Source: a virus (lineage: Duplodnaviria; Caudoviricetes). From it: a stretch of DNA of 64,000 nucleotides. The position numbers and the translations under genes are program-made. How positions within the stretch are numbered: the first letter of the stretch is position 1; the number at the start of each line of letters is the position of its first letter. The stretch is taken from positions 23,621 to 87,620 of the IMG/VR virus record IMGVR_UViG_3300031786_000572. The stretch is one strand, 5' to 3'. The notes beneath the pieces are model-generated. The model saw nothing but the letters and a program-made list of their open reading frames with translations, was not told the DNA's origin and searched no databases. This document shows positions 1 through 64,000 of the stretch, in pieces.

Positions 1-777
1 AAAGATTTTTACAGTGATAAGATTGGCGAAGCTGAAAATGCACAAAAACAGATTGGTAAGTTCTTAACTTCATTAGCAAATATGTCAGGTACTAACATGT
101 ACATCCAAGGATACAAGACAAAGAATGAAAGTTCAAGAATACACGAAGAACATGGTTATAAGTACAATGTGCAATTCTTTGATATGAAAAGTTTAAAGTA
201 TTGGAATATTTTTGTAGACCCTAAGACTTCTGACGGCGCAGAACAGAAAAAGATTATTTTAAAAGGTAGAACATTTCCTAAAAAGGAAGAACAAACTAAA
301 GATGGAAAATCTCCGTCTGCTGAAGAGTATTGGAAAACTCAAAATCGTTTTGTTTGGAAAGGTATTCAGAGTACCAACGTTCATGACAAGTATACATTTG
401 CTATTGCACATAATGAAAGAAACCTTCTTGAGCTTAAAAAGTTATATCTTGAAGTAAATGTACAACGTTGGAACCCAAATATATACAATGGAGAGCGTAT
501 ACCTCTTTTACTTACATCACAAGCTGATGAACTTAAAGCAAGAATAGATGCATCAAATGCTGATAAAAAAGTTTTAGACCAAGACCAAGGTGGAGGCGCG
601 CCTCCAGTACTTGACCAATTTTATAGCGGATACTATATGATTAACGGTGTGCAGTTCGTATATAATAAGCAAGGACCAAGAGAAACCAAAGGTGAAAACG
701 CTGGAAAATATAATGGACCTGCATTTTATCAAACTTTTATAATGACACGTCGAGAATGGCCAACACCTCTCGGATAA
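1..777 (+). CDS. 5'-truncated CDS; candidate baseplate hub protein (T4 gp27-like)
   Basis: Frame 1 is open from base 1 (KDFYSDKIGEAENAQKQIGKF...) into the 82..777 ORF, so the gene starts upstream of the window. The C-terminal 'LEVNVQRWNPNIYNGERIPL...YSGYYMINGVQFVY' resembles the C-terminal domain pattern of gp27/late-control-D hubs, and the gene lies two genes upstream of a gp5-like gene. Confidence 0.45.
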   Translation, partial: KDFYSDKIGEAENAQKQIGKFLTSLANMSGTNMYIQGYKTKNESSRIHEEHGYKYNVQFFDMKSLKYWNIFVDPKTSDGAEQKKIILKGRTFPKKEEQTKDGKSPSAEEYWKTQNRFVWKGIQSTNVHDKYTFAIAHNERNLLELKKLYLEVNVQRWNPNIYNGERIPLLLTSQADELKARIDASNADKKVLDQDQGGGAPPVLDQFYSGYYMINGVQFVYNKQGPRETKGENAGKYNGPAFYQTFIMTRREWPTPLG

Positions 778-792
778 AAATAATAATGACCC

Positions 793-2733
793 ATGCAATA
801 CGCAGATAGTGTAACCAAATCTTTTTTAACGTACGGTAATCCTTCAACGGTTACATTACCGCCTGGTTCTATGTCAGATTGGCAAGATCCTACTTACATG
901 GGATTTCAGATAAGATTAGTGACTAGCCTAAATAATGAAGTTGACTTAGATGATATGCCGCACGGACTTTTCTGTGGAACTTATAGTCAAAAAGATAAAG
1001 AAAACGCTAGTCAATATACACACAGTAACAAATACTCTACATATAACTACTTAATTAATCGTGGTGAATATAAGAGAGCTGAATACATAAGATTATTTGA
1101 AACTGGGTTTGGTACATTACTTAATGAATGTCCTTGGTATTTTGTAAAAGTATCAGGACTTGCAGATGCTTGGAAAATTGATTCTAAGAATAACTGGAGA
1201 GGTAAAGATAAAAAAATTACGGTAGAAACACTAGAATCTATTGATATGAAAATGACATATCTAATAGACTGTTATCGTAAAGCAGTATTTGATGCAAATT
1301 GGATGAGATGGGCTGTGCCAGATCATATGCGTTGGTTTAAAATGGATATCATTATTAGTGAAGTTCGTCCTATGAAAATTGGTAAAGTTGCTGAAGAGAC
1401 AACCAATAATCCTGGGCCTGACACATCTACAGAGCCATCAACAAAATTAGGAAAACTTGCAAAGAAAGTAGGTACTTCGGTACAGCAAAAAGCAACATCA
1501 GCATTAGCTGATGTCGCGGCAAGTGCTGGTTTAACTTTAGGCCCGGGTACACCTCGTGAATATGGATTGGTTACAGATAAAACACCAGAGCCTTGGTCAG
1601 CTGCTACTTTTATAAAGTTTTCATTTGAACACTGTGAAATTGATTTAACTGAAGCTCCGCCATATTTAGATACGGTAGGGATCATAGGTGACACCGTTGC
1701 CTCTAATAAGTTTGTAATTAAAACGGGAGTTATTCGCGAGAGTAATACATACGGTCTTCTTGGAGCAATTCTTGACGATACATTAACATGGGACGCGTAT
1801 GGTAAAGATGCAGCAAAAGAAGCTAAAGTTATAAATTTCCAAACTGCTAAAGATACTGCCGCAATACCAAGTTCTTACGAAGTTAATCCAACAAGAGCTG
1901 ATACACAAAAAGCATTTGATTCCGCAAACGGGAAACCTAATTCAGGTGGTCTTTTAAGTCAGATAGGCCAGAAGGCACTTTCTGGAATAACAGCGGCTGC
2001 AACGGATCTTATTAAGAATGCTGTGAATGGTTTCTTATTAGGAAATGTATATAATGCGTCTCCACTTGGATTATTTAATGCTGCACAAGGTATTCTGAAT
2101 AATCCAACCGGGGCAGTAGAAGGTTTATTAAGAAGACAAAGTAGTCCAGGTATTGCTGCTATGATGGCAAAGAAAGTAGAACTTACAGGTGCGGAAATAA
2201 ACTTGGTTAAAACTCTTATTGGGCAGACTACATTAGAAAGCGCAGCACCGGAATTAAATAGCCCGGGTAATGTTGGATTAGTGGGAGCTGTTAACCCACC
2301 AGAAACTTTAGGCAAAGAAAGTTTAACTTCTCCAGATACTCAAACAACTCCGCCGGGGAAAGTTGTATTATCAGCTGTGCCTTCAGATAATACAACTTTA
2401 GGTAGTACTACATTTGAGTTACCAAATATAAATACTGGAGGCGCGAGTAAAGTTGATTTATCAGGTCCTGAAATACCAGCGGCTAGTCCACAGAAAACAA
2501 ACTTGGAGGCATTTGCGTCTGCAGGCATACCTTCTTCTAGAGCTAATCTTACGGCTCCTAATAAAAAGGTAGCAACACAGCAGAATGTTAGTCTTGAAGG
2601 TGCCACTGTTACTACAAGTGATCTTGGAGAGGCTGATTTAACAGGCGCACCTGCGGAAACTGCTACATTAGGAAAAGCTGATTTAACCGCAGCACTTGTA
2701 CCACCAACCACATTAGGAAAAGCTGATTTATAA
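793..2733 (+). CDS. Putative baseplate/tail-tube-initiator-like structural protein with C-terminal 15-aa repeats
   Basis: 646-aa ORF between hub-like and gp5-like genes. The function is inferred from position only. The C-terminal 170 aa are strictly periodic. Confidence 0.4.
   Translation: MQYADSVTKSFLTYGNPSTVTLPPGSMSDWQDPTYMGFQIRLVTSLNNEVDLDDMPHGLFCGTYSQKDKENASQYTHSNKYSTYNYLINRGEYKRAEYIRLFETGFGTLLNECPWYFVKVSGLADAWKIDSKNNWRGKDKKITVETLESIDMKMTYLIDCYRKAVFDANWMRWAVPDHMRWFKMDIIISEVRPMKIGKVAEETTNNPGPDTSTEPSTKLGKLAKKVGTSVQQKATSALADVAASAGLTLGPGTPREYGLVTDKTPEPWSAATFIKFSFEHCEIDLTEAPPYLDTVGIIGDTVASNKFVIKTGVIRESNTYGLLGAILDDTLTWDAYGKDAAKEAKVINFQTAKDTAAIPSSYEVNPTRADTQKAFDSANGKPNSGGLLSQIGQKALSGITAAATDLIKNAVNGFLLGNVYNASPLGLFNAAQGILNNPTGAVEGLLRRQSSPGIAAMMAKKVELTGAEINLVKTLIGQTTLESAAPELNSPGNVGLVGAVNPPETLGKESLTSPDTQTTPPGKVVLSAVPSDNTTLGSTTFELPNINTGGASKVDLSGPEIPAASPQKTNLEAFASAGIPSSRANLTAPNKKVATQQNVSLEGATVTTSDLGEADLTGAPAETATLGKADLTAALVPPTTLGKADL
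2221..2730 (+). repeat. Eleven tandem 15-aa (45-nt) degenerate repeats plus a partial twelfth
   Basis: GQTTLESAAPELNSP / GNVGLVGAVNPPETL / GKESLTSPDTQTTPP / GKVVLSAVPSDNTTL / GSTTFELPNINTGGA / SKVDLSGPEIPAASP / QKTNLEAFASAGIPS / SRANLTAPNKKVATQ / QNVSLEGATVTTSDL / GEADLTGAPAETATL / GKADLTAALVPPTTL / GKADL. Confidence 0.85.
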
Positions 2734-3512
2734 TGATAAAAGGATTAAGTAAAGAAGAGATAATTGGGAAGATATTCTACGGCGAAGTTGTAGATAATAA
2801 TGACCCGCTTCAAGAAGGGCGTTGCCGAGTTAAAGTTTTTGGTATCTTTGATGATATTCCAGACGCAGATATTCCATGGGCATCTCCGGGTTCTTCCAAT
2901 TCATTTGGAGGAGGAGAAGATGGAGGCTTTGGCAATATATCAATACCAAAGAATAAAGCAATAGTAAGACTTAGTTTTGCTGATGGTGAACTCTATAATC
3001 CAGAGTGGTTTAGCATTGCGTACATCAACCAAGAAGTTAAGAATGAAATTGCTGATTCTTATTTAAACTCACATGTTCTTATGTATGATGTTGATGAACA
3101 GATGAGAGTTTTTTATACACCGTCTAAAGGGTTTGAAATTTACTTTAAGAAATCACATATCACAATTAATCCTGATGTAAGTATTACAATAGAACACGCA
3201 GACTCACAAAGTATTATTGAACTTATAGGCCCCGATTGTAATATTACTACACAAGCAAACGTTAATGTAACCGCTGCTACAAAAATTGAAGAAACTGCTG
3301 AAACTTGTATCATAAACGGAACTCAATTAACACAATTAGGTCCAACGGGCAATTTTAGTGCAGTGGGAGCAGAACCGTTATGGGCATTCTTAAAATCCCT
3401 ATCTGCAGCAGTAGATCTTAAATGGCCTCCTTCACCAGGAGCAAATGCCTCTGCGGCAGCTGCAGCGGAAACAGCATCAACATCAACCATTGTGACTGTC
3501 ACAGTACCTTAA
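2733..3512 (+). CDS. Baseplate hub/spike protein, T4 gp5/VgrG OB-fold family (short form)
   Basis: 'FYGEVVDNNDPLQEGRCRVKVFG...IPWA...IPKNKAIVRLSFADG...P.W' is the gp5 N-terminal OB-fold signature, followed by short beta-strand repeats. No lysozyme domain is recognisable. Confidence 0.8.
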   Translation: MIKGLSKEEIIGKIFYGEVVDNNDPLQEGRCRVKVFGIFDDIPDADIPWASPGSSNSFGGGEDGGFGNISIPKNKAIVRLSFADGELYNPEWFSIAYINQEVKNEIADSYLNSHVLMYDVDEQMRVFYTPSKGFEIYFKKSHITINPDVSITIEHADSQSIIELIGPDCNITTQANVNVTAATKIEETAETCIINGTQLTQLGPTGNFSAVGAEPLWAFLKSLSAAVDLKWPPSPGANASAAAAAETASTSTIVTVTVP

Positions 3513-3521
3513 TCATGAAAC

Positions 3522-6212
3522 ATGGCAGATCTATCACCAGCAGCTCAAGCAATAGTTGAAGCACTAAAATCTAAAGCAAAAGTTATAGACGGAGTTCCCT
3601 ACATGCCCACTGGGTTTGAAGGTAAATCTGCGTCTGAACTTTTAGACGCAGTGAATGCTTCATATACTAAAATTGGAAAAGCAACTGTAGGTTCAAATAA
3701 AAATGCAGCTGGTTTAGGTGGAGGCGCAACTCGTAGCAATGCGGTTATACCAACAGATATTACGGCAGCACCATCGTCAACAACAAATATTCTTCCAAAT
3801 TATTCTAAAGAAGAAATTGAAGAAGTTGCTAAGGAAGCTGTTCAAGAATGTGAAATTCGCAAAGCAGTTCCTAACATTTTAAATAACGTTCAGTTATCTG
3901 AAGCTATTGATGCAAAGTGTGATATTAAACCACCTGTGCCATTCTTACCTGCTGAATTTTTACCTGACACTCCAGTTGAGTTAAAGCCAGAACCTGAGCC
4001 AGAAGATTCTTTAGCACCTCCTAAATATACGCTTGTCACATTGGTTAATCTTGATGGATTAACTGCAAACGGAAATGAATATGCTGAAATAAAAGTTCTT
4101 AAGAATGATGGTGATAAAGTTTCTTGTGGAGAAACTATCATGGAAGTTGGTGGAATAGCTGTTACTTGTCCTATAGTTGATGGGACAGTTAAAAAAATAA
4201 TCACCAAAGAAAAAGCTGTTAAGTTTAGCCAGCTATTTGTAGTAGAAGAACCTAATCCAGTAGATACATCGAAAAAAGTTTTTGCTGAAGCTGATAATCT
4301 TAAAAAGAAGATTGATGAAATGATTCTTCTTAAAGAAAGATTAGGAGTACTTGAGCCACAAGTATGGCACTCAAAAATTATCTGGGGAATCTTTGAAGGC
4401 CAGTACCAAGGATACATTGCATATTATCAAAAATTTAATGATCTTATAACTCAAAGAAATACTCTTAATGATGAGTTTATTGAAAATAGAAAGAAATTAG
4501 AAGATCTTTTTTATACGTATACTTATACTACTACATCACAATCAAAAGCGGATCTTGTTGCAGCTATAACTACAAGAACTGAAAAGTTTATCTTACCTAA
4601 TGATTATAACAGTAATAAGAAAAAACAAATTACTGAATTACTTGCAAGACAGGCTGAACTTGTTACATTAATAGGTAATGTTACATCACAACTTGATGCT
4701 GTAAGAGCTGAACAGCCTACTTATTTTGCATTAGATAAGACTAAAGAAATTAATGCAAGTGTTACTTCTGTCCCGTTTACAAAAGGTGTTAAAGGATCAC
4801 AATACACAATCATACCATTTAAGTCAGGTGATAAAATATCTTCTCCGTATATTGACATATTAAAAGGATTACCTGCTATTATAGAGCCTTTTACTAATAA
4901 CATATTATTGGCAGGTAGATACTTTAATAGGTGGAGTGATATTCCTAATCCTTTACAACCAAATGTTCATTTTGATATTAATCAAAAAGGAATCTTTTCT
5001 TATAACACATTAATTAGAGTAGAAACTTCACCAACTGATTATGATTTTGAAGTTAAAGGAGGTATTCGTAGATGGTCAGGAAGTATGTGGAAAACCCGAT
5101 ACGATTTCTTTAACACAGCAACAGCAGTTTCTAAAGGTATTAAACCGTCAGATGATCCTGATGAAGTAACGCAAAAGACAGGTGATTTAAGTTTACAAGA
5201 AAGAGCGTTACCTGCGGTAATAGAAAAACTTGCTACCGATAATTATAATGCGGTTGTAGAATACTGTAAGAACTTTGGTTACTATTTATTAAATGATGGT
5301 TCAATATTCATACAAAACGGCAAGAATAAAACTACTGAACTTGATAAGAAACGCAAAGATGCACAAGCGGCATTTGATAAACTTCATGATGAATATGCGG
5401 CTATTCGTAAAAAAATAGTAGAAACAGAGATATACATAGACTCATTTCCAAATATCATTAAAAACATAACTACAAGTGGTTGTGGAATGGTAGGCGGTGG
5501 TCCTGCATCAGTTGGTAAGTATGAAGGTAAGAAAGCTAAAATCATTCCTTGGCCGTTTAGTGATGGTGGGGGTGGTGCTGGTGCTGGTGTCCCAGGTGAT
5601 AATGATAAAGAAAACGGAAACCCAGACCCTAATTCTCCGCCATCAACATCTCTTGCATATTGGAAAAAATATTGTAAGCGAGCAACTACGGTTAACTTGC
5701 TTCCTACATACTGGCCTATCGGTATTATTATACCTACACCAAGTGGATTAATTAAGATACCTTTTCCTATTATCTGGACACCGCTTGCAGTTATTCCGTC
5801 GGATCTTGCACTAATTGTGATAGGAATAACAATGTGCGGTATTTGCCCAGGACCTTTTATCTATATAGTAAACCCGGGTTGGCCGTTTCCTATAGGAATG
5901 GTTAAAGCAAAAGAATCTTGGTTTGTGGTAGGAAATCGTGGACCAAAAAATATTGATTCTATTACTACATCTGAAGTTTCTGCGCTTGACATACCTACAG
6001 TTAACATACCGTTAAAATACACAAAGAATGGACAGACTGTTAAGACTAATGTCAAAATTAACGTGGGACCTATTGTAACTCAACTTTTACCTTTTATACA
6101 AGATGATTTACCTGTGTATGAAAGATTAACCATGACAAATGTTGTCTACTTATTATATCTTGCAAAATGGTGCAAGCAAGGAAAAAACACATACGGATTC
6201 TTTACAAGTTAG
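3522..6212 (+). CDS. Large hypothetical protein (lipoyl/barrel-sandwich-like segment, coiled coils, hydrophobic Pro-rich C-terminus)
   Basis: 896-aa ORF containing 'VLKNDGDKVSCGETIMEV...VTCPIVDGTVKKI', a hybrid-motif pattern, and a hydrophobic 'WPIGIIIPTP...LIVIGITMCGICPGPFIYIV' tail. It ends in TAG. Confidence 0.55.
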   Translation: MADLSPAAQAIVEALKSKAKVIDGVPYMPTGFEGKSASELLDAVNASYTKIGKATVGSNKNAAGLGGGATRSNAVIPTDITAAPSSTTNILPNYSKEEIEEVAKEAVQECEIRKAVPNILNNVQLSEAIDAKCDIKPPVPFLPAEFLPDTPVELKPEPEPEDSLAPPKYTLVTLVNLDGLTANGNEYAEIKVLKNDGDKVSCGETIMEVGGIAVTCPIVDGTVKKIITKEKAVKFSQLFVVEEPNPVDTSKKVFAEADNLKKKIDEMILLKERLGVLEPQVWHSKIIWGIFEGQYQGYIAYYQKFNDLITQRNTLNDEFIENRKKLEDLFYTYTYTTTSQSKADLVAAITTRTEKFILPNDYNSNKKKQITELLARQAELVTLIGNVTSQLDAVRAEQPTYFALDKTKEINASVTSVPFTKGVKGSQYTIIPFKSGDKISSPYIDILKGLPAIIEPFTNNILLAGRYFNRWSDIPNPLQPNVHFDINQKGIFSYNTLIRVETSPTDYDFEVKGGIRRWSGSMWKTRYDFFNTATAVSKGIKPSDDPDEVTQKTGDLSLQERALPAVIEKLATDNYNAVVEYCKNFGYYLLNDGSIFIQNGKNKTTELDKKRKDAQAAFDKLHDEYAAIRKKIVETEIYIDSFPNIIKNITTSGCGMVGGGPASVGKYEGKKAKIIPWPFSDGGGGAGAGVPGDNDKENGNPDPNSPPSTSLAYWKKYCKRATTVNLLPTYWPIGIIIPTPSGLIKIPFPIIWTPLAVIPSDLALIVIGITMCGICPGPFIYIVNPGWPFPIGMVKAKESWFVVGNRGPKNIDSITTSEVSALDIPTVNIPLKYTKNGQTVKTNVKINVGPIVTQLLPFIQDDLPVYERLTMTNVVYLLYLAKWCKQGKNTYGFFTS

Positions 6213-6243
6213 AGTCCTTAAAAATATATGATCAAACATCGCG

Positions 6244-6251
6244 GATATATA
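6244..6251 (+). promoter_or_regulatory. Putative late-type promoter motif GATATATA
   Basis: The same octamer occurs in intergenic DNA at 24838, 39081 and 57085, each ahead of structural or virion gene blocks. Confidence 0.4.
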
Positions 6252-6265
6252 CAAAAAGCAAAAAT

Positions 6266-7471
6266 ATGGAACTAAAAAAACAAGACGAAATTTTCGATGA
6301 CAACTATTGGGCACTCCTTGCAACAAATGGCAAGTTAGTACCAAATGCGAAATTAAGTAGTAAAGCAGGCAATGCTGTTTATTGCCACGAATCATACGCT
6401 GAAGATTTATTGGCGGTGTATCAAGGAATGACTGAAACGGCAAATAAAGAGCCGAAAGTAGGTGAAGTTTATAAACTTGTAGATGTAAGAGTCGGTGTTA
6501 ACCGTGAACTATACGTTACACTTACAGGTTTTATTGATGCAACAGTTAATCTGGAGCAAGAGAAGAAATTCCTAGCAATGTTAGGAATGACTGAAGAAGA
6601 ATTGGTAGAGAGTTTAAAAACCGAAGACGGTAAAAAACATTTCTGTGCTAATCAGTATCATGTAAGAGTTGAGATGATTAAACCTTATGTTAAGGTATCT
6701 CTTTATGAAGGGCAGCTTTCTCATATCAAAGAAGATTTCTTTGGGCAGATTGGAAAACCTACAACAGCTTACTATGGAACTATTACAGGTAAGAACCAAG
6801 GTGGATTTATTATTGCGGTTCAAGGTATTAATGGTTTCCTTCCTGGATCTCTTGCGGCAGCTAATGTGGTACGAGACTTTGATAGTATGATTGGTAAAAC
6901 AGTTCCAGTGATGGTTGAAGATTATCTTACAGAGAGTAGTACATTCGTATTCTCTTATAAGAAATATCTTGCTTATGTTCTTCCAACAAAAATTGAAGAA
7001 CTTGACCTTGATGCAAAATACACAGGGACAGTTACAGGTATTGCAAAATATGGTATCTTTGTTGAGTTTGATGAAATCTTTACAGGATTACTTCATAGCA
7101 GTAAAATGTCTGCGGCTCTTAAAGAATCGTTTAAGAACTTTGAGTTTAAACCTGGAGATACGGTTGACTTCTGGATTAGAGAGATTACGCCAGATAAGAA
7201 AATCATTTTATCTGATGAAGATCCTTCATTCCGTAGAAAAGAACTTGAAGAATTTAAAGATCAAAACGTTGGAATTATTCGCAGCGGGGAAGTGGTGTCA
7301 ATTCAACCATTTGGTGCACTAATTAAAATCCAAAAAGATATGGTTGGTCTTATTTCCCAAAAGGAAATTAAAATGAAAAAGAAACGATTCAATGTAGGTG
7401 ATGAAGTTATGGTCACTATTGAAAGAGTTGCTAACGATAAAATTTTCTTAACATTACCAAGCGAATCGTAA
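6266..7471 (+). CDS. rpsA: Ribosomal protein bS1 homologue (about four S1 domains)
   Basis: Repeated S1/OB motifs: 'YGTITGKNQGGFIIAVQGINGFLPGSL...VRDFDSMIGKTVPVMV' (bS1 D2-like), 'YTGTVTGIAKYGIFVEFDEIFTGLLHSSKM' (D3-like) and 'SGEVVSIQPFGALIKI...GLISQKEI...FNVGDEVMVTI' (D4-like). The start was moved from 6167 to the ATG at 6266, which has an A-rich context and lies after the upstream stop. Confidence 0.85.
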   Translation: MELKKQDEIFDDNYWALLATNGKLVPNAKLSSKAGNAVYCHESYAEDLLAVYQGMTETANKEPKVGEVYKLVDVRVGVNRELYVTLTGFIDATVNLEQEKKFLAMLGMTEEELVESLKTEDGKKHFCANQYHVRVEMIKPYVKVSLYEGQLSHIKEDFFGQIGKPTTAYYGTITGKNQGGFIIAVQGINGFLPGSLAAANVVRDFDSMIGKTVPVMVEDYLTESSTFVFSYKKYLAYVLPTKIEELDLDAKYTGTVTGIAKYGIFVEFDEIFTGLLHSSKMSAALKESFKNFEFKPGDTVDFWIREITPDKKIILSDEDPSFRRKELEEFKDQNVGIIRSGEVVSIQPFGALIKIQKDMVGLISQKEIKMKKKRFNVGDEVMVTIERVANDKIFLTLPSES

Positions 7472-7472
7472 G

Positions 7473-7613
7473 ATGGCTGAATGTCCAAGATGTAAAACTA
7501 GTTTAGGTTGCTCATGTCAACTTAAGAATGCATCAGACGGAACTGAAGTATGTGAAGAATGTATAGAAAATTACGAATTAAAATTAAAGGCAAAGAAACG
7601 CAATGAAAGTTAA
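7473..7613 (+). CDS. Small Cys-rich protein (46 aa), not in ORF track
   Basis: MAECPRCKTSLGCSCQLKNASDGTEVCEECIENYELKLKAKKRNES*. It fills the gap exactly between the S1 stop (7471) and the next start (7603), and has CxxC, CxC and CxxC motifs. Confidence 0.7.
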   Translation: MAECPRCKTSLGCSCQLKNASDGTEVCEECIENYELKLKAKKRNES

Positions 7614-9009
7614 AAAGTCTTATACCGAAGCTGAAATCCTTGACGCCGGAAAGATTGGATATGAATTTGAGTTTTATTCAAATTTATCCATTGAAAAGAC
7701 CGCTCGTGGATTAGCCAAGTATATCCAAAAGAGGGTGGTTATTCCTATGGCACTTAGTAACATACAAAAGCCTAAACCTCTTTATCATTCGCCAATCACG
7801 CCTACTGCTGATATCTTTAAACTAGAGCCTGATTATTCAGGAGGTAAAAATATGATGGAACTTGTTACGGGCCCTATGTCTTATAAAGATGCCCGTAATG
7901 TTCTAATCAAAGTTTTTGAGTGGATTAAAGATAACGGATACACAAATGAAAGATGCTCTATACATGCTAACATTAGTATAGATCCTAATAAGTTACCTAC
8001 GCTAGTAAATATTCCTCAAATGAATGTTGCCAAATTCATACTTGATTTTGATGAAGGTAGAATTTACGATGTATTCCCACAAAGAAAAGATTCCGTTTAT
8101 GCAAGAAGTATAAAAAATCTTAGACCTAATAAGGTTATGTTTTATTCTCCTTCTTTAGAAGAGTTTAGTCGTTCAACTATGGCAATACCTGATGAAAAGT
8201 ATTTTGGGGTGAACTTTACAAAGTTGGAAAAAGGATACTTAGAATACAGATATATGGGAGGTAAAGATTATCATACTAAGGCTCGTAAGATTCTTAGTCT
8301 TGTTGATTATTACATCTTACATATGTTTAGTGTTTTAAACTTTAATGGTCAATATTCACAAGTTGACCGAGCTAAGTTTAAGAGCATGATGGAAAAACAA
8401 GAAATCATATACAAATCATTTATTAAATACGGAGAGTTTAAAAAGAACTATCCTGACATTGAGCTTTCAATGGATATGATTAAAGATGATCAAACTCTAT
8501 CTGCTGTTTGGGGTAATCTACGAGAAAAACTATTTGATCTTGTAGTTACTGGAGGAATGACTAAAGGTAAATTTAATTATGATACTGATTTAGGTCGCTT
8601 CCAACTTCAAGACACTAAACTAAATAACTGTAAAGTTGAAGACATTGAGTTTATTAATTGTGAGATCCAAGGTGTTATAGACCGTTCATGGTTTTATAAC
8701 TGTACTGTAAAGAACTCTAGAATTACAAATTCGTGGGCTATGAAAGAGAATGTTTTTGAGTTCTCTAAAATTGCTGATACTCCACTTCACGTTACTAATG
8801 TATGTAATGACTGTTTCATCGAGAATAAACGTTTCGTTATTAACTGTGAAGTCAATAAAGGAGTTATTCGTAATGGTGAAATTGGTAAACTTGCAAAAGT
8901 TTCAAAAGAAACTATGATTGTTGAACTGATTGAGCCATCTGAATCTGACGGCGGATTTAAAAGTGAAGAAACAGGAAAGAAAGAAGAAATAAAAAAAGCA
9001 AAGAAATAA
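7603..9009 (+). CDS. Putative amidoligase (COOH-NH2 ligase type 2 family) with beta-helix-like C-terminal region
   Basis: 'IGYEFEFY', 'MELVTGPM', 'CSIHANISI', 'KYFGVNF' and 'YLEYRYMGG' match the putative amidoligase motif series. The C-terminus has repeated xNC/xDC beta-strand units. Confidence 0.65.
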   Translation: MKVKKSYTEAEILDAGKIGYEFEFYSNLSIEKTARGLAKYIQKRVVIPMALSNIQKPKPLYHSPITPTADIFKLEPDYSGGKNMMELVTGPMSYKDARNVLIKVFEWIKDNGYTNERCSIHANISIDPNKLPTLVNIPQMNVAKFILDFDEGRIYDVFPQRKDSVYARSIKNLRPNKVMFYSPSLEEFSRSTMAIPDEKYFGVNFTKLEKGYLEYRYMGGKDYHTKARKILSLVDYYILHMFSVLNFNGQYSQVDRAKFKSMMEKQEIIYKSFIKYGEFKKNYPDIELSMDMIKDDQTLSAVWGNLREKLFDLVVTGGMTKGKFNYDTDLGRFQLQDTKLNNCKVEDIEFINCEIQGVIDRSWFYNCTVKNSRITNSWAMKENVFEFSKIADTPLHVTNVCNDCFIENKRFVINCEVNKGVIRNGEIGKLAKVSKETMIVELIEPSESDGGFKSEETGKKEEIKKAKK

Positions 9010-9011
9010 AG

Positions 9012-9308
9012 ATGAAACACATTAAACTATATGAAGACTATATTAATGAGGGTTCTATAAAGCAATTTGATAAAGATGTTGACACTTTAATTAAAAACAT
9101 CAAAAGTGGTTATGGCTGGATTGAACCAGAATACGTAATAGATTCATGGGATAACGTAAGTAATACTATTAGCTTTGAATTAGTTAAAGGTGAAGTTTTA
9201 AAAAGATTATTTAATGCTGGTGTTTTATATCACTCTTCTGCTAATGGCAAAGAAAAGGGTGCAAAAGTTACATTAAGCGAAATAGGAGCATTAGCGCTAA
9301 TGCGCTAA
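9012..9308 (+). CDS. Small protein with N-terminal capsid-targeting-like tag (MKHIKLYEDYINEG)
   Basis: The tag is shared with the 57-64 kb gene array. Confidence 0.7.
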   Translation: MKHIKLYEDYINEGSIKQFDKDVDTLIKNIKSGYGWIEPEYVIDSWDNVSNTISFELVKGEVLKRLFNAGVLYHSSANGKEKGAKVTLSEIGALALMR

Positions 9309-9332
9309 CTTATTGTAAATAAAAGAATCAAG

Positions 9333-9575
9333 ATGAAACATATACAATCGTATGAATCCTTTCTTAACGAAGGATTAGAAGTTAATACTAACAAGTATCA
9401 ATTTGCGCATGGAAAGAAACCTAATGGTAATGGGATGTGGGCATTTAAGTTATCTGGGCACCAGATAGAACAAGACGTTTGGGCTCCAAATGCAATGAAT
9501 TACAACGATGCTGTGAAATGGGCAAAAGAAGAAGCTAAAAAAATCGGAGCAACTCGTATTGATGTGCTTTCATAA
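9333..9575 (+). CDS. Small protein with N-terminal capsid-targeting-like tag (MKHIQSYESFLNEG)
   Basis: The tag is shared with the 57-64 kb gene array. Confidence 0.7.
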   Translation: MKHIQSYESFLNEGLEVNTNKYQFAHGKKPNGNGMWAFKLSGHQIEQDVWAPNAMNYNDAVKWAKEEAKKIGATRIDVLS

Positions 9576-9581
9576 AACAGT

Positions 9582-10313
9582 ATGACAAGAGGAGAACTTA
9601 TAGAAATGGTAACCGGTGAAATCACAGCAAGTGGTTCACTTCCTTATTCTATTCCTGAGCGTGAAGCAAATCGTATCATTGACCAAGCACTTAATTGGTT
9701 TTATGTTAATTATGGTCCTGCTGTAGAAACTCAATATTATGTGATAGGAAAAGATTGGTTTAAACAGCCTGAATTTAAAAAGACAAGAAGTGTTTTATTA
9801 CCTGACTGTGTTGTTACAGTTTTTGAGGTAAAAGAAATAACAGGTGGTGGGCGTCTTGGTACTGTTGACCGTGATTTTGCTGATAACCGACTTATTGCTT
9901 CAGAATTATTTTTATCACCATTTCAATCTGATGACCTTGTTCTTAGAACTGCACAATATTCTTATTGGGATTTAACAAAAGCATTTATTCTTGAAAGAAT
10001 TGGGTTTGACTATAATCGTAATACTCATCGTTTAAAAATTGTAGGGCGTGATCCTAAAAGAAATGTTTTCTTGCAAACATATGCAAAGATTGAAGAAAGT
10101 AAACTATATGATGATTGGTTCTTCCAAAGATACATAATTGCACAAGCAAAAATATCTTTAGGTAGAATACTTGGAACATTTAAGTTTAATCTTCCAGGTG
10201 GTATTGAAGTTGATGCAAGTGGAATTAAAGATGAAGGTAATGAAGAGCTTAAAGAAATTAAACAAAGAATAGATGATGAAAACAGTCCAGACTGGTTCTT
10301 CTTATTCCACTAA
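9582..10313 (+). CDS. Neck/head-completion protein, T4 gp13-like
   Basis: 'RIIDQALNWF' and 'YIIAQAKISLGRILGTFKFNLPGGIEVDASGIKDEGNEELKEI' parallel the gp13 C-terminal LPGG motif. Confidence 0.75.
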   Translation: MTRGELIEMVTGEITASGSLPYSIPEREANRIIDQALNWFYVNYGPAVETQYYVIGKDWFKQPEFKKTRSVLLPDCVVTVFEVKEITGGGRLGTVDRDFADNRLIASELFLSPFQSDDLVLRTAQYSYWDLTKAFILERIGFDYNRNTHRLKIVGRDPKRNVFLQTYAKIEESKLYDDWFFQRYIIAQAKISLGRILGTFKFNLPGGIEVDASGIKDEGNEELKEIKQRIDDENSPDWFFLFH

Positions 10314-10327
10314 TATTAAGATGTCTA

Positions 10328-10690
10328 ATGTTAAGAGAGATATACTGTAGAAATGTTAATGATCCAAGTTATAAACCTTTTCAATTAGAAACTGGTAGCG
10401 AGTTAGAAGCTCTTCTAACTAAAATTCGTATGATCATTTTTACACAAAAAGGTGAAGTTCTTGGTTCTCCTAATTTAGGATTAAGTCTTGAAGAATATTT
10501 ATTTGATTTTAATGTCAATACTGCACAATTACAAAATACATTTTATGGTCAACTTGCTGCTTTTGTTCCTGAGGCTGGAAAATACAATGTAGAAATCGAT
10601 GTAAAGTTTCAACCTGGCGAAGTGAGGGATTTATGTTTCATTGATATATACATAGATGGATCCAAATTCATTGGTGTCCTCGCAAAATAA
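10328..10690 (+). CDS. Baseplate wedge/sheath-initiator, T4 gp25-like
   Basis: 'IRMIIFTQKGEVLGSPNLGLSLEEYLFD' is the gp25/GPW pattern, and the gene precedes a gp6-like gene. Confidence 0.8.
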   Translation: MLREIYCRNVNDPSYKPFQLETGSELEALLTKIRMIIFTQKGEVLGSPNLGLSLEEYLFDFNVNTAQLQNTFYGQLAAFVPEAGKYNVEIDVKFQPGEVRDLCFIDIYIDGSKFIGVLAK

Positions 10691-10700
10691 GCAGAGATAA

Positions 10701-12392
10701 ATGGAAATATTTAAAGTCAATAGGATATCCTTTAGTCAGATGTATTCTGATGTTAGGGAGTATCTTACAAGTACATTTCAACAATCGGCTGAAGTATTCA
10801 GCCCAGCAAGTGCGTACGGTCAAATACTGTCCGTAGTTCTTGACATGGGTAAGCTTATTTTATACTATATTGAGGACAGTATTACTGAACTTAATATTTA
10901 TACCGCCACACGCGACATTTCTATTAAAAGTTTAGCCAGAATTGCTGGTCACAACCCTACTCGTGCTATCTCAGCAAACGGTACTCTTATTTTATCTTAT
11001 AGCGGAGAACAAATTGATATGTATGGTAATACTGTAATCATACCAAATTACACAAGAATGGTTAATGATGCTACGGGATTACCTTATCTTATAGTTTTAA
11101 ACACAGAAGAAACTCGTCTTGAACTTGTTGCTAAAAAATCTATTGAAGTTAAACTATTCCAAGGTGAAGTTGAGTCTCAACAAGTAACTGGAACTGGGTT
11201 ACCTCTTCAATCATATTCTGTTAATCCTAAAAGAGGTTATCAAGTTGACAATGGATTTGTTAACGTTTATGTGAATAATGAAAAATGGAAAGTTTATGAT
11301 TCTATTTATGATATTCCGTATGAAGCAAAAGGTGTAGTTGTTAAGACAGGTATTAACGGTGGTCTTGATACTTACTTTGGTAATTCATACTTTGGAAGTA
11401 TTCCTGCATTAGGTTCTACTATTAGAATTGAGTATTTAACCAATGCTGGTAATGCTGGTAACATTTTTGACAATAGCCAACCAAAGTTTTCATTTGCTGA
11501 TGATGGATTTGATTTAGCAGGTGATACGGTAGATCTTAATACTGCCTTAAATGTAAGAGTTGGCCTACCTATTAACTTTGGTGCTGACAGCGAACCTGTT
11601 TATTTAACTCGTATACTTGCTCCTAAAACGAGTCGTGCGTATGTCTTAGCAAATGCGGATAATTATGTTTACTTCTTAGAGAAGTTTAATATGTTTAGTG
11701 TAATTGATGCATTTAGTTCTTTCAATGATAACGATCTTACTGATGATAATGTAGTTTACCTATTCCTTATACCTGATGTAAATAAACGTAAACCGTCAAA
11801 TGCAGATTATTTTAACATACCTCTTAATTTATTCTTATTATCAACAGAAGAGAAGAATAAGATATATGATCTTATAGAACAAAGCGGTCAAAAAATTCTA
11901 ACAACAGTTGTTAAGATTGTTGATCCTATTGTTAAAAAATATGTAGTAAACATTAGTGTTCGTTCTTTTGAAGGATACAGCAAAGACGTTATTCGTCAAT
12001 CTATAGTCTCAAAATGTTCGGATTATTTTTTAAAGAATCGTCGTAGAGACAAGATTCCAAAATCTGATTTGGTTTCTATTATTGAAAGTGTAGCTGGTGT
12101 TGACTCAGTTAACGTTTGGTTTGTATGTGAAGAAAATGAAGTTTTCAAATCTGATCCTGCAAATGCTGAGGCTGCACCTAAAGGTCTTGATGAATATGGA
12201 GATGTACTTATTGGCCGTGGTGAATATGCTCTTATTCGTGGAGGTTGGAATGATCGTACAGGTTTTACATATTATGATTCAACAGATGCTTCTAAACCTG
12301 GAAGTATAAACGTGGTATTTGGTAAAGATTCAGAAAACACATTAAACATGGAACTTCACCGAATTAACATTGATGCAATAAAAAATACGTAA
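10701..12392 (+). CDS. Baseplate wedge subunit, T4 gp6-like
   Basis: 'SIKSLARIAGHNPTRAISA', 'VYVNNEKW', 'YFGNSYFGSIPALGSTIRIEYL' and 'RAYVLANADNY' are baseplate J/gp6 family features. Confidence 0.8.
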   Translation: MEIFKVNRISFSQMYSDVREYLTSTFQQSAEVFSPASAYGQILSVVLDMGKLILYYIEDSITELNIYTATRDISIKSLARIAGHNPTRAISANGTLILSYSGEQIDMYGNTVIIPNYTRMVNDATGLPYLIVLNTEETRLELVAKKSIEVKLFQGEVESQQVTGTGLPLQSYSVNPKRGYQVDNGFVNVYVNNEKWKVYDSIYDIPYEAKGVVVKTGINGGLDTYFGNSYFGSIPALGSTIRIEYLTNAGNAGNIFDNSQPKFSFADDGFDLAGDTVDLNTALNVRVGLPINFGADSEPVYLTRILAPKTSRAYVLANADNYVYFLEKFNMFSVIDAFSSFNDNDLTDDNVVYLFLIPDVNKRKPSNADYFNIPLNLFLLSTEEKNKIYDLIEQSGQKILTTVVKIVDPIVKKYVVNISVRSFEGYSKDVIRQSIVSKCSDYFLKNRRRDKIPKSDLVSIIESVAGVDSVNVWFVCEENEVFKSDPANAEAAPKGLDEYGDVLIGRGEYALIRGGWNDRTGFTYYDSTDASKPGSINVVFGKDSENTLNMELHRINIDAIKNT

Positions 12393-12393
12393 G

Positions 12394-12663
12394 ATGGCAG
12401 AACCAAGAGAAGGTAAGTATTTAACTCGAGAGAGCTATTACCAATATATGATACATATTCAAGATGATTTAAAAAATACTGGGTATGACTGGAGAAATAA
12501 CTTGTTTAGAAAGTCTTTTTCTACTTATTTATTATCAGATCCTAAAAGAGAAGGAATCTTAATCGAACTTCAAAAAATGATGGTTTATATGATTGACCGA
12601 GTAAGCATGATTAAAAAAGCTATGAATTACACGGTTGATAAAAACTACAAATATCTTAACTAA
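12394..12663 (+). CDS. Hypothetical protein (baseplate operon)
   Basis: 89-aa ORF tightly packed between gp6-like and the giant wedge-like gene (TAATG overlap). Confidence 0.6.
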   Translation: MAEPREGKYLTRESYYQYMIHIQDDLKNTGYDWRNNLFRKSFSTYLLSDPKREGILIELQKMMVYMIDRVSMIKKAMNYTVDKNYKYLN

Positions 12664-15600
12664 TGTTATTAAACAGACAATTTAAAGTTTTTAACAAAAG
12701 CGGAAATAACATTAACTCTACGGAGATTTTACCTATTACCGCAACTGTTATAGATCCTACTGGTGCAGGCCAAGGTGGTGAAATCCGTGTGTACACTGAT
12801 TACGCTGGAACTATGCAGTATGTACAGATTGTCAATCCAGGTATAAATTATAGTTCAGATACTTATGTAAATTTTGAAACTCGCCCTATCATTAATAAAC
12901 GATGGGACAGTGATTCAGCTTGTTTAGGATTAAGTGTGCTGGGAGAAATTACTTCTTTTAATTTTGCCGGAGATCCAACTTCAGTGTATAATACATTAGG
13001 CTGGCCGATTGTTGCTAATACAATTAGCAATTCATGTTATCTCCCACCTGTTTCTGCAGGATTAATTGAATCTGAAAATATTTTCATAATTGAAAAAATC
13101 TTGGATTCAAATGGAAACACTTCATATGTTTTACCAAGAATTGATCTTTACACACAACCTGTGCAAAGTGTTGTGACTAATGGATCTTCTGCTACATTAG
13201 AAGTTGAAAACTATCAATCTACAGGTATAGTAAACGCTGTAAACTCTTTTGTTATTACAGGAATTAGTCCTGCGGTAATTAGTCAGTTATCTACTAATAT
13301 GACCGTGTTAGGTAATGGAATATTATCTAACACACTTATATTAGAAATTAATGTAATACTTGGAGAAATTACTTTAAGTAGACCTTCTACAAGTATAGGC
13401 ATAACAAATACATATGATTTTTATATTCCACATAACTTAAAAGTAGGTTCTCCTATTAATGTGTATGGTGGTCCATTGGCTGGATCTTATACAGTTACAC
13501 AAGTTCTTCCGTATAAATTTTCATTTGACACACTTATATCAACAACAGTTGTGCCAATTTCATATGCAGCTATTCCACAGTTTGAGGCAAGAATAAGAAC
13601 AGGAACAGATCCTGAATGGTTTTTATATGAAGTAGAATACGGGGTAGATTATCCAACGATTAAGAAATCGCAAACTATTATATTTACGTTAGATTCATCT
13701 GACCCATATTCATTACCCGATGCTATTATTCAACAGTCTAATAATCTAGGACCTAACGGTGAAATTATTCGCCAGGTGTTTGAACCTAATTTACTTAAAG
13801 CGCCTTTACAAATTAATTTTGGTTTACAAGCTGATGTTGAGGGTGTTTATGCAGGACAACTTGAAATTGTTGATGTAACGTATGTAAATAAAGAAACTAT
13901 TCTATTTTCATTAAACATTGAAGGTGAAATAGTTGCTGAGGATGAACGTCTAGGTTCTATGCTTGAAAACTTAGGACGTGATATTACAACAGACCAAGAA
14001 CTTATACTTAGAGATTCTGATGTTAATGAAGATAATCCTGACTACATTTTACTTAACGAAAAACGAAAAGAGATGCTTCTCCAAGGAGACCAGATCTGGC
14101 CGTATGTTGGTGCATATAAAGGTTTAGTCAATATTATAAATTGGTTTGGTTATTATGATATAAGAATTAAAGAATACTGGCTAAACGTAAATGTTGATGA
14201 TGCTTATTATAATAAGTACAGACAAGTTCCTATTGCGTTTCAACTTAAAGATAAAACTGCAAGTGGAGAACAAATTGGTTTACTACCAAGTAAACACTAT
14301 AAGAAATCAAATCTATTTGGACTTTTTTATGATATCGTAAGAGACTCTGCTCAAGTTGATGAGTACGGTATTCCTGTAACAGAAGATGCTTTTGCATATA
14401 CTAATGAAGAAGTCTTAATCAAGTTATTTGCACTTAAAGGATATCTTAAACAAAAATTCCTTCCACTAAATACAAGAATTGTTGATATTACTGGTGAAGG
14501 TGTTTATTATGAAAGATATGCAGTTAATACTTGGAATGATAGAACTGATAGACATTTAATTAATGCAGGTAAACGATTAAACTTTACAAATACACAAAGA
14601 TCTCAAATTGTAGATCTTAGACCTTATAATGCAAACGGCGGACTGTTAACTCCTGAAGTTACAGATTCATTATCTATTTATGCTGATTCATACGACATTA
14701 GTGATGTTATCATTACTTACGGTGGAAGTGGATTTTTTGGGGAAATTCCTTTAATAACTTTCCCAGGTTCTGCTTTACAACAAGCAAGAGGTGAATGTAA
14801 AGTTCGTGCTGAGGCTGCACCCTTTCCTATTCCTATAACCGGTGCAATCCCAGGTATAAATTTTCAAGTTGGTGATATCATAACTCTTAAAGGAGGTACT
14901 TATGATGTACCTATAAGACTTGAAGTTGCTGGTGTTAATTTAGGAGGTGGTGTTACTGACTATGTTATAAATGCTGGTCCTCAACAAGGAAGCAACTACC
15001 GTTCATTGCCTACAACGTTTGCACAGTCAACTGTTTTACGCCCGGTTGGAAATCAATATGAAATTCCATTAGGAGCTATTGGATTTACTATAGATGCATC
15101 ACAAATTTCATTTGAAGTTGAAGAAGTTACTTTATATGATAAAGGATTGAGTTACGGCGTTTATCCTACTATTCAGTTTTTATGGAACTCTCCTTTAGGC
15201 GTTTCTCCAACAGGAACCTTAGTATTAACGAAAAAGACTTCTTCACCTGTAAGCTATTTTAGTGATAGTGAAAGTGTTAAGAAATACAGTGATTCTGCCA
15301 ACATTCCAATTGGTGCAATCGTTGACTTAAATACCTCTTTTGATGTAACTTGGGACGAATTGCCGTTTCCTTGGTTAACTTTCACTGGAAGTAATAATGC
15401 AACATTAAAAGCATACGGAACTTTATTACCGAGTGGTGGTGGAAATATTACTGCGGTAGAAATTATTAATCCTGGAAGTGGTTATAATTATGCGCCAGTG
15501 ATTAAAGTTGCTGGTGGTGGAGGCTATGGAGCAACGTTTTCATCACAAATAAGAGATGGCAAACTAAACATTGTAGAATATACTGTATCTAATGTTGGTA

Positions 15601-18600
15601 CATGGGGCGGTGGTAATGATCTACTTACGTTATCTCCAAGTATTCCTGTCGGTGGATTATCTGCTATCAGTATTGGTAGAATTGTTAAAGGTTTAGGATT
15701 ACCTGAAGGTACTGTAATTGGAAACATTATAGGTAATGACATCTATTTAGAAAAATATGATGCAAGCGTAATCTTTTCAACAATACAAGTTGGTGCAAAA
15801 ATATATGTTCATCAAGGCGTTGGAGTAACTTTTGGCGGATTTGGATATACGTCTGAACCTTTAGTTTACACAAGCGGTGGTCATACAACTGTTATGTATA
15901 CTTGGGATGAATTAGGTAGAGCTGACTTTTATCAAATGGAATGGAAAGCTACATTAACAAGTCCTACTGACCCTACACGAGTTTTTCAATATAGATCTGG
16001 AGTAAATACCATTGACGAATTAATTCGTCATACTGTGATTTTACCTTACACTGGAAAATACACAATAGAACTTGATGTATATGACACAACAAATAGTAAG
16101 TCAAATAACATAAAACGTGATGCTGTTGAAGTATATGTTCCAGAAGCTGATTTTGCTTTCATCAGTAAAAACGTTGATGATTCCAAAGATACTTGGGATG
16201 AATTTGCACAAATACAAGCACAAGGTCTTAATCCTTCATTAGCACAAATACAAGCTAACGTACCTATTGATGCGCCTAATCCAATTAGATATGATTGGGA
16301 CAATGCAAATAGCAGTTGGGTTAACATAACGTTTAATCCTACACGTTGGATGGATTGCGATGTTAACTGGGATACCCTAGTTGTGACTGATTTATCGGAT
16401 GTTAATAATCCATCGTTCCCGCCATGTAATGAAATCGAGGTCCTTCAAATATCCTCTCGAGATCTTGCAGAAGGTGTTGTGTTAAGCTATTCTGATAATG
16501 CATCTGCATTTCCTTCAGTTAATCCTACGATTGTAGTTGCAGGTCAAATAATTAGACAACCGTTAGATCCTTCATATGATCCAACTGATTGGATTTATAT
16601 TCGCAGAGACGGAGTCATATATCAGTTAGAAGTTATATCCGCAGATTATTCTGTTCCAGGACAAACTTCTATTGAACTTGCTGTTAAACCTCCTCAAGCA
16701 TTTATTGCAAGTCCTAGTACATGGGAAGTTCTTAGAGAAATAGAAGGAACAGTTGCGGTAAAAGGAAATCAAATTTATGATGAAACTACTAATCCAAATG
16801 GATTTAAAACTGGTGAATATCTTGTACTAACAAAAGAGGGGTCAACTCCTATTTCTAGTAGAAATGTTATTCGTAGTAAAGATCCTGATGATATTTTTGA
16901 AATTGCCGGTGCTGCAGGTAGTACTATTCTTAATAAGAAAGGCGCTTATGGTAGAATTTATAAAGTAAGAGATAATAATTACTTAAACGGAAATCTTAAT
17001 TGGTCAAATAATGTAACTGCGGTAGATCCACTTGGATTTACATTTACAGGATTTGGTGCGCCAGGACCTGCATCTTTTATTAATGTGCCTCAAACTTCTG
17101 CATCAGGTGGAGGTGTAAACTCTATGTGGAACATTGACATAGATGTATTAGGCAATTATACAATTACATTAGCAAATGGCGGCAGCGGGTTTTCTATTGC
17201 TGAAACCGTATTTATTGATGCAACAGCTATCGGTGGAGTTCCAGGGTTTAATGATATTACAATAACTGTAAATAACACAGTTTCTGAGTCTGCTTGGATG
17301 TACATAAATACAACTCCTAATGATCCAGAAAAAAGTGATCATATTGGTCAATTAGTTTTTAACACTAAGCAGTTAACTTGTAATCCTATAGATGAAATTC
17401 GTCCCGGGTTTACAAGAATGCGTTTATACGTATATGACGGTGTACAAGAAATTTATACACAAGTGTTTAGAACTAAACATGCTTACTTAAATACAAGTAG
17501 TACTACATCTATATTCCAAATGTGGAATGCTGAATATTATACGATTGATGTGATAGGTTTAAATGGAGGTGAATTAAATGAACTGAATACTCAGCTTAAT
17601 ACATTCTATAATAATGGAAATTCTATTTATTTAGAATATGAATATGATGACTTTACAACTCGTCAACGCTGGGCGCAAGATTTTAATACAGATTTAACTA
17701 TTATACCTGACTATAATTCATTTCCTCCTGCTGGTGCATTTTCTAATGCAACTAACTTTGGTCCTGCTTATGAAGTTGATAATCGTAATTGGTTTTATGA
17801 TCATGGGATAGTTGGAAATAGTTATTCTATGAAAATACTTAACACAGGTACTTGGAAAGGTGGAGTAGGCACTTTATTAACTCTTGATGATAATAATCTT
17901 GAGCTGTATAGAAGTGATACATATTTCCATGCTTGCCAACAAAGGTTTGATGAAGATTACGCCGAAAGACATTTAGGTACTCGAGTTCAAACATGGGAAA
18001 ACTATGAAGAGCTTACTTGGGATACTTTTAGTGGAAATACGTTTGACACGCTTGATTATGTAGATAATTTATGGTGCGGATATGTTATTGATACAGTTGA
18101 CACAAATGGAGGTATAAAGTTTAATGAATTACCTACATTTAATTTTGTAGGTATAGTTGGAGGAATGAGTGATTCAGAAAAATTTGCACAAGCACTTTGG
18201 GAACTTAATAATTCTGATAATCCTGGAATTAGTAAATTTAACTATGGGTTATATAGTGCAACAAATAATTCTTTATTGTACATTGATGCAAACTATGTTA
18301 ATGATAACTATTTTACTGCGCTAACCGGCGGATTTCAATATATAGGAAAAACTAAGATAAACACATATCTTGTGCCTGATGGTGTTTTTTATGAAAACAG
18401 TGTAACAATTACAAATGGAGATGTTTTATATTCTCCTCTTGTTGAACCTGCATCAAAAGTTACTTCAATAGCACCAGCATTTTCAATAGATCCGCTATTA
18501 ACAAACTATAATGTTACTTATCTAAATAAGAATATTCCTAAGAAAGGTTCTTTTGTTGCAAATGGTGTTTCTGGGAGCTACCGTTTAAAAAATATACAAG

Positions 18601-19523
18601 GATTACATGAAGGTGTAATCAGAGTAGGTGAAGTAGTGTCTGGTGTTAACTTACCTGTTGCTCCAGCAATACCTGCTACAGTTTTAGAAATCTTTGCAAT
18701 TAACGGAATGGTTCGTGAAATTGTTCTTAGTCAACCATTAAGTGGAAATGTAACAAATGGAAGTTATGTAATTGAGCAAATAACACTTCCTAATGCAACA
18801 ATTACAATACCGTTTTTATCTAACGGATTAACACAAAATGATATTCAGATATTTGCGTTTGCAACAAATCCAAGTGTAGATAACTTAGGTTATTTAGTAG
18901 GAACTAATGGAGTTACATTCTTACCTCCACAAAATCCTAGCGCCACTATTAACACATCAATAGCACATACATATCCAATGAATAATTTTTATCAATGGTT
19001 TGGGTTTGGTGATAATAAAGTAGGATCATTTGAATATGGATTACAACAGTTCTTAACCAAGTATCGTTATGCTCAAACTTATATAAATTTAGGTACAGCT
19101 CCTTGGGGTGTTCCAGGTTGGTACCCTGCGGATAATTTACCTTACAAGTATTCTTATACTAATGATCCAATATTTAGCAATTATCTAGAAGCAAAATCAC
19201 AATCTGAAAGATTGCCGTATGCAAGAGCTATTGGTGGATCGTATACGTGGGATGAAACAAGAATTGGTAAATATGTAACCAAAATTCCGTCTGGTAGTTC
19301 TGTAATGTTATCAGCAGAAGCAAGTGATATGGTTGGTAAGACAGGATATCTTTGGAAATTAAAAGACGGAAATATTACCCTTGCTGAAACTATTGATAGC
19401 CGTATGTTATGGACATTTGATTACACAGGCGCTTTTGATGTTGAACTAACTATCACAGATACAAATGGTAATCAAAAAACACAATCTAAAAAGTCATTCT
19501 TAAACGTATATGAAGCAAGATAA
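12663..19523 (+). CDS. Giant baseplate wedge-like structural protein (gp7-like position) with GSGY-type repeats and PKD-like domains
   Basis: 2286-aa ORF after gp6. 'VEIINPGSGYNYAPVIKVAGGGGYGATF' repeats are typical of T4-like baseplate proteins. PKD-like 'YTGKYTIELDVYD' and C-terminal 'FDYTGAFDVELTITDTNGN' are present. Confidence 0.6.
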   Translation: MLLNRQFKVFNKSGNNINSTEILPITATVIDPTGAGQGGEIRVYTDYAGTMQYVQIVNPGINYSSDTYVNFETRPIINKRWDSDSACLGLSVLGEITSFNFAGDPTSVYNTLGWPIVANTISNSCYLPPVSAGLIESENIFIIEKILDSNGNTSYVLPRIDLYTQPVQSVVTNGSSATLEVENYQSTGIVNAVNSFVITGISPAVISQLSTNMTVLGNGILSNTLILEINVILGEITLSRPSTSIGITNTYDFYIPHNLKVGSPINVYGGPLAGSYTVTQVLPYKFSFDTLISTTVVPISYAAIPQFEARIRTGTDPEWFLYEVEYGVDYPTIKKSQTIIFTLDSSDPYSLPDAIIQQSNNLGPNGEIIRQVFEPNLLKAPLQINFGLQADVEGVYAGQLEIVDVTYVNKETILFSLNIEGEIVAEDERLGSMLENLGRDITTDQELILRDSDVNEDNPDYILLNEKRKEMLLQGDQIWPYVGAYKGLVNIINWFGYYDIRIKEYWLNVNVDDAYYNKYRQVPIAFQLKDKTASGEQIGLLPSKHYKKSNLFGLFYDIVRDSAQVDEYGIPVTEDAFAYTNEEVLIKLFALKGYLKQKFLPLNTRIVDITGEGVYYERYAVNTWNDRTDRHLINAGKRLNFTNTQRSQIVDLRPYNANGGLLTPEVTDSLSIYADSYDISDVIITYGGSGFFGEIPLITFPGSALQQARGECKVRAEAAPFPIPITGAIPGINFQVGDIITLKGGTYDVPIRLEVAGVNLGGGVTDYVINAGPQQGSNYRSLPTTFAQSTVLRPVGNQYEIPLGAIGFTIDASQISFEVEEVTLYDKGLSYGVYPTIQFLWNSPLGVSPTGTLVLTKKTSSPVSYFSDSESVKKYSDSANIPIGAIVDLNTSFDVTWDELPFPWLTFTGSNNATLKAYGTLLPSGGGNITAVEIINPGSGYNYAPVIKVAGGGGYGATFSSQIRDGKLNIVEYTVSNVGTWGGGNDLLTLSPSIPVGGLSAISIGRIVKGLGLPEGTVIGNIIGNDIYLEKYDASVIFSTIQVGAKIYVHQGVGVTFGGFGYTSEPLVYTSGGHTTVMYTWDELGRADFYQMEWKATLTSPTDPTRVFQYRSGVNTIDELIRHTVILPYTGKYTIELDVYDTTNSKSNNIKRDAVEVYVPEADFAFISKNVDDSKDTWDEFAQIQAQGLNPSLAQIQANVPIDAPNPIRYDWDNANSSWVNITFNPTRWMDCDVNWDTLVVTDLSDVNNPSFPPCNEIEVLQISSRDLAEGVVLSYSDNASAFPSVNPTIVVAGQIIRQPLDPSYDPTDWIYIRRDGVIYQLEVISADYSVPGQTSIELAVKPPQAFIASPSTWEVLREIEGTVAVKGNQIYDETTNPNGFKTGEYLVLTKEGSTPISSRNVIRSKDPDDIFEIAGAAGSTILNKKGAYGRIYKVRDNNYLNGNLNWSNNVTAVDPLGFTFTGFGAPGPASFINVPQTSASGGGVNSMWNIDIDVLGNYTITLANGGSGFSIAETVFIDATAIGGVPGFNDITITVNNTVSESAWMYINTTPNDPEKSDHIGQLVFNTKQLTCNPIDEIRPGFTRMRLYVYDGVQEIYTQVFRTKHAYLNTSSTTSIFQMWNAEYYTIDVIGLNGGELNELNTQLNTFYNNGNSIYLEYEYDDFTTRQRWAQDFNTDLTIIPDYNSFPPAGAFSNATNFGPAYEVDNRNWFYDHGIVGNSYSMKILNTGTWKGGVGTLLTLDDNNLELYRSDTYFHACQQRFDEDYAERHLGTRVQTWENYEELTWDTFSGNTFDTLDYVDNLWCGYVIDTVDTNGGIKFNELPTFNFVGIVGGMSDSEKFAQALWELNNSDNPGISKFNYGLYSATNNSLLYIDANYVNDNYFTALTGGFQYIGKTKINTYLVPDGVFYENSVTITNGDVLYSPLVEPASKVTSIAPAFSIDPLLTNYNVTYLNKNIPKKGSFVANGVSGSYRLKNIQGLHEGVIRVGEVVSGVNLPVAPAIPATVLEIFAINGMVREIVLSQPLSGNVTNGSYVIEQITLPNATITIPFLSNGLTQNDIQIFAFATNPSVDNLGYLVGTNGVTFLPPQNPSATINTSIAHTYPMNNFYQWFGFGDNKVGSFEYGLQQFLTKYRYAQTYINLGTAPWGVPGWYPADNLPYKYSYTNDPIFSNYLEAKSQSERLPYARAIGGSYTWDETRIGKYVTKIPSGSSVMLSAEASDMVGKTGYLWKLKDGNITLAETIDSRMLWTFDYTGAFDVELTITDTNGNQKTQSKKSFLNVYEAR

Positions 19524-20877
19524 CAGAAATAGCATTTCAGTAATTCAAAGAAATCTTGATGAGGCTTTACGAGTTAATCCTATTGAGGATGGCAATACTC
19601 CGCTTAATGATCCAAATCAAGGATATATGTATACGTCAGAAATAAATGATCCTGACTATACAGATGCATATAAGTTTATAGTAAATAGCATTTTTTCAAA
19701 CAAAACTAAAACAGGTAATAACAACTATTATCAGATTACTGTTACTTATGAAGTAACAGATAATGGTGCATATGGAGGTTTATTTGGTAATAACTTGATA
19801 AAAGTTGGTGATACATTTGTCTTAAAAGATGATTTAATGCAAGACTTTAACTGGGTGAAAGGTTCTGTTATTGCAATAACCAATGTAAGTTTAAATTCAA
19901 CTAATGCACCAATTATTGAATACACGTATACTTTATCATGTGCAATTTCAGAAGGACTTACTAATAGATTGCCTCAAGGTGTTTTAGCTGCTGGGGATGT
20001 AATGTTTTATACTGATAGAAGAGTCTTTGTTGAAAAAGATGATAGCGCACCTATTAACTTATTATCATCAATTAAAAATGGGAAAGTTTTGTTTTCGTGG
20101 GACGATCCTACAAATAAAGCGGTTAAGTATAACTTTACATTTAGGTTAGAAGATAATTCATATAATAATGGTATAACAACAATATGTGGAAATTCATATA
20201 ACTTTAATGGTAATGTACAAGCAAAGTTAAATTCATTAGGAGCAATTCAATATGTTAAAATAATTGATCCAGGTAAGGATATAGCTTGGCAATTTGAGAT
20301 TCCGAATGTAATAACAAGTACACTTGGAGTTACTCCACCTGTCATAACCTTCTATAATGATAGCTGTGGAAGTTTGGGTATTAAAGAATGTCAAATCGTT
20401 GAAGTTACTGCCGTAAATGCAAGCACGGTTACTTGTAAATTTAAAGACATTTCTACTTTTATGTTTGGCAGCGGTGGTGCTTTTTGGCCACGAGTTTATG
20501 TAGACTTATACCAAAATAAAAATTTAGGTGATCAAACTTGGTTAGACGTAATAAATGGTTCTGTTGGAGAATATTACGATGTTAATATTAAATGGGATAG
20601 TTCTTTTAGTTATAACAGTCTTTCTGACGCGCAAGCTGATTTAGTAGGTAAAAGATTCAAAGCACACACAGGTGTATATGTGGTAAGTGCTGGTTTAAAT
20701 ATGAATAAAGAACCAAAAATCTTTTGTGATAAATATATTGAAAATACAAAAAATGTAATAGACGCAGGTAATTTTCCTACTCCAGGCACATATTACTGGA
20801 AAGTTGCATCTATCTTTGATTGTAATGAAAAATCTTATACTGAATGGAGTCAAGAAGTCAAGTTGATAATACCGTAA
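19510..20877 (+). CDS. Putative structural protein with fibronectin type III-like elements
   Basis: 'PINLLSSIKNGKVLFSWDDP..KAVKYNF' and C-terminal 'PGTYYWKVASIF..YTEWSQEV' match FN3 strands. Confidence 0.55.
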   Translation: MKQDNRNSISVIQRNLDEALRVNPIEDGNTPLNDPNQGYMYTSEINDPDYTDAYKFIVNSIFSNKTKTGNNNYYQITVTYEVTDNGAYGGLFGNNLIKVGDTFVLKDDLMQDFNWVKGSVIAITNVSLNSTNAPIIEYTYTLSCAISEGLTNRLPQGVLAAGDVMFYTDRRVFVEKDDSAPINLLSSIKNGKVLFSWDDPTNKAVKYNFTFRLEDNSYNNGITTICGNSYNFNGNVQAKLNSLGAIQYVKIIDPGKDIAWQFEIPNVITSTLGVTPPVITFYNDSCGSLGIKECQIVEVTAVNASTVTCKFKDISTFMFGSGGAFWPRVYVDLYQNKNLGDQTWLDVINGSVGEYYDVNIKWDSSFSYNSLSDAQADLVGKRFKAHTGVYVVSAGLNMNKEPKIFCDKYIENTKNVIDAGNFPTPGTYYWKVASIFDCNEKSYTEWSQEVKLIIP

Positions 20878-21428
20878 ATGAGGTAACTATTAAAGGAAAG
20901 AAATCTGTTAAACTTGCAGTTTTTGATCTTGATGATACTCTTATCATTTCAGCAGCAATGATACAAGTTCTTGACGTCAAAACAGGAAGAGTTATAAAAT
21001 CATTAACTCCCGCAGAATTTAACTTTTTTAAACCCAATAAGAAGACCTCATTATCCTTTAGTGAATTTGAAGATTTTGAAATCTTAAAGAAATCCAAATT
21101 CATTGTAGAAATTCTTGATAAATTACTTGCTTACTATAAAAGTGGTGTTCACGTGTCAATTTTAACTGCTAGATCAAACAGTGATATGATTCGTAAATTC
21201 TTTTTAGTAAATGGAATTGATATACACCCTGAACTCTGTATTGCTGTAAATGATGCCCGCTATGGTTTCACTGGCAATATTGCACAAAGAAAAAAAGAAG
21301 CTTTGCATGGTCTTGTAGACCAAGGTTATTCTGACTTTATTTTCTTTGATGATAATCATGAAAATCTCGAGTTAGCAAAAGAGATTGAAAAAGAGAAAGA
21401 CGTTAAAGTTAAAACCGTAAAAGTTTAA
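20844..21428 (+). CDS. HAD-superfamily hydrolase (phosphatase-like)
   Basis: Motif I 'AVFDLDDTL', motif II 'ILTARS' and motif IV 'FFDD'. The start codon is uncertain because it overlaps the upstream gene by 34 nt. Confidence 0.7.
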   Translation: MESRSQVDNTVNEVTIKGKKSVKLAVFDLDDTLIISAAMIQVLDVKTGRVIKSLTPAEFNFFKPNKKTSLSFSEFEDFEILKKSKFIVEILDKLLAYYKSGVHVSILTARSNSDMIRKFFLVNGIDIHPELCIAVNDARYGFTGNIAQRKKEALHGLVDQGYSDFIFFDDNHENLELAKEIEKEKDVKVKTVKV

Positions 21429-21431
21429 CAT

Positions 21432-21686
21432 ATGAATATACTTCATATAGCCGAAGGATGGTATAATAGCTTTTTAGATAGAGCACACCTCCTAGACCCT
21501 GAGATAAGAGAACTTGGTGATAAGCGCCTGTCTGCTTGTTCAAATTGTCCGATTCGCACGGAAAATCGATGCGATAATACCAAAACACACATTAACACCT
21601 GGGGCACGCCATTTAACGGTTGCGGTTGTTACATAGACAAAAAAGTTTTATGTAAAGAATGCACATGTCCTGGCGGATTCTGGTAA
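21432..21686 (+). CDS. Small Cys-rich (probable metal-binding) protein
   Basis: 'RLSACSNCP...RC...GCGCYIDKKVLCKECTCPGGFW'. Confidence 0.65.
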   Translation: MNILHIAEGWYNSFLDRAHLLDPEIRELGDKRLSACSNCPIRTENRCDNTKTHINTWGTPFNGCGCYIDKKVLCKECTCPGGFW

Positions 21687-21699
21687 AAAAACAAACACT

Positions 21700-22428
21700 A
21701 TGGCTGTAAGAAGAAAAACTAAACCGGTGGTAGAAGACCTTGTACAAGAACTAAAACCACAAGAAAGATTACTTATGAAAATAAGAGTTGATCTTAAATG
21801 TAAAAATGATCGCCAGAAAAATTTCATTAGACTAATAAATAAGCATGACATTGTAGTCTGTGCAGGTCCAGCTGGAACTGGAAAAACATTCGTTGCTTGC
21901 GCTGAAGCTCTAAAATTGCTAACTACACAAAATCACAAGTATAAGAAAATCATAATCGTAAAATCTGTAACTGTTTTAGAAGGCGAAGAAATTGGTTTCC
22001 TAAAAGGGACAATGAAAGAAAAGATGGAGCCGTTTATGATATCTTTCTTAGATAACTTTCATAAACTTATAGGTAAAGAACTAACAGGAACAATGTTAAA
22101 TTGTGAAATGATTGAAGTACTTCCACTTGCTTATGTTAGAGGAAGAAGCATTGATAACGCAATCATTATTGTTGATGAGGCACAAAACATTACATTGAAA
22201 AACATGCGTTCAACAATGACTCGTTTAGGTGAAGATTCCAAAATCATTATTACTGGTGATACCAAACAGATTGATATGAAAGCTGGAAATACCTCATCAT
22301 TAGAAAAAGTAGTTCAATACTTTACACCGATGGAAGAAGTTGGTATAATGGAATTTGGTAGAGAAGATATAGTTCGTAATCCGTTAATCATCAAGATTGA
22401 AGAAATCTTTGAGAAACATATGGGTTAA
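21700..22428 (+). CDS. phoH: PhoH-family ATPase
   Basis: Walker A 'GPAGTGKT', 'LAYVRGRSIDNAIIIVDEAQN', 'TRLGEDSKIIITGDTKQID' and 'DIVRNPLI'. Confidence 0.95.
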   Translation: MAVRRKTKPVVEDLVQELKPQERLLMKIRVDLKCKNDRQKNFIRLINKHDIVVCAGPAGTGKTFVACAEALKLLTTQNHKYKKIIIVKSVTVLEGEEIGFLKGTMKEKMEPFMISFLDNFHKLIGKELTGTMLNCEMIEVLPLAYVRGRSIDNAIIIVDEAQNITLKNMRSTMTRLGEDSKIIITGDTKQIDMKAGNTSSLEKVVQYFTPMEEVGIMEFGREDIVRNPLIIKIEEIFEKHMG

Positions 22429-22868
22429 AAATCAATTATGTTAATTCTATCCTTTTTATTTGCAACCCAATAAGGACCGTAATTAACAGTAAGTTGTTCT
22501 CCCACGTTTATATCACGTAAAGTCTTAACACCTATTAAGCGGTTTTCAAAATCGCGAAAGAACTCAGAATTATTATTACCGCTGTGATTATAGATACTTA
22601 AATATCCTAACATCACAGCGGTTTTTGGTTCATCAGATTCATCAGGCCAACTCATACCGTATTGGTCAAGAACAATATCATCAATACTTATACCATCTCC
22701 TTGCGCCATATACATAGCTATGGTTATAAGTTTTTGTGGATATGTAAAGATTGGAGATAACTCAATAATAGTATCAGCTGGAATAGTTTCATAAGTAAAA
22801 ACTCCCCAGCCGTTTATTTGTGGTATGTCTTTAAGTTCAAGACAGTTAAGAATAAAAGGTTTATTCAC
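22425..22868 (-). CDS. SET-domain protein-lysine methyltransferase
   Basis: Motif I 'GWGVFTYETIPADTIIE', 'LSIYNHS' (NHS motif) and 'TLRDINVGEQLTVNYG' (ELxxxY motif). There is no post-SET Cys cluster. Confidence 0.88.
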   Translation of the reverse strand: MNKPFILNCLELKDIPQINGWGVFTYETIPADTIIELSPIFTYPQKLITIAMYMAQGDGISIDDIVLDQYGMSWPDESDEPKTAVMLGYLSIYNHSGNNNSEFFRDFENRLIGVKTLRDINVGEQLTVNYGPYWVANKKDRINIIDF

Positions 22869-23133
22869 TTGTAGAAATCAAATCTTCTGGAATACCTTTT
22901 ATTTTTCTAGCGTAGAAGTCAGGTATTTTACCGCATGATCTGCAGATGATAATGTCAGCAGGTATAATCTCTTCTTTTGCAGTTGGGCTAAGTAAAGGTG
23001 ATACTTTCTTAACCATTACTGCTGAGTCAAAAAGTCTACCTCCACATGAACATTCTACCCAGGGTAATGAATCTACGTCGATTCGTGGCGCAATATGAGC
23101 TTCTTGTCCACCTTGTATGTTTTCAAAATTCAT
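22861..23133 (-). CDS. Small Zn-ribbon-like hypothetical protein
   Basis: 'WVECSCGG...ICRSCGK'. It overlaps the SET start, so the two are likely co-transcribed. Confidence 0.7.
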   Translation of the reverse strand: MNFENIQGGQEAHIAPRIDVDSLPWVECSCGGRLFDSAVMVKKVSPLLSPTAKEEIIPADIIICRSCGKIPDFYARKIKGIPEDLISTSE

Positions 23134-23235
23134 AGAATTACTTTCTTTGTAGTTTACTACTTAGTCTAATCAATCTATCTACCGTTCAATCAATAGATAT
23201 TAATTTTTATACACAATTTAAAAATAGTTCTTAGG

Positions 23236-23263
23236 AAACTAAATACATATTTATGTATATAAA
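23236..23263 (+). promoter_or_regulatory. Putative early/middle promoter RAAC-N17-ATATA
   Basis: AAAC at 23236-23239 and ATATA at 23257. The same spacing is found at 51348, 51715 and 54096. Confidence 0.45.
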
Positions 23264-23280
23264 ATCTAAATAAATCTTAT

Positions 23281-23985
23281 ATGTTTACTCAACAACAACT
23301 TAACAAACTACTTTTCTTTGACATCGAGACTGCAGGACAATATCCATCATATGAAGAGTTTAAAGCTCAAGATCCTGAAGGAGCCAAAATATATGCAGGA
23401 AAATGTGAAAGAATGGGATACGGTGATCCTGCTGATGGGTATGAAAATAAAGTTTCTTTATTCCCTGAATTTGGTCGTATTGTTTGTTTATCATACGGTC
23501 TTTGGAAAAATGGAGATATCCAAGTACAAACTATTTCAGATTTAAACGAGGCTGATCTTATAAAGAAAACAGCTCACCTATTTAATAAAGCAACAGCAAG
23601 CGGTTTAATCCCTTGCGGCTGGAATATTAAGAATTTTGACATTCCTTGGGTTTATCGTAAAATACTTATGTACGGATTCCTAGTTCCTGAATGTGTAAAT
23701 ACTTGGGGCAAAAAACCTTGGGAAGTAAACATTGTTGATTTAAAAGAATGGTGGAAAGGATTCTCTAATCTTGATGTTACTTTTGAAGAAGCAATGTACG
23801 GATTAGGATTACCTTCTCCTAAAGATGAAATGAATGGCGGCCAAGTTCATTTTGAATATTGGGCAAATCATAACACAAACGGTATCATTAAATACTGTGA
23901 GAAAGATGTTATCGGAATGATTCGCATGATTGAAAAAATACATAACACTTATTATAAACCAGCCGTAGGCACAACACTTATTTAA
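23281..23985 (+). CDS. 3'-5' exonuclease, PolB-exonuclease-related (DEDD) family
   Basis: 'LFFDIETA', 'PEFGRIVCLSYG', 'GWNIKNFDIPW', 'GKKPWEV' and 'YCEKDV'. Confidence 0.85.
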   Translation: MFTQQQLNKLLFFDIETAGQYPSYEEFKAQDPEGAKIYAGKCERMGYGDPADGYENKVSLFPEFGRIVCLSYGLWKNGDIQVQTISDLNEADLIKKTAHLFNKATASGLIPCGWNIKNFDIPWVYRKILMYGFLVPECVNTWGKKPWEVNIVDLKEWWKGFSNLDVTFEEAMYGLGLPSPKDEMNGGQVHFEYWANHNTNGIIKYCEKDVIGMIRMIEKIHNTYYKPAVGTTLI

Positions 23986-23986
23986 T

Positions 23987-24829
23987 ATGCCAGAATTAGC
24001 GGAAGTTAAAATCATGGGTGATTTCATTAATCACGTTGTTGATAATGAAGGATTCTTTGAAAAGATTGAGAAATCAGAGTCTACTAAAGTAAAAACAGAT
24101 CTTGATATCTTTGACGGCGGAGTATTTACATTACGAGCAAAAACTCGTGGCAAAGAAATGATACTTCATCTTGAAATGGTGGGTGGCGATATTAATGGAG
24201 CCGTCACTAAAGATATGGGAGTTACTTTAGGTATGAGTGGCAACTGGGCATACATAAGAAAAGAAAGTGAGCATTTAGAAAAAGTGCTTAAGCATTCTCA
24301 TTTAAGATTTATCACAACAAGAGGAAACTATTTAGTATTACATGATGTTAGACGTTTTGCTAAATGGAAATGGGTAAATGATTGGAACGCTGGTCGTGGT
24401 CCTTGTCCGCTGACAGAATATCCTAAGTTTATTGAAAATGTAAAACTATATTTTAGTAAACACAAAGCATTTAACTTACCTATTAATGAATTGCTGATGA
24501 ACCAACGATTCTTTAATGGAATAGGAAATTACCTAAGAGCTGAAATACTCTATAGACTAAACATTAATCCTTTTACTATCGCAAATGAGATTAGTCTTAA
24601 AGATTGGGACCATCTGCTTCTTCTTTGTCATTTATGCGTTAGAGACGCATATACTTTGGGCGGCGGGCAATTAAGTGATTGGAAAAATCCTAATGGAGTT
24701 GATGCTAAAGACTTTAAAGAATGGAAGAAATGCTATGGAGTTTTATCGTCTTTAACCGATGGTACAGGCAGAAGATTTTGGTATGATCCAAAATGGGAAG
24801 AATATGTACCTAGTAAGTACACTCAATAA
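23987..24829 (+). CDS. nei: Fpg/Nei-family DNA glycosylase/AP lyase, NEIL1-like (zincless finger)
   Basis: N-terminal catalytic 'MPE', 'RGKE', 'LGMSG', 'DVRRF', H2TH 'NQRFFNGIGNYLRAEILYRL' and C-terminal 'CYG..SSLTDGTGRRFWY' without a 4-Cys zinc finger. Confidence 0.92.
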   Translation: MPELAEVKIMGDFINHVVDNEGFFEKIEKSESTKVKTDLDIFDGGVFTLRAKTRGKEMILHLEMVGGDINGAVTKDMGVTLGMSGNWAYIRKESEHLEKVLKHSHLRFITTRGNYLVLHDVRRFAKWKWVNDWNAGRGPCPLTEYPKFIENVKLYFSKHKAFNLPINELLMNQRFFNGIGNYLRAEILYRLNINPFTIANEISLKDWDHLLLLCHLCVRDAYTLGGGQLSDWKNPNGVDAKDFKEWKKCYGVLSSLTDGTGRRFWYDPKWEEYVPSKYTQ

Positions 24830-24837
24830 AAGACTAT

Positions 24838-24848
24838 GATATATAAAT
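24838..24848 (+). promoter_or_regulatory. Putative late-type promoter GATATATAAAT
   Basis: Intergenic, about 30 nt ahead of the start of the second structural block. Confidence 0.45.
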
Positions 24849-24874
24849 TAAAGGTAGAAAAAATATATCATTAA

Positions 24875-25735
24875 ATGGCAACAATTACAATCACAGAAAT
24901 TCTCGGTACAGATAATATCGCAGGATCACGCCCAACAATCAATGACAACTTCAAAAAGGTAGCAGCTGCAATCAATACGTTAGAAACGTATCTTGATACA
25001 TCGTTTGTGCCCGGAGCTGCTTTAAATGTTGGAAGCGCTTTAGTTAAAAAATACACTCGTCCAATTACCGACCAAATCTTTACATGTGAAGCAACAGGTC
25101 TTTTTGGAGGAAACCTTAATGTAGGACAAGATCTTGGTATAACAAGAGATTTTACAGTAGGAAGAAATCAAACTGTTCATGGAAATCTAACTCTAGATGG
25201 AACTGTAGGTATTAACAGTATCTTTACTTCAACTATTCCAGTTTCTGTTGATGCTTCTTTAATTAATCAACAGTTTTATAATGGTTTAGGTGGCGGTGTA
25301 AACGGTCTTAATATTGATACACAAGCATTAACAGCTCCTACAACAACTTCAGTAACAAGAAACATCACAACTACAACATCTTTCCCAAAAGTAAGTGTTA
25401 TACGTTTAAGTTGGTTAAACTTTACAAATACGGGTACTAATAACTGTACTGCTGTTCAATTACCTGCTGTATCTGATGCAAATGTTAAAAAAGGTCAAAT
25501 TATAACTCTTCTTGTGGATGCAGTTCCAGTAGCTTCAACTGCAGCTATTGATTTTGAACTTAGTACAACTAATCTTGATTCTTCATATGCTAGTGTTAAG
25601 TTCAATGATTCAGGTGCTGTTGTTCCAGTTTTAAATAATGATACTAGAATTAGACAAGCGGCAATTACATTATATGCTGATAGCACAGGTTGGAGAATCC
25701 TTAACTCTGTAGGAGTTACTGTAGTAATTTCATAA
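24875..25735 (+). CDS. Putative baseplate/fibre-connector structural protein
   Basis: N-terminal 'SRPTINDNF' resembles the INxNF anchor of T4-like gp9/gp10/fibre proteins. The sequence is Thr/Val-rich and beta-like. Confidence 0.5.
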   Translation: MATITITEILGTDNIAGSRPTINDNFKKVAAAINTLETYLDTSFVPGAALNVGSALVKKYTRPITDQIFTCEATGLFGGNLNVGQDLGITRDFTVGRNQTVHGNLTLDGTVGINSIFTSTIPVSVDASLINQQFYNGLGGGVNGLNIDTQALTAPTTTSVTRNITTTTSFPKVSVIRLSWLNFTNTGTNNCTAVQLPAVSDANVKKGQIITLLVDAVPVASTAAIDFELSTTNLDSSYASVKFNDSGAVVPVLNNDTRIRQAAITLYADSTGWRILNSVGVTVVIS

Positions 25736-25751
25736 AAATACATTCAGATAA

Positions 25752-27902
25752 ATGGTTGCACCATTAATAAAACCTATCCGTGTGCAAGGTGGAACGTTCT
25801 ATACGTTTTCATCAGCGTCTGAGGATCTTGGATTATCTTTTAATGATTCACAAACAAAATTTCGTTTTTCGAAGTTTGCATTATTAAACATTCCAGATAT
25901 TGGAAGTCCAGCAGTAGGTGAAAACCTAATGAACTTTTCAAATTCACCAGGCGGGTTTGCAGAAATAGACGGATCTAAAACACTCAATGATTACTTAGCA
26001 GAATCGTTCCAAAACTATTGTCTTAATCTTGAGACAATGATTTCTTCTTCTACCAATTATGATTCGAATCTGAACACAACTGTAAGTGAGCGTGTTTTCT
26101 TTAAGTGGTTAAAAGAAACGGGCGCCATCCGTTTCCGTGAAGCTGCTATAGGTTCAGAACAATCTGCAACTCTTTATGGAACACACTTTGTTGAGGAAGA
26201 TGAATCTTTAACATATTCTAAAGTTATTAAGTACATTGGTGACATTAACATATTAAACACAGTCAGAAATAATGCAAATGCTTTTTCTGAAGTTTATGTG
26301 TATGTACCAACATCACAAGGTAATACTCCAGTAGTCTTGTTTAAAACTCTTGATGATGCTAATTACGGCGTTTCATCAGTTTTTACAAATACGCCAGCTG
26401 ATCCATTAAATAATGAATACATATACGGAAGAACAGGCGCAACTATTCAACCAGCAGGTTTAAGTATACAAGCATTCTTTGATGCTGATTCTAATAATTT
26501 TTCTACACTTGACCCATTTGGTGCTCCTGCGGATTTCTTCTATTTTAATCCTACAATTAACGGATGGATTCAAGAAGGTAATCCTGGGTTTCAATGGTGG
26601 TATTCTAATCCTATTGCAAATTCATTCTTTACTGAGCCAGGTTCATTTTTAGATGCAACTAATGATAGATTTAAAATTGACAGTGTAAACAAAACTGTTG
26701 AATTTACACGTTCTCGCCTTGACGGTATCACAATGGAATTTAATCCAAGTGTGTATGCTGGTATTAGTGTAGGTGGTGCCTCTGATTTTGGTACTTATAA
26801 TGAAACTGCAGCAGCACAAACATTTGACTTCAATGCAATACTTGTTTATTATGATCTGTATGATCCAGCAAGTGGAGCGGTATCAGCAACAAACTTATTT
26901 GGTATCTTATTCTTAGATAATGTTGACCCTCTTGCTTCAGGAGGCGGTTACATTCCTAGATTAACAAAGTATAAGCCAAACTCATTTACTGGTGATAATG
27001 GTAACTCTTATGCTTTCCGTATTAATATCAAGTTTGATGTTAACTCACAAGATACTGCGGTAGAGACTTCTATTAATGATTACAATCCGTATTCATTAGA
27101 ACTTTACATGGACGCATTAAATAAAATGGTTGATGCTTACACTATCTTATTAGAAAATAATGCTTCATTACAAACATTAACTGATGAAGTAAATTCACTT
27201 AAGAATCTAGTGTTTACCGCAACTGGTATTGATGAAGTAAATGCGCAATTAACAAATATACAAGCACAGATTACTGCCAATGCAGCAATCTTTACAAATA
27301 CAGATAATCTTTTAAATCTTATACAAAGAAATTACGAAGAAATCACAAACATATACAAAAACTATACTAGTGTGCAGATGTCATATAATATTGACTTGTT
27401 ATCACCAGGTAGAGGTATTAGTTTGGATAAATCACAAGCAGGAAGTGTTAAGATAATTAACACAAACCAAATGTTTAACCTTGGAACTAAACCAATCATT
27501 TCTATTGCTAATGATTTTACAATTAATCCATCAAGTTTTTCTTATCAACATTCTTTACTTAACTTTACAAATTACATTAAGATAACTGACGGATCAACAA
27601 ATGCTCCTTATAATGTAGATAGAGATGTAATCATATACATTGATGATGCTTTATTACCTTGGGAGGCTGGTCAGGTGACAAGATTCTCGTTTAAATACGG
27701 TTTAGATTTATCAAACACAAATGGTAACTTTAACTTTATTGTTTACACTGATTCATTAGACAGACTTAACACAGGATTCCCTTATTCAGCAGAAGCGGCA
27801 TTTGTAACTTATCTTGATTTTGAAAATAAAGGAAACTCACCAATCATTGAGGTAATCTGTATAGACCCAGCTACATATCAATTTTCGGTTGACATATTCT
27901 AA
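25752..27902 (+). CDS. Putative virion structural protein
   Basis: 716-aa ORF with a coiled-coil stretch near residues 450-540, located within the structural block. Confidence 0.55.
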   Translation: MVAPLIKPIRVQGGTFYTFSSASEDLGLSFNDSQTKFRFSKFALLNIPDIGSPAVGENLMNFSNSPGGFAEIDGSKTLNDYLAESFQNYCLNLETMISSSTNYDSNLNTTVSERVFFKWLKETGAIRFREAAIGSEQSATLYGTHFVEEDESLTYSKVIKYIGDINILNTVRNNANAFSEVYVYVPTSQGNTPVVLFKTLDDANYGVSSVFTNTPADPLNNEYIYGRTGATIQPAGLSIQAFFDADSNNFSTLDPFGAPADFFYFNPTINGWIQEGNPGFQWWYSNPIANSFFTEPGSFLDATNDRFKIDSVNKTVEFTRSRLDGITMEFNPSVYAGISVGGASDFGTYNETAAAQTFDFNAILVYYDLYDPASGAVSATNLFGILFLDNVDPLASGGGYIPRLTKYKPNSFTGDNGNSYAFRINIKFDVNSQDTAVETSINDYNPYSLELYMDALNKMVDAYTILLENNASLQTLTDEVNSLKNLVFTATGIDEVNAQLTNIQAQITANAAIFTNTDNLLNLIQRNYEEITNIYKNYTSVQMSYNIDLLSPGRGISLDKSQAGSVKIINTNQMFNLGTKPIISIANDFTINPSSFSYQHSLLNFTNYIKITDGSTNAPYNVDRDVIIYIDDALLPWEAGQVTRFSFKYGLDLSNTNGNFNFIVYTDSLDRLNTGFPYSAEAAFVTYLDFENKGNSPIIEVICIDPATYQFSVDIF

Positions 27903-27918
27903 AAACTAAATAACACCA

Positions 27919-30900
27919 ATGGCAGAGACATCAAATAGTTTTGCAACCATACTTGCGGATTTTATCCGTCTTCAAAATAATTCACTTGAGCAATTACAAA
28001 AAGTTTCTCAAGCGGTTACTACGAATGCAGATACAGTTACAGTTACACAAACAAACTCAGACGGAACTACAAGTACATTTACTTTACCATCTTTTGGATT
28101 CTTAAAATCAAGTATTGAAAGAATAGACAAGACGGTAAGTACTATGCTTGGCTTTGATGGTTCAGAGGCTTACATTCGTATGCCTGATGGAACTTTTAAA
28201 AAAATCTATCAGTCAAAGAATGTTACTGACCCATCACCAGTAGGACAAGTTACTGTTCCAGCTAAATTTATTGCTGAGAACAATTACTTCTTTGAGTCTT
28301 TATTATCACCTGCTTTAAAAGTTAGCATTGATGTTTCCAAATATGTTCCACAAGAAGAAAGTAAGATTTACGTAAAACGTATGATTCTTAGTCTTGACAC
28401 TGACGATAAGATTCAATACTTTAATAATAGTCTCAAAGGTAAGAATGATATTAATTATGTTAACTTACTTGTAGAATTGCAAAAACGTAACATTACATAT
28501 TTTGTTGATGAAGGTGTAAATGATCTTCCTCTTTCTATTGTAAGATACACTGGAGATTTCATAACAGTTAATATTGAAGATAGAACATACAGTAATCCTG
28601 ATGGAAGTACTTCAACTAAACGTTGGTACCTTCTTAATACTTTAAAATATAATGATAATCTTTCATTAACTAAAGATACTATGGTTCTTAAGCCTGGTGA
28701 CAAGTTATTAAAAGGTGAATCTATTTATGAAGTATCAGAAATTGATAACTCAACAAATTTCATTAGAATTAACCGCACTAGTGGTTATGATCCTTTAGTA
28801 GTAGGTGAACCTGTAATATTCTATTCTGAAACATTCTCACCTAAAGTTGCTAACGTTGGAATTGGATATGATGAATATGAAGTTGTGTTCTTTAAGAGTG
28901 TAAATGATACTGAAAACCTGTTATCATCTACATATTCACCGGGTGTTGCTTTTTACACAAATGAATTAACAATAGATTTAACTACAGGACCTAAGTTACT
29001 TAGTGATTTTTATAATGAATCTGTTCTTGACTTTGGAAGTATGCTTCTTGCAGGTTCTAAAGAAAACAAAATTGCTGCAGTAAATGGTCTTGTACCTAAT
29101 GCACCCGTTCTTAACGAAGTTAACTTTAAAGTAGTTTCGGTTAATGATCATAAACTTGACCAAGCTGAAATACAAGCTATTCGTAAAAAGCAAGCAGATA
29201 AAGTTCGTCTTGAATCAGAGATAACCGAATTACAGAAATCTATTGACAAAAAGAAAGAAGAATTAAACACAACTAAATTTAACTCAGATACTGAAAGAAG
29301 AGCTGTGAAAAACCAGCTTGACTCTCTTATTCGAGAAAAAGATACAAAAACAGCTCTTTATGCTTCAATCGTTAAAGAACTTGCTGTTACTGCACAACAA
29401 AAACCCGCTGCGCTTGATACACCTAAATATCGTATCCGTGGATTCTATGCTATCCCAGAACCTGTAAAGGATTCTAACGGTCAAGAACAAAATGTAATAC
29501 AGTTCTATACATACTATAGATATGTTCGTCCAGATGGCTCTGCAAGTGACATAAAGCAATTTGATTATACAGATACAAGCGGTGCAATTAAAAGAGCTAC
29601 TTATAGTAATCTTAATGAAGTAAAATCAGAGATTCGCAAAAAAGTATATGATCCTGTAAGAGGGATATATGTTTGGCTTGAAGAAGACATTACTAATCCT
29701 GATGTAGTAAATATTAACCAAGTTGATATTCCAATATCTAATGGTGAAAAAGTTGAGTTTTATGTGGTATCAGTTTCTGAAGCTGGTTGGCCAGAAAACC
29801 CAATTCTTTCAGTACCGTCTAATATCATTTCTATTACTTTTCCACAAGATCTTGTTTCTGAAGACGAAGCTACTATTGCACTTCGTGAAGCATCACAAGA
29901 TATTGTAAGAGTAGATCTTGAAAATGATTTAGCTGCTAAAGGACTTGATGTTCACCTTGCTTCTTCATTTAATGCAATAGAAAAATACTATGCGCATGAT
30001 ACTTCAGTAATCTCTTCAAATGTTTATACAGCTCAAGGAACTGTAATATCATTAGAAGATTACATTACTAGTCTTAACTTGAGAATACAAGATCTTGAGA
30101 ATAGACTGAATAAAGTTGTGGGAGATGTTAAAGTTTACATTGTAGATGAAGAGAAAAATGCAAAACTCCCTGTTAAGAACGGCGATGTAGTAACTCTATT
30201 TGCTGGCTACTATACAGATGCAGTTAATTTACTTCCTGCAACAAGTCGTCGTGGTGCAATTATTAATAAGTCTTATAAAATTTATCTTGAAAATGAAGAA
30301 GCTTCACCGCTTCAACTTATTTCAAGATTACCTGGCGGTATTGCTGAAGAACTACCAGATAGTTTTTCTTCCTCGGTTCCTCCTGGAATTAATGACCCAG
30401 ACTATAATCTTTATAGAAAATATGATATCACTCCTATTGTTAACCCATCGGTTAATCCAGCTGATACAAATAATGCTAATAAGATTGCTACAGCTTTCTA
30501 CCAAAGCGGGCAACTTAAAGGCCAATTCTTATACAGTAGATATACTGATGTAGGATTAGTTAATCCTCTTTACCAAGCGCCAGGTACAGGAACTAACAGA
30601 TACATTGTTCCATCTACTGATTATTCATCAAATGTTACACAACCTTGGATTTGGAACAGATTATCAGTAGGTCCTGGCACTGGACCTATTGGAGGTGGAA
30701 CCGCAAACAATTTTACTATTCATATTGACCACCCTGCAATTAATCCTCCAGCTGCAGGAACTACTGCTACACTTGCAAATTTACAAACTCCGGTAATTGC
30801 TATTGATCCTATTTCAGGTAATCCGCAATCACCAGAAAGAGTTAGTACTTTTAGACATGCATACGGGTTTAATCAACTTGGTGATAAAAATACGCCAGCA

Positions 30901-31482
30901 AAACAATTAGAATATAAGAAAAACTGGCCTTCTTCTACTGGACCAACTGGGCCTTACACAGGTTTAACTGCAACAACACCAACATTAGGTATTTTACCTG
31001 ATAAGTATGGTTTTGTGAATGATGATAGATATTTAATAGGCGCTGATACTTGTGGTGCTTACTTGTTCTTAGGACCTGTAACATACAATCAATTATTAGT
31101 TAACGGTGTAAATGCTTTAGCAAGTCGTTCATTAGAAAATGGTTCAAATAATGCAATAGTTATTCCAGTGATCTTTCAGTATAGAATGACTGATTATTAC
31201 GGACCTTCTATTACATCTTCTTCATCAGCAGGTGGTAATGGAATCATTGGCGGATATAATGTAACAAACACAGTTCCTCCTAAGAATATAACTTATGTTA
31301 GACAAATAGGATTAGACTTATATCAACAAGATAAACAAACATTCTCTTTCGATATTCAAGTTGCAGCTACATATCAGAAAGATTCATTAATCCAACTTTA
31401 TGAAACAGGATTACCAACAGCAACCAAACAAGTTAAAGAGGTAACCTATGATAAAGCAACCATTAAACGTATATTCTCGTAA
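27919..31482 (+). CDS. Large putative virion structural protein
   Basis: 1187-aa ORF with a central coiled coil ('KVRLESEITELQKSIDKKKEEL') and Pro/Gly/Thr-rich inserts. Confidence 0.55.
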   Translation: MAETSNSFATILADFIRLQNNSLEQLQKVSQAVTTNADTVTVTQTNSDGTTSTFTLPSFGFLKSSIERIDKTVSTMLGFDGSEAYIRMPDGTFKKIYQSKNVTDPSPVGQVTVPAKFIAENNYFFESLLSPALKVSIDVSKYVPQEESKIYVKRMILSLDTDDKIQYFNNSLKGKNDINYVNLLVELQKRNITYFVDEGVNDLPLSIVRYTGDFITVNIEDRTYSNPDGSTSTKRWYLLNTLKYNDNLSLTKDTMVLKPGDKLLKGESIYEVSEIDNSTNFIRINRTSGYDPLVVGEPVIFYSETFSPKVANVGIGYDEYEVVFFKSVNDTENLLSSTYSPGVAFYTNELTIDLTTGPKLLSDFYNESVLDFGSMLLAGSKENKIAAVNGLVPNAPVLNEVNFKVVSVNDHKLDQAEIQAIRKKQADKVRLESEITELQKSIDKKKEELNTTKFNSDTERRAVKNQLDSLIREKDTKTALYASIVKELAVTAQQKPAALDTPKYRIRGFYAIPEPVKDSNGQEQNVIQFYTYYRYVRPDGSASDIKQFDYTDTSGAIKRATYSNLNEVKSEIRKKVYDPVRGIYVWLEEDITNPDVVNINQVDIPISNGEKVEFYVVSVSEAGWPENPILSVPSNIISITFPQDLVSEDEATIALREASQDIVRVDLENDLAAKGLDVHLASSFNAIEKYYAHDTSVISSNVYTAQGTVISLEDYITSLNLRIQDLENRLNKVVGDVKVYIVDEEKNAKLPVKNGDVVTLFAGYYTDAVNLLPATSRRGAIINKSYKIYLENEEASPLQLISRLPGGIAEELPDSFSSSVPPGINDPDYNLYRKYDITPIVNPSVNPADTNNANKIATAFYQSGQLKGQFLYSRYTDVGLVNPLYQAPGTGTNRYIVPSTDYSSNVTQPWIWNRLSVGPGTGPIGGGTANNFTIHIDHPAINPPAAGTTATLANLQTPVIAIDPISGNPQSPERVSTFRHAYGFNQLGDKNTPAKQLEYKKNWPSSTGPTGPYTGLTATTPTLGILPDKYGFVNDDRYLIGADTCGAYLFLGPVTYNQLLVNGVNALASRSLENGSNNAIVIPVIFQYRMTDYYGPSITSSSSAGGNGIIGGYNVTNTVPPKNITYVRQIGLDLYQQDKQTFSFDIQVAATYQKDSLIQLYETGLPTATKQVKEVTYDKATIKRIFS

Positions 31483-34400
31483 TGACAGGACCAAATTTTT
31501 ATACGATTGATTTTTCTAGAGAAGTAGTTCTACAAGGAAAGTCAACAACATTCATAACGATAGGCAGAAATGAAGGTATTAACTTACTGCCAACTGAGGA
31601 TTTGTATGTAATCGTTATGCCTAATACGAGAACGTTTAATTCTTATTTAAGTGGTACACAAACACCAGGCGGTACTGGGTTAACTGCTATTCAAGAAGTT
31701 GAAGTTACTACAACAACTACTAATGTAAGCCCAGGAGTTTTAAGTTTTAACAACATAGAACCCGGTATGACTGTTAAGAATGCTTGGGATTTTCAAAACT
31801 CTGGAGCAACAGGACCAATTTCGGTAACAGTAGGTTCTACAGTAGATAGTCAGATAAATGAAAAAATCATTAGTTTGACAGGATCTCCTGGTTTTGTAAC
31901 AAATGATGGACCTACCAATATTCATATAGGTGAATGGGATGATAGCGGTAAAAACCGATGGAAAATAAATGGTAAAGTTTTAAGTGATTACGAATACATT
32001 GCATATACATCTCCACCATCTAATCAAGATGTAATTAACTTGCCAAATATATTTGATGGTTCAAAAGAAACTTTTGTTGGACCTTCTAGTACTTTAGTTG
32101 GTACTGGTTACGTTGGTCGTCAAAACGGTGGTTGGGTAGTAGTTAAAAGTAATCCCAAATTACCGAATGCTTCTGTTACATTGAGAATTGATTACGATGG
32201 GACAGATCATTCACATATGAAGTTTAATCTTATAATCTTTAAAAAATTAATAAATAGCGGTTTACTTACATATCAAGCGCCGCTAAATTTACCAACAAGT
32301 GTATCACCTAATTCTGAAGATTATGTTACAGTTCCATTTGGTGTTAAGTCAGGATCTTCTACATTAGGATTAACAAATTATCTTGACTATCAAGAAGTTC
32401 ATTTCTTTGGTTATAAAGATACTGATACCAGAACTTCAAGAACAACCTATCAGAATGATTATCAATCAGAAACTAAAATCTATGATGATCGTACTTCATA
32501 TTCATTATTAAAGACAAATCCTAAAATTTCGGGTAACGTTAAAATTACTTTAGATTCTACAGGAAACTTGTGGTTAAACTCTATTGATGCAAATAACGAA
32601 TTAGCAGATTCTGCATATAAGAAATACCCTGTTAGCCCATTATCTACATACCCAAGAGACCTTTACAAGTTCTTTAAGAATGGACAGACGCCAACCTCAA
32701 TTATTTTTGATCTTTATCAAGTTGACAATCTTTATCAAAATACCAAAAGAAATTTATACGAACAGTTTGATAACTTTTATAACTACGGAGTTGAGCAATT
32801 AAAAAGTAAATATTATGATGAAAACTTTTCATTCTTTGCACCACTTTGGTTAAGAAAGAATGTTCCAGATTTCTTTATAGTATTTCGTTTAGATCACCCG
32901 GTTTCTGAAGAGACATATAAAAATGCAAGTAATCCTGAAGTATTTAAAAGTTTCTTTAAAGACGCAAGAATAGTTAAAACATTTGACATGCGTGAGAAAT
33001 CACAGCTTGGTACTTACTTGCGTAAAATTACCACGGATCCTCGTTTTAAAGAACGTCCACTTGACGTTAGTTTTGATAGTGACATTCCTACTGTTTGGAA
33101 TGGTATTTCTTATGCAGATGGCACAATGACAGGTAAAGGTGAGTTCTTATTTGATTACTGGAAGCAAGATCGTCCTGTAATTGAATTAGAAGAATACATC
33201 ACAGGTGGTTACCAAAGAAACGGAATTATTAGTTCAAATCTTGTTAACTTAGAGTTCTTATTTGATGATGAAGAAGCTACTCCATATTCTATTAATCGTT
33301 ACTTTGGTTTATATGTAACTGAAAACCAATTAGCAAACTTTCAAATTGATTCTACTGCATTAGGAAAAATCTCAGGTCAAACACCTCTTCCTAAAGTTGG
33401 AGTTGACGGTGAACCGTATAGTACAAAAGAATTCATTCAGAATAATCCAAATGGGATAGAAATTCCTGTAAGATATTTTCATAATCCTAGCGGTGTTGTA
33501 AATAACACTAATATACCTTCATACCAAGGTGATGTGATTGGAAAGTTTCCACTGCCAAGTTTTGTGGAAGATCCTCTAAGAATCTTTTATGTTAAAGACA
33601 GAGAAGATGCGTTTAAACGTATCACAGCATTATCTGAAGTAGATTATGGAAACCCTGGCACCGACGATTACCGCAGAGTAACTCAAATTAAACTATTTGA
33701 TAATACTGAAGACATGAGCAAATATGCAGGTGTTAATCAAATATCATCACAGTTTAATGCAAGTCTTTTAAATGAAGGCGCTTCACAGTTAAGATTACAT
33801 TTAGCGCAACATGATTCCGCAAATGTTTTTGCCGATGATGAAGTTATAGAACTTACAGTTAACCAATATAATGCAGATCCTCGTAATCGTCAGTATTGGA
33901 TAAGAACAAAAAATACTACTGCCACTGATATAACATTTGAAGTATTTTTAGATCAACAAGCATACCCATTAACTAACCAAGCATACACAATGCCAGCGGT
34001 AGGAGCTACTACTGTAATTTCAGTTAATGACAACTTTCATACTTTTGTGGTTGGCGAACAAGTTTGGGTTTCTGGTCTTGGTTATTTTCAAATTAAGTCT
34101 ATAGCAGCTACAACTAATTTAACTGTTATGAATACTGGAGAAGCTGGCAATGCAGCGCCAGGGACAATCATACCAATGTTTTATAATGCTGTTATAAGTA
34201 GAATTTCTCCTACATACATATCAACATATAATTATACCCCGTTTTCAGACATTTTAACAATAGATACTGTCTTATCATTAAAATTACAGAGTACTAATTT
34301 ATTCGTGCATCAATTAGGGTTTTGGAGAGTTGAAATTAAAGATACGCAAGTATCTTCAACATATATTGCAGGCTCAGGACAACCGGACCTTGAACCTTTA

Positions 34401-37400
34401 GCTTCTCCAATATCTCAGCAGTTTAAGTGGAGAATGACAGCAAGTCCTGTTGCTTTAGCTGCGGGGCAGTCTTGGAATTACCCAGTAGCTGATCCTAATG
34501 GTTATGATTATACAACCAACTTTAGTAACGAGGGAACTCCTTCACAGGTTGCTACTGCATTAGCGTCCGCAATAAATTCATTTGAAAATAGACCGTGTGA
34601 TGCACTTGCTATTGATGATGTAATTTATCTTAAAGCAGTACGCGCAGGATTGGAAGGTAATAACATACAATTAACTCGTAAAATGATTGACGGGCAAAGT
34701 AATGTGTTTAACATGGGATTTTATGAAAGATCTAATGTAAACCTTACTTATGATGTTAGTGTTGTAAATTTACCGGGTTCAGCAACAGCTCCTGTATATT
34801 TAAAGAATAGATCTTCAATCGCAGGTCATTCTTATACATTCGTTGAAGTATACAAAACCATTACTGGAGTTTATTTTCAACTTAGAGAAGGTGTTACACC
34901 TACATCTTTACTTGATGCATCTTTATCGGGTTCAGTATCTTATGAAGTTGCTGCAGCTAACACAAAAGAATATTCAAATCCTAACTTAAATTTTGCAATT
35001 GATATATCTGGACTTAGCCTTAATGTTTATCACCAGTTTGTTGTTGAAAGTAATGTAGGTCCACTAGAAATTAAGCAATTATTTGTAGGAGGTTCAGAAC
35101 GCAATCGTAATAGAGCAAGTATAGGCTTTGTAGACTCTCAGAGGTACTTTAGTGACCGCAGATTAAATCTTACGGCAAATATTATTACTGGCTCAAATGT
35201 TCTTTCTAATGTACTTGTAGATAACATATATGTTGGCGCTCCTGTAATTGGAGATGGAATACCTGCAGGCACTTATGTGAATGAAATTGATTACTTAAAT
35301 AATCAACTTATTGTAAGCAATGCGGCTACTTTGGGTACCCCAGCAATTCCTGCTACATTAACAACACCGTTTATTCCAGCTAAACCGTATCTTTCAAATA
35401 TCACGGTTGGTGAATTGTCAATCTTAAATAATGAAACAATTAAAGATCAATGGTACCAAGCACAAAAAGGATTCTATTCTCAAATGAAACCTTGGGAAAT
35501 CCAAGGAAAATATGTTTATTCATTACCTTACCTTGAAGAAAAGGTCGAGGATAGATTTAACAATGTTTCAGATTATACAAATCTTGGTGAATATAGTATC
35601 ATACAATTAGCCAATAATACAAATGAATTTTATCAAACAACAGATAAACGAATTGTTGCGTATGATATTTATAGACCTATTGTAGGTATCTTTTCAATAT
35701 TTCCTATTAAGGAATTTGATGTTGATTTTTACTTTTCAGATTATTCATACACACCTATTTTAGAAGCTTTACGTTACTATTTTAATGAAACGGTAAATAA
35801 AGATGGTTCAATAGTTTTACCAAGCGATGAAAATTATAAGATAACTCCGATTGATGTTTCAGGCAATGAAATACATAGTGATCTTGATATAAAAATAGAA
35901 GCTCTTAATCCTGACACAAATACTTGGGATGAAATTGAAACCATATCTTTAAATGAAGAATTGCCTGTTAGAATTAGCAATAATAAATCATACATAATTA
36001 ATACTTATTATCCGTTTTACGTATATGATGAACTTGAACAGCCACAAGTTCCTAGTGATCCGTCTAACTATTATATAGGTGGGTCAGGATTGCGTAATTT
36101 TATGAGACGTAATATTTCATCAGTTGATGACAGTGGTAATGTAACTGAAAAAGTTCCACATTCATACAGATTATCTTTTAGCAGTTCTAACACAAATTTT
36201 GCAGGTGTTAACATAGTTAAAAATGATTACTATAATGATAATGATTTAAAAACTTTTCAAGGGTTTTCAGCATTAAGTGACATATATTCTCCTGAAGATG
36301 CTGATGCAGTTCGTGGTTTACTTAATGATGAAAAATATGTAGAAGCATTCTTGTATCAAGCATTGCGTTCAGAATACGATCGTCTTAGAGAAAATTTTAA
36401 TAAAGATTATGCTTTAAGATCTCGAGTAGTTCCTTACATCAGCAAATGGGTGCAAGAAGGAACAGATGCTCGTGATAACTATTATCGTTTAGATAATTCT
36501 AGGGCATTTGGTATTACTAACTTTTCGCCTGACACGAATGTAAAATTTGCGGAGCCGTCATTATTAACTAATGAGTTTCCGTATCTTGATACTGTGCCTA
36601 AAGATTATCCAATAGAATCTTTAGAAGGATCACGCTCTTATATGTTTGCAAAACTAGGTGACGCAGCAAAAGGTACACAAACTTGGCTAGACTTGTTAAC
36701 TACAAATGATGATGATGATTGGTTCACTAAATACTTTGCTGTTGGTTATCCTACAGAGATAAACCCAGTCAATAGTCTTGTGCCTAAATCTCGTGATGAA
36801 AGATTTACCTTTATGATTTATAATGAAGGTATTAAAAGATCACAAACCTTATTTAGAGGTGGAAAAATTCAAGTTCTTGATATAAATGATCAGCTTATTC
36901 CACCAACAGAAATTTCTGACTCAACTAAATATAACGACTATAAGTTTGCAGCTATTGCAAGAATTGTACCATACGATCCTTATTTTGTAGAAAAGATAGA
37001 CCCAACCAAATCATTAATAGGAAATAATCTTAACAATGGTAAAACGCAAAAACCAGTTGATATAGAGGTTTATCGTAATGATAAGTTTAAGTCAATCACT
37101 ATGATTATTACTGTGCGTGTACAAGATTATCGTGTACAATCAGGATTAAGCGATTACTTATTCTTATATGCTGTAAATGATCAACTTAAAAACTATAATC
37201 AAACACAAGTTCCTATTGGGAACAGAAGTGCAGGAATTGGCTATAGTAATGCTTTAAGTATAACTGACTTTATACCGTATGCTTTAGTAGCAAGTCCCGC
37301 TTCATATACAGAATTTGCTACTATGATGCCTAGACAAGGTTTCTTTGGTGGTGGATATCTTGAACTAGGAGATACTCGTTTAGGTGGTCTTGTTCATGAA

Positions 37401-39080
37401 AATAATGGTTCAATTGGAACTAATCCACAGTTTATCCCAACATCAGGAAATTTAATTCTTAAGTACAAATCGGTTGATCCTAATTATGGTTTTTCAGTGT
37501 TAAATGAAATTATTCCTACATTGGATAACTATACAAATAAAGATAATGTATTTAGTTTGCCAGCAGTTCTAAATATAACTCCTACTTCATTTACAAAAGC
37601 AGGATCAATCTTTAAATTAATAAATGCAGGTTTAGGTATTAATAATAGAATAGTTCATATTGATCGTACAAATTCACGATTAGTAAATGATCAATACTTA
37701 CCTGAACAAACAACATTTGGTAGTACAGGTAAACCTTTATTTTCAGTGATTGTTCCTGGCACCATTACAACTATAAATGAATTAAGTGTTAAACCGCTTA
37801 CACCTGGACCAAATTATGCATCATCCCCATTATGTGAATTAGATACGTTTAACATTAAGGGTGGAACTGATGCGTATGTTCATATCAAGAACCTATTAAC
37901 GTATGCTTCAATCCAAGAATTTATTAATAGTGATTCAGAATTTATTGAGTACTACAAAGTAGAGGGTAACAAGAAAACGACGGTATCTGATTTTAAGTTA
38001 AGATTTATTAACCCTGACCAAATTGTTAAAACTGGAGTTCTTGCTTATGTAAATGATGAAGATAAACCTATTGAGTATATTGGTTCACCTGTAATAGGAT
38101 ATGACATTGTGAATACTAATCAAAATGAAGTTGTGTATCGTCATAGAGGTTCTTATGAACCAAAGTCAAATGATATCTTATCATTCTGGGTTCGTGAAGA
38201 TAAAGAGTTCACTGAGCATTATGAAAAAGATTACTTACTTTTTAATACCCATTTTAATGATCAATCTCCTCTTAGTGGTTTATTAAGAAACTATGGAATT
38301 AATAAAGTTGCTGATGCTGAAGTTTTAAAAATTCAAAGTGGTGGTGCTTATAAGAGTGTTTACCCTCTTGTTGGTGAAGTATCTGTTGATGCAGCAGAAA
38401 TCTTTGTTCTTAATAGCACATGGGATAAACATTACTACCGTAGATATAATAGTACAACTGACTGGGCGGCTATAGATGGTTATGAAGAAATGAAAGAGTT
38501 TAAATCTTTCTTAGGTTCTAAAACCATGAACATTCCTAAAACCCAAATTTTAGAAACATATAATGAAACTGAAGCAACGTTTTCAGTACTTGAGCCTGCT
38601 GAAGTAGTTGGTGTGAAACTTTTATCCAAGAAAGCAACATCTTTAACTGATGTACAAGGAAACACCAAACCAATTCTTACTATTAATTTAAACATCAAAG
38701 AAAGATTACTTAGAAAACTATATGAAGATATTGATCTTCCTACAAGTTTTGATGAGTTTTCATGGTTAACTACATTAGGTGTAACAGAATTACAAGCGCT
38801 TACAGCAACTGACGTTGAAAGACTTAAAAAAGAATACTTATTAAAGAACATATTAGAACTATACACAATTAGTGAAATTAAATTATATGCGCTTTCAAAA
38901 GAAGGAATCCCTCTTTTTGACATAACTATTGATGACAGAGCTAAGATTGCTGCGGGATATCGCGTAGACAAAGATTGCAAAGTAACTAATGTTGACGAAT
39001 GGAACATTAGAATAACTAAAGAACTTGACACTAAGAAGCCTTATGGTTATGCAGTAAGTGCTACTATAAAACGTATCTAA
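31482..39080 (+). CDS. Giant putative virion structural protein (2532 aa)
   Basis: Uninterrupted 7.6-kb ORF coupled by TAATG to the upstream gene. No catalytic motif was recognised. Confidence 0.6.
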   Translation: MTGPNFYTIDFSREVVLQGKSTTFITIGRNEGINLLPTEDLYVIVMPNTRTFNSYLSGTQTPGGTGLTAIQEVEVTTTTTNVSPGVLSFNNIEPGMTVKNAWDFQNSGATGPISVTVGSTVDSQINEKIISLTGSPGFVTNDGPTNIHIGEWDDSGKNRWKINGKVLSDYEYIAYTSPPSNQDVINLPNIFDGSKETFVGPSSTLVGTGYVGRQNGGWVVVKSNPKLPNASVTLRIDYDGTDHSHMKFNLIIFKKLINSGLLTYQAPLNLPTSVSPNSEDYVTVPFGVKSGSSTLGLTNYLDYQEVHFFGYKDTDTRTSRTTYQNDYQSETKIYDDRTSYSLLKTNPKISGNVKITLDSTGNLWLNSIDANNELADSAYKKYPVSPLSTYPRDLYKFFKNGQTPTSIIFDLYQVDNLYQNTKRNLYEQFDNFYNYGVEQLKSKYYDENFSFFAPLWLRKNVPDFFIVFRLDHPVSEETYKNASNPEVFKSFFKDARIVKTFDMREKSQLGTYLRKITTDPRFKERPLDVSFDSDIPTVWNGISYADGTMTGKGEFLFDYWKQDRPVIELEEYITGGYQRNGIISSNLVNLEFLFDDEEATPYSINRYFGLYVTENQLANFQIDSTALGKISGQTPLPKVGVDGEPYSTKEFIQNNPNGIEIPVRYFHNPSGVVNNTNIPSYQGDVIGKFPLPSFVEDPLRIFYVKDREDAFKRITALSEVDYGNPGTDDYRRVTQIKLFDNTEDMSKYAGVNQISSQFNASLLNEGASQLRLHLAQHDSANVFADDEVIELTVNQYNADPRNRQYWIRTKNTTATDITFEVFLDQQAYPLTNQAYTMPAVGATTVISVNDNFHTFVVGEQVWVSGLGYFQIKSIAATTNLTVMNTGEAGNAAPGTIIPMFYNAVISRISPTYISTYNYTPFSDILTIDTVLSLKLQSTNLFVHQLGFWRVEIKDTQVSSTYIAGSGQPDLEPLASPISQQFKWRMTASPVALAAGQSWNYPVADPNGYDYTTNFSNEGTPSQVATALASAINSFENRPCDALAIDDVIYLKAVRAGLEGNNIQLTRKMIDGQSNVFNMGFYERSNVNLTYDVSVVNLPGSATAPVYLKNRSSIAGHSYTFVEVYKTITGVYFQLREGVTPTSLLDASLSGSVSYEVAAANTKEYSNPNLNFAIDISGLSLNVYHQFVVESNVGPLEIKQLFVGGSERNRNRASIGFVDSQRYFSDRRLNLTANIITGSNVLSNVLVDNIYVGAPVIGDGIPAGTYVNEIDYLNNQLIVSNAATLGTPAIPATLTTPFIPAKPYLSNITVGELSILNNETIKDQWYQAQKGFYSQMKPWEIQGKYVYSLPYLEEKVEDRFNNVSDYTNLGEYSIIQLANNTNEFYQTTDKRIVAYDIYRPIVGIFSIFPIKEFDVDFYFSDYSYTPILEALRYYFNETVNKDGSIVLPSDENYKITPIDVSGNEIHSDLDIKIEALNPDTNTWDEIETISLNEELPVRISNNKSYIINTYYPFYVYDELEQPQVPSDPSNYYIGGSGLRNFMRRNISSVDDSGNVTEKVPHSYRLSFSSSNTNFAGVNIVKNDYYNDNDLKTFQGFSALSDIYSPEDADAVRGLLNDEKYVEAFLYQALRSEYDRLRENFNKDYALRSRVVPYISKWVQEGTDARDNYYRLDNSRAFGITNFSPDTNVKFAEPSLLTNEFPYLDTVPKDYPIESLEGSRSYMFAKLGDAAKGTQTWLDLLTTNDDDDWFTKYFAVGYPTEINPVNSLVPKSRDERFTFMIYNEGIKRSQTLFRGGKIQVLDINDQLIPPTEISDSTKYNDYKFAAIARIVPYDPYFVEKIDPTKSLIGNNLNNGKTQKPVDIEVYRNDKFKSITMIITVRVQDYRVQSGLSDYLFLYAVNDQLKNYNQTQVPIGNRSAGIGYSNALSITDFIPYALVASPASYTEFATMMPRQGFFGGGYLELGDTRLGGLVHENNGSIGTNPQFIPTSGNLILKYKSVDPNYGFSVLNEIIPTLDNYTNKDNVFSLPAVLNITPTSFTKAGSIFKLINAGLGINNRIVHIDRTNSRLVNDQYLPEQTTFGSTGKPLFSVIVPGTITTINELSVKPLTPGPNYASSPLCELDTFNIKGGTDAYVHIKNLLTYASIQEFINSDSEFIEYYKVEGNKKTTVSDFKLRFINPDQIVKTGVLAYVNDEDKPIEYIGSPVIGYDIVNTNQNEVVYRHRGSYEPKSNDILSFWVREDKEFTEHYEKDYLLFNTHFNDQSPLSGLLRNYGINKVADAEVLKIQSGGAYKSVYPLVGEVSVDAAEIFVLNSTWDKHYYRRYNSTTDWAAIDGYEEMKEFKSFLGSKTMNIPKTQILETYNETEATFSVLEPAEVVGVKLLSKKATSLTDVQGNTKPILTINLNIKERLLRKLYEDIDLPTSFDEFSWLTTLGVTELQALTATDVERLKKEYLLKNILELYTISEIKLYALSKEGIPLFDITIDDRAKIAAGYRVDKDCKVTNVDEWNIRITKELDTKKPYGYAVSATIKRI

Positions 39081-39142
39081 GATATATAAGTATATCCACC
39101 TATTTAGCAAGAATTTACATACTAAAAGGATTGTGATAAATA
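39081..39142 (+). promoter_or_regulatory. Putative late-type promoter region (GATATATA at 39081, GATAAATA at 39135)
   Basis: About 100-nt intergenic region before the tail-fibre gene. GATATA-TAAG-TATATC at 39081-39096 is also an inverted repeat. Confidence 0.4.
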
Positions 39143-39183
39143 AACAATAAACCTATAGTATAAAAAGATAAAATCAATACGGA

Positions 39184-42100
39184 ATGTTAACACTTCAACA
39201 ACTGCTTGAAAGCGATAGTATATCTACATTTATTGCCAAAGCAAATTTAAACTTTCAGCAAATTGCTGTATCTGGAGGAGGACCTCAAGGTATTCCTGGA
39301 GAACAAGGTATTCCCGGACTACCTGGTAGACAAGGACCAATAGGTCCTACTGGAGTAATGGGTCCTACAGGTTCTGTTGTAGGAATCATACCTTTTGCAA
39401 GCCAGACAGGTGGTAGTACCGGTCCTACTGGAGTTGCTGGCCCCTGGAATACATATTCATACGAATATCTTAATAACATTGTAGGAACAGGAACAAATCA
39501 AGCTGGTCATATTTGGATTGATCATTTTAATGATGGTTTCTGGCGTTATAACGTTAATATTGATGGTCCAACGCCATACACAGACAGTCCATATACAAAT
39601 CCATTCCCAGGAACTACACCACCAGATGGTACAGGTTATTTTTCTGGAGACGGCTGGTACTTTTATCCGTTAAAAAACACAGGTGGTGGAAATGCTGGCG
39701 ATGTTTGGATTAATGATATTTCTACATATCAAACAGCGCCACCGTTTGGAACAGGACCTTTTAATACTCCGTCTCCTCTTACAGTTAAAAATGCTCGTCT
39801 TTTAAGTAAATATGGAACAGTTTGGATATCGTCAGGTAATGGAGTAGATCTTGCTGGTAATGTTGATGAAAGCAATTTAACTACACCAAATCTATATGAA
39901 TGGGGTGTAAACACTGTAGGACCTGGTTTACCTTCGCAACCTGCAAGATATAACTCGGGTATTGATCGTTTATACTTTAAGCAAAGTATTGACACTTTAC
40001 CATACCGTTCAAATATTAATGTAAGAAGTTATACTGAGCCTACCAATGCGCCAGGCGGTGATCCAGGTGACGATCAATCAACATATCCTAATAACGGTGG
40101 TACAATAGAAGGTGCACCATTTTGGGTTAAGCCTTTATATAATCCTTCTTTGGATTATTTTTCACCTATTCAATTTTATACTGAACGTAAAGAAGATTAT
40201 AATTTATACCCGCCTGGGTTAGAATATGGTTCTTTAGGTTTATACGCATATACTTCTTCAGAGTCTGGTATAAACGTTGGTAATTACGAATATAGAAAAT
40301 CATTGTGGGTATATTCAACAAGAACCGCTATTACTCCTAACGAAAATAATCCTGCTACTCCTATTACCGATGCAGATACATTTAATATTGGTGAAATGTT
40401 ATTTGATGTTAGAAAATTATCTGCGTCAAATCAATTCGTATGTTCTCTACCACAAGATTTATACTTGTCTGCAGATTCTGTAGATGGAGCTTTTTATATA
40501 GAAGGTGGTAGTAATTTAGGTTATACTGTAACTCAAGGTTATGTTAGTGCAATAAACGGTAAAAATTTAGCAGGTGCTGACATTACTGACGCATTAAGAA
40601 ATTTTAATTATGGAGGTTTAACAGGAACTGATGGTAATAAAACAAGATCTTCATGGTATGGTTCTGCTGCTATGGCTGAACCAAATAACTGGGAAGCTTT
40701 TGATTCTGGTGATGGAGGTAACACAGGAGATACTCATATTGCTGATAGAATGTACCGTTTTGCAGGTATGCGTGAAAGAGCTAAAAAATCTTACGATGGT
40801 TCTAACACGTTCTTCTTAAATGAATTAACTTTCTATACATCACAGTTTTCTTTAACAGGTACAAATGTAAATGCATCGATTGATGAAGTTGATATAAAAC
40901 TTAATGAGCATAACAGTATGCCTGGTTTCTATCTTTCACCATTTAGAAACTTTGGTATCGGAACATTTACTGGTGATGATACTGGTGTATTTGAGCCGGT
41001 TGCTCGTTTACACATACATGCATTTGTTAGAGGTACACAATATGACGGTGGTGATATAAAAGGTACTGTTATACAAAGAAATCTTACAAGTCCGTGGGTT
41101 TCTAAGTATACTCCAACACCTTGGGCGGATTATCCTGCTAACTTTTATAAAGGTGGAGCAATTACAAATGAAGATACTGAAGCTGATGGATCGTTCCTTG
41201 ATTTTTATTTAGGACATGTTAATCCAGAACTTAATGAATATTCAAATGCATTAGGTTCTATTGGAGTTCCTAACACACGTCCAACAAAAATCTTAGATGC
41301 CGCTATTCGTAGAGAAGCTTGGAATAATCCGTACGGACAAGCTGCAATCATGCGTTTTGGTGTATCTCCATCATCACATGATACAAATGGTCCTGACTAT
41401 AATTTAGGACAAGATGCACCAGCCGCAAAATACCAATTTCAAATTGCATTATCACCTCTTAATGCGGCAAATCCATCCGGAGATTGGGATGATCGTAAAC
41501 CTGTAGGTGTAGGTATTCAAAACCTATATCCAAGAACACGTTTCCACTTGTTTGGTAAAAATTTACAAAACGAACAATTACCAGGAAATGAAGAACCGTT
41601 TACACCAGGTGGTGCTGCGGCTGCAGGAACAACTGCAGCTAACGGTTATTATCCGTGGGCAAACTATTCAACAGGCCAAGTAATCATTGATAAAATACAA
41701 TCTTCGTGGACATACAATGCAGGATGGAAAGATTATCCTTATGAAGCTTACGGAATCGTAGGTTTAACCGGAGCAACGGGTTCTAGCCCTGCAACTGGAA
41801 CTAGTGGATCACCAAATGCTGCTAACTTCCCAATCTGGGAAAGATCAAACCCTACACGTAACGTAATTCCTTGGCAAGCACAAACTCGAAATTACGCTGC
41901 ATTTTCTCCAACAGGATCTGCTGGCGGAAATGCTATAGTTTACATGCACGGTGAACAATACCAAAACTTATTTGACGCAAAATCATACATTGGATTTAAC
42001 TTGTTTAGAGACTTACTTAATGTAGGTGATGATCGTGATGATACACGTTGGATGTTAGGAACTCAAGGTGATAACGGTGGTTCTGCTATTATTTCTTCGG

Positions 42101-45100
42101 GCGCTGGTGATATGGCATTTGTTAACATATCTACAGGAAGAGACGGTGGATTAAATTATAGACCTTGGGAACAAAAAGGTTTAAGTACTCGTGATGTTAT
42201 AAATAACATTTCACTTGTCTTAACAGGCAAAGGTGATATGGGTCTTGGATCTCAACCAGGATTTGATTTTAATGCATTCCCATCACGAGAAAGAATATCA
42301 TATGGTTATGTAAATTATGTACCTGCAACAGGTGACGCTAGAATTAATGGAAGCACTGTATATGGCGGTGTTATGGGAACTGGCACAGGAACTAATAAAC
42401 CATACGGTCTTGTTAATTATAGTGGATTAACTTCATTATATCCTGAAACTTTTACTACGAGTAATGCTGCAAAAATTAATGCAAATACTACAGAAGGAGA
42501 ATACATAAGATTTGAATTAGGCGCCGAGAAATTCTACGGTAAAAATAGTCGTTCATCACTTAACGCTGGTTACGGTTATCCACCTAACATGGATTTAACA
42601 ATAACAGGATCCGCTGTAGAAAATTACATTTTAATTAATCCAACATATCCTGGTACGCTTGGACAATTAACTCTTGCTACTGATGAAGAAGGTAGAATTT
42701 GGTATGTAACTATTGGAAATGGAAGCGGGGGTACAATTCCTTTCATAGATCCAATTCCGTTTATACTTGGTATTACATTACCTCACCCAGCAGAATTTAG
42801 TGTTGGCGGACCGTTAAGTGCATTAGCACCATTTGGGTGGGAAGTGCCTTCTGGTGCTTGCGCTGGTATTATGAATAACCCAATTTATTGGACTCCTGAT
42901 ACTAGCTTAACAGGTTCATGGGGATTACCTAACACAAACTTCCAAGAAGATTTTATTGGTGTAGCAAACATGCGTTTAAATAACTTTGTTGCTGGTGAAG
43001 GTATGAGCCCTGCTACTGGAGCAAAAGCACAAAACCAAATTGTACAACGAGTTAAGGAAGCTAGACAAAGATCACCTAAATTAATATTTTCATTCCTTGA
43101 AGGCGATAACACAACAATACCGGGTTCTAAAGCAACAAATACTAGTGAAACTATTGGAACTAATCGTCCTGTTAGTGGAACTGCTGCATACAGAAAAGTT
43201 AACACTGTAATTGCTTCTGCTCAAAATGAGTCTGCACTTAGAGAATATTGGATTCCTAAATCCGATAACACTGGTGGTACATTCATGGTTTGGACAGATC
43301 ATTATGCACAGAAAGAATATCAATCTGGGTTTGACGAAAATACAGTAGCAACATCAAGATTTTATCTTGAAGAGGTAGTTGCATTAGAGTTTGTACCAAG
43401 CTATACTGGTGTTACTGCAGGTAACCAATACATTACTACAGACGTTACTACAAATACTATTGGTAGATCTGATATTGATTATCCTTTACATGTTAAGTAC
43501 TATAACTCTTTAATGGGTACACCTAAATATGGTTTAACGGGTGCAACACAAAATGCTTTCACACCAACTCAATGGGGTAGAAAAGTTAATCCATTTGGTC
43601 AACCTGTAGTTAATCAATTTACATATGAAGATACGTCTGCTGGATCTATAAGTTTAGTTGGAACAGACAATTCGGTAAATAGAATAATGACTGCCCCAGT
43701 CACGGTAAATACGAGTCCAGGTGGAGGCGTTACAATTATGACTCTACCAAGTATTACTACAAGTGGTAAAAAAGTTTTCTTAGCCGCTTCTGGTGTAGTA
43801 TATGAATCTGGCGCAGCGTCCACTGCTATACAATTTTTTAGAAATGGTCTTGCAATTGGCGGAAAAACATACATTGATCCAGGAGATGGCCGCAATAATC
43901 CGTGGGCAATACAATTATTGGATAATCCACCAGCTGGAGTTCATACATATACATTAAGAGGTGTTACCCCACGTGGAGGAACAATGATTTTTGGTGATAG
44001 CGGAAATGGACTGTGGCCAACTATGACAGCTATAGAAGTTGGGGCTGGATCTATAACACAATCAGGTGGAGGTTCTGTAATTTCCGCAACAGGAACAATG
44101 AGTGGAACAGGCGCTACTGGTCTTGCTCTATTACGTAATGTTGATAAGTACTATAATCTTGTTCAAAATGGAACTAACTGGGATAATGGATGGAATGCAC
44201 CTGATGTTATTACAAATGATACTTCACAGTTTAGATTTAAACGTATAAATTCTGATTTTGCTTTAATTGATTTTAACATGACAGTTGAAGTTAAAAATCC
44301 AGATCTGCAAGGTAATGGATGGACTAATCCATCTACTGGTGCTACCAATCTTATTGATAATGGTTCACCAAGATGGACGCAATACTTAAGATTTGCTTAC
44401 TTGCCAAGTAGATATTCTGGAAGCAATGATAGAGATTACTTTATGAAATTATTTGGTAATTCATTATCATTCATGAACTGGTCATCTTTTAATCAATGGT
44501 ACCCAGGTTCAGCTGTAACCAGCGATCCATACACTGTTGGTTTTACACCTGGTGATGCTTTATCAAATACAGGTGGTCCTAATTACACAATGGGATCTTA
44601 TTATGACCCAGTGCATGGACAGACTATAGGTTGGAATGGAAACTTCTATGATGCAACTATGAGTACTCCAATTAATCATGCGTCTGGAGATTTTACACGT
44701 GGTCAAATATTTGATAATCCAGGTTCAGTTAATAATACATACCCTCGTAGTGGAATTTCTCCTTTCTACGGAAATTCTTTTGTGAATGGTAATATATCTA
44801 AAATGTTAATCTGGAACGATCCGACTGATTTTGCTGAAGCTAAAGCATACAGATTTGGTTCTTACATGGGTAAAGCGTATTCTATCTTAGGAAATGATTA
44901 TCTTTCTAGAGTACGTAATTGTTCATGGAGAGTAGTTCCAAGAATTGGAAATGAATACGGAGATGGCGTTGGTACAACTGAACCAACAACAGTTAAAAAT
45001 AATTCATTTACATTAGAAGTAATGTTTGATAAACCGATCTTACATATTGATACTCCTTTTGCTAAAACTAATTTTAGTTCAACGGTGGATGGTAACCCAT

Positions 45101-45759
45101 GTTATCCATATCAATACTTAACTGTGAGTGGCCAAGCAATAGTTAGATATAGTGATGCAACTAATACCGTATTTGATGGTCCTACTGAAGTTATTCTTAA
45201 TGACGATATTGACGGTGGTCCTGGTGGACTATATGCACTTAATGATCCACTAGATGGTGGGTGGGTAGCATACATATTACAACCAGGTGACCCAGGATAT
45301 GACCCATTAAACCAACATGGTCTTATAGTTTTACCTAATACTTTAAATCCTATTGGTGGAATTTCGTCAAATTGGTCAGCAACAACATCTAGTGTAACTA
45401 CCAGTACTGCTTTTGGGAGTGGTCAGTCCAACACCAATAACATAATAGCACAATTTCCTTATATTGGTCTAAACCCACAATCAGCAGCAGCAATATCAAA
45501 TAATAATGTCGTCTTCCCACCAACTGGTGGTTATTTACCATCTAGAAATGAATTAGATAAAATACTTACAAATGGCAACAATGGTCTTATTCCTTCATTC
45601 CCAGAGAATTGGACTGGTGACTGGTGGTCATCATCATCAAATGATAATGCTAATGCATGGATAGTAAGTGTAGATCCGTTAGGTGTAAGCATAGGTACCC
45701 TTTCAAAAACGGCTGGGCTTAGTAATCAGGTTAGAGTTATGTCAATAAAATCATTCTAA
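39184..45759 (+). CDS. Giant tail fibre/receptor-binding-like protein with collagen segment and C-terminal C-type-lectin-like (DUF1566/Lcl-type) domain
   Basis: N-terminal 'KANLNF' anchor and 11 Gly-X-Y triplets; the protein is Gly/Thr/Asn-rich. The C-terminus reads 'GGWVAYILQPGDPGYD...HGLI...GSGQSNTNNII...YLPSRNELDKI...WWSSSSNDNANAW...VRVMSIKSF'. Confidence 0.7.
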   Translation: MLTLQQLLESDSISTFIAKANLNFQQIAVSGGGPQGIPGEQGIPGLPGRQGPIGPTGVMGPTGSVVGIIPFASQTGGSTGPTGVAGPWNTYSYEYLNNIVGTGTNQAGHIWIDHFNDGFWRYNVNIDGPTPYTDSPYTNPFPGTTPPDGTGYFSGDGWYFYPLKNTGGGNAGDVWINDISTYQTAPPFGTGPFNTPSPLTVKNARLLSKYGTVWISSGNGVDLAGNVDESNLTTPNLYEWGVNTVGPGLPSQPARYNSGIDRLYFKQSIDTLPYRSNINVRSYTEPTNAPGGDPGDDQSTYPNNGGTIEGAPFWVKPLYNPSLDYFSPIQFYTERKEDYNLYPPGLEYGSLGLYAYTSSESGINVGNYEYRKSLWVYSTRTAITPNENNPATPITDADTFNIGEMLFDVRKLSASNQFVCSLPQDLYLSADSVDGAFYIEGGSNLGYTVTQGYVSAINGKNLAGADITDALRNFNYGGLTGTDGNKTRSSWYGSAAMAEPNNWEAFDSGDGGNTGDTHIADRMYRFAGMRERAKKSYDGSNTFFLNELTFYTSQFSLTGTNVNASIDEVDIKLNEHNSMPGFYLSPFRNFGIGTFTGDDTGVFEPVARLHIHAFVRGTQYDGGDIKGTVIQRNLTSPWVSKYTPTPWADYPANFYKGGAITNEDTEADGSFLDFYLGHVNPELNEYSNALGSIGVPNTRPTKILDAAIRREAWNNPYGQAAIMRFGVSPSSHDTNGPDYNLGQDAPAAKYQFQIALSPLNAANPSGDWDDRKPVGVGIQNLYPRTRFHLFGKNLQNEQLPGNEEPFTPGGAAAAGTTAANGYYPWANYSTGQVIIDKIQSSWTYNAGWKDYPYEAYGIVGLTGATGSSPATGTSGSPNAANFPIWERSNPTRNVIPWQAQTRNYAAFSPTGSAGGNAIVYMHGEQYQNLFDAKSYIGFNLFRDLLNVGDDRDDTRWMLGTQGDNGGSAIISSGAGDMAFVNISTGRDGGLNYRPWEQKGLSTRDVINNISLVLTGKGDMGLGSQPGFDFNAFPSRERISYGYVNYVPATGDARINGSTVYGGVMGTGTGTNKPYGLVNYSGLTSLYPETFTTSNAAKINANTTEGEYIRFELGAEKFYGKNSRSSLNAGYGYPPNMDLTITGSAVENYILINPTYPGTLGQLTLATDEEGRIWYVTIGNGSGGTIPFIDPIPFILGITLPHPAEFSVGGPLSALAPFGWEVPSGACAGIMNNPIYWTPDTSLTGSWGLPNTNFQEDFIGVANMRLNNFVAGEGMSPATGAKAQNQIVQRVKEARQRSPKLIFSFLEGDNTTIPGSKATNTSETIGTNRPVSGTAAYRKVNTVIASAQNESALREYWIPKSDNTGGTFMVWTDHYAQKEYQSGFDENTVATSRFYLEEVVALEFVPSYTGVTAGNQYITTDVTTNTIGRSDIDYPLHVKYYNSLMGTPKYGLTGATQNAFTPTQWGRKVNPFGQPVVNQFTYEDTSAGSISLVGTDNSVNRIMTAPVTVNTSPGGGVTIMTLPSITTSGKKVFLAASGVVYESGAASTAIQFFRNGLAIGGKTYIDPGDGRNNPWAIQLLDNPPAGVHTYTLRGVTPRGGTMIFGDSGNGLWPTMTAIEVGAGSITQSGGGSVISATGTMSGTGATGLALLRNVDKYYNLVQNGTNWDNGWNAPDVITNDTSQFRFKRINSDFALIDFNMTVEVKNPDLQGNGWTNPSTGATNLIDNGSPRWTQYLRFAYLPSRYSGSNDRDYFMKLFGNSLSFMNWSSFNQWYPGSAVTSDPYTVGFTPGDALSNTGGPNYTMGSYYDPVHGQTIGWNGNFYDATMSTPINHASGDFTRGQIFDNPGSVNNTYPRSGISPFYGNSFVNGNISKMLIWNDPTDFAEAKAYRFGSYMGKAYSILGNDYLSRVRNCSWRVVPRIGNEYGDGVGTTEPTTVKNNSFTLEVMFDKPILHIDTPFAKTNFSSTVDGNPCYPYQYLTVSGQAIVRYSDATNTVFDGPTEVILNDDIDGGPGGLYALNDPLDGGWVAYILQPGDPGYDPLNQHGLIVLPNTLNPIGGISSNWSATTSSVTTSTAFGSGQSNTNNIIAQFPYIGLNPQSAAAISNNNVVFPPTGGYLPSRNELDKILTNGNNGLIPSFPENWTGDWWSSSSNDNANAWIVSVDPLGVSIGTLSKTAGLSNQVRVMSIKSF
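39280..39378 (+). repeat. Collagen-like (Gly-X-Y)11 repeat
   Basis: GPQ GIP GEQ GIP GLP GRQ GPI GPT GVM GPT GSV. Confidence 0.9.
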
Positions 45760-45774
45760 TAAAAGAAAACATAA

Positions 45775-46830
45775 ATGGCAAACATATATTCAACAGAAAC
45801 AGTTTACTTGTATACCACTGTAAGTGGTGGTTTACAACCATATGATCAATGTGCAAGGTGGTCTGGCGGATGGACTGCAAGCAATGGAACAACTGGCATA
45901 CTTCAAGTAGGACCACCTGGGCCTGGCTTGCCTTATATAGATTCTACTAACACGCCATGTCTTTCTCCCGGTACAAGCGGTGGTTCTTTAACTGGAACTC
46001 TTATGCCTAACGGATTCACTGGAAGTATAAGTGTTTGGGTAGATGTTGCTGACAGTTCTGGGGTTTTTAAAGAATCTAATACCAAGACATATACAGTAGA
46101 AACGGTAGGGGCATTAATAGTTAATGCAGGACCGGACCGTGCAATTAATGGTGTAGGTCCAAACTATTTAACTATCACAGGTGCAGGTGTAACTGGAGGA
46201 GTTCCTCCGTACACATATTTGTGGACACAATCTTACCCAAGTGGTAGTGTTCCACCGGGCGATCCAGTTAATCCTGAACGAACATATTTTACGCCAGGGC
46301 CAGCGCCGTTATATCAAACTTCTACCGCATTACTTCCAGACATGGAAGAGTTTAATTCTAACGGTACATACAACTTTAAATTAACAGTGACAGATAACTC
46401 CGGTCAAACTGGAACAGATAGTATGCAAGTTACAGTAACAGGTGCAACACCTCCTGTAGTTGCGCCGACTGCCGCAAGCATAGTTTGGGAGACTACGCTG
46501 TTTGATCCTGGCGATGTTTCTTTATCCTTTACTATTAGAAAAAACGGAGTAAACCAAGTTACATCAGGTATTACAAATAGTGGTTCATTATCAGGTTGGG
46601 TTGCTGGGCAAAATATTTCTGGAAGCGCTGGAGCTATTGATTTAGATGGCGGTAATAACGTAAGTGCATTTTGGCAAATTACTAAACAATCACGTACAGC
46701 TCCGTATGCGTCAACAATAATTGCATCATATCAGGATTGCGACAGTAGTGCTGCATCTGTATCCTCAATAAACTTTCCATATGATCCTGCATTCCAATAT
46801 AGAATAGAAGGTTCGTCTGGGTTTTGTTAA
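45775..46830 (+). CDS. PKD/Ig-like domain protein (probable virion surface protein)
   Basis: 'VNAGPDRAI...YTYLWTQ...GTYNFKLTVTDNSGQTGTDSMQVTV' is a PKD-like pattern. Confidence 0.7.
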   Translation: MANIYSTETVYLYTTVSGGLQPYDQCARWSGGWTASNGTTGILQVGPPGPGLPYIDSTNTPCLSPGTSGGSLTGTLMPNGFTGSISVWVDVADSSGVFKESNTKTYTVETVGALIVNAGPDRAINGVGPNYLTITGAGVTGGVPPYTYLWTQSYPSGSVPPGDPVNPERTYFTPGPAPLYQTSTALLPDMEEFNSNGTYNFKLTVTDNSGQTGTDSMQVTVTGATPPVVAPTAASIVWETTLFDPGDVSLSFTIRKNGVNQVTSGITNSGSLSGWVAGQNISGSAGAIDLDGGNNVSAFWQITKQSRTAPYASTIIASYQDCDSSAASVSSINFPYDPAFQYRIEGSSGFC

Positions 46831-46848
46831 AAATAAAAATAATTACTA

Positions 46849-47625
46849 ATGAATAAAAGAAACCTTTATGTAATAGGACTTATTGCTATTTTGATAGCAA
46901 TCCTATGTGTACAGCAATGTTCAATGTCTAATTTAAAGACAGACCTTGCAATGAAAGAAGTGAATATGAACGCTCTTAAAGACACGATTGAAGAGACTAA
47001 GAATGACTTAGGTCAAGCACAGTTTGAAAAAAGTGTTCTTATTAGTAGTGAGGCTGGATTAAAAGAACTTAATCAAGAAATTGCTGATGAAGTAAAAGCA
47101 CAAGCTGGAAAGGTTGCGTATCTTGCAAAAATTGTCTCAGGAATTACTACAGATCATGGCGGGCCACAAAATATAAATGCGCAAGCTCTTAATCCAAATT
47201 CAAATCCTTGTGATACTATTGCTTCCTTTGACTTACCTTGGAATAGTGATAAAGAATACGATATAAATAACTCGAGAAAACTAAATGGAGTTGCTTCTTT
47301 TACTATGAATAAAGGAGTAATCACCAAAGCTACTAACGAAATTAAACAAGACGAGATTAAATATGATATCATAACAGGTCTTGAAAAGAAAGATGACCAC
47401 TATGAAATCTTTATTCGTTCAAATTATCCGGGTTTTAAACCATCAAAAATAGACGGAGCATTTATTCCTCAAAAAGATTTATTCCCTCCACAAGCAAAAC
47501 AAAAATGGAGCATAGGACCATCTTTTAGCGGTGGGCTTGGTGCTTGTTTTACGCCAACTGGAATGCAACCTGCAATTTTTGTAGGAGTAGGTTTAGGAAT
47601 TAATTACAAATTCTTTGGATTCTAA
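46849..47625 (+). CDS. Membrane-anchored coiled-coil protein; spanin-like candidate
   Basis: N-terminal TM helix (YVIGLIAILIAILCV), coiled coil, and a C-terminal amphipathic beta pattern ending 'VGLGINYKFFGF'. Confidence 0.45.
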   Translation: MNKRNLYVIGLIAILIAILCVQQCSMSNLKTDLAMKEVNMNALKDTIEETKNDLGQAQFEKSVLISSEAGLKELNQEIADEVKAQAGKVAYLAKIVSGITTDHGGPQNINAQALNPNSNPCDTIASFDLPWNSDKEYDINNSRKLNGVASFTMNKGVITKATNEIKQDEIKYDIITGLEKKDDHYEIFIRSNYPGFKPSKIDGAFIPQKDLFPPQAKQKWSIGPSFSGGLGACFTPTGMQPAIFVGVGLGINYKFFGF

Positions 47626-47640
47626 AATATAACATTACTA

Positions 47641-49848
47641 ATGCCTGGAACATCAACATACATACAGTTATCTAACTTTGCTTTAATTGAGTATACATAC
47701 TCAAGTGAAACGATACCTACTACTTCAGCAAGAACCTTAAAACTGAATAACAACTATTTAGATGAGTATCAGTTCTTAAACGGTTCTACGGCTGTAAATA
47801 TTACAGGTAACGTTCTTGACCGTAGCGCCAGCTTAATAGGTGTAGATTCAAACACTTGGGGGTATCAGTCAATGCAATCACCTGTGCCAATCATTCAGAT
47901 TGACAGCAACTTTACATTAACCGATGTTACCTCGCTTTTACTTGTTAACCAAAAATATGATACTGTAAAAGTTCACCTTGCCGCGGGTTATGATTTCTCT
48001 GGTTTAGACGGATTCATTACAGAAATTCAGTGGGAAGAATGGACGCCAGAAGGAACAGGTGGTAAACGTTTTACAGCGGCAGCTCAAGTTTATCTTAAGA
48101 GTCAAAACACAATTAATTATAGCACAACACCGTTATTCTTAGGAGATCGTTTCTTTGACCGTTATGTTGAATTTAAAGTTCCGTCTCTTGCTGAAGTTAA
48201 TGGTGACTTTTGGAATAGCCCAACCGCAAGTAATACTTTTGGATATCAGTATACACATAACAATGTAGGTTTTTCTCAAACATCTCAAATTTATGCAAAC
48301 ATTTATGAGATTACTTCAACTACAGTAACCAATGATAATAGTTACTTTCAAGTTGGGAGAAAATATGCATCATCATTTAATCCTGCTGACCAATACTCTT
48401 ATTTAGGATGTACGGTTAGAGAAAATTCAGAATATGATTTCTTTGAATATTACCCAACGTTTAACGGAGGATTCATAGAAGACTATATAACAAATCTTAA
48501 TACTGCACCAGGTGGAGATTGGATTGTAATCAACCAAATTAATATTTATGAACAAGCTGGTACACAAATGTTACGTACATCAAGTAATACTCTTTTACAA
48601 GACGATAATTTTGGCGAGCCAGCTATCTTCAGACCTGTTATTCGTAATGCCGCTTTTGTTTACTCTTTTACAGTGGAATACATCATGCGATTAATGAATA
48701 AAGTTGATAACACCGAAATTATTCGTAAAGCAACTGTTATTTCGAATGAACCTAAAAAATATGGGTTTTCACTTGATAAAATTAATGTGCTTGAAGGATT
48801 CCGTCCTGTTAAAGTTTATAACAAGATTGAAAAAATTGTTAGTTCAGCTTTATCAAATAGTATTACCGAACAACAAGGTGCTTTTGGTTTTGGTACTCCA
48901 AAAATCATTACACAACAAAACTATGTAAATAACTATTATGATGTAAATTACATTAGCGTAGATTCTACCACAAATGTTGGTGATATTATTGGTCAGACAG
49001 TTTATCCACAAGGCATGAATTACATATTCATTAACAAGTTTGATAATTATGTTAAGTTTAAAGTATTTACTAAAAGTGCTGATAAAAAACAAAATGTAAC
49101 TCTAGATTTTGCTTCTACAGGAATGAGTGCAAAACTATCATTTATTTTTGATGATGATTCTAAAATCTATCTTGACCCTGTAAGTGATCTTGTTGCGGCT
49201 AATCCTGGTGCTGGTGAATTGCTGTTCCGTATTGATGATACTATAAGTACAAAACTACTTAATAGTGCTACTCGTGATTATTTTATCATTAACCAAAATG
49301 AAAAAGGTGATGAGGTATTAATTTATGCGGGTAAGTTTGAATCTCAAGATATGAAAACTAAAATCATGGCAAAGATTAATCAAAACATGATAGACGAATT
49401 AAATAGTACTATTGCAAAACTTAGAAAAGCGCAAGAAACCATTAATCAGCCTGTAGTAAAAACGGTTGCATCAGTTGCTGCAGTAGCCGCACCCACACCC
49501 GCTGTTACATCATCAGCAACGCCAAGTCCGTCTACTGAATTATTGACTAAGAATCAACAGACAGAGGCGCAAATCATTGACCAAGCAACTACATTTGTAA
49601 CAAGTGCAACTAAAGGTGTTGATAATGCAATTAAACAAGCTGCTGCTGATAGCACTAAAGAAATGCCAATAGAAAAAACTTTACAGATTCCTGAAGTACC
49701 AGGTGTTACACCAGGATTAGGTGCTCCTATTACATTAAGAAATCAACCTAAAGTTATTCGACCATTTTCTCCAAGATCTCGTGGTAAATTATACCAAAGA
49801 TTAACTGAAGGAGCTATTAAAGATGTTGCTAATAACGAATCAATCTAA
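47641..49848 (+). CDS. Putative structural protein with Ala/Thr/Pro-rich C-terminal linker
   Basis: 735-aa ORF in the structural block. Confidence 0.55.
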   Translation: MPGTSTYIQLSNFALIEYTYSSETIPTTSARTLKLNNNYLDEYQFLNGSTAVNITGNVLDRSASLIGVDSNTWGYQSMQSPVPIIQIDSNFTLTDVTSLLLVNQKYDTVKVHLAAGYDFSGLDGFITEIQWEEWTPEGTGGKRFTAAAQVYLKSQNTINYSTTPLFLGDRFFDRYVEFKVPSLAEVNGDFWNSPTASNTFGYQYTHNNVGFSQTSQIYANIYEITSTTVTNDNSYFQVGRKYASSFNPADQYSYLGCTVRENSEYDFFEYYPTFNGGFIEDYITNLNTAPGGDWIVINQINIYEQAGTQMLRTSSNTLLQDDNFGEPAIFRPVIRNAAFVYSFTVEYIMRLMNKVDNTEIIRKATVISNEPKKYGFSLDKINVLEGFRPVKVYNKIEKIVSSALSNSITEQQGAFGFGTPKIITQQNYVNNYYDVNYISVDSTTNVGDIIGQTVYPQGMNYIFINKFDNYVKFKVFTKSADKKQNVTLDFASTGMSAKLSFIFDDDSKIYLDPVSDLVAANPGAGELLFRIDDTISTKLLNSATRDYFIINQNEKGDEVLIYAGKFESQDMKTKIMAKINQNMIDELNSTIAKLRKAQETINQPVVKTVASVAAVAAPTPAVTSSATPSPSTELLTKNQQTEAQIIDQATTFVTSATKGVDNAIKQAAADSTKEMPIEKTLQIPEVPGVTPGLGAPITLRNQPKVIRPFSPRSRGKLYQRLTEGAIKDVANNESI

Positions 49849-49851
49849 CAT

Positions 49852-50397
49852 ATGATACTTAACAGTAAAAATAACAACTTTATCGTAAGATTTAATAAAG
49901 GATTTGTTTATCCTGACATTGTAAAGCGTTATGAAACTTATCTTAAACGTTTACCTATTCCATACGAAAGTGTGCAAGATTACTTGACTGCTTCAATACA
50001 GTCTATGTCAATGCCATCGCTTTCAGTTGAACCGGTAGAACAAACTCTTTATGAGGATCCATACAGTTCAAAAGGTGGTAAAAGGTTTGAAACTTATCTT
50101 GACCGTACATTTACGATTACATTTAAAACTTATGAAGGTTATATAAATTACTGGATTATGTTTGATCTGTTTAGAGCATTTTATGATCTTGACAATAAAG
50201 AAGAATTTTTGCCAGACATTAATCTGACGTTCTTGGATCATACAGGTTTTGAATTTATCACAATTAACTTTAACCAAATCCTATTAACCAACTTATCTGA
50301 ACTTGACCTTAATTATTCGTCTAACACAGCTGAGTTTAGAACATTCACAGCAACGTTTAAATATAATTACATTAAAATTCAAAAGAGACTACAATAA
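49852..50397 (+). CDS. Tail tube-fold protein (T4 gp3/gp19-like tail completion)
   Basis: 'SIQSMSMPSLS...FTITFK...NYWIMFD...INLTFLD...INFNQILLTNLSELDLNY...FTATFKY' follows the tail-tube family layout. Confidence 0.6.
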   Translation: MILNSKNNNFIVRFNKGFVYPDIVKRYETYLKRLPIPYESVQDYLTASIQSMSMPSLSVEPVEQTLYEDPYSSKGGKRFETYLDRTFTITFKTYEGYINYWIMFDLFRAFYDLDNKEEFLPDINLTFLDHTGFEFITINFNQILLTNLSELDLNYSSNTAEFRTFTATFKYNYIKIQKRLQ

Positions 50398-50717
50398 TGA
50401 AAACATTTAATGAAATCGTTTATGATAAAGCAATCTTCGAAGGTATGGATGTTAGTTACATGACTGAATCCGAACTTAATGAATCTATTGGTCTTTATCA
50501 TATATTAAAAGAATCTTTTGATGCTGATGGAATTGAAGGATTGGAAAATAAACTTAAAGAAGGTTTATTTGGCGCAATCGCCGGATTTATTGCAGGTCCT
50601 GCTGTTGGAAAAGTAATTGCTAATGCACTCGGAGTAGAGCGAGGTATTCTCTACGATATGTTAACCTCTCGATTAGTATCTGCCGCTCTTGGTTCTGCTA
50701 TTCAGAAAAATCTTTAA
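50397..50717 (+). CDS. Small protein with MKTFNE start and glycine-rich hydrophobic C-terminal helices
   Basis: Begins MKTFNEIV, contains LNES/LKES/LKEG sites and 'GLFGAIAGFIAGPAVG'. Confidence 0.6.
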   Translation: MKTFNEIVYDKAIFEGMDVSYMTESELNESIGLYHILKESFDADGIEGLENKLKEGLFGAIAGFIAGPAVGKVIANALGVERGILYDMLTSRLVSAALGSAIQKNL

Positions 50718-50720
50718 TTT

Positions 50721-51365
50721 ATGATTTTAGGAATTGACTTTTCAATAAAGTCCACTGCTGCTACTCTTAAGATGGGTGAAGGCTATACATTTTATTCTTT
50801 TGCTCGTAATTCAGTAGTTAAAGCTGATACACTTTTAGCTCTTAAAGCTGCCGGTGTTGTTATGAATCTTGTACCTGACGAAAAACCATTACCCAAAAAA
50901 TCTACTATTGCTGAACGCGAGCGCTCTTCACTTGATGACGCTGGAGTTCTTATACCCGAAATTACTAAATGGTTTACTGACTTGCCAATAGAAGCATACG
51001 GAATTGAAGGATTTTCATTTGGTTCTACTGGAAATCGACTTGCACAAATCTCAGGGTACCAATGGGCTTTAAGATGGGATTTTAAAAAGATGGGTATGAA
51101 AACCGAGCAATTTTGGATTTTTTCTCCAATGACTGTTAAAGCAACTGCAGGTAAAGGAAACTTTAAGAAAGACGAAATGATAGATGCTTTCATAAACTCA
51201 GATGATTTAGCGTTAAAGAACACTGGATTGTGGAAAGCACTAAATACAAAACCAGAGTTATTTCAAACTAAAAGAGGGATTTGGTGTAAACCAATTGATG
51301 ATATCATTGACTCTTATTGGGTATTGCGTACTACAGAGTTAAATAAAGAACTTTTAAAGGCATAA
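50721..51365 (+). CDS. RuvC-like Holliday junction resolvase/nuclease
   Basis: 'ILGIDFS', 'YGIEGFSFGS', 'VKATAGKGN..KDEMI' and 'DDIIDSY' give the RNase H-fold D-E-D-D set. Confidence 0.75.
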   Translation: MILGIDFSIKSTAATLKMGEGYTFYSFARNSVVKADTLLALKAAGVVMNLVPDEKPLPKKSTIAERERSSLDDAGVLIPEITKWFTDLPIEAYGIEGFSFGSTGNRLAQISGYQWALRWDFKKMGMKTEQFWIFSPMTVKATAGKGNFKKDEMIDAFINSDDLALKNTGLWKALNTKPELFQTKRGIWCKPIDDIIDSYWVLRTTELNKELLKA

Positions 51366-51375
51366 AGTATATAAA
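51348..51375 (+). promoter_or_regulatory. Putative early/middle promoter RAAC-N17-ATATA
   Basis: GAAC at 51348-51351 and ATATA at 51369. Confidence 0.4.
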
Positions 51376-51436
51376 ATAAGGTAACCATTATACCTAAGTA
51401 AATAATGGAGACAATGAAACTATACAACTACATATT

Positions 51437-51715
51437 ATGACAAAAATTTTTAACATTGAAGAGGAGGCTCGTTTATACGGAATAGTTGACGACTACCGTA
51501 CTATATATGAACAAGCTAACTTTATCGCTGTTCATATGCAAAAGATGGAACTTGAAATGGCGGAGCTTATTGAAAAGATGGAAGCTCTTAAAGAAGAAGA
51601 AACGGTAATTTATAACAAAGTCACAGAAAGAACTGGTGTTGATTTGGAGGAAGTAAAAACTACTGCAGGCAATTTAATTTTAGCCAAACAAGAAAAAATA
51701 GTTGAGAATAGTTAA
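51437..51715 (+). CDS. Hypothetical acidic coiled-coil protein
   Basis: 92-aa ORF with an A-rich start context. Confidence 0.6.
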   Translation: MTKIFNIEEEARLYGIVDDYRTIYEQANFIAVHMQKMELEMAELIEKMEALKEEETVIYNKVTERTGVDLEEVKTTAGNLILAKQEKIVENS

Positions 51716-51743
51716 AACTATCTGACTTTAAATGAATATATAA
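51715..51743 (+). promoter_or_regulatory. Putative early/middle promoter RAAC-N17-ATATA
   Basis: AAAC at 51715-51718 and ATATA at 51736, ahead of the lipoprotein and gp32 genes. Confidence 0.4.
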
Positions 51744-51777
51744 TAAACAAAAACAATAACTTTAAAAACAACTAAAA

Positions 51778-51954
51778 ATGAAAAAAGTAATCTTAGCATT
51801 AGCAATCGTTTCTACATTATCATTGGTATCTTGTAAAAACACAAACTCAACGGAAACTCAAACTACTACAGTTGACAGCACAGCGGTACAGGCTGATTCA
51901 ACAAATGTTCAAGCTGATAGCACTGCTGTTGATACTACAACCACTGTAAAGTAA
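51778..51954 (+). CDS. Small lipoprotein (58 aa), not in ORF track
   Basis: MKKVILALAIVSTLSLVS-CKNTNSTETQTTTVDSTAVQADSTNVQADSTAVDTTTTVK*. It has a basic N-terminus, a hydrophobic core, a lipobox LVS-C and a Thr/Ser/Asp-rich mature part. Confidence 0.85.
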   Translation: MKKVILALAIVSTLSLVSCKNTNSTETQTTTVDSTAVQADSTNVQADSTAVDTTTTVK

Positions 51955-52040
51955 TATAGTATCACATTAGTTAATTTCAGTTACTTATATTAAGTACCTA
52001 AACGCATTCTAAACACAACTTAAAAAAACTAAAAGAAAAC

Positions 52041-52985
52041 ATGGACAATCTAAACGACATTTTCAACCTATCATTAGACGATTTTAAAGAAGACGTAAAA
52101 GCAGCAGGTGGGGGTAAAAACATTTTTAAACCAGAAGCTAAATCTGGAAAAGACGGAGTATACAAAGCCGTAATACGCTTTTTACCTTGGCATAAAGACG
52201 TTAAAAAATCTGTAATGAAAAAATGGTCTTGCTGGATGACAAATCCTGCTACCAATGAAAGTAAAATGGTTGACTGCCCGTCTACCATCGGACAGAAATC
52301 TGTTATCCAGGATCTATTCTGGAAATTCAAAAAATCTGACTCTGTTGCTGAACAGAAATTAGCAGAAAACTTCTCAAGACGTCAAAAGTTTGCATCTCTT
52401 GTGCAAATTATGAAAGACGACAACAATCCTGAAAACGTAGGCAAAATCATGGTTTGGCCGTACGGTGTAAAAATCAACGCAAAATTACAAGCTGAGTTAA
52501 AACCTGAGTTTGGAAAACCACATATTCCTTTTGATCTATTTGAAGGTAAACCGTTCTTAGTTCACGTTACTCAAGTGGCTGGATTTAATAACTACGATAA
52601 CTCTCGTTTCTTAGATGAAAAATCTCCTCTTGTTATTGACGGTGAAACTATGGAGAAAAATGCAGAAAGCTTAGCAAAAATTAAAGCATTCCTTGAAACT
52701 TCTCCGGATTTAAGTAACTATGATTACCAAGAATGGGACCAAGCAACTGAAGATTTCGTTAATGACGTAATCCGTAATACAGTTCCTGGAGGTCGTATGG
52801 TGGAATCAATCGAAAAAACCAATCGTTCTACATTCTCAACCGAGGCACCTTCTATCAAAGCTGCTCCTGCCGTTGCGCCACCAGCGCCATCTGCATTGCC
52901 TGACCTAGATAGCCCAATAAGTTCTGACTTCGACTTAGACATGAACACTGGATCTTTTGATGATGAGCTCTACGCATCCCTATAA
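52041..52985 (+). CDS. Single-stranded DNA-binding protein, T4 gp32-like
   Basis: 'AVIRFLP', 'CPSTIG', 'IMKDDNNPENVGKIMVWPYG', 'PFDLFEG', 'YDNSRF' and an acidic C-terminal tail. Confidence 0.88.
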   Translation: MDNLNDIFNLSLDDFKEDVKAAGGGKNIFKPEAKSGKDGVYKAVIRFLPWHKDVKKSVMKKWSCWMTNPATNESKMVDCPSTIGQKSVIQDLFWKFKKSDSVAEQKLAENFSRRQKFASLVQIMKDDNNPENVGKIMVWPYGVKINAKLQAELKPEFGKPHIPFDLFEGKPFLVHVTQVAGFNNYDNSRFLDEKSPLVIDGETMEKNAESLAKIKAFLETSPDLSNYDYQEWDQATEDFVNDVIRNTVPGGRMVESIEKTNRSTFSTEAPSIKAAPAVAPPAPSALPDLDSPISSDFDLDMNTGSFDDELYASL

Positions 52986-54096
52986 TCAAGAGTCAAAGGA
53001 CACTAATAAAGAGAACGGAGGCCAAAAGCTTTCGTTCTCTTTTTCTTTAGAGGAACCTAAGAAAGCAACTCCAGAACAATTACTGGAGACGGTAAAATCA
53101 AAGTTGCAAAGTATCTTAAATGATAAATTTAGTAATTACGAGAAGCGCCGAGTTGACCCAAAGATAGGTAGATTAAATTTTGCTTGTCCTTACTGTGGAG
53201 ATTCACACGCAGATGCCTGGAAGAAACGTGGTAACATATACACCCAATCTTTTTATTACAAATGCTACAACTGTGGCAAATATCGTAACCTTGCAGGATT
53301 CTTAAAAGATTTTGGTTACGGTCTTGACCTTGAAGAAACACTTCTTGCTAATGAATTGCAAGAGGCAGGTAAACCTATGGCTAGATCCGTAGATCCTATG
53401 GTCTTGCATAATACCGAAGAACTAATTAAATGGAGTATAGAACGTGAAGAAATTGAGAATAAGTTTAAACTTGTACGTTTAGATAACTCAAAGATCTTTA
53501 CATACATGAAAAAACGTCTGCAGCCTGATATGACAAAATTTTCATGGAATCATGACTCACAACAGTTATACATATTTCATATTATTCCTGGGACTACTCG
53601 AGTATTAGGTTATCAGATTCGTAACTTTGTTCATAGACCTAAATACTTAACATTTAAGTTATCAAGAATCTACGAAGAATTAGGTAAAAATGTTTGTGAA
53701 GAAGTAATTGCTCTTGATGATATCTCAACTACATTTGGCATTCTTGAAATGGACATAACAAAACCAGTGACTGTTTTTGAAGGGCCGCTTGATGCATTCC
53801 TTTACAAAAATTCACTAGCAACTTGTTCGTCTAATATAGATTCCCCAATTCAGTTAAGTACTTTAAGATACATGTATGATTATGACTCTGCGGGTAAAGA
53901 GGCTGCTCTTGAAAAACTATCACAAGGAAAAAGCGTTTTTCTTTGGAGAAAGCTGTTTAAAGAAATAGGAATGGATGAGCCTGGAAAGAAAGTGGATTTA
54001 ACGGATTTGGTGGTTCTTGCAAAACGTAAAGGTGTAAGATTGCCAAAATTATCCAATTATTTTTCTAATGATAAATATGATTCTTACTGGATTTAA
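52957..54096 (+). CDS. DNA primase, T4 gp61-like
   Basis: Zn finger 'NFACPYCGDS..KKRGNIY...YKCYNCG', TOPRIM 'VFEGPLDA' and 'YDYD'. The true start is uncertain (ATG 52957 inside gp32, or a downstream non-ATG codon such as TTG 53104). Confidence 0.88.
   Translation: MMMSSTHPYNQESKDTNKENGGQKLSFSFSLEEPKKATPEQLLETVKSKLQSILNDKFSNYEKRRVDPKIGRLNFACPYCGDSHADAWKKRGNIYTQSFYYKCYNCGKYRNLAGFLKDFGYGLDLEETLLANELQEAGKPMARSVDPMVLHNTEELIKWSIEREEIENKFKLVRLDNSKIFTYMKKRLQPDMTKFSWNHDSQQLYIFHIIPGTTRVLGYQIRNFVHRPKYLTFKLSRIYEELGKNVCEEVIALDDISTTFGILEMDITKPVTVFEGPLDAFLYKNSLATCSSNIDSPIQLSTLRYMYDYDSAGKEAALEKLSQGKSVFLWRKLFKEIGMDEPGKKVDLTDLVVLAKRKGVRLPKLSNYFSNDKYDSYWI
53010..53048 (+). terminator. Rho-independent terminator after gp32
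   Basis: 13-bp stem AGAGAACGGAGGC / GCTTTCGTTCTCT (two G-U pairs), loop CAAAA, followed by TTTTCTTT. Confidence 0.8.
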
Positions 54097-54122
54097 AACA
54101 AAATACCAAATGATGTATATAA
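54096..54122 (+). promoter_or_regulatory. Putative early/middle promoter RAAC-N17-ATATA
   Basis: AAAC at 54096-54099 and ATATA at 54117. This implies the next gene starts at ATG 54128. Confidence 0.4.
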
Positions 54123-54127
54123 ACTAT

Positions 54128-54337
54128 ATGATACCAGAAGATACTGACATATTTGGATTGGAACATGAAGATGATAAAATTAAAGGTCTTGCTGAGTTTT
54201 CTTTTGATGAAAAGGAACCTTTGGATTTATCTTCTATCTTAAATGATGTTGTACCGAAAAAGAAAAAAGAAATTGTAATCGTAGAACGAAATGGCAGATT
54301 TAATAAACGAAAATCAGGGGACAGCGGACTCTTCTAA
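54128..54337 (+). CDS. Hypothetical acidic protein
   Basis: Part of ORF 54068..54337. The start was placed at MIPEDTDIF (54128); alternative ATGs lie at 54110 and 54113. Confidence 0.45.
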   Translation: MIPEDTDIFGLEHEDDKIKGLAEFSFDEKEPLDLSSILNDVVPKKKKEIVIVERNGRFNKRKSGDSGLF

Positions 54338-54761
54338 ACCAAATGATGCAATTTTTGCAAGGTTTAAAGCTGAACGTGATGAATGGACAAATAAAGTAAA
54401 AGATATGTCCCAACGAATGCGAAACATATATGATCTTGCTGAATTACAGGTAGACTTATATTCAAATCGTCAAATCTGCGCTGATTACACACATACACTT
54501 ATGACCCACCTAACAAAGATTAATCGAATCTTTAGAGAAAAGAAAATTGAAAGATGGGAACACTATACAAGGAACTATGATTTACGTATGGATAAAGATC
54601 CTAAAGAATTACATATTTATGTTGACATGGCAGATATTGTAGAACGTAAAGATTATGTCCAAAACCACTTAGAGTTCTTTCGTGAAACTATACGTACCAT
54701 AGATTCTATGTGTTACGGAGTTAAACACAGAATGGCACTTGAAGAATATAAACGAGGATAA
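54291..54761 (+). CDS. Recombination mediator, UvsY-like (candidate)
   Basis: All-helical 156-aa protein ending 'LEFFRETIRTIDSMCYGVKHRMALEEY', similar in layout to the UvsY C-terminus and located near UvsW. Confidence 0.5.
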   Translation: MADLINENQGTADSSKPNDAIFARFKAERDEWTNKVKDMSQRMRNIYDLAELQVDLYSNRQICADYTHTLMTHLTKINRIFREKKIERWEHYTRNYDLRMDKDPKELHIYVDMADIVERKDYVQNHLEFFRETIRTIDSMCYGVKHRMALEEYKRG

Positions 54762-55549
54762 TGGGAAGGACAAAAAAGAAAAGATTACGAAGAATAGATA
54801 CCCCTTATGGAAGAGCTTATGCTTGGGGTGAAGGCGAAGATGCAATTCTTATGCCGTCAGTTACAACAATATTAGGGTTTGAACCATCTGAATACCTTGC
54901 AGATCTTGAAGCTAAAATTGGAAAAGAAGAATTAGATCGTATTGGTAGAAATGCCGCGGTTCGTGGAACTGCTATGCACTTGTTCTTGGAGAATTTCTTT
55001 ATCTGTCGCAAGAATGGCGGCGATGATGAAAAATGCTTGCTTTATACGCAAATGAAAACTCCTGATGAATTACGTGAAGAAGGTATAGACAATGATAAAA
55101 TTAGCAGAGGGCGAGAGTTATTCTATAACTTTATACTTGAGAATGTATTTGATGACATAAAAGAAGTTATGTTCACTGAGCAATTTATGTGGTCATTAAA
55201 ATATCTTTTTGCAGGTACTGCAGATTTTGGATTTATTCGTATGTCTGATGATGGTAAAATCATTGCTGATTTTAAGAGTGCAAGTGGATTAAGAGGTGCT
55301 GATGTGCTAAACAAGTATAAAAAGCAACTTGCAGCTTACATCATTGCTTTTGAAGAGATATATAATCAAAGGATAACTAACGCTCAAGTATGGTTATCTT
55401 CTCCTGATGGCATGCAAATTGAAATTCTTGAAGGTGAAGAACTTGAACAGAAGAAAGCAGAATTCATTGACTTAGCTCATAGATTTCATGAGGCTTGGGA
55501 TGTTGAACCAATTCGTAAGTATTATTTAGAAAACTATCTTACGACGTAA
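54761..55549 (+). CDS. PD-(D/E)XK exonuclease
   Basis: 'PSVTTIL', 'RGTAMH', 'FTEQFM', 'AGTADF', 'IADFKS' and 'QLAAY'. Confidence 0.85.
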   Translation: MGRTKKKRLRRIDTPYGRAYAWGEGEDAILMPSVTTILGFEPSEYLADLEAKIGKEELDRIGRNAAVRGTAMHLFLENFFICRKNGGDDEKCLLYTQMKTPDELREEGIDNDKISRGRELFYNFILENVFDDIKEVMFTEQFMWSLKYLFAGTADFGFIRMSDDGKIIADFKSASGLRGADVLNKYKKQLAAYIIAFEEIYNQRITNAQVWLSSPDGMQIEILEGEELEQKKAEFIDLAHRFHEAWDVEPIRKYYLENYLTT

Positions 55550-55557
55550 AAATAAAA

Positions 55558-57093
55558 ATGGGAGTGATAGCACAAGTTACACCGGATAATAGATTTATCC
55601 AACTTATTGACTACAACGAACTTGAGCTAGAACAGATTCATCATTCGTTTAAACGTAGGATTACCAACTGGAGATTCCACCCTCTTGTGAAGAGAAAGGT
55701 GTGGGACGGCTACATATCATTTATAGACAAGTACCAAAGAGTGCCTATCGGATTATGGAATGAACTAAACCTAACCTGCCAAAAATATAATCTTGCTTTA
55801 AAAGTTAACGGTATGGAGAGAGTTATTGATTATGACTTTGATGAAGAAGATTTCCGTTCATGGGTTGCTGACTTTTTTGGAGATCACCCGAAGATAACTC
55901 CAAGAGACTATCAAATTGAAGCGGCTATTCCTATTATGAAATACCGTAGAAGTATATCCGAAATTGCAACATCTGCGGGTAAAACATTCATTATCTTTAT
56001 GATCTTTGCCTATCTGCATGATAGAGGTAAAAATGATAAGTTTTTAATGGTTGTGCCTTCAACTAACTTAATCATACAAACTATTGAAGATTTTGAGTTA
56101 TACAATAACAATAAGTTAGACTTCAGTACTCAAATGATTCATGGTGGGACAGATAAAACCAAACAAGATGTAAATTTTATTGTAGGTACATATCAGTCAC
56201 TTGTTAAAAGAGAAGCGCACTTCTTTGATAATGTAACCACTATATGTATTGATGAGGCGCATGGAACACAAGCAAGTTCTATCAAGAAGATCATTACCAA
56301 CTGTATGAATGCCACTTATGCTTTTGGTGTATCAGGAACTATGTTACAAGATGGTTCTACTGAAGCATTTACGGTTCAAGCATATCTTGGTCCGCAAGTA
56401 AATAACATTAGTGCAAATTTCCTAACATCAAATAAGTATGCAACTCCAATCGTTGTTAAAGTTGTCTTATTAGATTATCTTGAGTGGGAATCACGAGAAA
56501 AACTTTCGGAATTACATTCAAGACGAGCTGAAATAGATGGAAGTAAATTATTAGACCTTGAAAAACGTTTAGTGGTTGAAAACCGTGGAAGGTTTAAATA
56601 TGTATGTGATTTTGTTTCAAAATCTACAAAGAACTCACTTGTCTTATTCTCAAACGTAAAAGACAAATACGGCAGACGTATTTATGATTATCTTCGAGAA
56701 AATACCGATAAGACAATATTTTACATTGACGGATCCACTGGAATTGACTTGCGTGATGATTACATCAATCGTATGGAAGAAGGCGATGATAAAATCATGG
56801 TAGCATCATTCGGTACTTTATCAACTGGTATCTCAATTAATAACATTCACAATATCTTTTTTGTGGAATCATATAAGAGTGAGAAAATCATTCGACAATC
56901 TATCGGACGTGGTATGCGTCTGAAAGAAGGTAAAGAGAAAGTAAATATCATTGACTTCGTAGATGATTTCTCATTACCAAAGGGACATAAGAACTACTTA
57001 CTTAAACATGGCGAGGAACGTATGAAGATCTATGCAGAGCAAGGATTTCCATACAAAAAGTATACTGTCAAGTTTAATCATTTGGATATATAG
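55558..57093 (+). CDS. uvsW: SF2 DNA helicase, T4 UvsW-like
   Basis: 'PRDYQIEA', Walker A 'ATSAGKT', 'DEAH', 'SGT', 'STGISINNIHN' and 'QSIGRGMR'. Confidence 0.92.
   Translation: MGVIAQVTPDNRFIQLIDYNELELEQIHHSFKRRITNWRFHPLVKRKVWDGYISFIDKYQRVPIGLWNELNLTCQKYNLALKVNGMERVIDYDFDEEDFRSWVADFFGDHPKITPRDYQIEAAIPIMKYRRSISEIATSAGKTFIIFMIFAYLHDRGKNDKFLMVVPSTNLIIQTIEDFELYNNNKLDFSTQMIHGGTDKTKQDVNFIVGTYQSLVKREAHFFDNVTTICIDEAHGTQASSIKKIITNCMNATYAFGVSGTMLQDGSTEAFTVQAYLGPQVNNISANFLTSNKYATPIVVKVVLLDYLEWESREKLSELHSRRAEIDGSKLLDLEKRLVVENRGRFKYVCDFVSKSTKNSLVLFSNVKDKYGRRIYDYLRENTDKTIFYIDGSTGIDLRDDYINRMEEGDDKIMVASFGTLSTGISINNIHNIFFVESYKSEKIIRQSIGRGMRLKEGKEKVNIIDFVDDFSLPKGHKNYLLKHGEERMKIYAEQGFPYKKYTVKFNHLDI
57085..57092 (+). 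promoter_or_regulatory. Putative late-type promoter GATATATA
   Basis: Overlaps the uvsW stop and precedes the tagged-gene array. Confidence 0.4.
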
Positions 57094-57109
57094 AATAAAA
57101 TATATCCAA

Positions 57110-57451
57110 ATGTCCCACATTCTAAGTTTCCAAGACTTTATATCTGAAAGCGCCGAACCACAGGCTTTTGGTCAACCTAAGATCAGCTTAAATTTTGCTG
57201 ACGATACTCTAGTAGGGTTTCGTACTCAACTCCTTGATAAGTACTACGGAAAGGTAAGTAATACTGAGGATAAGGAAAAGATAAATAAATGTATAACTAC
57301 TTATGTGTATGCACTTGATAAGAAGTTAAAAATTGATGAGGACATCATAAAATTAATGGCCAAGACTTTAGGTATGACCCATGAGGAATTAACTAAAGAA
57401 TTACAAAAGGAAACCACTGACTTTTATGATAAGCCAAACGTAATCCAATAA
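57110..57451 (+). CDS. Tagged small protein (MSHILSFQDFISES)
   Basis: The start was moved from 57032 (inside uvsW) to the tag ATG at 57110. Confidence 0.7.
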   Translation: MSHILSFQDFISESAEPQAFGQPKISLNFADDTLVGFRTQLLDKYYGKVSNTEDKEKINKCITTYVYALDKKLKIDEDIIKLMAKTLGMTHEELTKELQKETTDFYDKPNVIQ

Positions 57452-57474
57452 AATCAAAATAAGACAAATATAAA

Positions 57475-58473
57475 ATGAAGAAATTTTCACAAGCAATTCC
57501 CGCGCTTCACGAAGCTGAAGGTGCCGCTAAGTCTGAGCTACAGAAATCTTACGCAGAATACTTTAAAGCCAAATTAAACAAATTTGGTGCAAAATCTCCA
57601 GCGGATCTTACTCCGGAGCAAAAAACCGAGTTCTTTAATGAAATCACTAAAGATTGGAACCGTGGTGAAGGAGCAACTAAAGCAGGACAAGCTGACATTG
57701 AAGAACATGGAGTTAAAGAGTCTGAAATAGTAAATGAAGCTGAAGTAAAATCAGAAGCTGAGTTTAAAGAATATGCAATGGCACTTTTAAAGAAAGCACA
57801 CCCTGATGACTTTGATGAAGCTAAAGCAAACGCAACTGTTGAAGGCATCTTGAAAAAATGTGACGGTGACTTTGGCGCTGCTGTAGGAATGATTACAAGT
57901 TCTCTTGGTGAATCTACTACTAACGAAGGTGAATGCCCAATGTGTAAATGTGATCCTTGTGAATGCTACACTAATGAAGGTAATGCTTTCGGTGATGCTG
58001 TGAAAAAAGCAAAAGAGGCTGGAGAAAAAGAATTTGAGTTTCAAGGTAAAACTTACAAAGTTGAAGAATCTGAAGCAGGTGCTCCTAACGATCTTAACGA
58101 AGGTGCTGATGTAACTCCGTATCTTGATGAAGTTAAAAAAGCTTTACCTCAATTAGAAGATCTTATTAAAAAGAAATTAGGTTTCGCTCCTAAACTTACA
58201 GCAGATAAAAAAGGTGCAGATAGAATCTTCATTCAATCATCTGACCTTATGAATGAATTAGGAAAAACTCTAGTTAAAACTTTATTTACAAAAATCGAAA
58301 TTGGTTTTTGGGGTGGTAATGTAACTGGCGATGGAAAATCAATTTGGTTTAATCCTAAAATCTGGTACGAACACCCAAGCGGCGGATCAAACGGTTGTGA
58401 TTTTATATGGGATTCACTTTGGTGGGATTTAGCATCTAAAAAATGGATTGAAGGAAGATCTTTAATTAAATAA
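57475..58473 (+). CDS. Tagged modular protein (MKKFSQAIPALHEA; internal xNE[AG] sites)
   Basis: 332 aa with modules separated by IVNEA, TTNEG, YTNEG and DLNEG. Confidence 0.75.
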   Translation: MKKFSQAIPALHEAEGAAKSELQKSYAEYFKAKLNKFGAKSPADLTPEQKTEFFNEITKDWNRGEGATKAGQADIEEHGVKESEIVNEAEVKSEAEFKEYAMALLKKAHPDDFDEAKANATVEGILKKCDGDFGAAVGMITSSLGESTTNEGECPMCKCDPCECYTNEGNAFGDAVKKAKEAGEKEFEFQGKTYKVEESEAGAPNDLNEGADVTPYLDEVKKALPQLEDLIKKKLGFAPKLTADKKGADRIFIQSSDLMNELGKTLVKTLFTKIEIGFWGGNVTGDGKSIWFNPKIWYEHPSGGSNGCDFIWDSLWWDLASKKWIEGRSLIK

Positions 58474-58475
58474 TC

Positions 58476-59765
58476 ATGAGTCTATTAAACTATAATCAAT
58501 TCATACTTAATGAATCAACGATTTTAGAAGAAGTTCTAAATGAAGGTGGTGCTTACGGGCATCTTGCTCATCCATTTGAAGATTTCGGATTGACTATGGG
58601 TGACTTAAAGAAAATGATTGACACTACCGTTAATGGTGCTTTTGGACCGGAGAATTTTGTTCAAGAGAAAACTGACGGTCAAAATATTATGATTTCGTGG
58701 AAGAACGGCAAACTTATTGCCGCAAGAAACAAATCACACTTAAAAGATGCCGGTGCGAATGCTTTAGATTCTGCCGGCATTATGTCTCTTTTTGCAGGAC
58801 GTGGAGATATTGAGAAAGCATATAATTCAGCAATGAAAGATTTAACTGCTTCTATTAATTCTCTATCACCAGCAGATAAACAAAGATTCTTTGATGAAGG
58901 TAAGAAATTTGCTTCAGTAGAGATCATTACACCAGTTACCCAAAATACTGTTCCTTACGGTCAAAACATATTGGTTTTCCACGGAGTTGTTGAAATGGAC
59001 GCTGCAGGTAATCCTGTAGGTGAAGATAAACAAGCAGGACGTGATATCGGAAAACTTATTACTGACGCAAATGCTGCGGCACAAGAAACTTTTTATGTTC
59101 GTGGACCGCAAGATATTGCATATAAGCCTTTCCCAAATACTAAAAGCAGATTATCTTATTATCAAAAGAAACTTGCTGACGTTATGAAAGACAGCGGAAC
59201 CAACACAGGTTCTACTGTTGAGCAGTATGCATTAGGTATGGGTAAACGAATCCTACAAGAAGAGGCTACTAAAGCTAATGTTACAATTCCTGGTGAATGC
59301 ATTGACGGATTAGCTCGTAGAATTGCTGACATTGACAAATCATATAGTGTCCCGCAGATTAAAAAGGAAATGGGTGCTAACGCAGATTGGTTTATTAACT
59401 TAGAGAAAACCAAAGGTAAGGAAATGAAACGTAAAGTTTTTGCACCGCTTGAAAGTTTATTCTTAGAAGTTGGAACTGAAATGATGAAAAACCTTTCTGC
59501 ATTCCTTTCAGCAAATCCTACACAGGCGGCTGAATACATGAGAAAAGATATTGACAAAACTATTGCTACTATTAAAACCAATGGTGATGAGGCTGATGTT
59601 TCAAAACTAGAGCATGAATTATCTAGAGTTGCTGCTGCGGGTGGATTAGATGCAATCGTTCCAACTGAAGGTATCACTTTTATTTTTAATGGTAAGCTGT
59701 ATAAATATACAGGAATCTTTGCGCCATTACATCAAATAAGAAGTATACTTGCTTACAAGAAATAA
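58476..59765 (+). CDS. Tagged ATP-dependent ligase-like nucleotidyltransferase (RNA-ligase-like)
   Basis: Tag MSLLNYNQFILNES. Motif I 'EKTDGQN' (58665), Ia 'AARNK', III 'VEII', IIIa 'LVFHGV', IV 'EGITF' (59667) and V 'YKYTG'. Confidence 0.6.
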   Translation: MSLLNYNQFILNESTILEEVLNEGGAYGHLAHPFEDFGLTMGDLKKMIDTTVNGAFGPENFVQEKTDGQNIMISWKNGKLIAARNKSHLKDAGANALDSAGIMSLFAGRGDIEKAYNSAMKDLTASINSLSPADKQRFFDEGKKFASVEIITPVTQNTVPYGQNILVFHGVVEMDAAGNPVGEDKQAGRDIGKLITDANAAAQETFYVRGPQDIAYKPFPNTKSRLSYYQKKLADVMKDSGTNTGSTVEQYALGMGKRILQEEATKANVTIPGECIDGLARRIADIDKSYSVPQIKKEMGANADWFINLEKTKGKEMKRKVFAPLESLFLEVGTEMMKNLSAFLSANPTQAAEYMRKDIDKTIATIKTNGDEADVSKLEHELSRVAAAGGLDAIVPTEGITFIFNGKLYKYTGIFAPLHQIRSILAYKK

Positions 59766-59768
59766 ATT

Positions 59769-60098
59769 ATGAACATTCATACATACGAAGAATTTATAAA
59801 TGAAGCTGAGGAAGTATCAGTTGATAAAGTATTAACACCAGCTGATAAGAAAAAACTAAAAACAGCTTTTGAAACTGTTTTTACTGGTGTAGATAAATTA
59901 TCATTTAAAAAGGACGGTACTATTGAAGGTCGTCGTGGATATTTTTATAGACACGGGCAATCACCACAAAGTGTTGCTGAACAATTAAAGAAAGCTTTGA
60001 GCAGTCAAGGAATAGAAATAACTATTGTTAATACATATGATGATTTTAAGCCTTGGCCTAAAGATAGCAATTTTGTAGTAACATTTAAACTTACATAA
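59769..60098 (+). CDS. Tagged small protein (MNIHTYEEFINEA)
   Basis: ORF track plus the shared tag. Confidence 0.75.
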   Translation: MNIHTYEEFINEAEEVSVDKVLTPADKKKLKTAFETVFTGVDKLSFKKDGTIEGRRGYFYRHGQSPQSVAEQLKKALSSQGIEITIVNTYDDFKPWPKDSNFVVTFKLT

Positions 60099-60104
60099 TT
60101 AATA

Positions 60105-60320
60105 ATGAAACACATACCTACATTTGAGCAATTCGTTCACGAAGCTCAAACTTTTATTGAAGAATCAAAAATGGGTGATGTACATATCATGGCTCAAGAA
60201 GCTCCATCTTTTGATAATTTTAAAGCAGAGTTCATTAAAGAATATGGCAAGCCAAAGTCTGTTAAAGAATTACAACAGTTAGAAGCGTGGTTACAAACCA
60301 TCTGGAAAGAAAGAAATTAA
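60105..60320 (+). CDS. Tagged small protein (MKHIPTFEQFVHEA)
   Basis: ORF track plus the shared tag. Confidence 0.75.
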   Translation: MKHIPTFEQFVHEAQTFIEESKMGDVHIMAQEAPSFDNFKAEFIKEYGKPKSVKELQQLEAWLQTIWKERN

Positions 60321-60331
60321 AAAACACAGCT

Positions 60332-60709
60332 ATGAAACATATACCAACATTTGAAGACTTTGTAACAGAGTCAAAAAAAGAAAAAGTAAGTGGTTCTACT
60401 TATTGGGAAGAAGTTGCTATACCAGGATTCGGAAATGATAACACAGTAAAATCTGATAATGATTCTACTAAGGCTGCGCAAGCAGTAGTTGATTTTTGGG
60501 AAAAAGGAAAAACTTTTGATAAAGCAGGATTCACTGTTAAAGATGTATCGGTATTTGATTTATCTAAAGCTAAAACTGGAGCTATCATTATGGGAAAACT
60601 TATTGATGGCGGTGCTAATAAAGATTATCAAATTAAAATTGAAGTTCGTGATACCAAACTAGGTGTTCCTAATAAAAACATATACACTTGGGTTTCTCGA
60701 GTTGGATAA
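60332..60709 (+). CDS. Tagged small protein (MKHIPTFEDFVTES)
   Basis: The start was moved from 60287 to the tag ATG at 60332. Confidence 0.75.
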   Translation: MKHIPTFEDFVTESKKEKVSGSTYWEEVAIPGFGNDNTVKSDNDSTKAAQAVVDFWEKGKTFDKAGFTVKDVSVFDLSKAKTGAIIMGKLIDGGANKDYQIKIEVRDTKLGVPNKNIYTWVSRVG

Positions 60710-60723
60710 AAAATATAATAGAC

Positions 60724-61008
60724 ATGAAACATATACCTACATTTGAACAATTTGTAAACGAAGGCTTTGATGCTAAGTATTGGGAAGATTACCATGAAAA
60801 GGCACCAAAGATAACATCAAAATCTGCAGTTGCTAGAGCTGTTGAAGATGCTGTTGAAGAATGGAATGACAACAATGAAATGGGTAAAGATAATGAAGTA
60901 ACTCAAAAAGGTGAAATGATAGTTATGGAACTTGCTCATAAATTCTTTGCTGCTAAAGGATGGGTTTCATCTGATGTTATTGAAGCATTCATTGCTCAAG
61001 AATCTTAA
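60724..61008 (+). CDS. Tagged small protein (MKHIPTFEQFVNEG)
   Basis: The start was moved from 60688 to the tag ATG at 60724. Confidence 0.75.
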   Translation: MKHIPTFEQFVNEGFDAKYWEDYHEKAPKITSKSAVARAVEDAVEEWNDNNEMGKDNEVTQKGEMIVMELAHKFFAAKGWVSSDVIEAFIAQES

Positions 61009-61086
61009 AAAATATTTGTAAAATTTAACATTTAAAATTTGCTTAGTTCAAACTAAATGGTTAATTTTAACAATAAATATAAAACT

Positions 61087-61587
61087 ATGAAACATATCAA
61101 AGAATACCATGAATTTATTAATGAGAATCTAGCTTATAAGTTAGAAGATGTATTATACAAAAAATTCATTGACAACAAACAACATAAACAATGGTTTGAT
61201 GATTATGATGAGTTGGAAGATCCTATCTTTTATACTATGGGAACTGGTGGTCGTATGGCATTTGATTCTGTAGTTGCAAAAGATCAAGCTAAATTTGTTA
61301 AAGCGGTTACTGATGAAGTTGAAAAATTTAACAAAATCAACAAAACTAAATTTAAAGTTCAGCCTGATGTGATATCTGAATCTGTTAATGAAGCAACCGA
61401 ACAAGATTACGTTGTAAAATTTTGGACAATTCAAAATGACGATGATATTGATTGGGATTGGGACGTTAAGGCTACATCACCTGAAGACGCGATTGCTAAA
61501 GTAAAATCAGGTAAAGCTAAAGGACCACACGGTGAAACTGTGTCGAGAATTGCCCGCAAATTTAGCGCTGAATTAAAGAAAAAATAA
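61087..61587 (+). CDS. Tagged two-module protein (MKHIKEYHEFINEN; internal ISESVNEA)
   Basis: The start was moved from 61057 to the tag ATG at 61087. Confidence 0.75.
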   Translation: MKHIKEYHEFINENLAYKLEDVLYKKFIDNKQHKQWFDDYDELEDPIFYTMGTGGRMAFDSVVAKDQAKFVKAVTDEVEKFNKINKTKFKVQPDVISESVNEATEQDYVVKFWTIQNDDDIDWDWDVKATSPEDAIAKVKSGKAKGPHGETVSRIARKFSAELKKK

Positions 61588-61597
61588 AACATACATA

Positions 61598-62641
61598 ATG
61601 AGAGAATTACCATCTTTTGAACAATTTAATGAAAGCATTAAAACCGCTAACATTAATGAAGGAGTTTTTCACAGACTTCCAAAGAACATCATAACAGATG
61701 AACTTTATTTATCAACAATGAACTTACAGAACTTTTATGCTAGAACTGCTGCAGGCAACGATGTTGATCCTGGTGTAATTGATACTATCATAAGAGGATT
61801 AGATAAAGTTAAAAAAGCTGTAAAGAAATTTAACAGCAAAGAAGAAGTAGCTGGGACAGTTTATGAAGCTGAGAAAATGGTCTTTGATGAAATAGGTGCT
61901 GAACTTGAAGCTCTTCAAAAGAAAATTCTTGACTTGATGAGAAACACAACGGACAGCAAATGGAGAACAGCATTAGGTTCTGCTTCTACTGCGCTTTCTA
62001 ATTTAGATAGAAATTTAAGTCAAGCAGATGCAAAACTTGGAGTTATTCCGATGAAAGAATCTGAAGAAGTTAACGAAGGTGATATGACTAAAGATTATGA
62101 TGGTTTCATTGTCCTAGATTCAAAAACCAAAAAACTTTATAAATTCAGATATGTAAAAGGAACTAGCAATGTTAAGGTTGAAAACGATGCTATTGACAAG
62201 TTAATAAAAGCAAATGGATTAACAAGAGCAAATTACATGGTTCATGGATTTGTTAGAAAAGGTGAATGGGATAAAAATGATAGTGAAGTCTTAGAATCTG
62301 TATCAGTTAATGAAGCATCTTCAAAATTAACAATGAAAGAAACTCAAATGGCTGGTGAAATATCACAGGTAATTTATTCATACAAAAACTTGAAGAAAGA
62401 CGAAAAGGTAAATGTATTAAATAGTTTAATCACACGAGTAGAATCAGGAGAATTATCTGAATCTGAATCAGTTAATGAAGCATCGGTACAAGTTGCTGGT
62501 AAAGCTAAACCTGCTGGAGCACAAGTTCTTGCTACTGTGATTATGAAATATTTAGAGGATAATCTTCTTATACCGTCAAATGCAAATAAGAAAGGTATTA
62601 CAGAAGAGCTTAAACAATTAATCATGGATTCTACATTCTAA
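61598..62641 (+). CDS. Tagged multi-module protein (MRELPSFEQFNES; internal NINEG, ESEEVNEG, ESVSVNEA, ESESVNEA)
   Basis: 347 aa with repeated linker motifs. Confidence 0.75.
   Translation: MRELPSFEQFNESIKTANINEGVFHRLPKNIITDELYLSTMNLQNFYARTAAGNDVDPGVIDTIIRGLDKVKKAVKKFNSKEEVAGTVYEAEKMVFDEIGAELEALQKKILDLMRNTTDSKWRTALGSASTALSNLDRNLSQADAKLGVIPMKESEEVNEGDMTKDYDGFIVLDSKTKKLYKFRYVKGTSNVKVENDAIDKLIKANGLTRANYMVHGFVRKGEWDKNDSEVLESVSVNEASSKLTMKETQMAGEISQVIYSYKNLKKDEKVNVLNSLITRVESGELSESESVNEASVQVAGKAKPAGAQVLATVIMKYLEDNLLIPSNANKKGITEELKQLIMDSTF
62294..62484 (+). repeat. 26-nt direct repeat pair flanking a 55-codon module
   Basis: gaatctgtatcagttaatgaagcatc (62294-62319) and gaatctgaatcagttaatgaagcatc (62459-62484) are 25/26 identical and 165 nt apart (in frame). 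Confidence 0.85.
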
Positions 62642-62886
62642 TGAAAAAGTTTTCTGACTACCTAAATGAAAGTAAGCTTGAAGAGCTTGGGGCAATCGGT
62701 GTTACACTTAAGAGTGCTGATATTAAAGACTCTATGATTGGAGTAACTGCTACAAGTTTAACATCGGATTCAGTTATATTAGAACTTAATGTTCCAGTAT
62801 TAACCGGTGATCAATTAATGATACTTGTGAAAGGTGGATTAAAAACAATACAGCCTAACGGTAAAGGACTTAAATTAAAATTCTAA
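62641..62886 (+). CDS. Tagged small protein (MKKFSDYLNES)
   Basis: TAATG-coupled to the upstream gene and carries the shared tag. Confidence 0.75.
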   Translation: MKKFSDYLNESKLEELGAIGVTLKSADIKDSMIGVTATSLTSDSVILELNVPVLTGDQLMILVKGGLKTIQPNGKGLKLKF

Positions 62887-62888
62887 AC

Positions 62889-63746
62889 ATGAAACATATT
62901 ACTACGTTTGAAAACTTTATAAATGAATCAATAAATGAATCAAAAAAGGAATTAACTCTTTTTTCTGATATGAAAATAGGAGATACGTTTTCAATGTTTG
63001 GAAGCGCGGACGGAAAAACTAAACCAATGATTTTAAAGAAAACTGGTAATGAAGAGGCTCAAATAATTAAAGTTGGTGATGTTAAAGGAGTAAAAGTAGG
63101 TGAGTATCAACACCCTTCACCAACAGGAATGTATGCTCTTACTGAAAATGTAAATGAAGCATCTGCATTCATGGCAAAAGACGTCGCCAAAACTGTTGCT
63201 TTTTTAAATGCTGAAGTTGGTGATCACCCAGGTTACATATTCTTTGGTGATGGCGAAGATATCGAAGACTTTGACAAACTTTGGAAAAACCGTAAATATC
63301 AAGAAGCATTAGATATGCTTGCAAGAGACCGCGAGATTGTAGCACAAACTTTTGATGATGTGAAACCTTGGGTTAAAGAATCAAAAGAAGTTAGTGAAGG
63401 TTTCTTAGATAAAGGCGACGGATACTGGACTCTTTACATTGCAAATAAAGATACCACAATTGGAAAAACAGTTGTTCCTAAAGGCACTGTAATAGGTTCT
63501 GTTGGTGGTGGTAATTGGCAATCTACGGATGGCAAAATTAATACACACATTGCGGCTCTATTAGATACTCCTGATTTTGACAAAGTTCCTAATCCAACAT
63601 GGCCGATGACTGTTGAATTTACAAAAGAAGTTGAAAATTGGGCAAGACAAACTCGAGATCTTATTCAAAGAGATCCAAGTAAAGCTCAAGCAGTTATCAA
63701 TAATCGTGTAAGAGTTATTAATGATATGAAAAAACTATTAAAGTAA
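62889..63746 (+). CDS. Tagged multi-module protein (MKHITTFENFINESINES; internal ENVNEA, ESKEVSEG)
   Basis: 285 aa with the shared tag and linkers. Confidence 0.75.
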   Translation: MKHITTFENFINESINESKKELTLFSDMKIGDTFSMFGSADGKTKPMILKKTGNEEAQIIKVGDVKGVKVGEYQHPSPTGMYALTENVNEASAFMAKDVAKTVAFLNAEVGDHPGYIFFGDGEDIEDFDKLWKNRKYQEALDMLARDREIVAQTFDDVKPWVKESKEVSEGFLDKGDGYWTLYIANKDTTIGKTVVPKGTVIGSVGGGNWQSTDGKINTHIAALLDTPDFDKVPNPTWPMTVEFTKEVENWARQTRDLIQRDPSKAQAVINNRVRVINDMKKLLK

Positions 63747-63748
63747 TT

Positions 63749-63964
63749 ATGAAACATATAACTACATTTGAACAATTTATGAATGAGTCACAATCTGTAT
63801 CATTTGCATTTTCTTTGCCTGGTGATAAAAATGGAACAGAACTTGCAATATTAAAAACAAACGATGGTGATGGCTTTGTTGTGTCTGAAATAAATAACAA
63901 AAAAGAATCTGTTTTTATTTCTTGGAAACAATTTGAAGATTTAAAGAAACGTTTAACAAAGTAA
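63749..63964 (+). CDS. Tagged small protein (MKHITTFEQFMNES)
   Basis: ORF track plus the shared tag. Confidence 0.75.
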   Translation: MKHITTFEQFMNESQSVSFAFSLPGDKNGTELAILKTNDGDGFVVSEINNKKESVFISWKQFEDLKKRLTK

Positions 63965-63965
63965 A

Positions 63966-64000
63966 ATGAAATACATTAAACTATACGAAGAATTTATACT
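63966..64000 (+). CDS. Tagged protein, 3'-truncated (MKYIKLYEEFI...)
   Basis: ATG at 63966 encodes the same tag, so the array continues beyond the window. Confidence 0.7.
   Translation, partial: MKYIKLYEEFI

What the first reader, a model, noticed from the sequence alone, without database searches (positions are those of the whole stretch)
23987..24829. DNA glycosylase that resembles animal NEIL1 rather than bacterial Fpg/Nei
Seen in sequence, compared with my recollection of human NEIL1: the block 'QRFFNGIGNYLRAEILYRL' (24503-24559) is identical. Further colinear matches are RGKE, GMSG, HxHLRF, DxRRF, GRGPC, KAF, 'LxLCH', and 'CYG..SSLxD..GRxxW'. The zinc finger of Fpg/Nei is replaced by a zincless finger, as in NEIL1. 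Inference: a phage lineage holds a prokaryote-side relative of NEIL1, which bears on NEIL1's origin or on horizontal transfer. It may repair oxidised bases in ssDNA or bubble DNA during phage replication, or process modified DNA.
Basis: partly seen in the sequence, partly recalled or inferred. Interest (0 to 1): 0.75.

Follow-up and report, generated by a model that had tools for sequence, protein, structure and literature searches.

The report
NEIL1-type repair glycosylase in jumbo phage
An uncultured giant bacteriophage carries an intact DNA-repair enzyme that is far closer to animal NEIL1 than to ordinary bacterial Fpg/Nei, and it belongs to a large, mostly phage-borne family that is the nearest known kin of eukaryotic NEIL1, though which side gave the gene to the other cannot be told.

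Summary
Window 23987-24829 (+) encodes a 280-aa Fpg/Nei-superfamily glycosylase. Human NEIL1 matches it at E 8e-40, against 6e-9 for the best bacterial Fpg. The 19-residue block is identical to human NEIL1. The AlphaFold model (pLDDT 96) finds human NEIL1 first (TM 0.8-0.87, 36% identity). The catalytic and DNA-contact residues are kept (P2, E3, K56, M83, R122, F124, R262), and the finger has no zinc-binding cysteines.

The gene is native to the phage. Gene order PhoH-SET-small ORF-exonuclease-NEIL is kept in 17 independent contigs, the gene's GC equals the window's, and dN/dS is about 0.1. The contig is a T4-like-capsid jumbo phage, probably of Bacteroidota.

The family is large: 399 IMG/VR contigs carry it, but only 7 of 185,579 species genomes do. 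Those in Poribacteria and Neomarinimicrobiota MAGs lie in cellular contexts.

In ML trees the short forms and eukaryotic NEIL1 form a clade (100/100) that excludes Nei and Fpg. The eukaryotic clade is monophyletic (100/99). The branching inside is a polytomy, and an AU test (p 0.30) does not reject short forms as sister to NEIL1, so the direction of transfer is unresolved.

The likely function is excision of oxidised bases from replicating phage DNA.

This scan made the same finding earlier on other phage genomes.

The parts
23987..24829 (+). NEIL1-type Fpg/Nei-superfamily DNA glycosylase/AP lyase gene, 280 aa
   Evidence: ORF. Pfam Fapy_DNA_glyco 2e-12 and H2TH 1.8e-9, both above cut-off. Human NEIL1 at E 8e-40. 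AF2 model pLDDT 96.3. Foldseek top hits are human NEIL1, TM 0.8-0.87.
23987..24367 (+). N-terminal beta-sandwich catalytic domain (aa 1-127) with P2 nucleophile, E3, K56 and the void-filling residues M83, R122, F124
   Evidence: Pfam PF01149 covers residues 1-127. Conservation among 125 short forms: P2 100%, E3 99%, K56 100%, M83 97%, R122 96%, F124 98%.
24440..24649 (+). Helix-two-turn-helix DNA-binding domain (aa 152-221). It includes the block 24503-24559, which is identical to human NEIL1 over 19 residues.
   Evidence: Pfam PF06831 covers residues 152-221; alignment.
24710..24787 (+). Zincless finger (aa 242-267): a beta-hairpin with R262 and W265 and no Cys4
   Evidence: Pfam PF09292 Neil1-DNA_bind at residues 242-267, 21.5 bits, just below the 25-bit cut-off. 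AF2 strands at 254-257 and 263-266. R262 98% and W265 98% conserved.
23281..23985 (+). PolB-exo-like 3'-5' exonuclease (234 aa). It lies directly upstream with a 1-nt spacer and is probably co-transcribed. It is a possible repair partner (inferred).
   Evidence: Pfam PF10108 4.5e-10; PHROG 25228, 3'-5' exonuclease, 7.8e-32. It abuts the glycosylase gene in 15 of 17 lineage loci. It is also adjacent, in the opposite order, in locus L002 of another clade, which carries UvdE upstream as well.

Best explanation
The gene encodes an active, minimal NEIL1-type bifunctional DNA glycosylase/AP lyase: the catalytic core without the eukaryotic C-terminal tail. By analogy with NEIL1 and Nei chemistry, the mechanism would run as follows. 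After removal of Met1, the amine of Pro2 attacks C1' of a flipped-out damaged nucleotide, helped by Glu3 and Lys56. M83, R122 and F124 fill the gap left in the duplex. The H2TH motif and the Arg262 hairpin of the zincless finger hold the backbone. The Schiff-base intermediate resolves by beta,delta-elimination, leaving a one-nucleotide gap. The most likely substrates are oxidised pyrimidines, formamidopyrimidines and hydantoins in the phage's own DNA during replication. The enzyme is a vertically inherited core gene of a Bacteroidota-type jumbo phage lineage with a T4-like capsid. It is probably co-expressed with the abutting 3'-5' exonuclease. Shown here: family, fold, conserved residues, synteny, purifying selection and the phylogenetic position. 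Inferred: the chemistry, the substrates, the role of the exonuclease and the timing.
For: Sequence: NEIL1 at E 8e-40 against Fpg at 6e-9. Fold: pLDDT 96.3, and the top hits listed are all human NEIL1. The catalytic and DNA-binding residues are invariant or nearly so across 125 short forms and 35 eukaryotic NEIL1. dN/dS is 0.10-0.13 against relatives, and the gene's GC of 0.35 equals the window's 0.344. Synteny holds across 17 contigs. In other phage lineages the gene lies among helicase, topoisomerase II, DNA polymerase, RNR and dCMP deaminase genes. In L002 it lies between UvdE and the same kind of exonuclease. These contexts point to replication or repair. In the tree the NEIL1-like group has 100/100 support against Nei and Fpg.
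Against: No biochemistry has been done. The lesion-recognition loop differs from human NEIL1: Gly227 stands where K/R242 is, there is a 3-residue insertion, and Trp232 stands where Tyr244 is, so substrate preference may differ. No polynucleotide kinase 3'-phosphatase (PF08645) was found in five related records, and an ATP ligase was found in only one, so completion of repair would need other or host factors. DEDD exonucleases usually do not remove 3'-phosphates (my own knowledge), so the proposed partnership is weak. The exonuclease linkage is seen in only two lineages.
Confidence: 0.7

Rival explanations
1. Counter-defence or host-takeover enzyme. The glycosylase/AP lyase does not repair spontaneous oxidation. 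Instead it processes lesions or AP sites made in phage DNA by host defence enzymes (deaminases, glycosylases, base-modifying toxins), or it attacks host DNA.
For: Jumbo phages carry many conflict genes. The gene sits next to a SET-domain protein and PhoH, whose roles are unknown. The lesion-recognition loop differs from NEIL1.
Against: Nothing in the neighbourhood matches a known defence or anti-defence family. In other lineages the gene sits in replication and nucleotide-metabolism modules, and once beside UvdE, a repair enzyme. The complete NEIL1 active site is kept.
Confidence: 0.12
2. Enzyme for handling modified bases. The glycosylase removes mis-incorporated or unfinished non-canonical bases linked to a DNA-modification pathway of the phage.
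For: The contig encodes glycosyltransferases and a nucleotide-sugar epimerase. Relatives have dCMP deaminase close to the gene.
Against: No DNA-modification enzyme was shown. The glycosyltransferases may equally act on surface sugars. The gene occurs in several phage lineages with different neighbours and in bacterial chromosomes.
Confidence: 0.08
3. An ordinary bacterial Nei or Fpg picked up from the host, which only looks like NEIL1 through convergence in the H2TH motif.
For: The Pfam domains are the general Fpg/Nei ones, and NCBIfam's weak best hit is Fpg.
Against: It scores far below both equivalog cut-offs. NEIL1 is 30 orders of magnitude better than any Fpg or Nei and matches over the full length. 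The clade has 100/100 support against E. coli Nei, Salmonella Fpg and nine other Nei/Fpg. Median bit score to eukaryotic NEIL1 is 121 for short forms and 41 for Nei/Fpg.
Confidence: 0.03
4. Artefact: eukaryotic contamination or a chimeric assembly placed a NEIL1 gene in a phage contig.
For: None beyond the surprising similarity.
Against: The same gene order appears in 17 independent IMG/VR contigs, and NEIL divergence tracks that of its neighbours. GC matches the window and dN/dS is about 0.1. There is no C-terminal tail. The gene lies outside the eukaryotic clade, which has 100/99 support.
Confidence: 0.01

Closest known systems
Human/metazoan NEIL1 (endonuclease VIII-like 1; PDB 1TDH, 5ITX, 6LW*)
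   Same: About 36-40% identity over the whole catalytic core, with a 19-residue identical H2TH block. The same fold (TM 0.8-0.87). P2, E3 and K (K54 in human, K56 here) are kept, as is the M/R/F void-filling triad. The finger is zincless, with the conserved Arg and Trp.
   Different: It lacks the roughly 100-aa disordered C-terminal interaction tail. It lacks the roughly 14-residue insert after the H2TH (the HMMER alignment breaks there). The lesion loop has Gly at the K/R242 position, a 3-residue insertion, and Trp for Tyr244. It lies outside the monophyletic eukaryotic clade. It is encoded by a phage.
Mimivirus Nei1 (L315; the formamidopyrimidine-DNA glycosylase chains 3A42/3A45/3VK7/4NRW, identified as mimivirus from memory), described as a viral NEIL1 ortholog (Imamura et al. 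2009, cited in PMC3188539)
   Same: A virus-encoded Fpg/Nei enzyme with a zincless finger.
   Different: It is only distantly similar to this protein (E about 1e-8, aligned only over residues 108-210). It comes from a virus of eukaryotes. Giant-virus Fpg models in BFVD match at 17-19% identity.
E. coli endonuclease VIII (Nei) and Fpg/MutM
   Same: The same superfamily, two-domain architecture, N-terminal Pro/Glu chemistry and H2TH motif.
   Different: They have a Cys4 zinc finger. Identity is 22-30%. The protein is below the NCBIfam equivalog cut-offs. They form a separate clade with 100/100 support.
Fpg-like genes of cultured phages (Bacillus phage G gp292, SP-10, YungSlug)
   Same: Phage-encoded members of the Fpg/Nei superfamily.
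   Different: They show 21-29% identity and group with Salmonella Fpg in the outgroup. No cultured phage in INPHARED has a NEIL1-type copy.

Membership tests
Fpg/Nei (H2TH) DNA glycosylase superfamily | N-terminal catalytic domain with Pro2 nucleophile and Glu3 | tested here: met
   The protein starts MPELAEV. PF01149 scores 48.2 bits against a 25.5 cut-off. P2 and E3 are invariant in the family.
Fpg/Nei (H2TH) DNA glycosylase superfamily | Helix-two-turn-helix domain | tested here: met
   PF06831 scores 37.9 bits against a 34.7 cut-off. The AF2 model shows helices at 145-191.
Fpg/Nei (H2TH) DNA glycosylase superfamily | C-terminal beta-hairpin finger with a conserved Arg that contacts DNA | tested here: met
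   Strands at 254-257 and 263-266. R262 is 98% conserved.
Fpg/Nei (H2TH) DNA glycosylase superfamily | Glycosylase plus beta,delta-lyase activity | not testable with these tools
   This needs an enzyme assay.
NEIL1 subfamily | Zincless finger in place of the Cys4 zinc finger | tested here: met
   There is one Cys in the last 60 residues. PF09292 matches residues 242-267 at 21.5 bits, just under the 25-bit cut-off. Many close relatives carry a precomputed PF09292 hit.
NEIL1 subfamily | Closer to NEIL1 than to any other Fpg/Nei branch | tested here: met
   PDB phmmer gives NEIL1 8e-40, Fpg 6e-9, the chains taken to be mimivirus Nei1 about 1e-8, plant Fpg 1e-4 and NEIL2 4e-3. Foldseek ranks NEIL1 first. 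The clade with eukaryotic NEIL1 has 100/100 support against Nei and Fpg. NEIL2/3, MvNei1 and plant Fpg were not in the tree.
NEIL1 subfamily | Void-filling triad (human M81, R118, F120) | tested here: met
   M83, R122 and F124 align with it and are 96-98% conserved.
NEIL1 subfamily | Lesion-recognition loop residues (human K/R242, Y244) | tested here: inconclusive
   Gly227 stands at the 242 position. There is a 3-residue insertion. Trp232 aligns with Tyr244 in MAFFT, but Leu229 aligns there in HMMER.
Eukaryotic NEIL1 orthologues in the strict sense | Placement inside the eukaryotic NEIL1 clade | tested here: not met
   The eukaryotic clade (Metazoa, choanoflagellates, Amoebozoa, Ploeotia) is monophyletic at 100/99 and excludes all short forms.
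Eukaryotic NEIL1 orthologues in the strict sense | Disordered C-terminal protein-interaction tail | tested here: not met
   The protein is 280 aa and ends 13 residues after the finger.
Bacterial Fpg (TIGR00577) and Nei (NF007763) equivalogs | Score above the curated equivalog cut-off | tested here: not met
   83.4 bits against 203.3 for Fpg, and 42.1 bits against 252 for Nei.

The most novel reading that the evidence does not exclude
Eukaryotic NEIL1, including the human enzyme, descends from this phage and bacterial pool of short NEIL1-type glycosylases. On this reading it was acquired once, before the split of animals, choanoflagellates and Amoebozoa, and not inherited from the mitochondrial ancestor's Fpg or Nei. 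The phage-borne forms are then the surviving donor lineage. The reverse, an ancient capture of a stem-eukaryote gene by phages, is the alternative.
Probability: 0.5. Interest if true: 0.8.

Novelty: new member of a known kind. Interest (0 to 1): 0.6.

Why it matters
The Fpg/Nei literature I could read treats NEIL1 as a metazoan subfamily ('MeNeil1', PMC3188539). A review proposes a mitochondrial origin for H2TH glycosylases (PMC8307549). Neither mentions relatives in phages or bacteria. This gene shows a large and diverse sister or parent family: about 100 clusters at 50% identity, 399 viral contigs and a few bacterial phyla. The members are 36-48% identical to animal NEIL1. That makes the origin of NEIL1 a testable phylogenetic question. 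It also supplies compact, tail-less natural NEIL1 cores for structural and substrate studies. Finally, it shows that many large T4-like-capsid phages carry their own repair of oxidised bases.

Tried and rejected
Only IMG/VR and GTDB loci were examined.
- IQ-TREE with the mixture model on all 174 rows did not finish in about 500 s. I used FastTree on the 174 rows and quick and careful IQ-TREE runs on a 68-row subset.
- The first AU test compared against a poorly searched quick tree and is superseded.
- FastTree and all 200 bootstrap trees of the careful run place the eukaryotes inside the short forms. I do not accept this as shown, because AU gives p 0.30 and the backbone is a polytomy.
- I looked for downstream BER partners in five related records. 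PNK3P was absent, and ATP ligase was present in one record only.
- A promoter and terminator scan around the gene showed nothing above shuffled expectation.
- Five literature searches and three papers searched for terms turned up no description of phage NEIL1-type enzymes. The library does not hold all journals, so absence is not proof.
- Megablast of 20 kb of the window against cultured phages found no match.

Full report
**The observation**

The window holds an ORF at 23987..24829 on the + strand. It encodes 280 aa and starts MPELAEV. Pfam finds the Fpg/Nei N-terminal domain (PF01149, 2e-12) and the H2TH domain (PF06831, 1.8e-9), both above their cut-offs. It also finds the NEIL1 zincless-finger domain (PF09292) at residues 242-267, at 21.5 bits, just under the 25-bit cut-off.

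I ran phmmer against all PDB sequences.
- The 15 best hits are all human NEIL1, at E 8e-40 to 2e-38.
- The next best is Thermus Fpg (1EE8) at 6e-9.
- The formamidopyrimidine-DNA glycosylase chains 4NRW/3A42/3A45/3VK7, which I take from memory to be mimivirus Nei1, score about 1e-8.
- E. coli Nei scores 4e-3, and NEIL2 (6VJI) scores 4e-3.

The printed alignment shows the 19-residue block QRFFNGIGNYLRAEILYRL (nt 24503-24559) identical to human NEIL1. The C-terminus has one Cys and no Cys4 finger.

**Structure and residues**

I made an AlphaFold2 model from a 48-sequence alignment (A1). Its mean pLDDT is 96.3 and its pTM is 0.92. Against the PDB, Foldseek's top hits are all human NEIL1, at E about 1e-25, TM 0.8-0.87 and 36% identity. 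In the viral structure library the best matches are much weaker: Bacillus phage G gp292 at 23% identity and giant-virus Fpgs at 17-19%.

Across 125 short forms and 35 eukaryotic NEIL1, the residues corresponding to NEIL1's catalytic and DNA-contact residues are nearly invariant:

| Residue | Conservation in short forms |
|---|---|
| P2 | 100% |
| E3 | 99% |
| K56 | 100% |
| M83 | 97% |
| R122 | 96% |
| F124 | 98% |
| N177 | 94% |
| R262 | 98% |
| W265 | 98% |

The lesion-recognition loop differs from human NEIL1. Gly227 stands where K/R242 is, the short forms have a 3-residue insertion, and Trp232 aligns with Tyr244 in MAFFT. The protein also lacks the eukaryotic C-terminal tail.

**The genome**

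The window is bases 23621-87620 of an 87.6-kb IMG/VR record that CheckV estimates to be 28% complete. That implies a genome of roughly 300 kb.
- The contig encodes a baseplate wedge protein and PhoH.
- It encodes a gp32-like SSB, a primase and an exonuclease.
- It encodes a UvsW-like helicase.
- It encodes glycosyltransferases.
- A 238-kb relative of the same lineage and four records from other NEIL-carrying lineages all encode a T4 Gp23-type major capsid protein above Pfam's cut-off.
- By a conserved 1187-aa protein, the nearest cultured relatives are Tenacibaculum, Flavobacterium and Chryseobacterium jumbo phages, Sphingomonas phage PAU and Prevotella megaphages.

This is therefore a jumbo tailed phage, probably of a Bacteroidota host. 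None of those cultured phages has the gene. The best tblastn hits in 50,697 phage records are Fpg-like genes at 21-29% identity.

**The gene is native to the phage**

In 17 independent IMG/VR contigs (L082-L097 and L124) the gene order is the same: PhoH, SET-domain protein, small ORF, exonuclease, NEIL, then structural genes. NEIL identity of 53-85% tracks that of its neighbours. The gene's GC is 0.35 and the window's is 0.344. dN/dS against relatives is 0.10-0.13, though dS is close to saturation. Contamination, chimeric assembly and recent capture are excluded.

**The family**

The word-indexed search found 1956 proteins at E<=1e-10. Many sit on contigs of 100-318 kb, and JGI names a number of them automatically as 'endonuclease VIII-like 1'. 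The exhaustive search of 50%-identity representatives found 390 at E<=1e-10 and 110 at E<=1e-30. Those listed fall into two groups:
- about 100 short forms of 250-300 aa;
- longer forms that are eukaryotic NEIL1. Named examples are tuatara, oyster, crab, tardigrade, the choanoflagellates Salpingoeca, Mylnosiga and Codosiga, the amoebozoans Planoprotostelium and Endostelium, and the euglenid Ploeotia.

A pattern scan of IMG/VR found 399 viral contigs that encode a relative. The same scan over one genome for each of 185,579 prokaryote species found only seven NEIL1-type loci. All other hits there were ordinary Nei or Fpg at 22-30% identity.

I checked the contexts of the seven.
- **Poribacteria.** The loci lie among sulfatases, an RlmL-type methyltransferase, an L,D-transpeptidase, a SAM hydroxide adenosyltransferase and an oxidoreductase.
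- **Neomarinimicrobiota.** The locus lies beside UbiE and an outer-membrane protein.
- These are cellular contexts.
- **The two Bacteroidota MAG contigs.** They look phage-like, and their NEIL groups with a viral contig at 100/98.

The family is therefore mostly phage-borne, with a few bacterial lineages.

**Phylogeny**

The outgroup was E. coli Nei, Salmonella Fpg, two cultured-phage Fpgs and five to ten further bacterial Nei-like sequences taken from genome loci. All three trees separate a NEIL1-like group (short forms plus eukaryotic NEIL1) from Nei and Fpg, with support of 99 to 100/100. All three also recover a monophyletic eukaryotic clade, with support of 99 to 100/99.

| Tree | Rows | Method |
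|---|---|---|
| 1 | 174 | FastTree |
| 2 | 68 | IQ-TREE, LG+C20+F+G4 PMSF, quick search |
| 3 | 68 | same model, careful search |

Inside the NEIL1-like group the backbone is a polytomy. In all 200 bootstrap trees the eukaryotic clade sits among the short forms. However, the best tree with the short forms held together is only 8.7 log-likelihood units worse, and the AU test gives p 0.30. The direction of transfer between the phage/bacterial pool and eukaryotes cannot be decided from these data.

By raw similarity, the phage-borne clades are the closest to eukaryotic NEIL1, with median scores of 150-167 bits. The Poribacteria and Neomarinimicrobiota copies score 105-120 bits, and Nei and Fpg about 40. 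NEIL2/3, mimivirus Nei1 and plant Fpg could not be put in the tree, because I had no references for them. Their PDB E-values show they are far more distant than NEIL1.

**Function**

The full NEIL1 active site, strong purifying selection and the gene contexts all point to a working repair enzyme. The most likely role is excision of oxidised bases from phage DNA during replication. The contexts are:
- helicase, topoisomerase II, DNA polymerase, RNR and dCMP deaminase beside the gene in other phage lineages;
- UvdE and an exonuclease beside it in L002.

In this lineage the gene abuts a DEDD-type PolB-exo-like 3'-5' exonuclease. The stop codon and the next ATG are one base apart, and the two genes abut in 15 of 17 loci. 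The same pairing recurs in one other clade. A functional partnership is possible but not shown. No PNK 3'-phosphatase was found in five related records, and an ATP ligase was found in one only. How the gap would be completed is therefore unknown.

Counter-defence and modified-base handling remain minor rivals.

**What is known**

NCBIfam has no model for this family; the Fpg and Nei equivalogs are missed by a wide margin. PHROG 21295, which the protein matches at 9e-23, is labelled 'unknown function'. The literature searches found no description of phage NEIL1-type enzymes. The Fpg/Nei phylogeny paper I read lists a metazoan Neil1 subfamily and the mimivirus enzymes (PMC3188539). A review suggests a mitochondrial origin for H2TH glycosylases (PMC8307549).

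Earlier agents of this scan reached the same reading on other phage genomes (e1-5322261 and e1-5367281). I re-derived it independently here.

**Verdict**

This is a new, phage-borne member of the NEIL1 kind. It belongs to a large family I found no description of, and which bears directly on the origin of eukaryotic NEIL1. Its mechanism is expected to be ordinary NEIL1 chemistry.

Noticed in passing
window 22425-22868 (-): A 147-aa SET-domain protein (Pfam SET 6.6e-13). It is conserved in position in all 17 contigs of the lineage. The 238-kb relative G005 has two SET genes, and another NEIL-carrying lineage (G002) has one. SET domains are mainly eukaryotic lysine methyltransferases; the target in a phage is unknown.
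   Followed up: partly
window 6167-7471 (+): A 434-aa protein with two S1 RNA-binding domains (Pfam S1 4.2e-27), lying among virion and baseplate genes.
   Followed up: no
window 12663-19523, 31482-39080, 39184-45759 (+): Three giant ORFs of 2286, 2532 and 2191 aa. They were not scanned against any family library. The neighbouring 1187-aa protein (27919-31482) matches PHROG 29329, of unknown function, which is shared with Tenacibaculum, Flavobacterium and Prevotella jumbo phages.
   Followed up: no
G000:C1:568-7362 (upstream of the window; L166): A cluster of two glycosyltransferases, a nucleotide-sugar epimerase and a HAD-hydrolase fusion protein in the phage contig. It could act on surface sugars or on DNA; this is not resolved.
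   Followed up: no
G001 (record of L103), C1:92089-92442 and 93262-93633 (-): An ATP-dependent DNA ligase match is split into two pieces about 800 bp apart, and one piece has an in-frame TAG. It may be an interrupted or recoded gene in a 318-kb phage.
   Followed up: no
L002:7074-9492 (+): A contig of a Saprospirales MAG that looks like phage DNA carries UvdE, the NEIL1-type glycosylase and a PolB-exo-like exonuclease in a row. This is a compact repair island.
   Followed up: partly
L003, L004, L007, L008 (Poribacteria MAGs): Poribacteria MAGs carry NEIL1-type genes of two kinds in ordinary chromosomal contexts with sulfatases, RlmL and YkuD (L003/L004 and L007/L008; one MAG has both). From my own knowledge Poribacteria are sponge symbionts. 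These copies are less NEIL1-like (105-120 bits) than the phage copies.
   Followed up: partly
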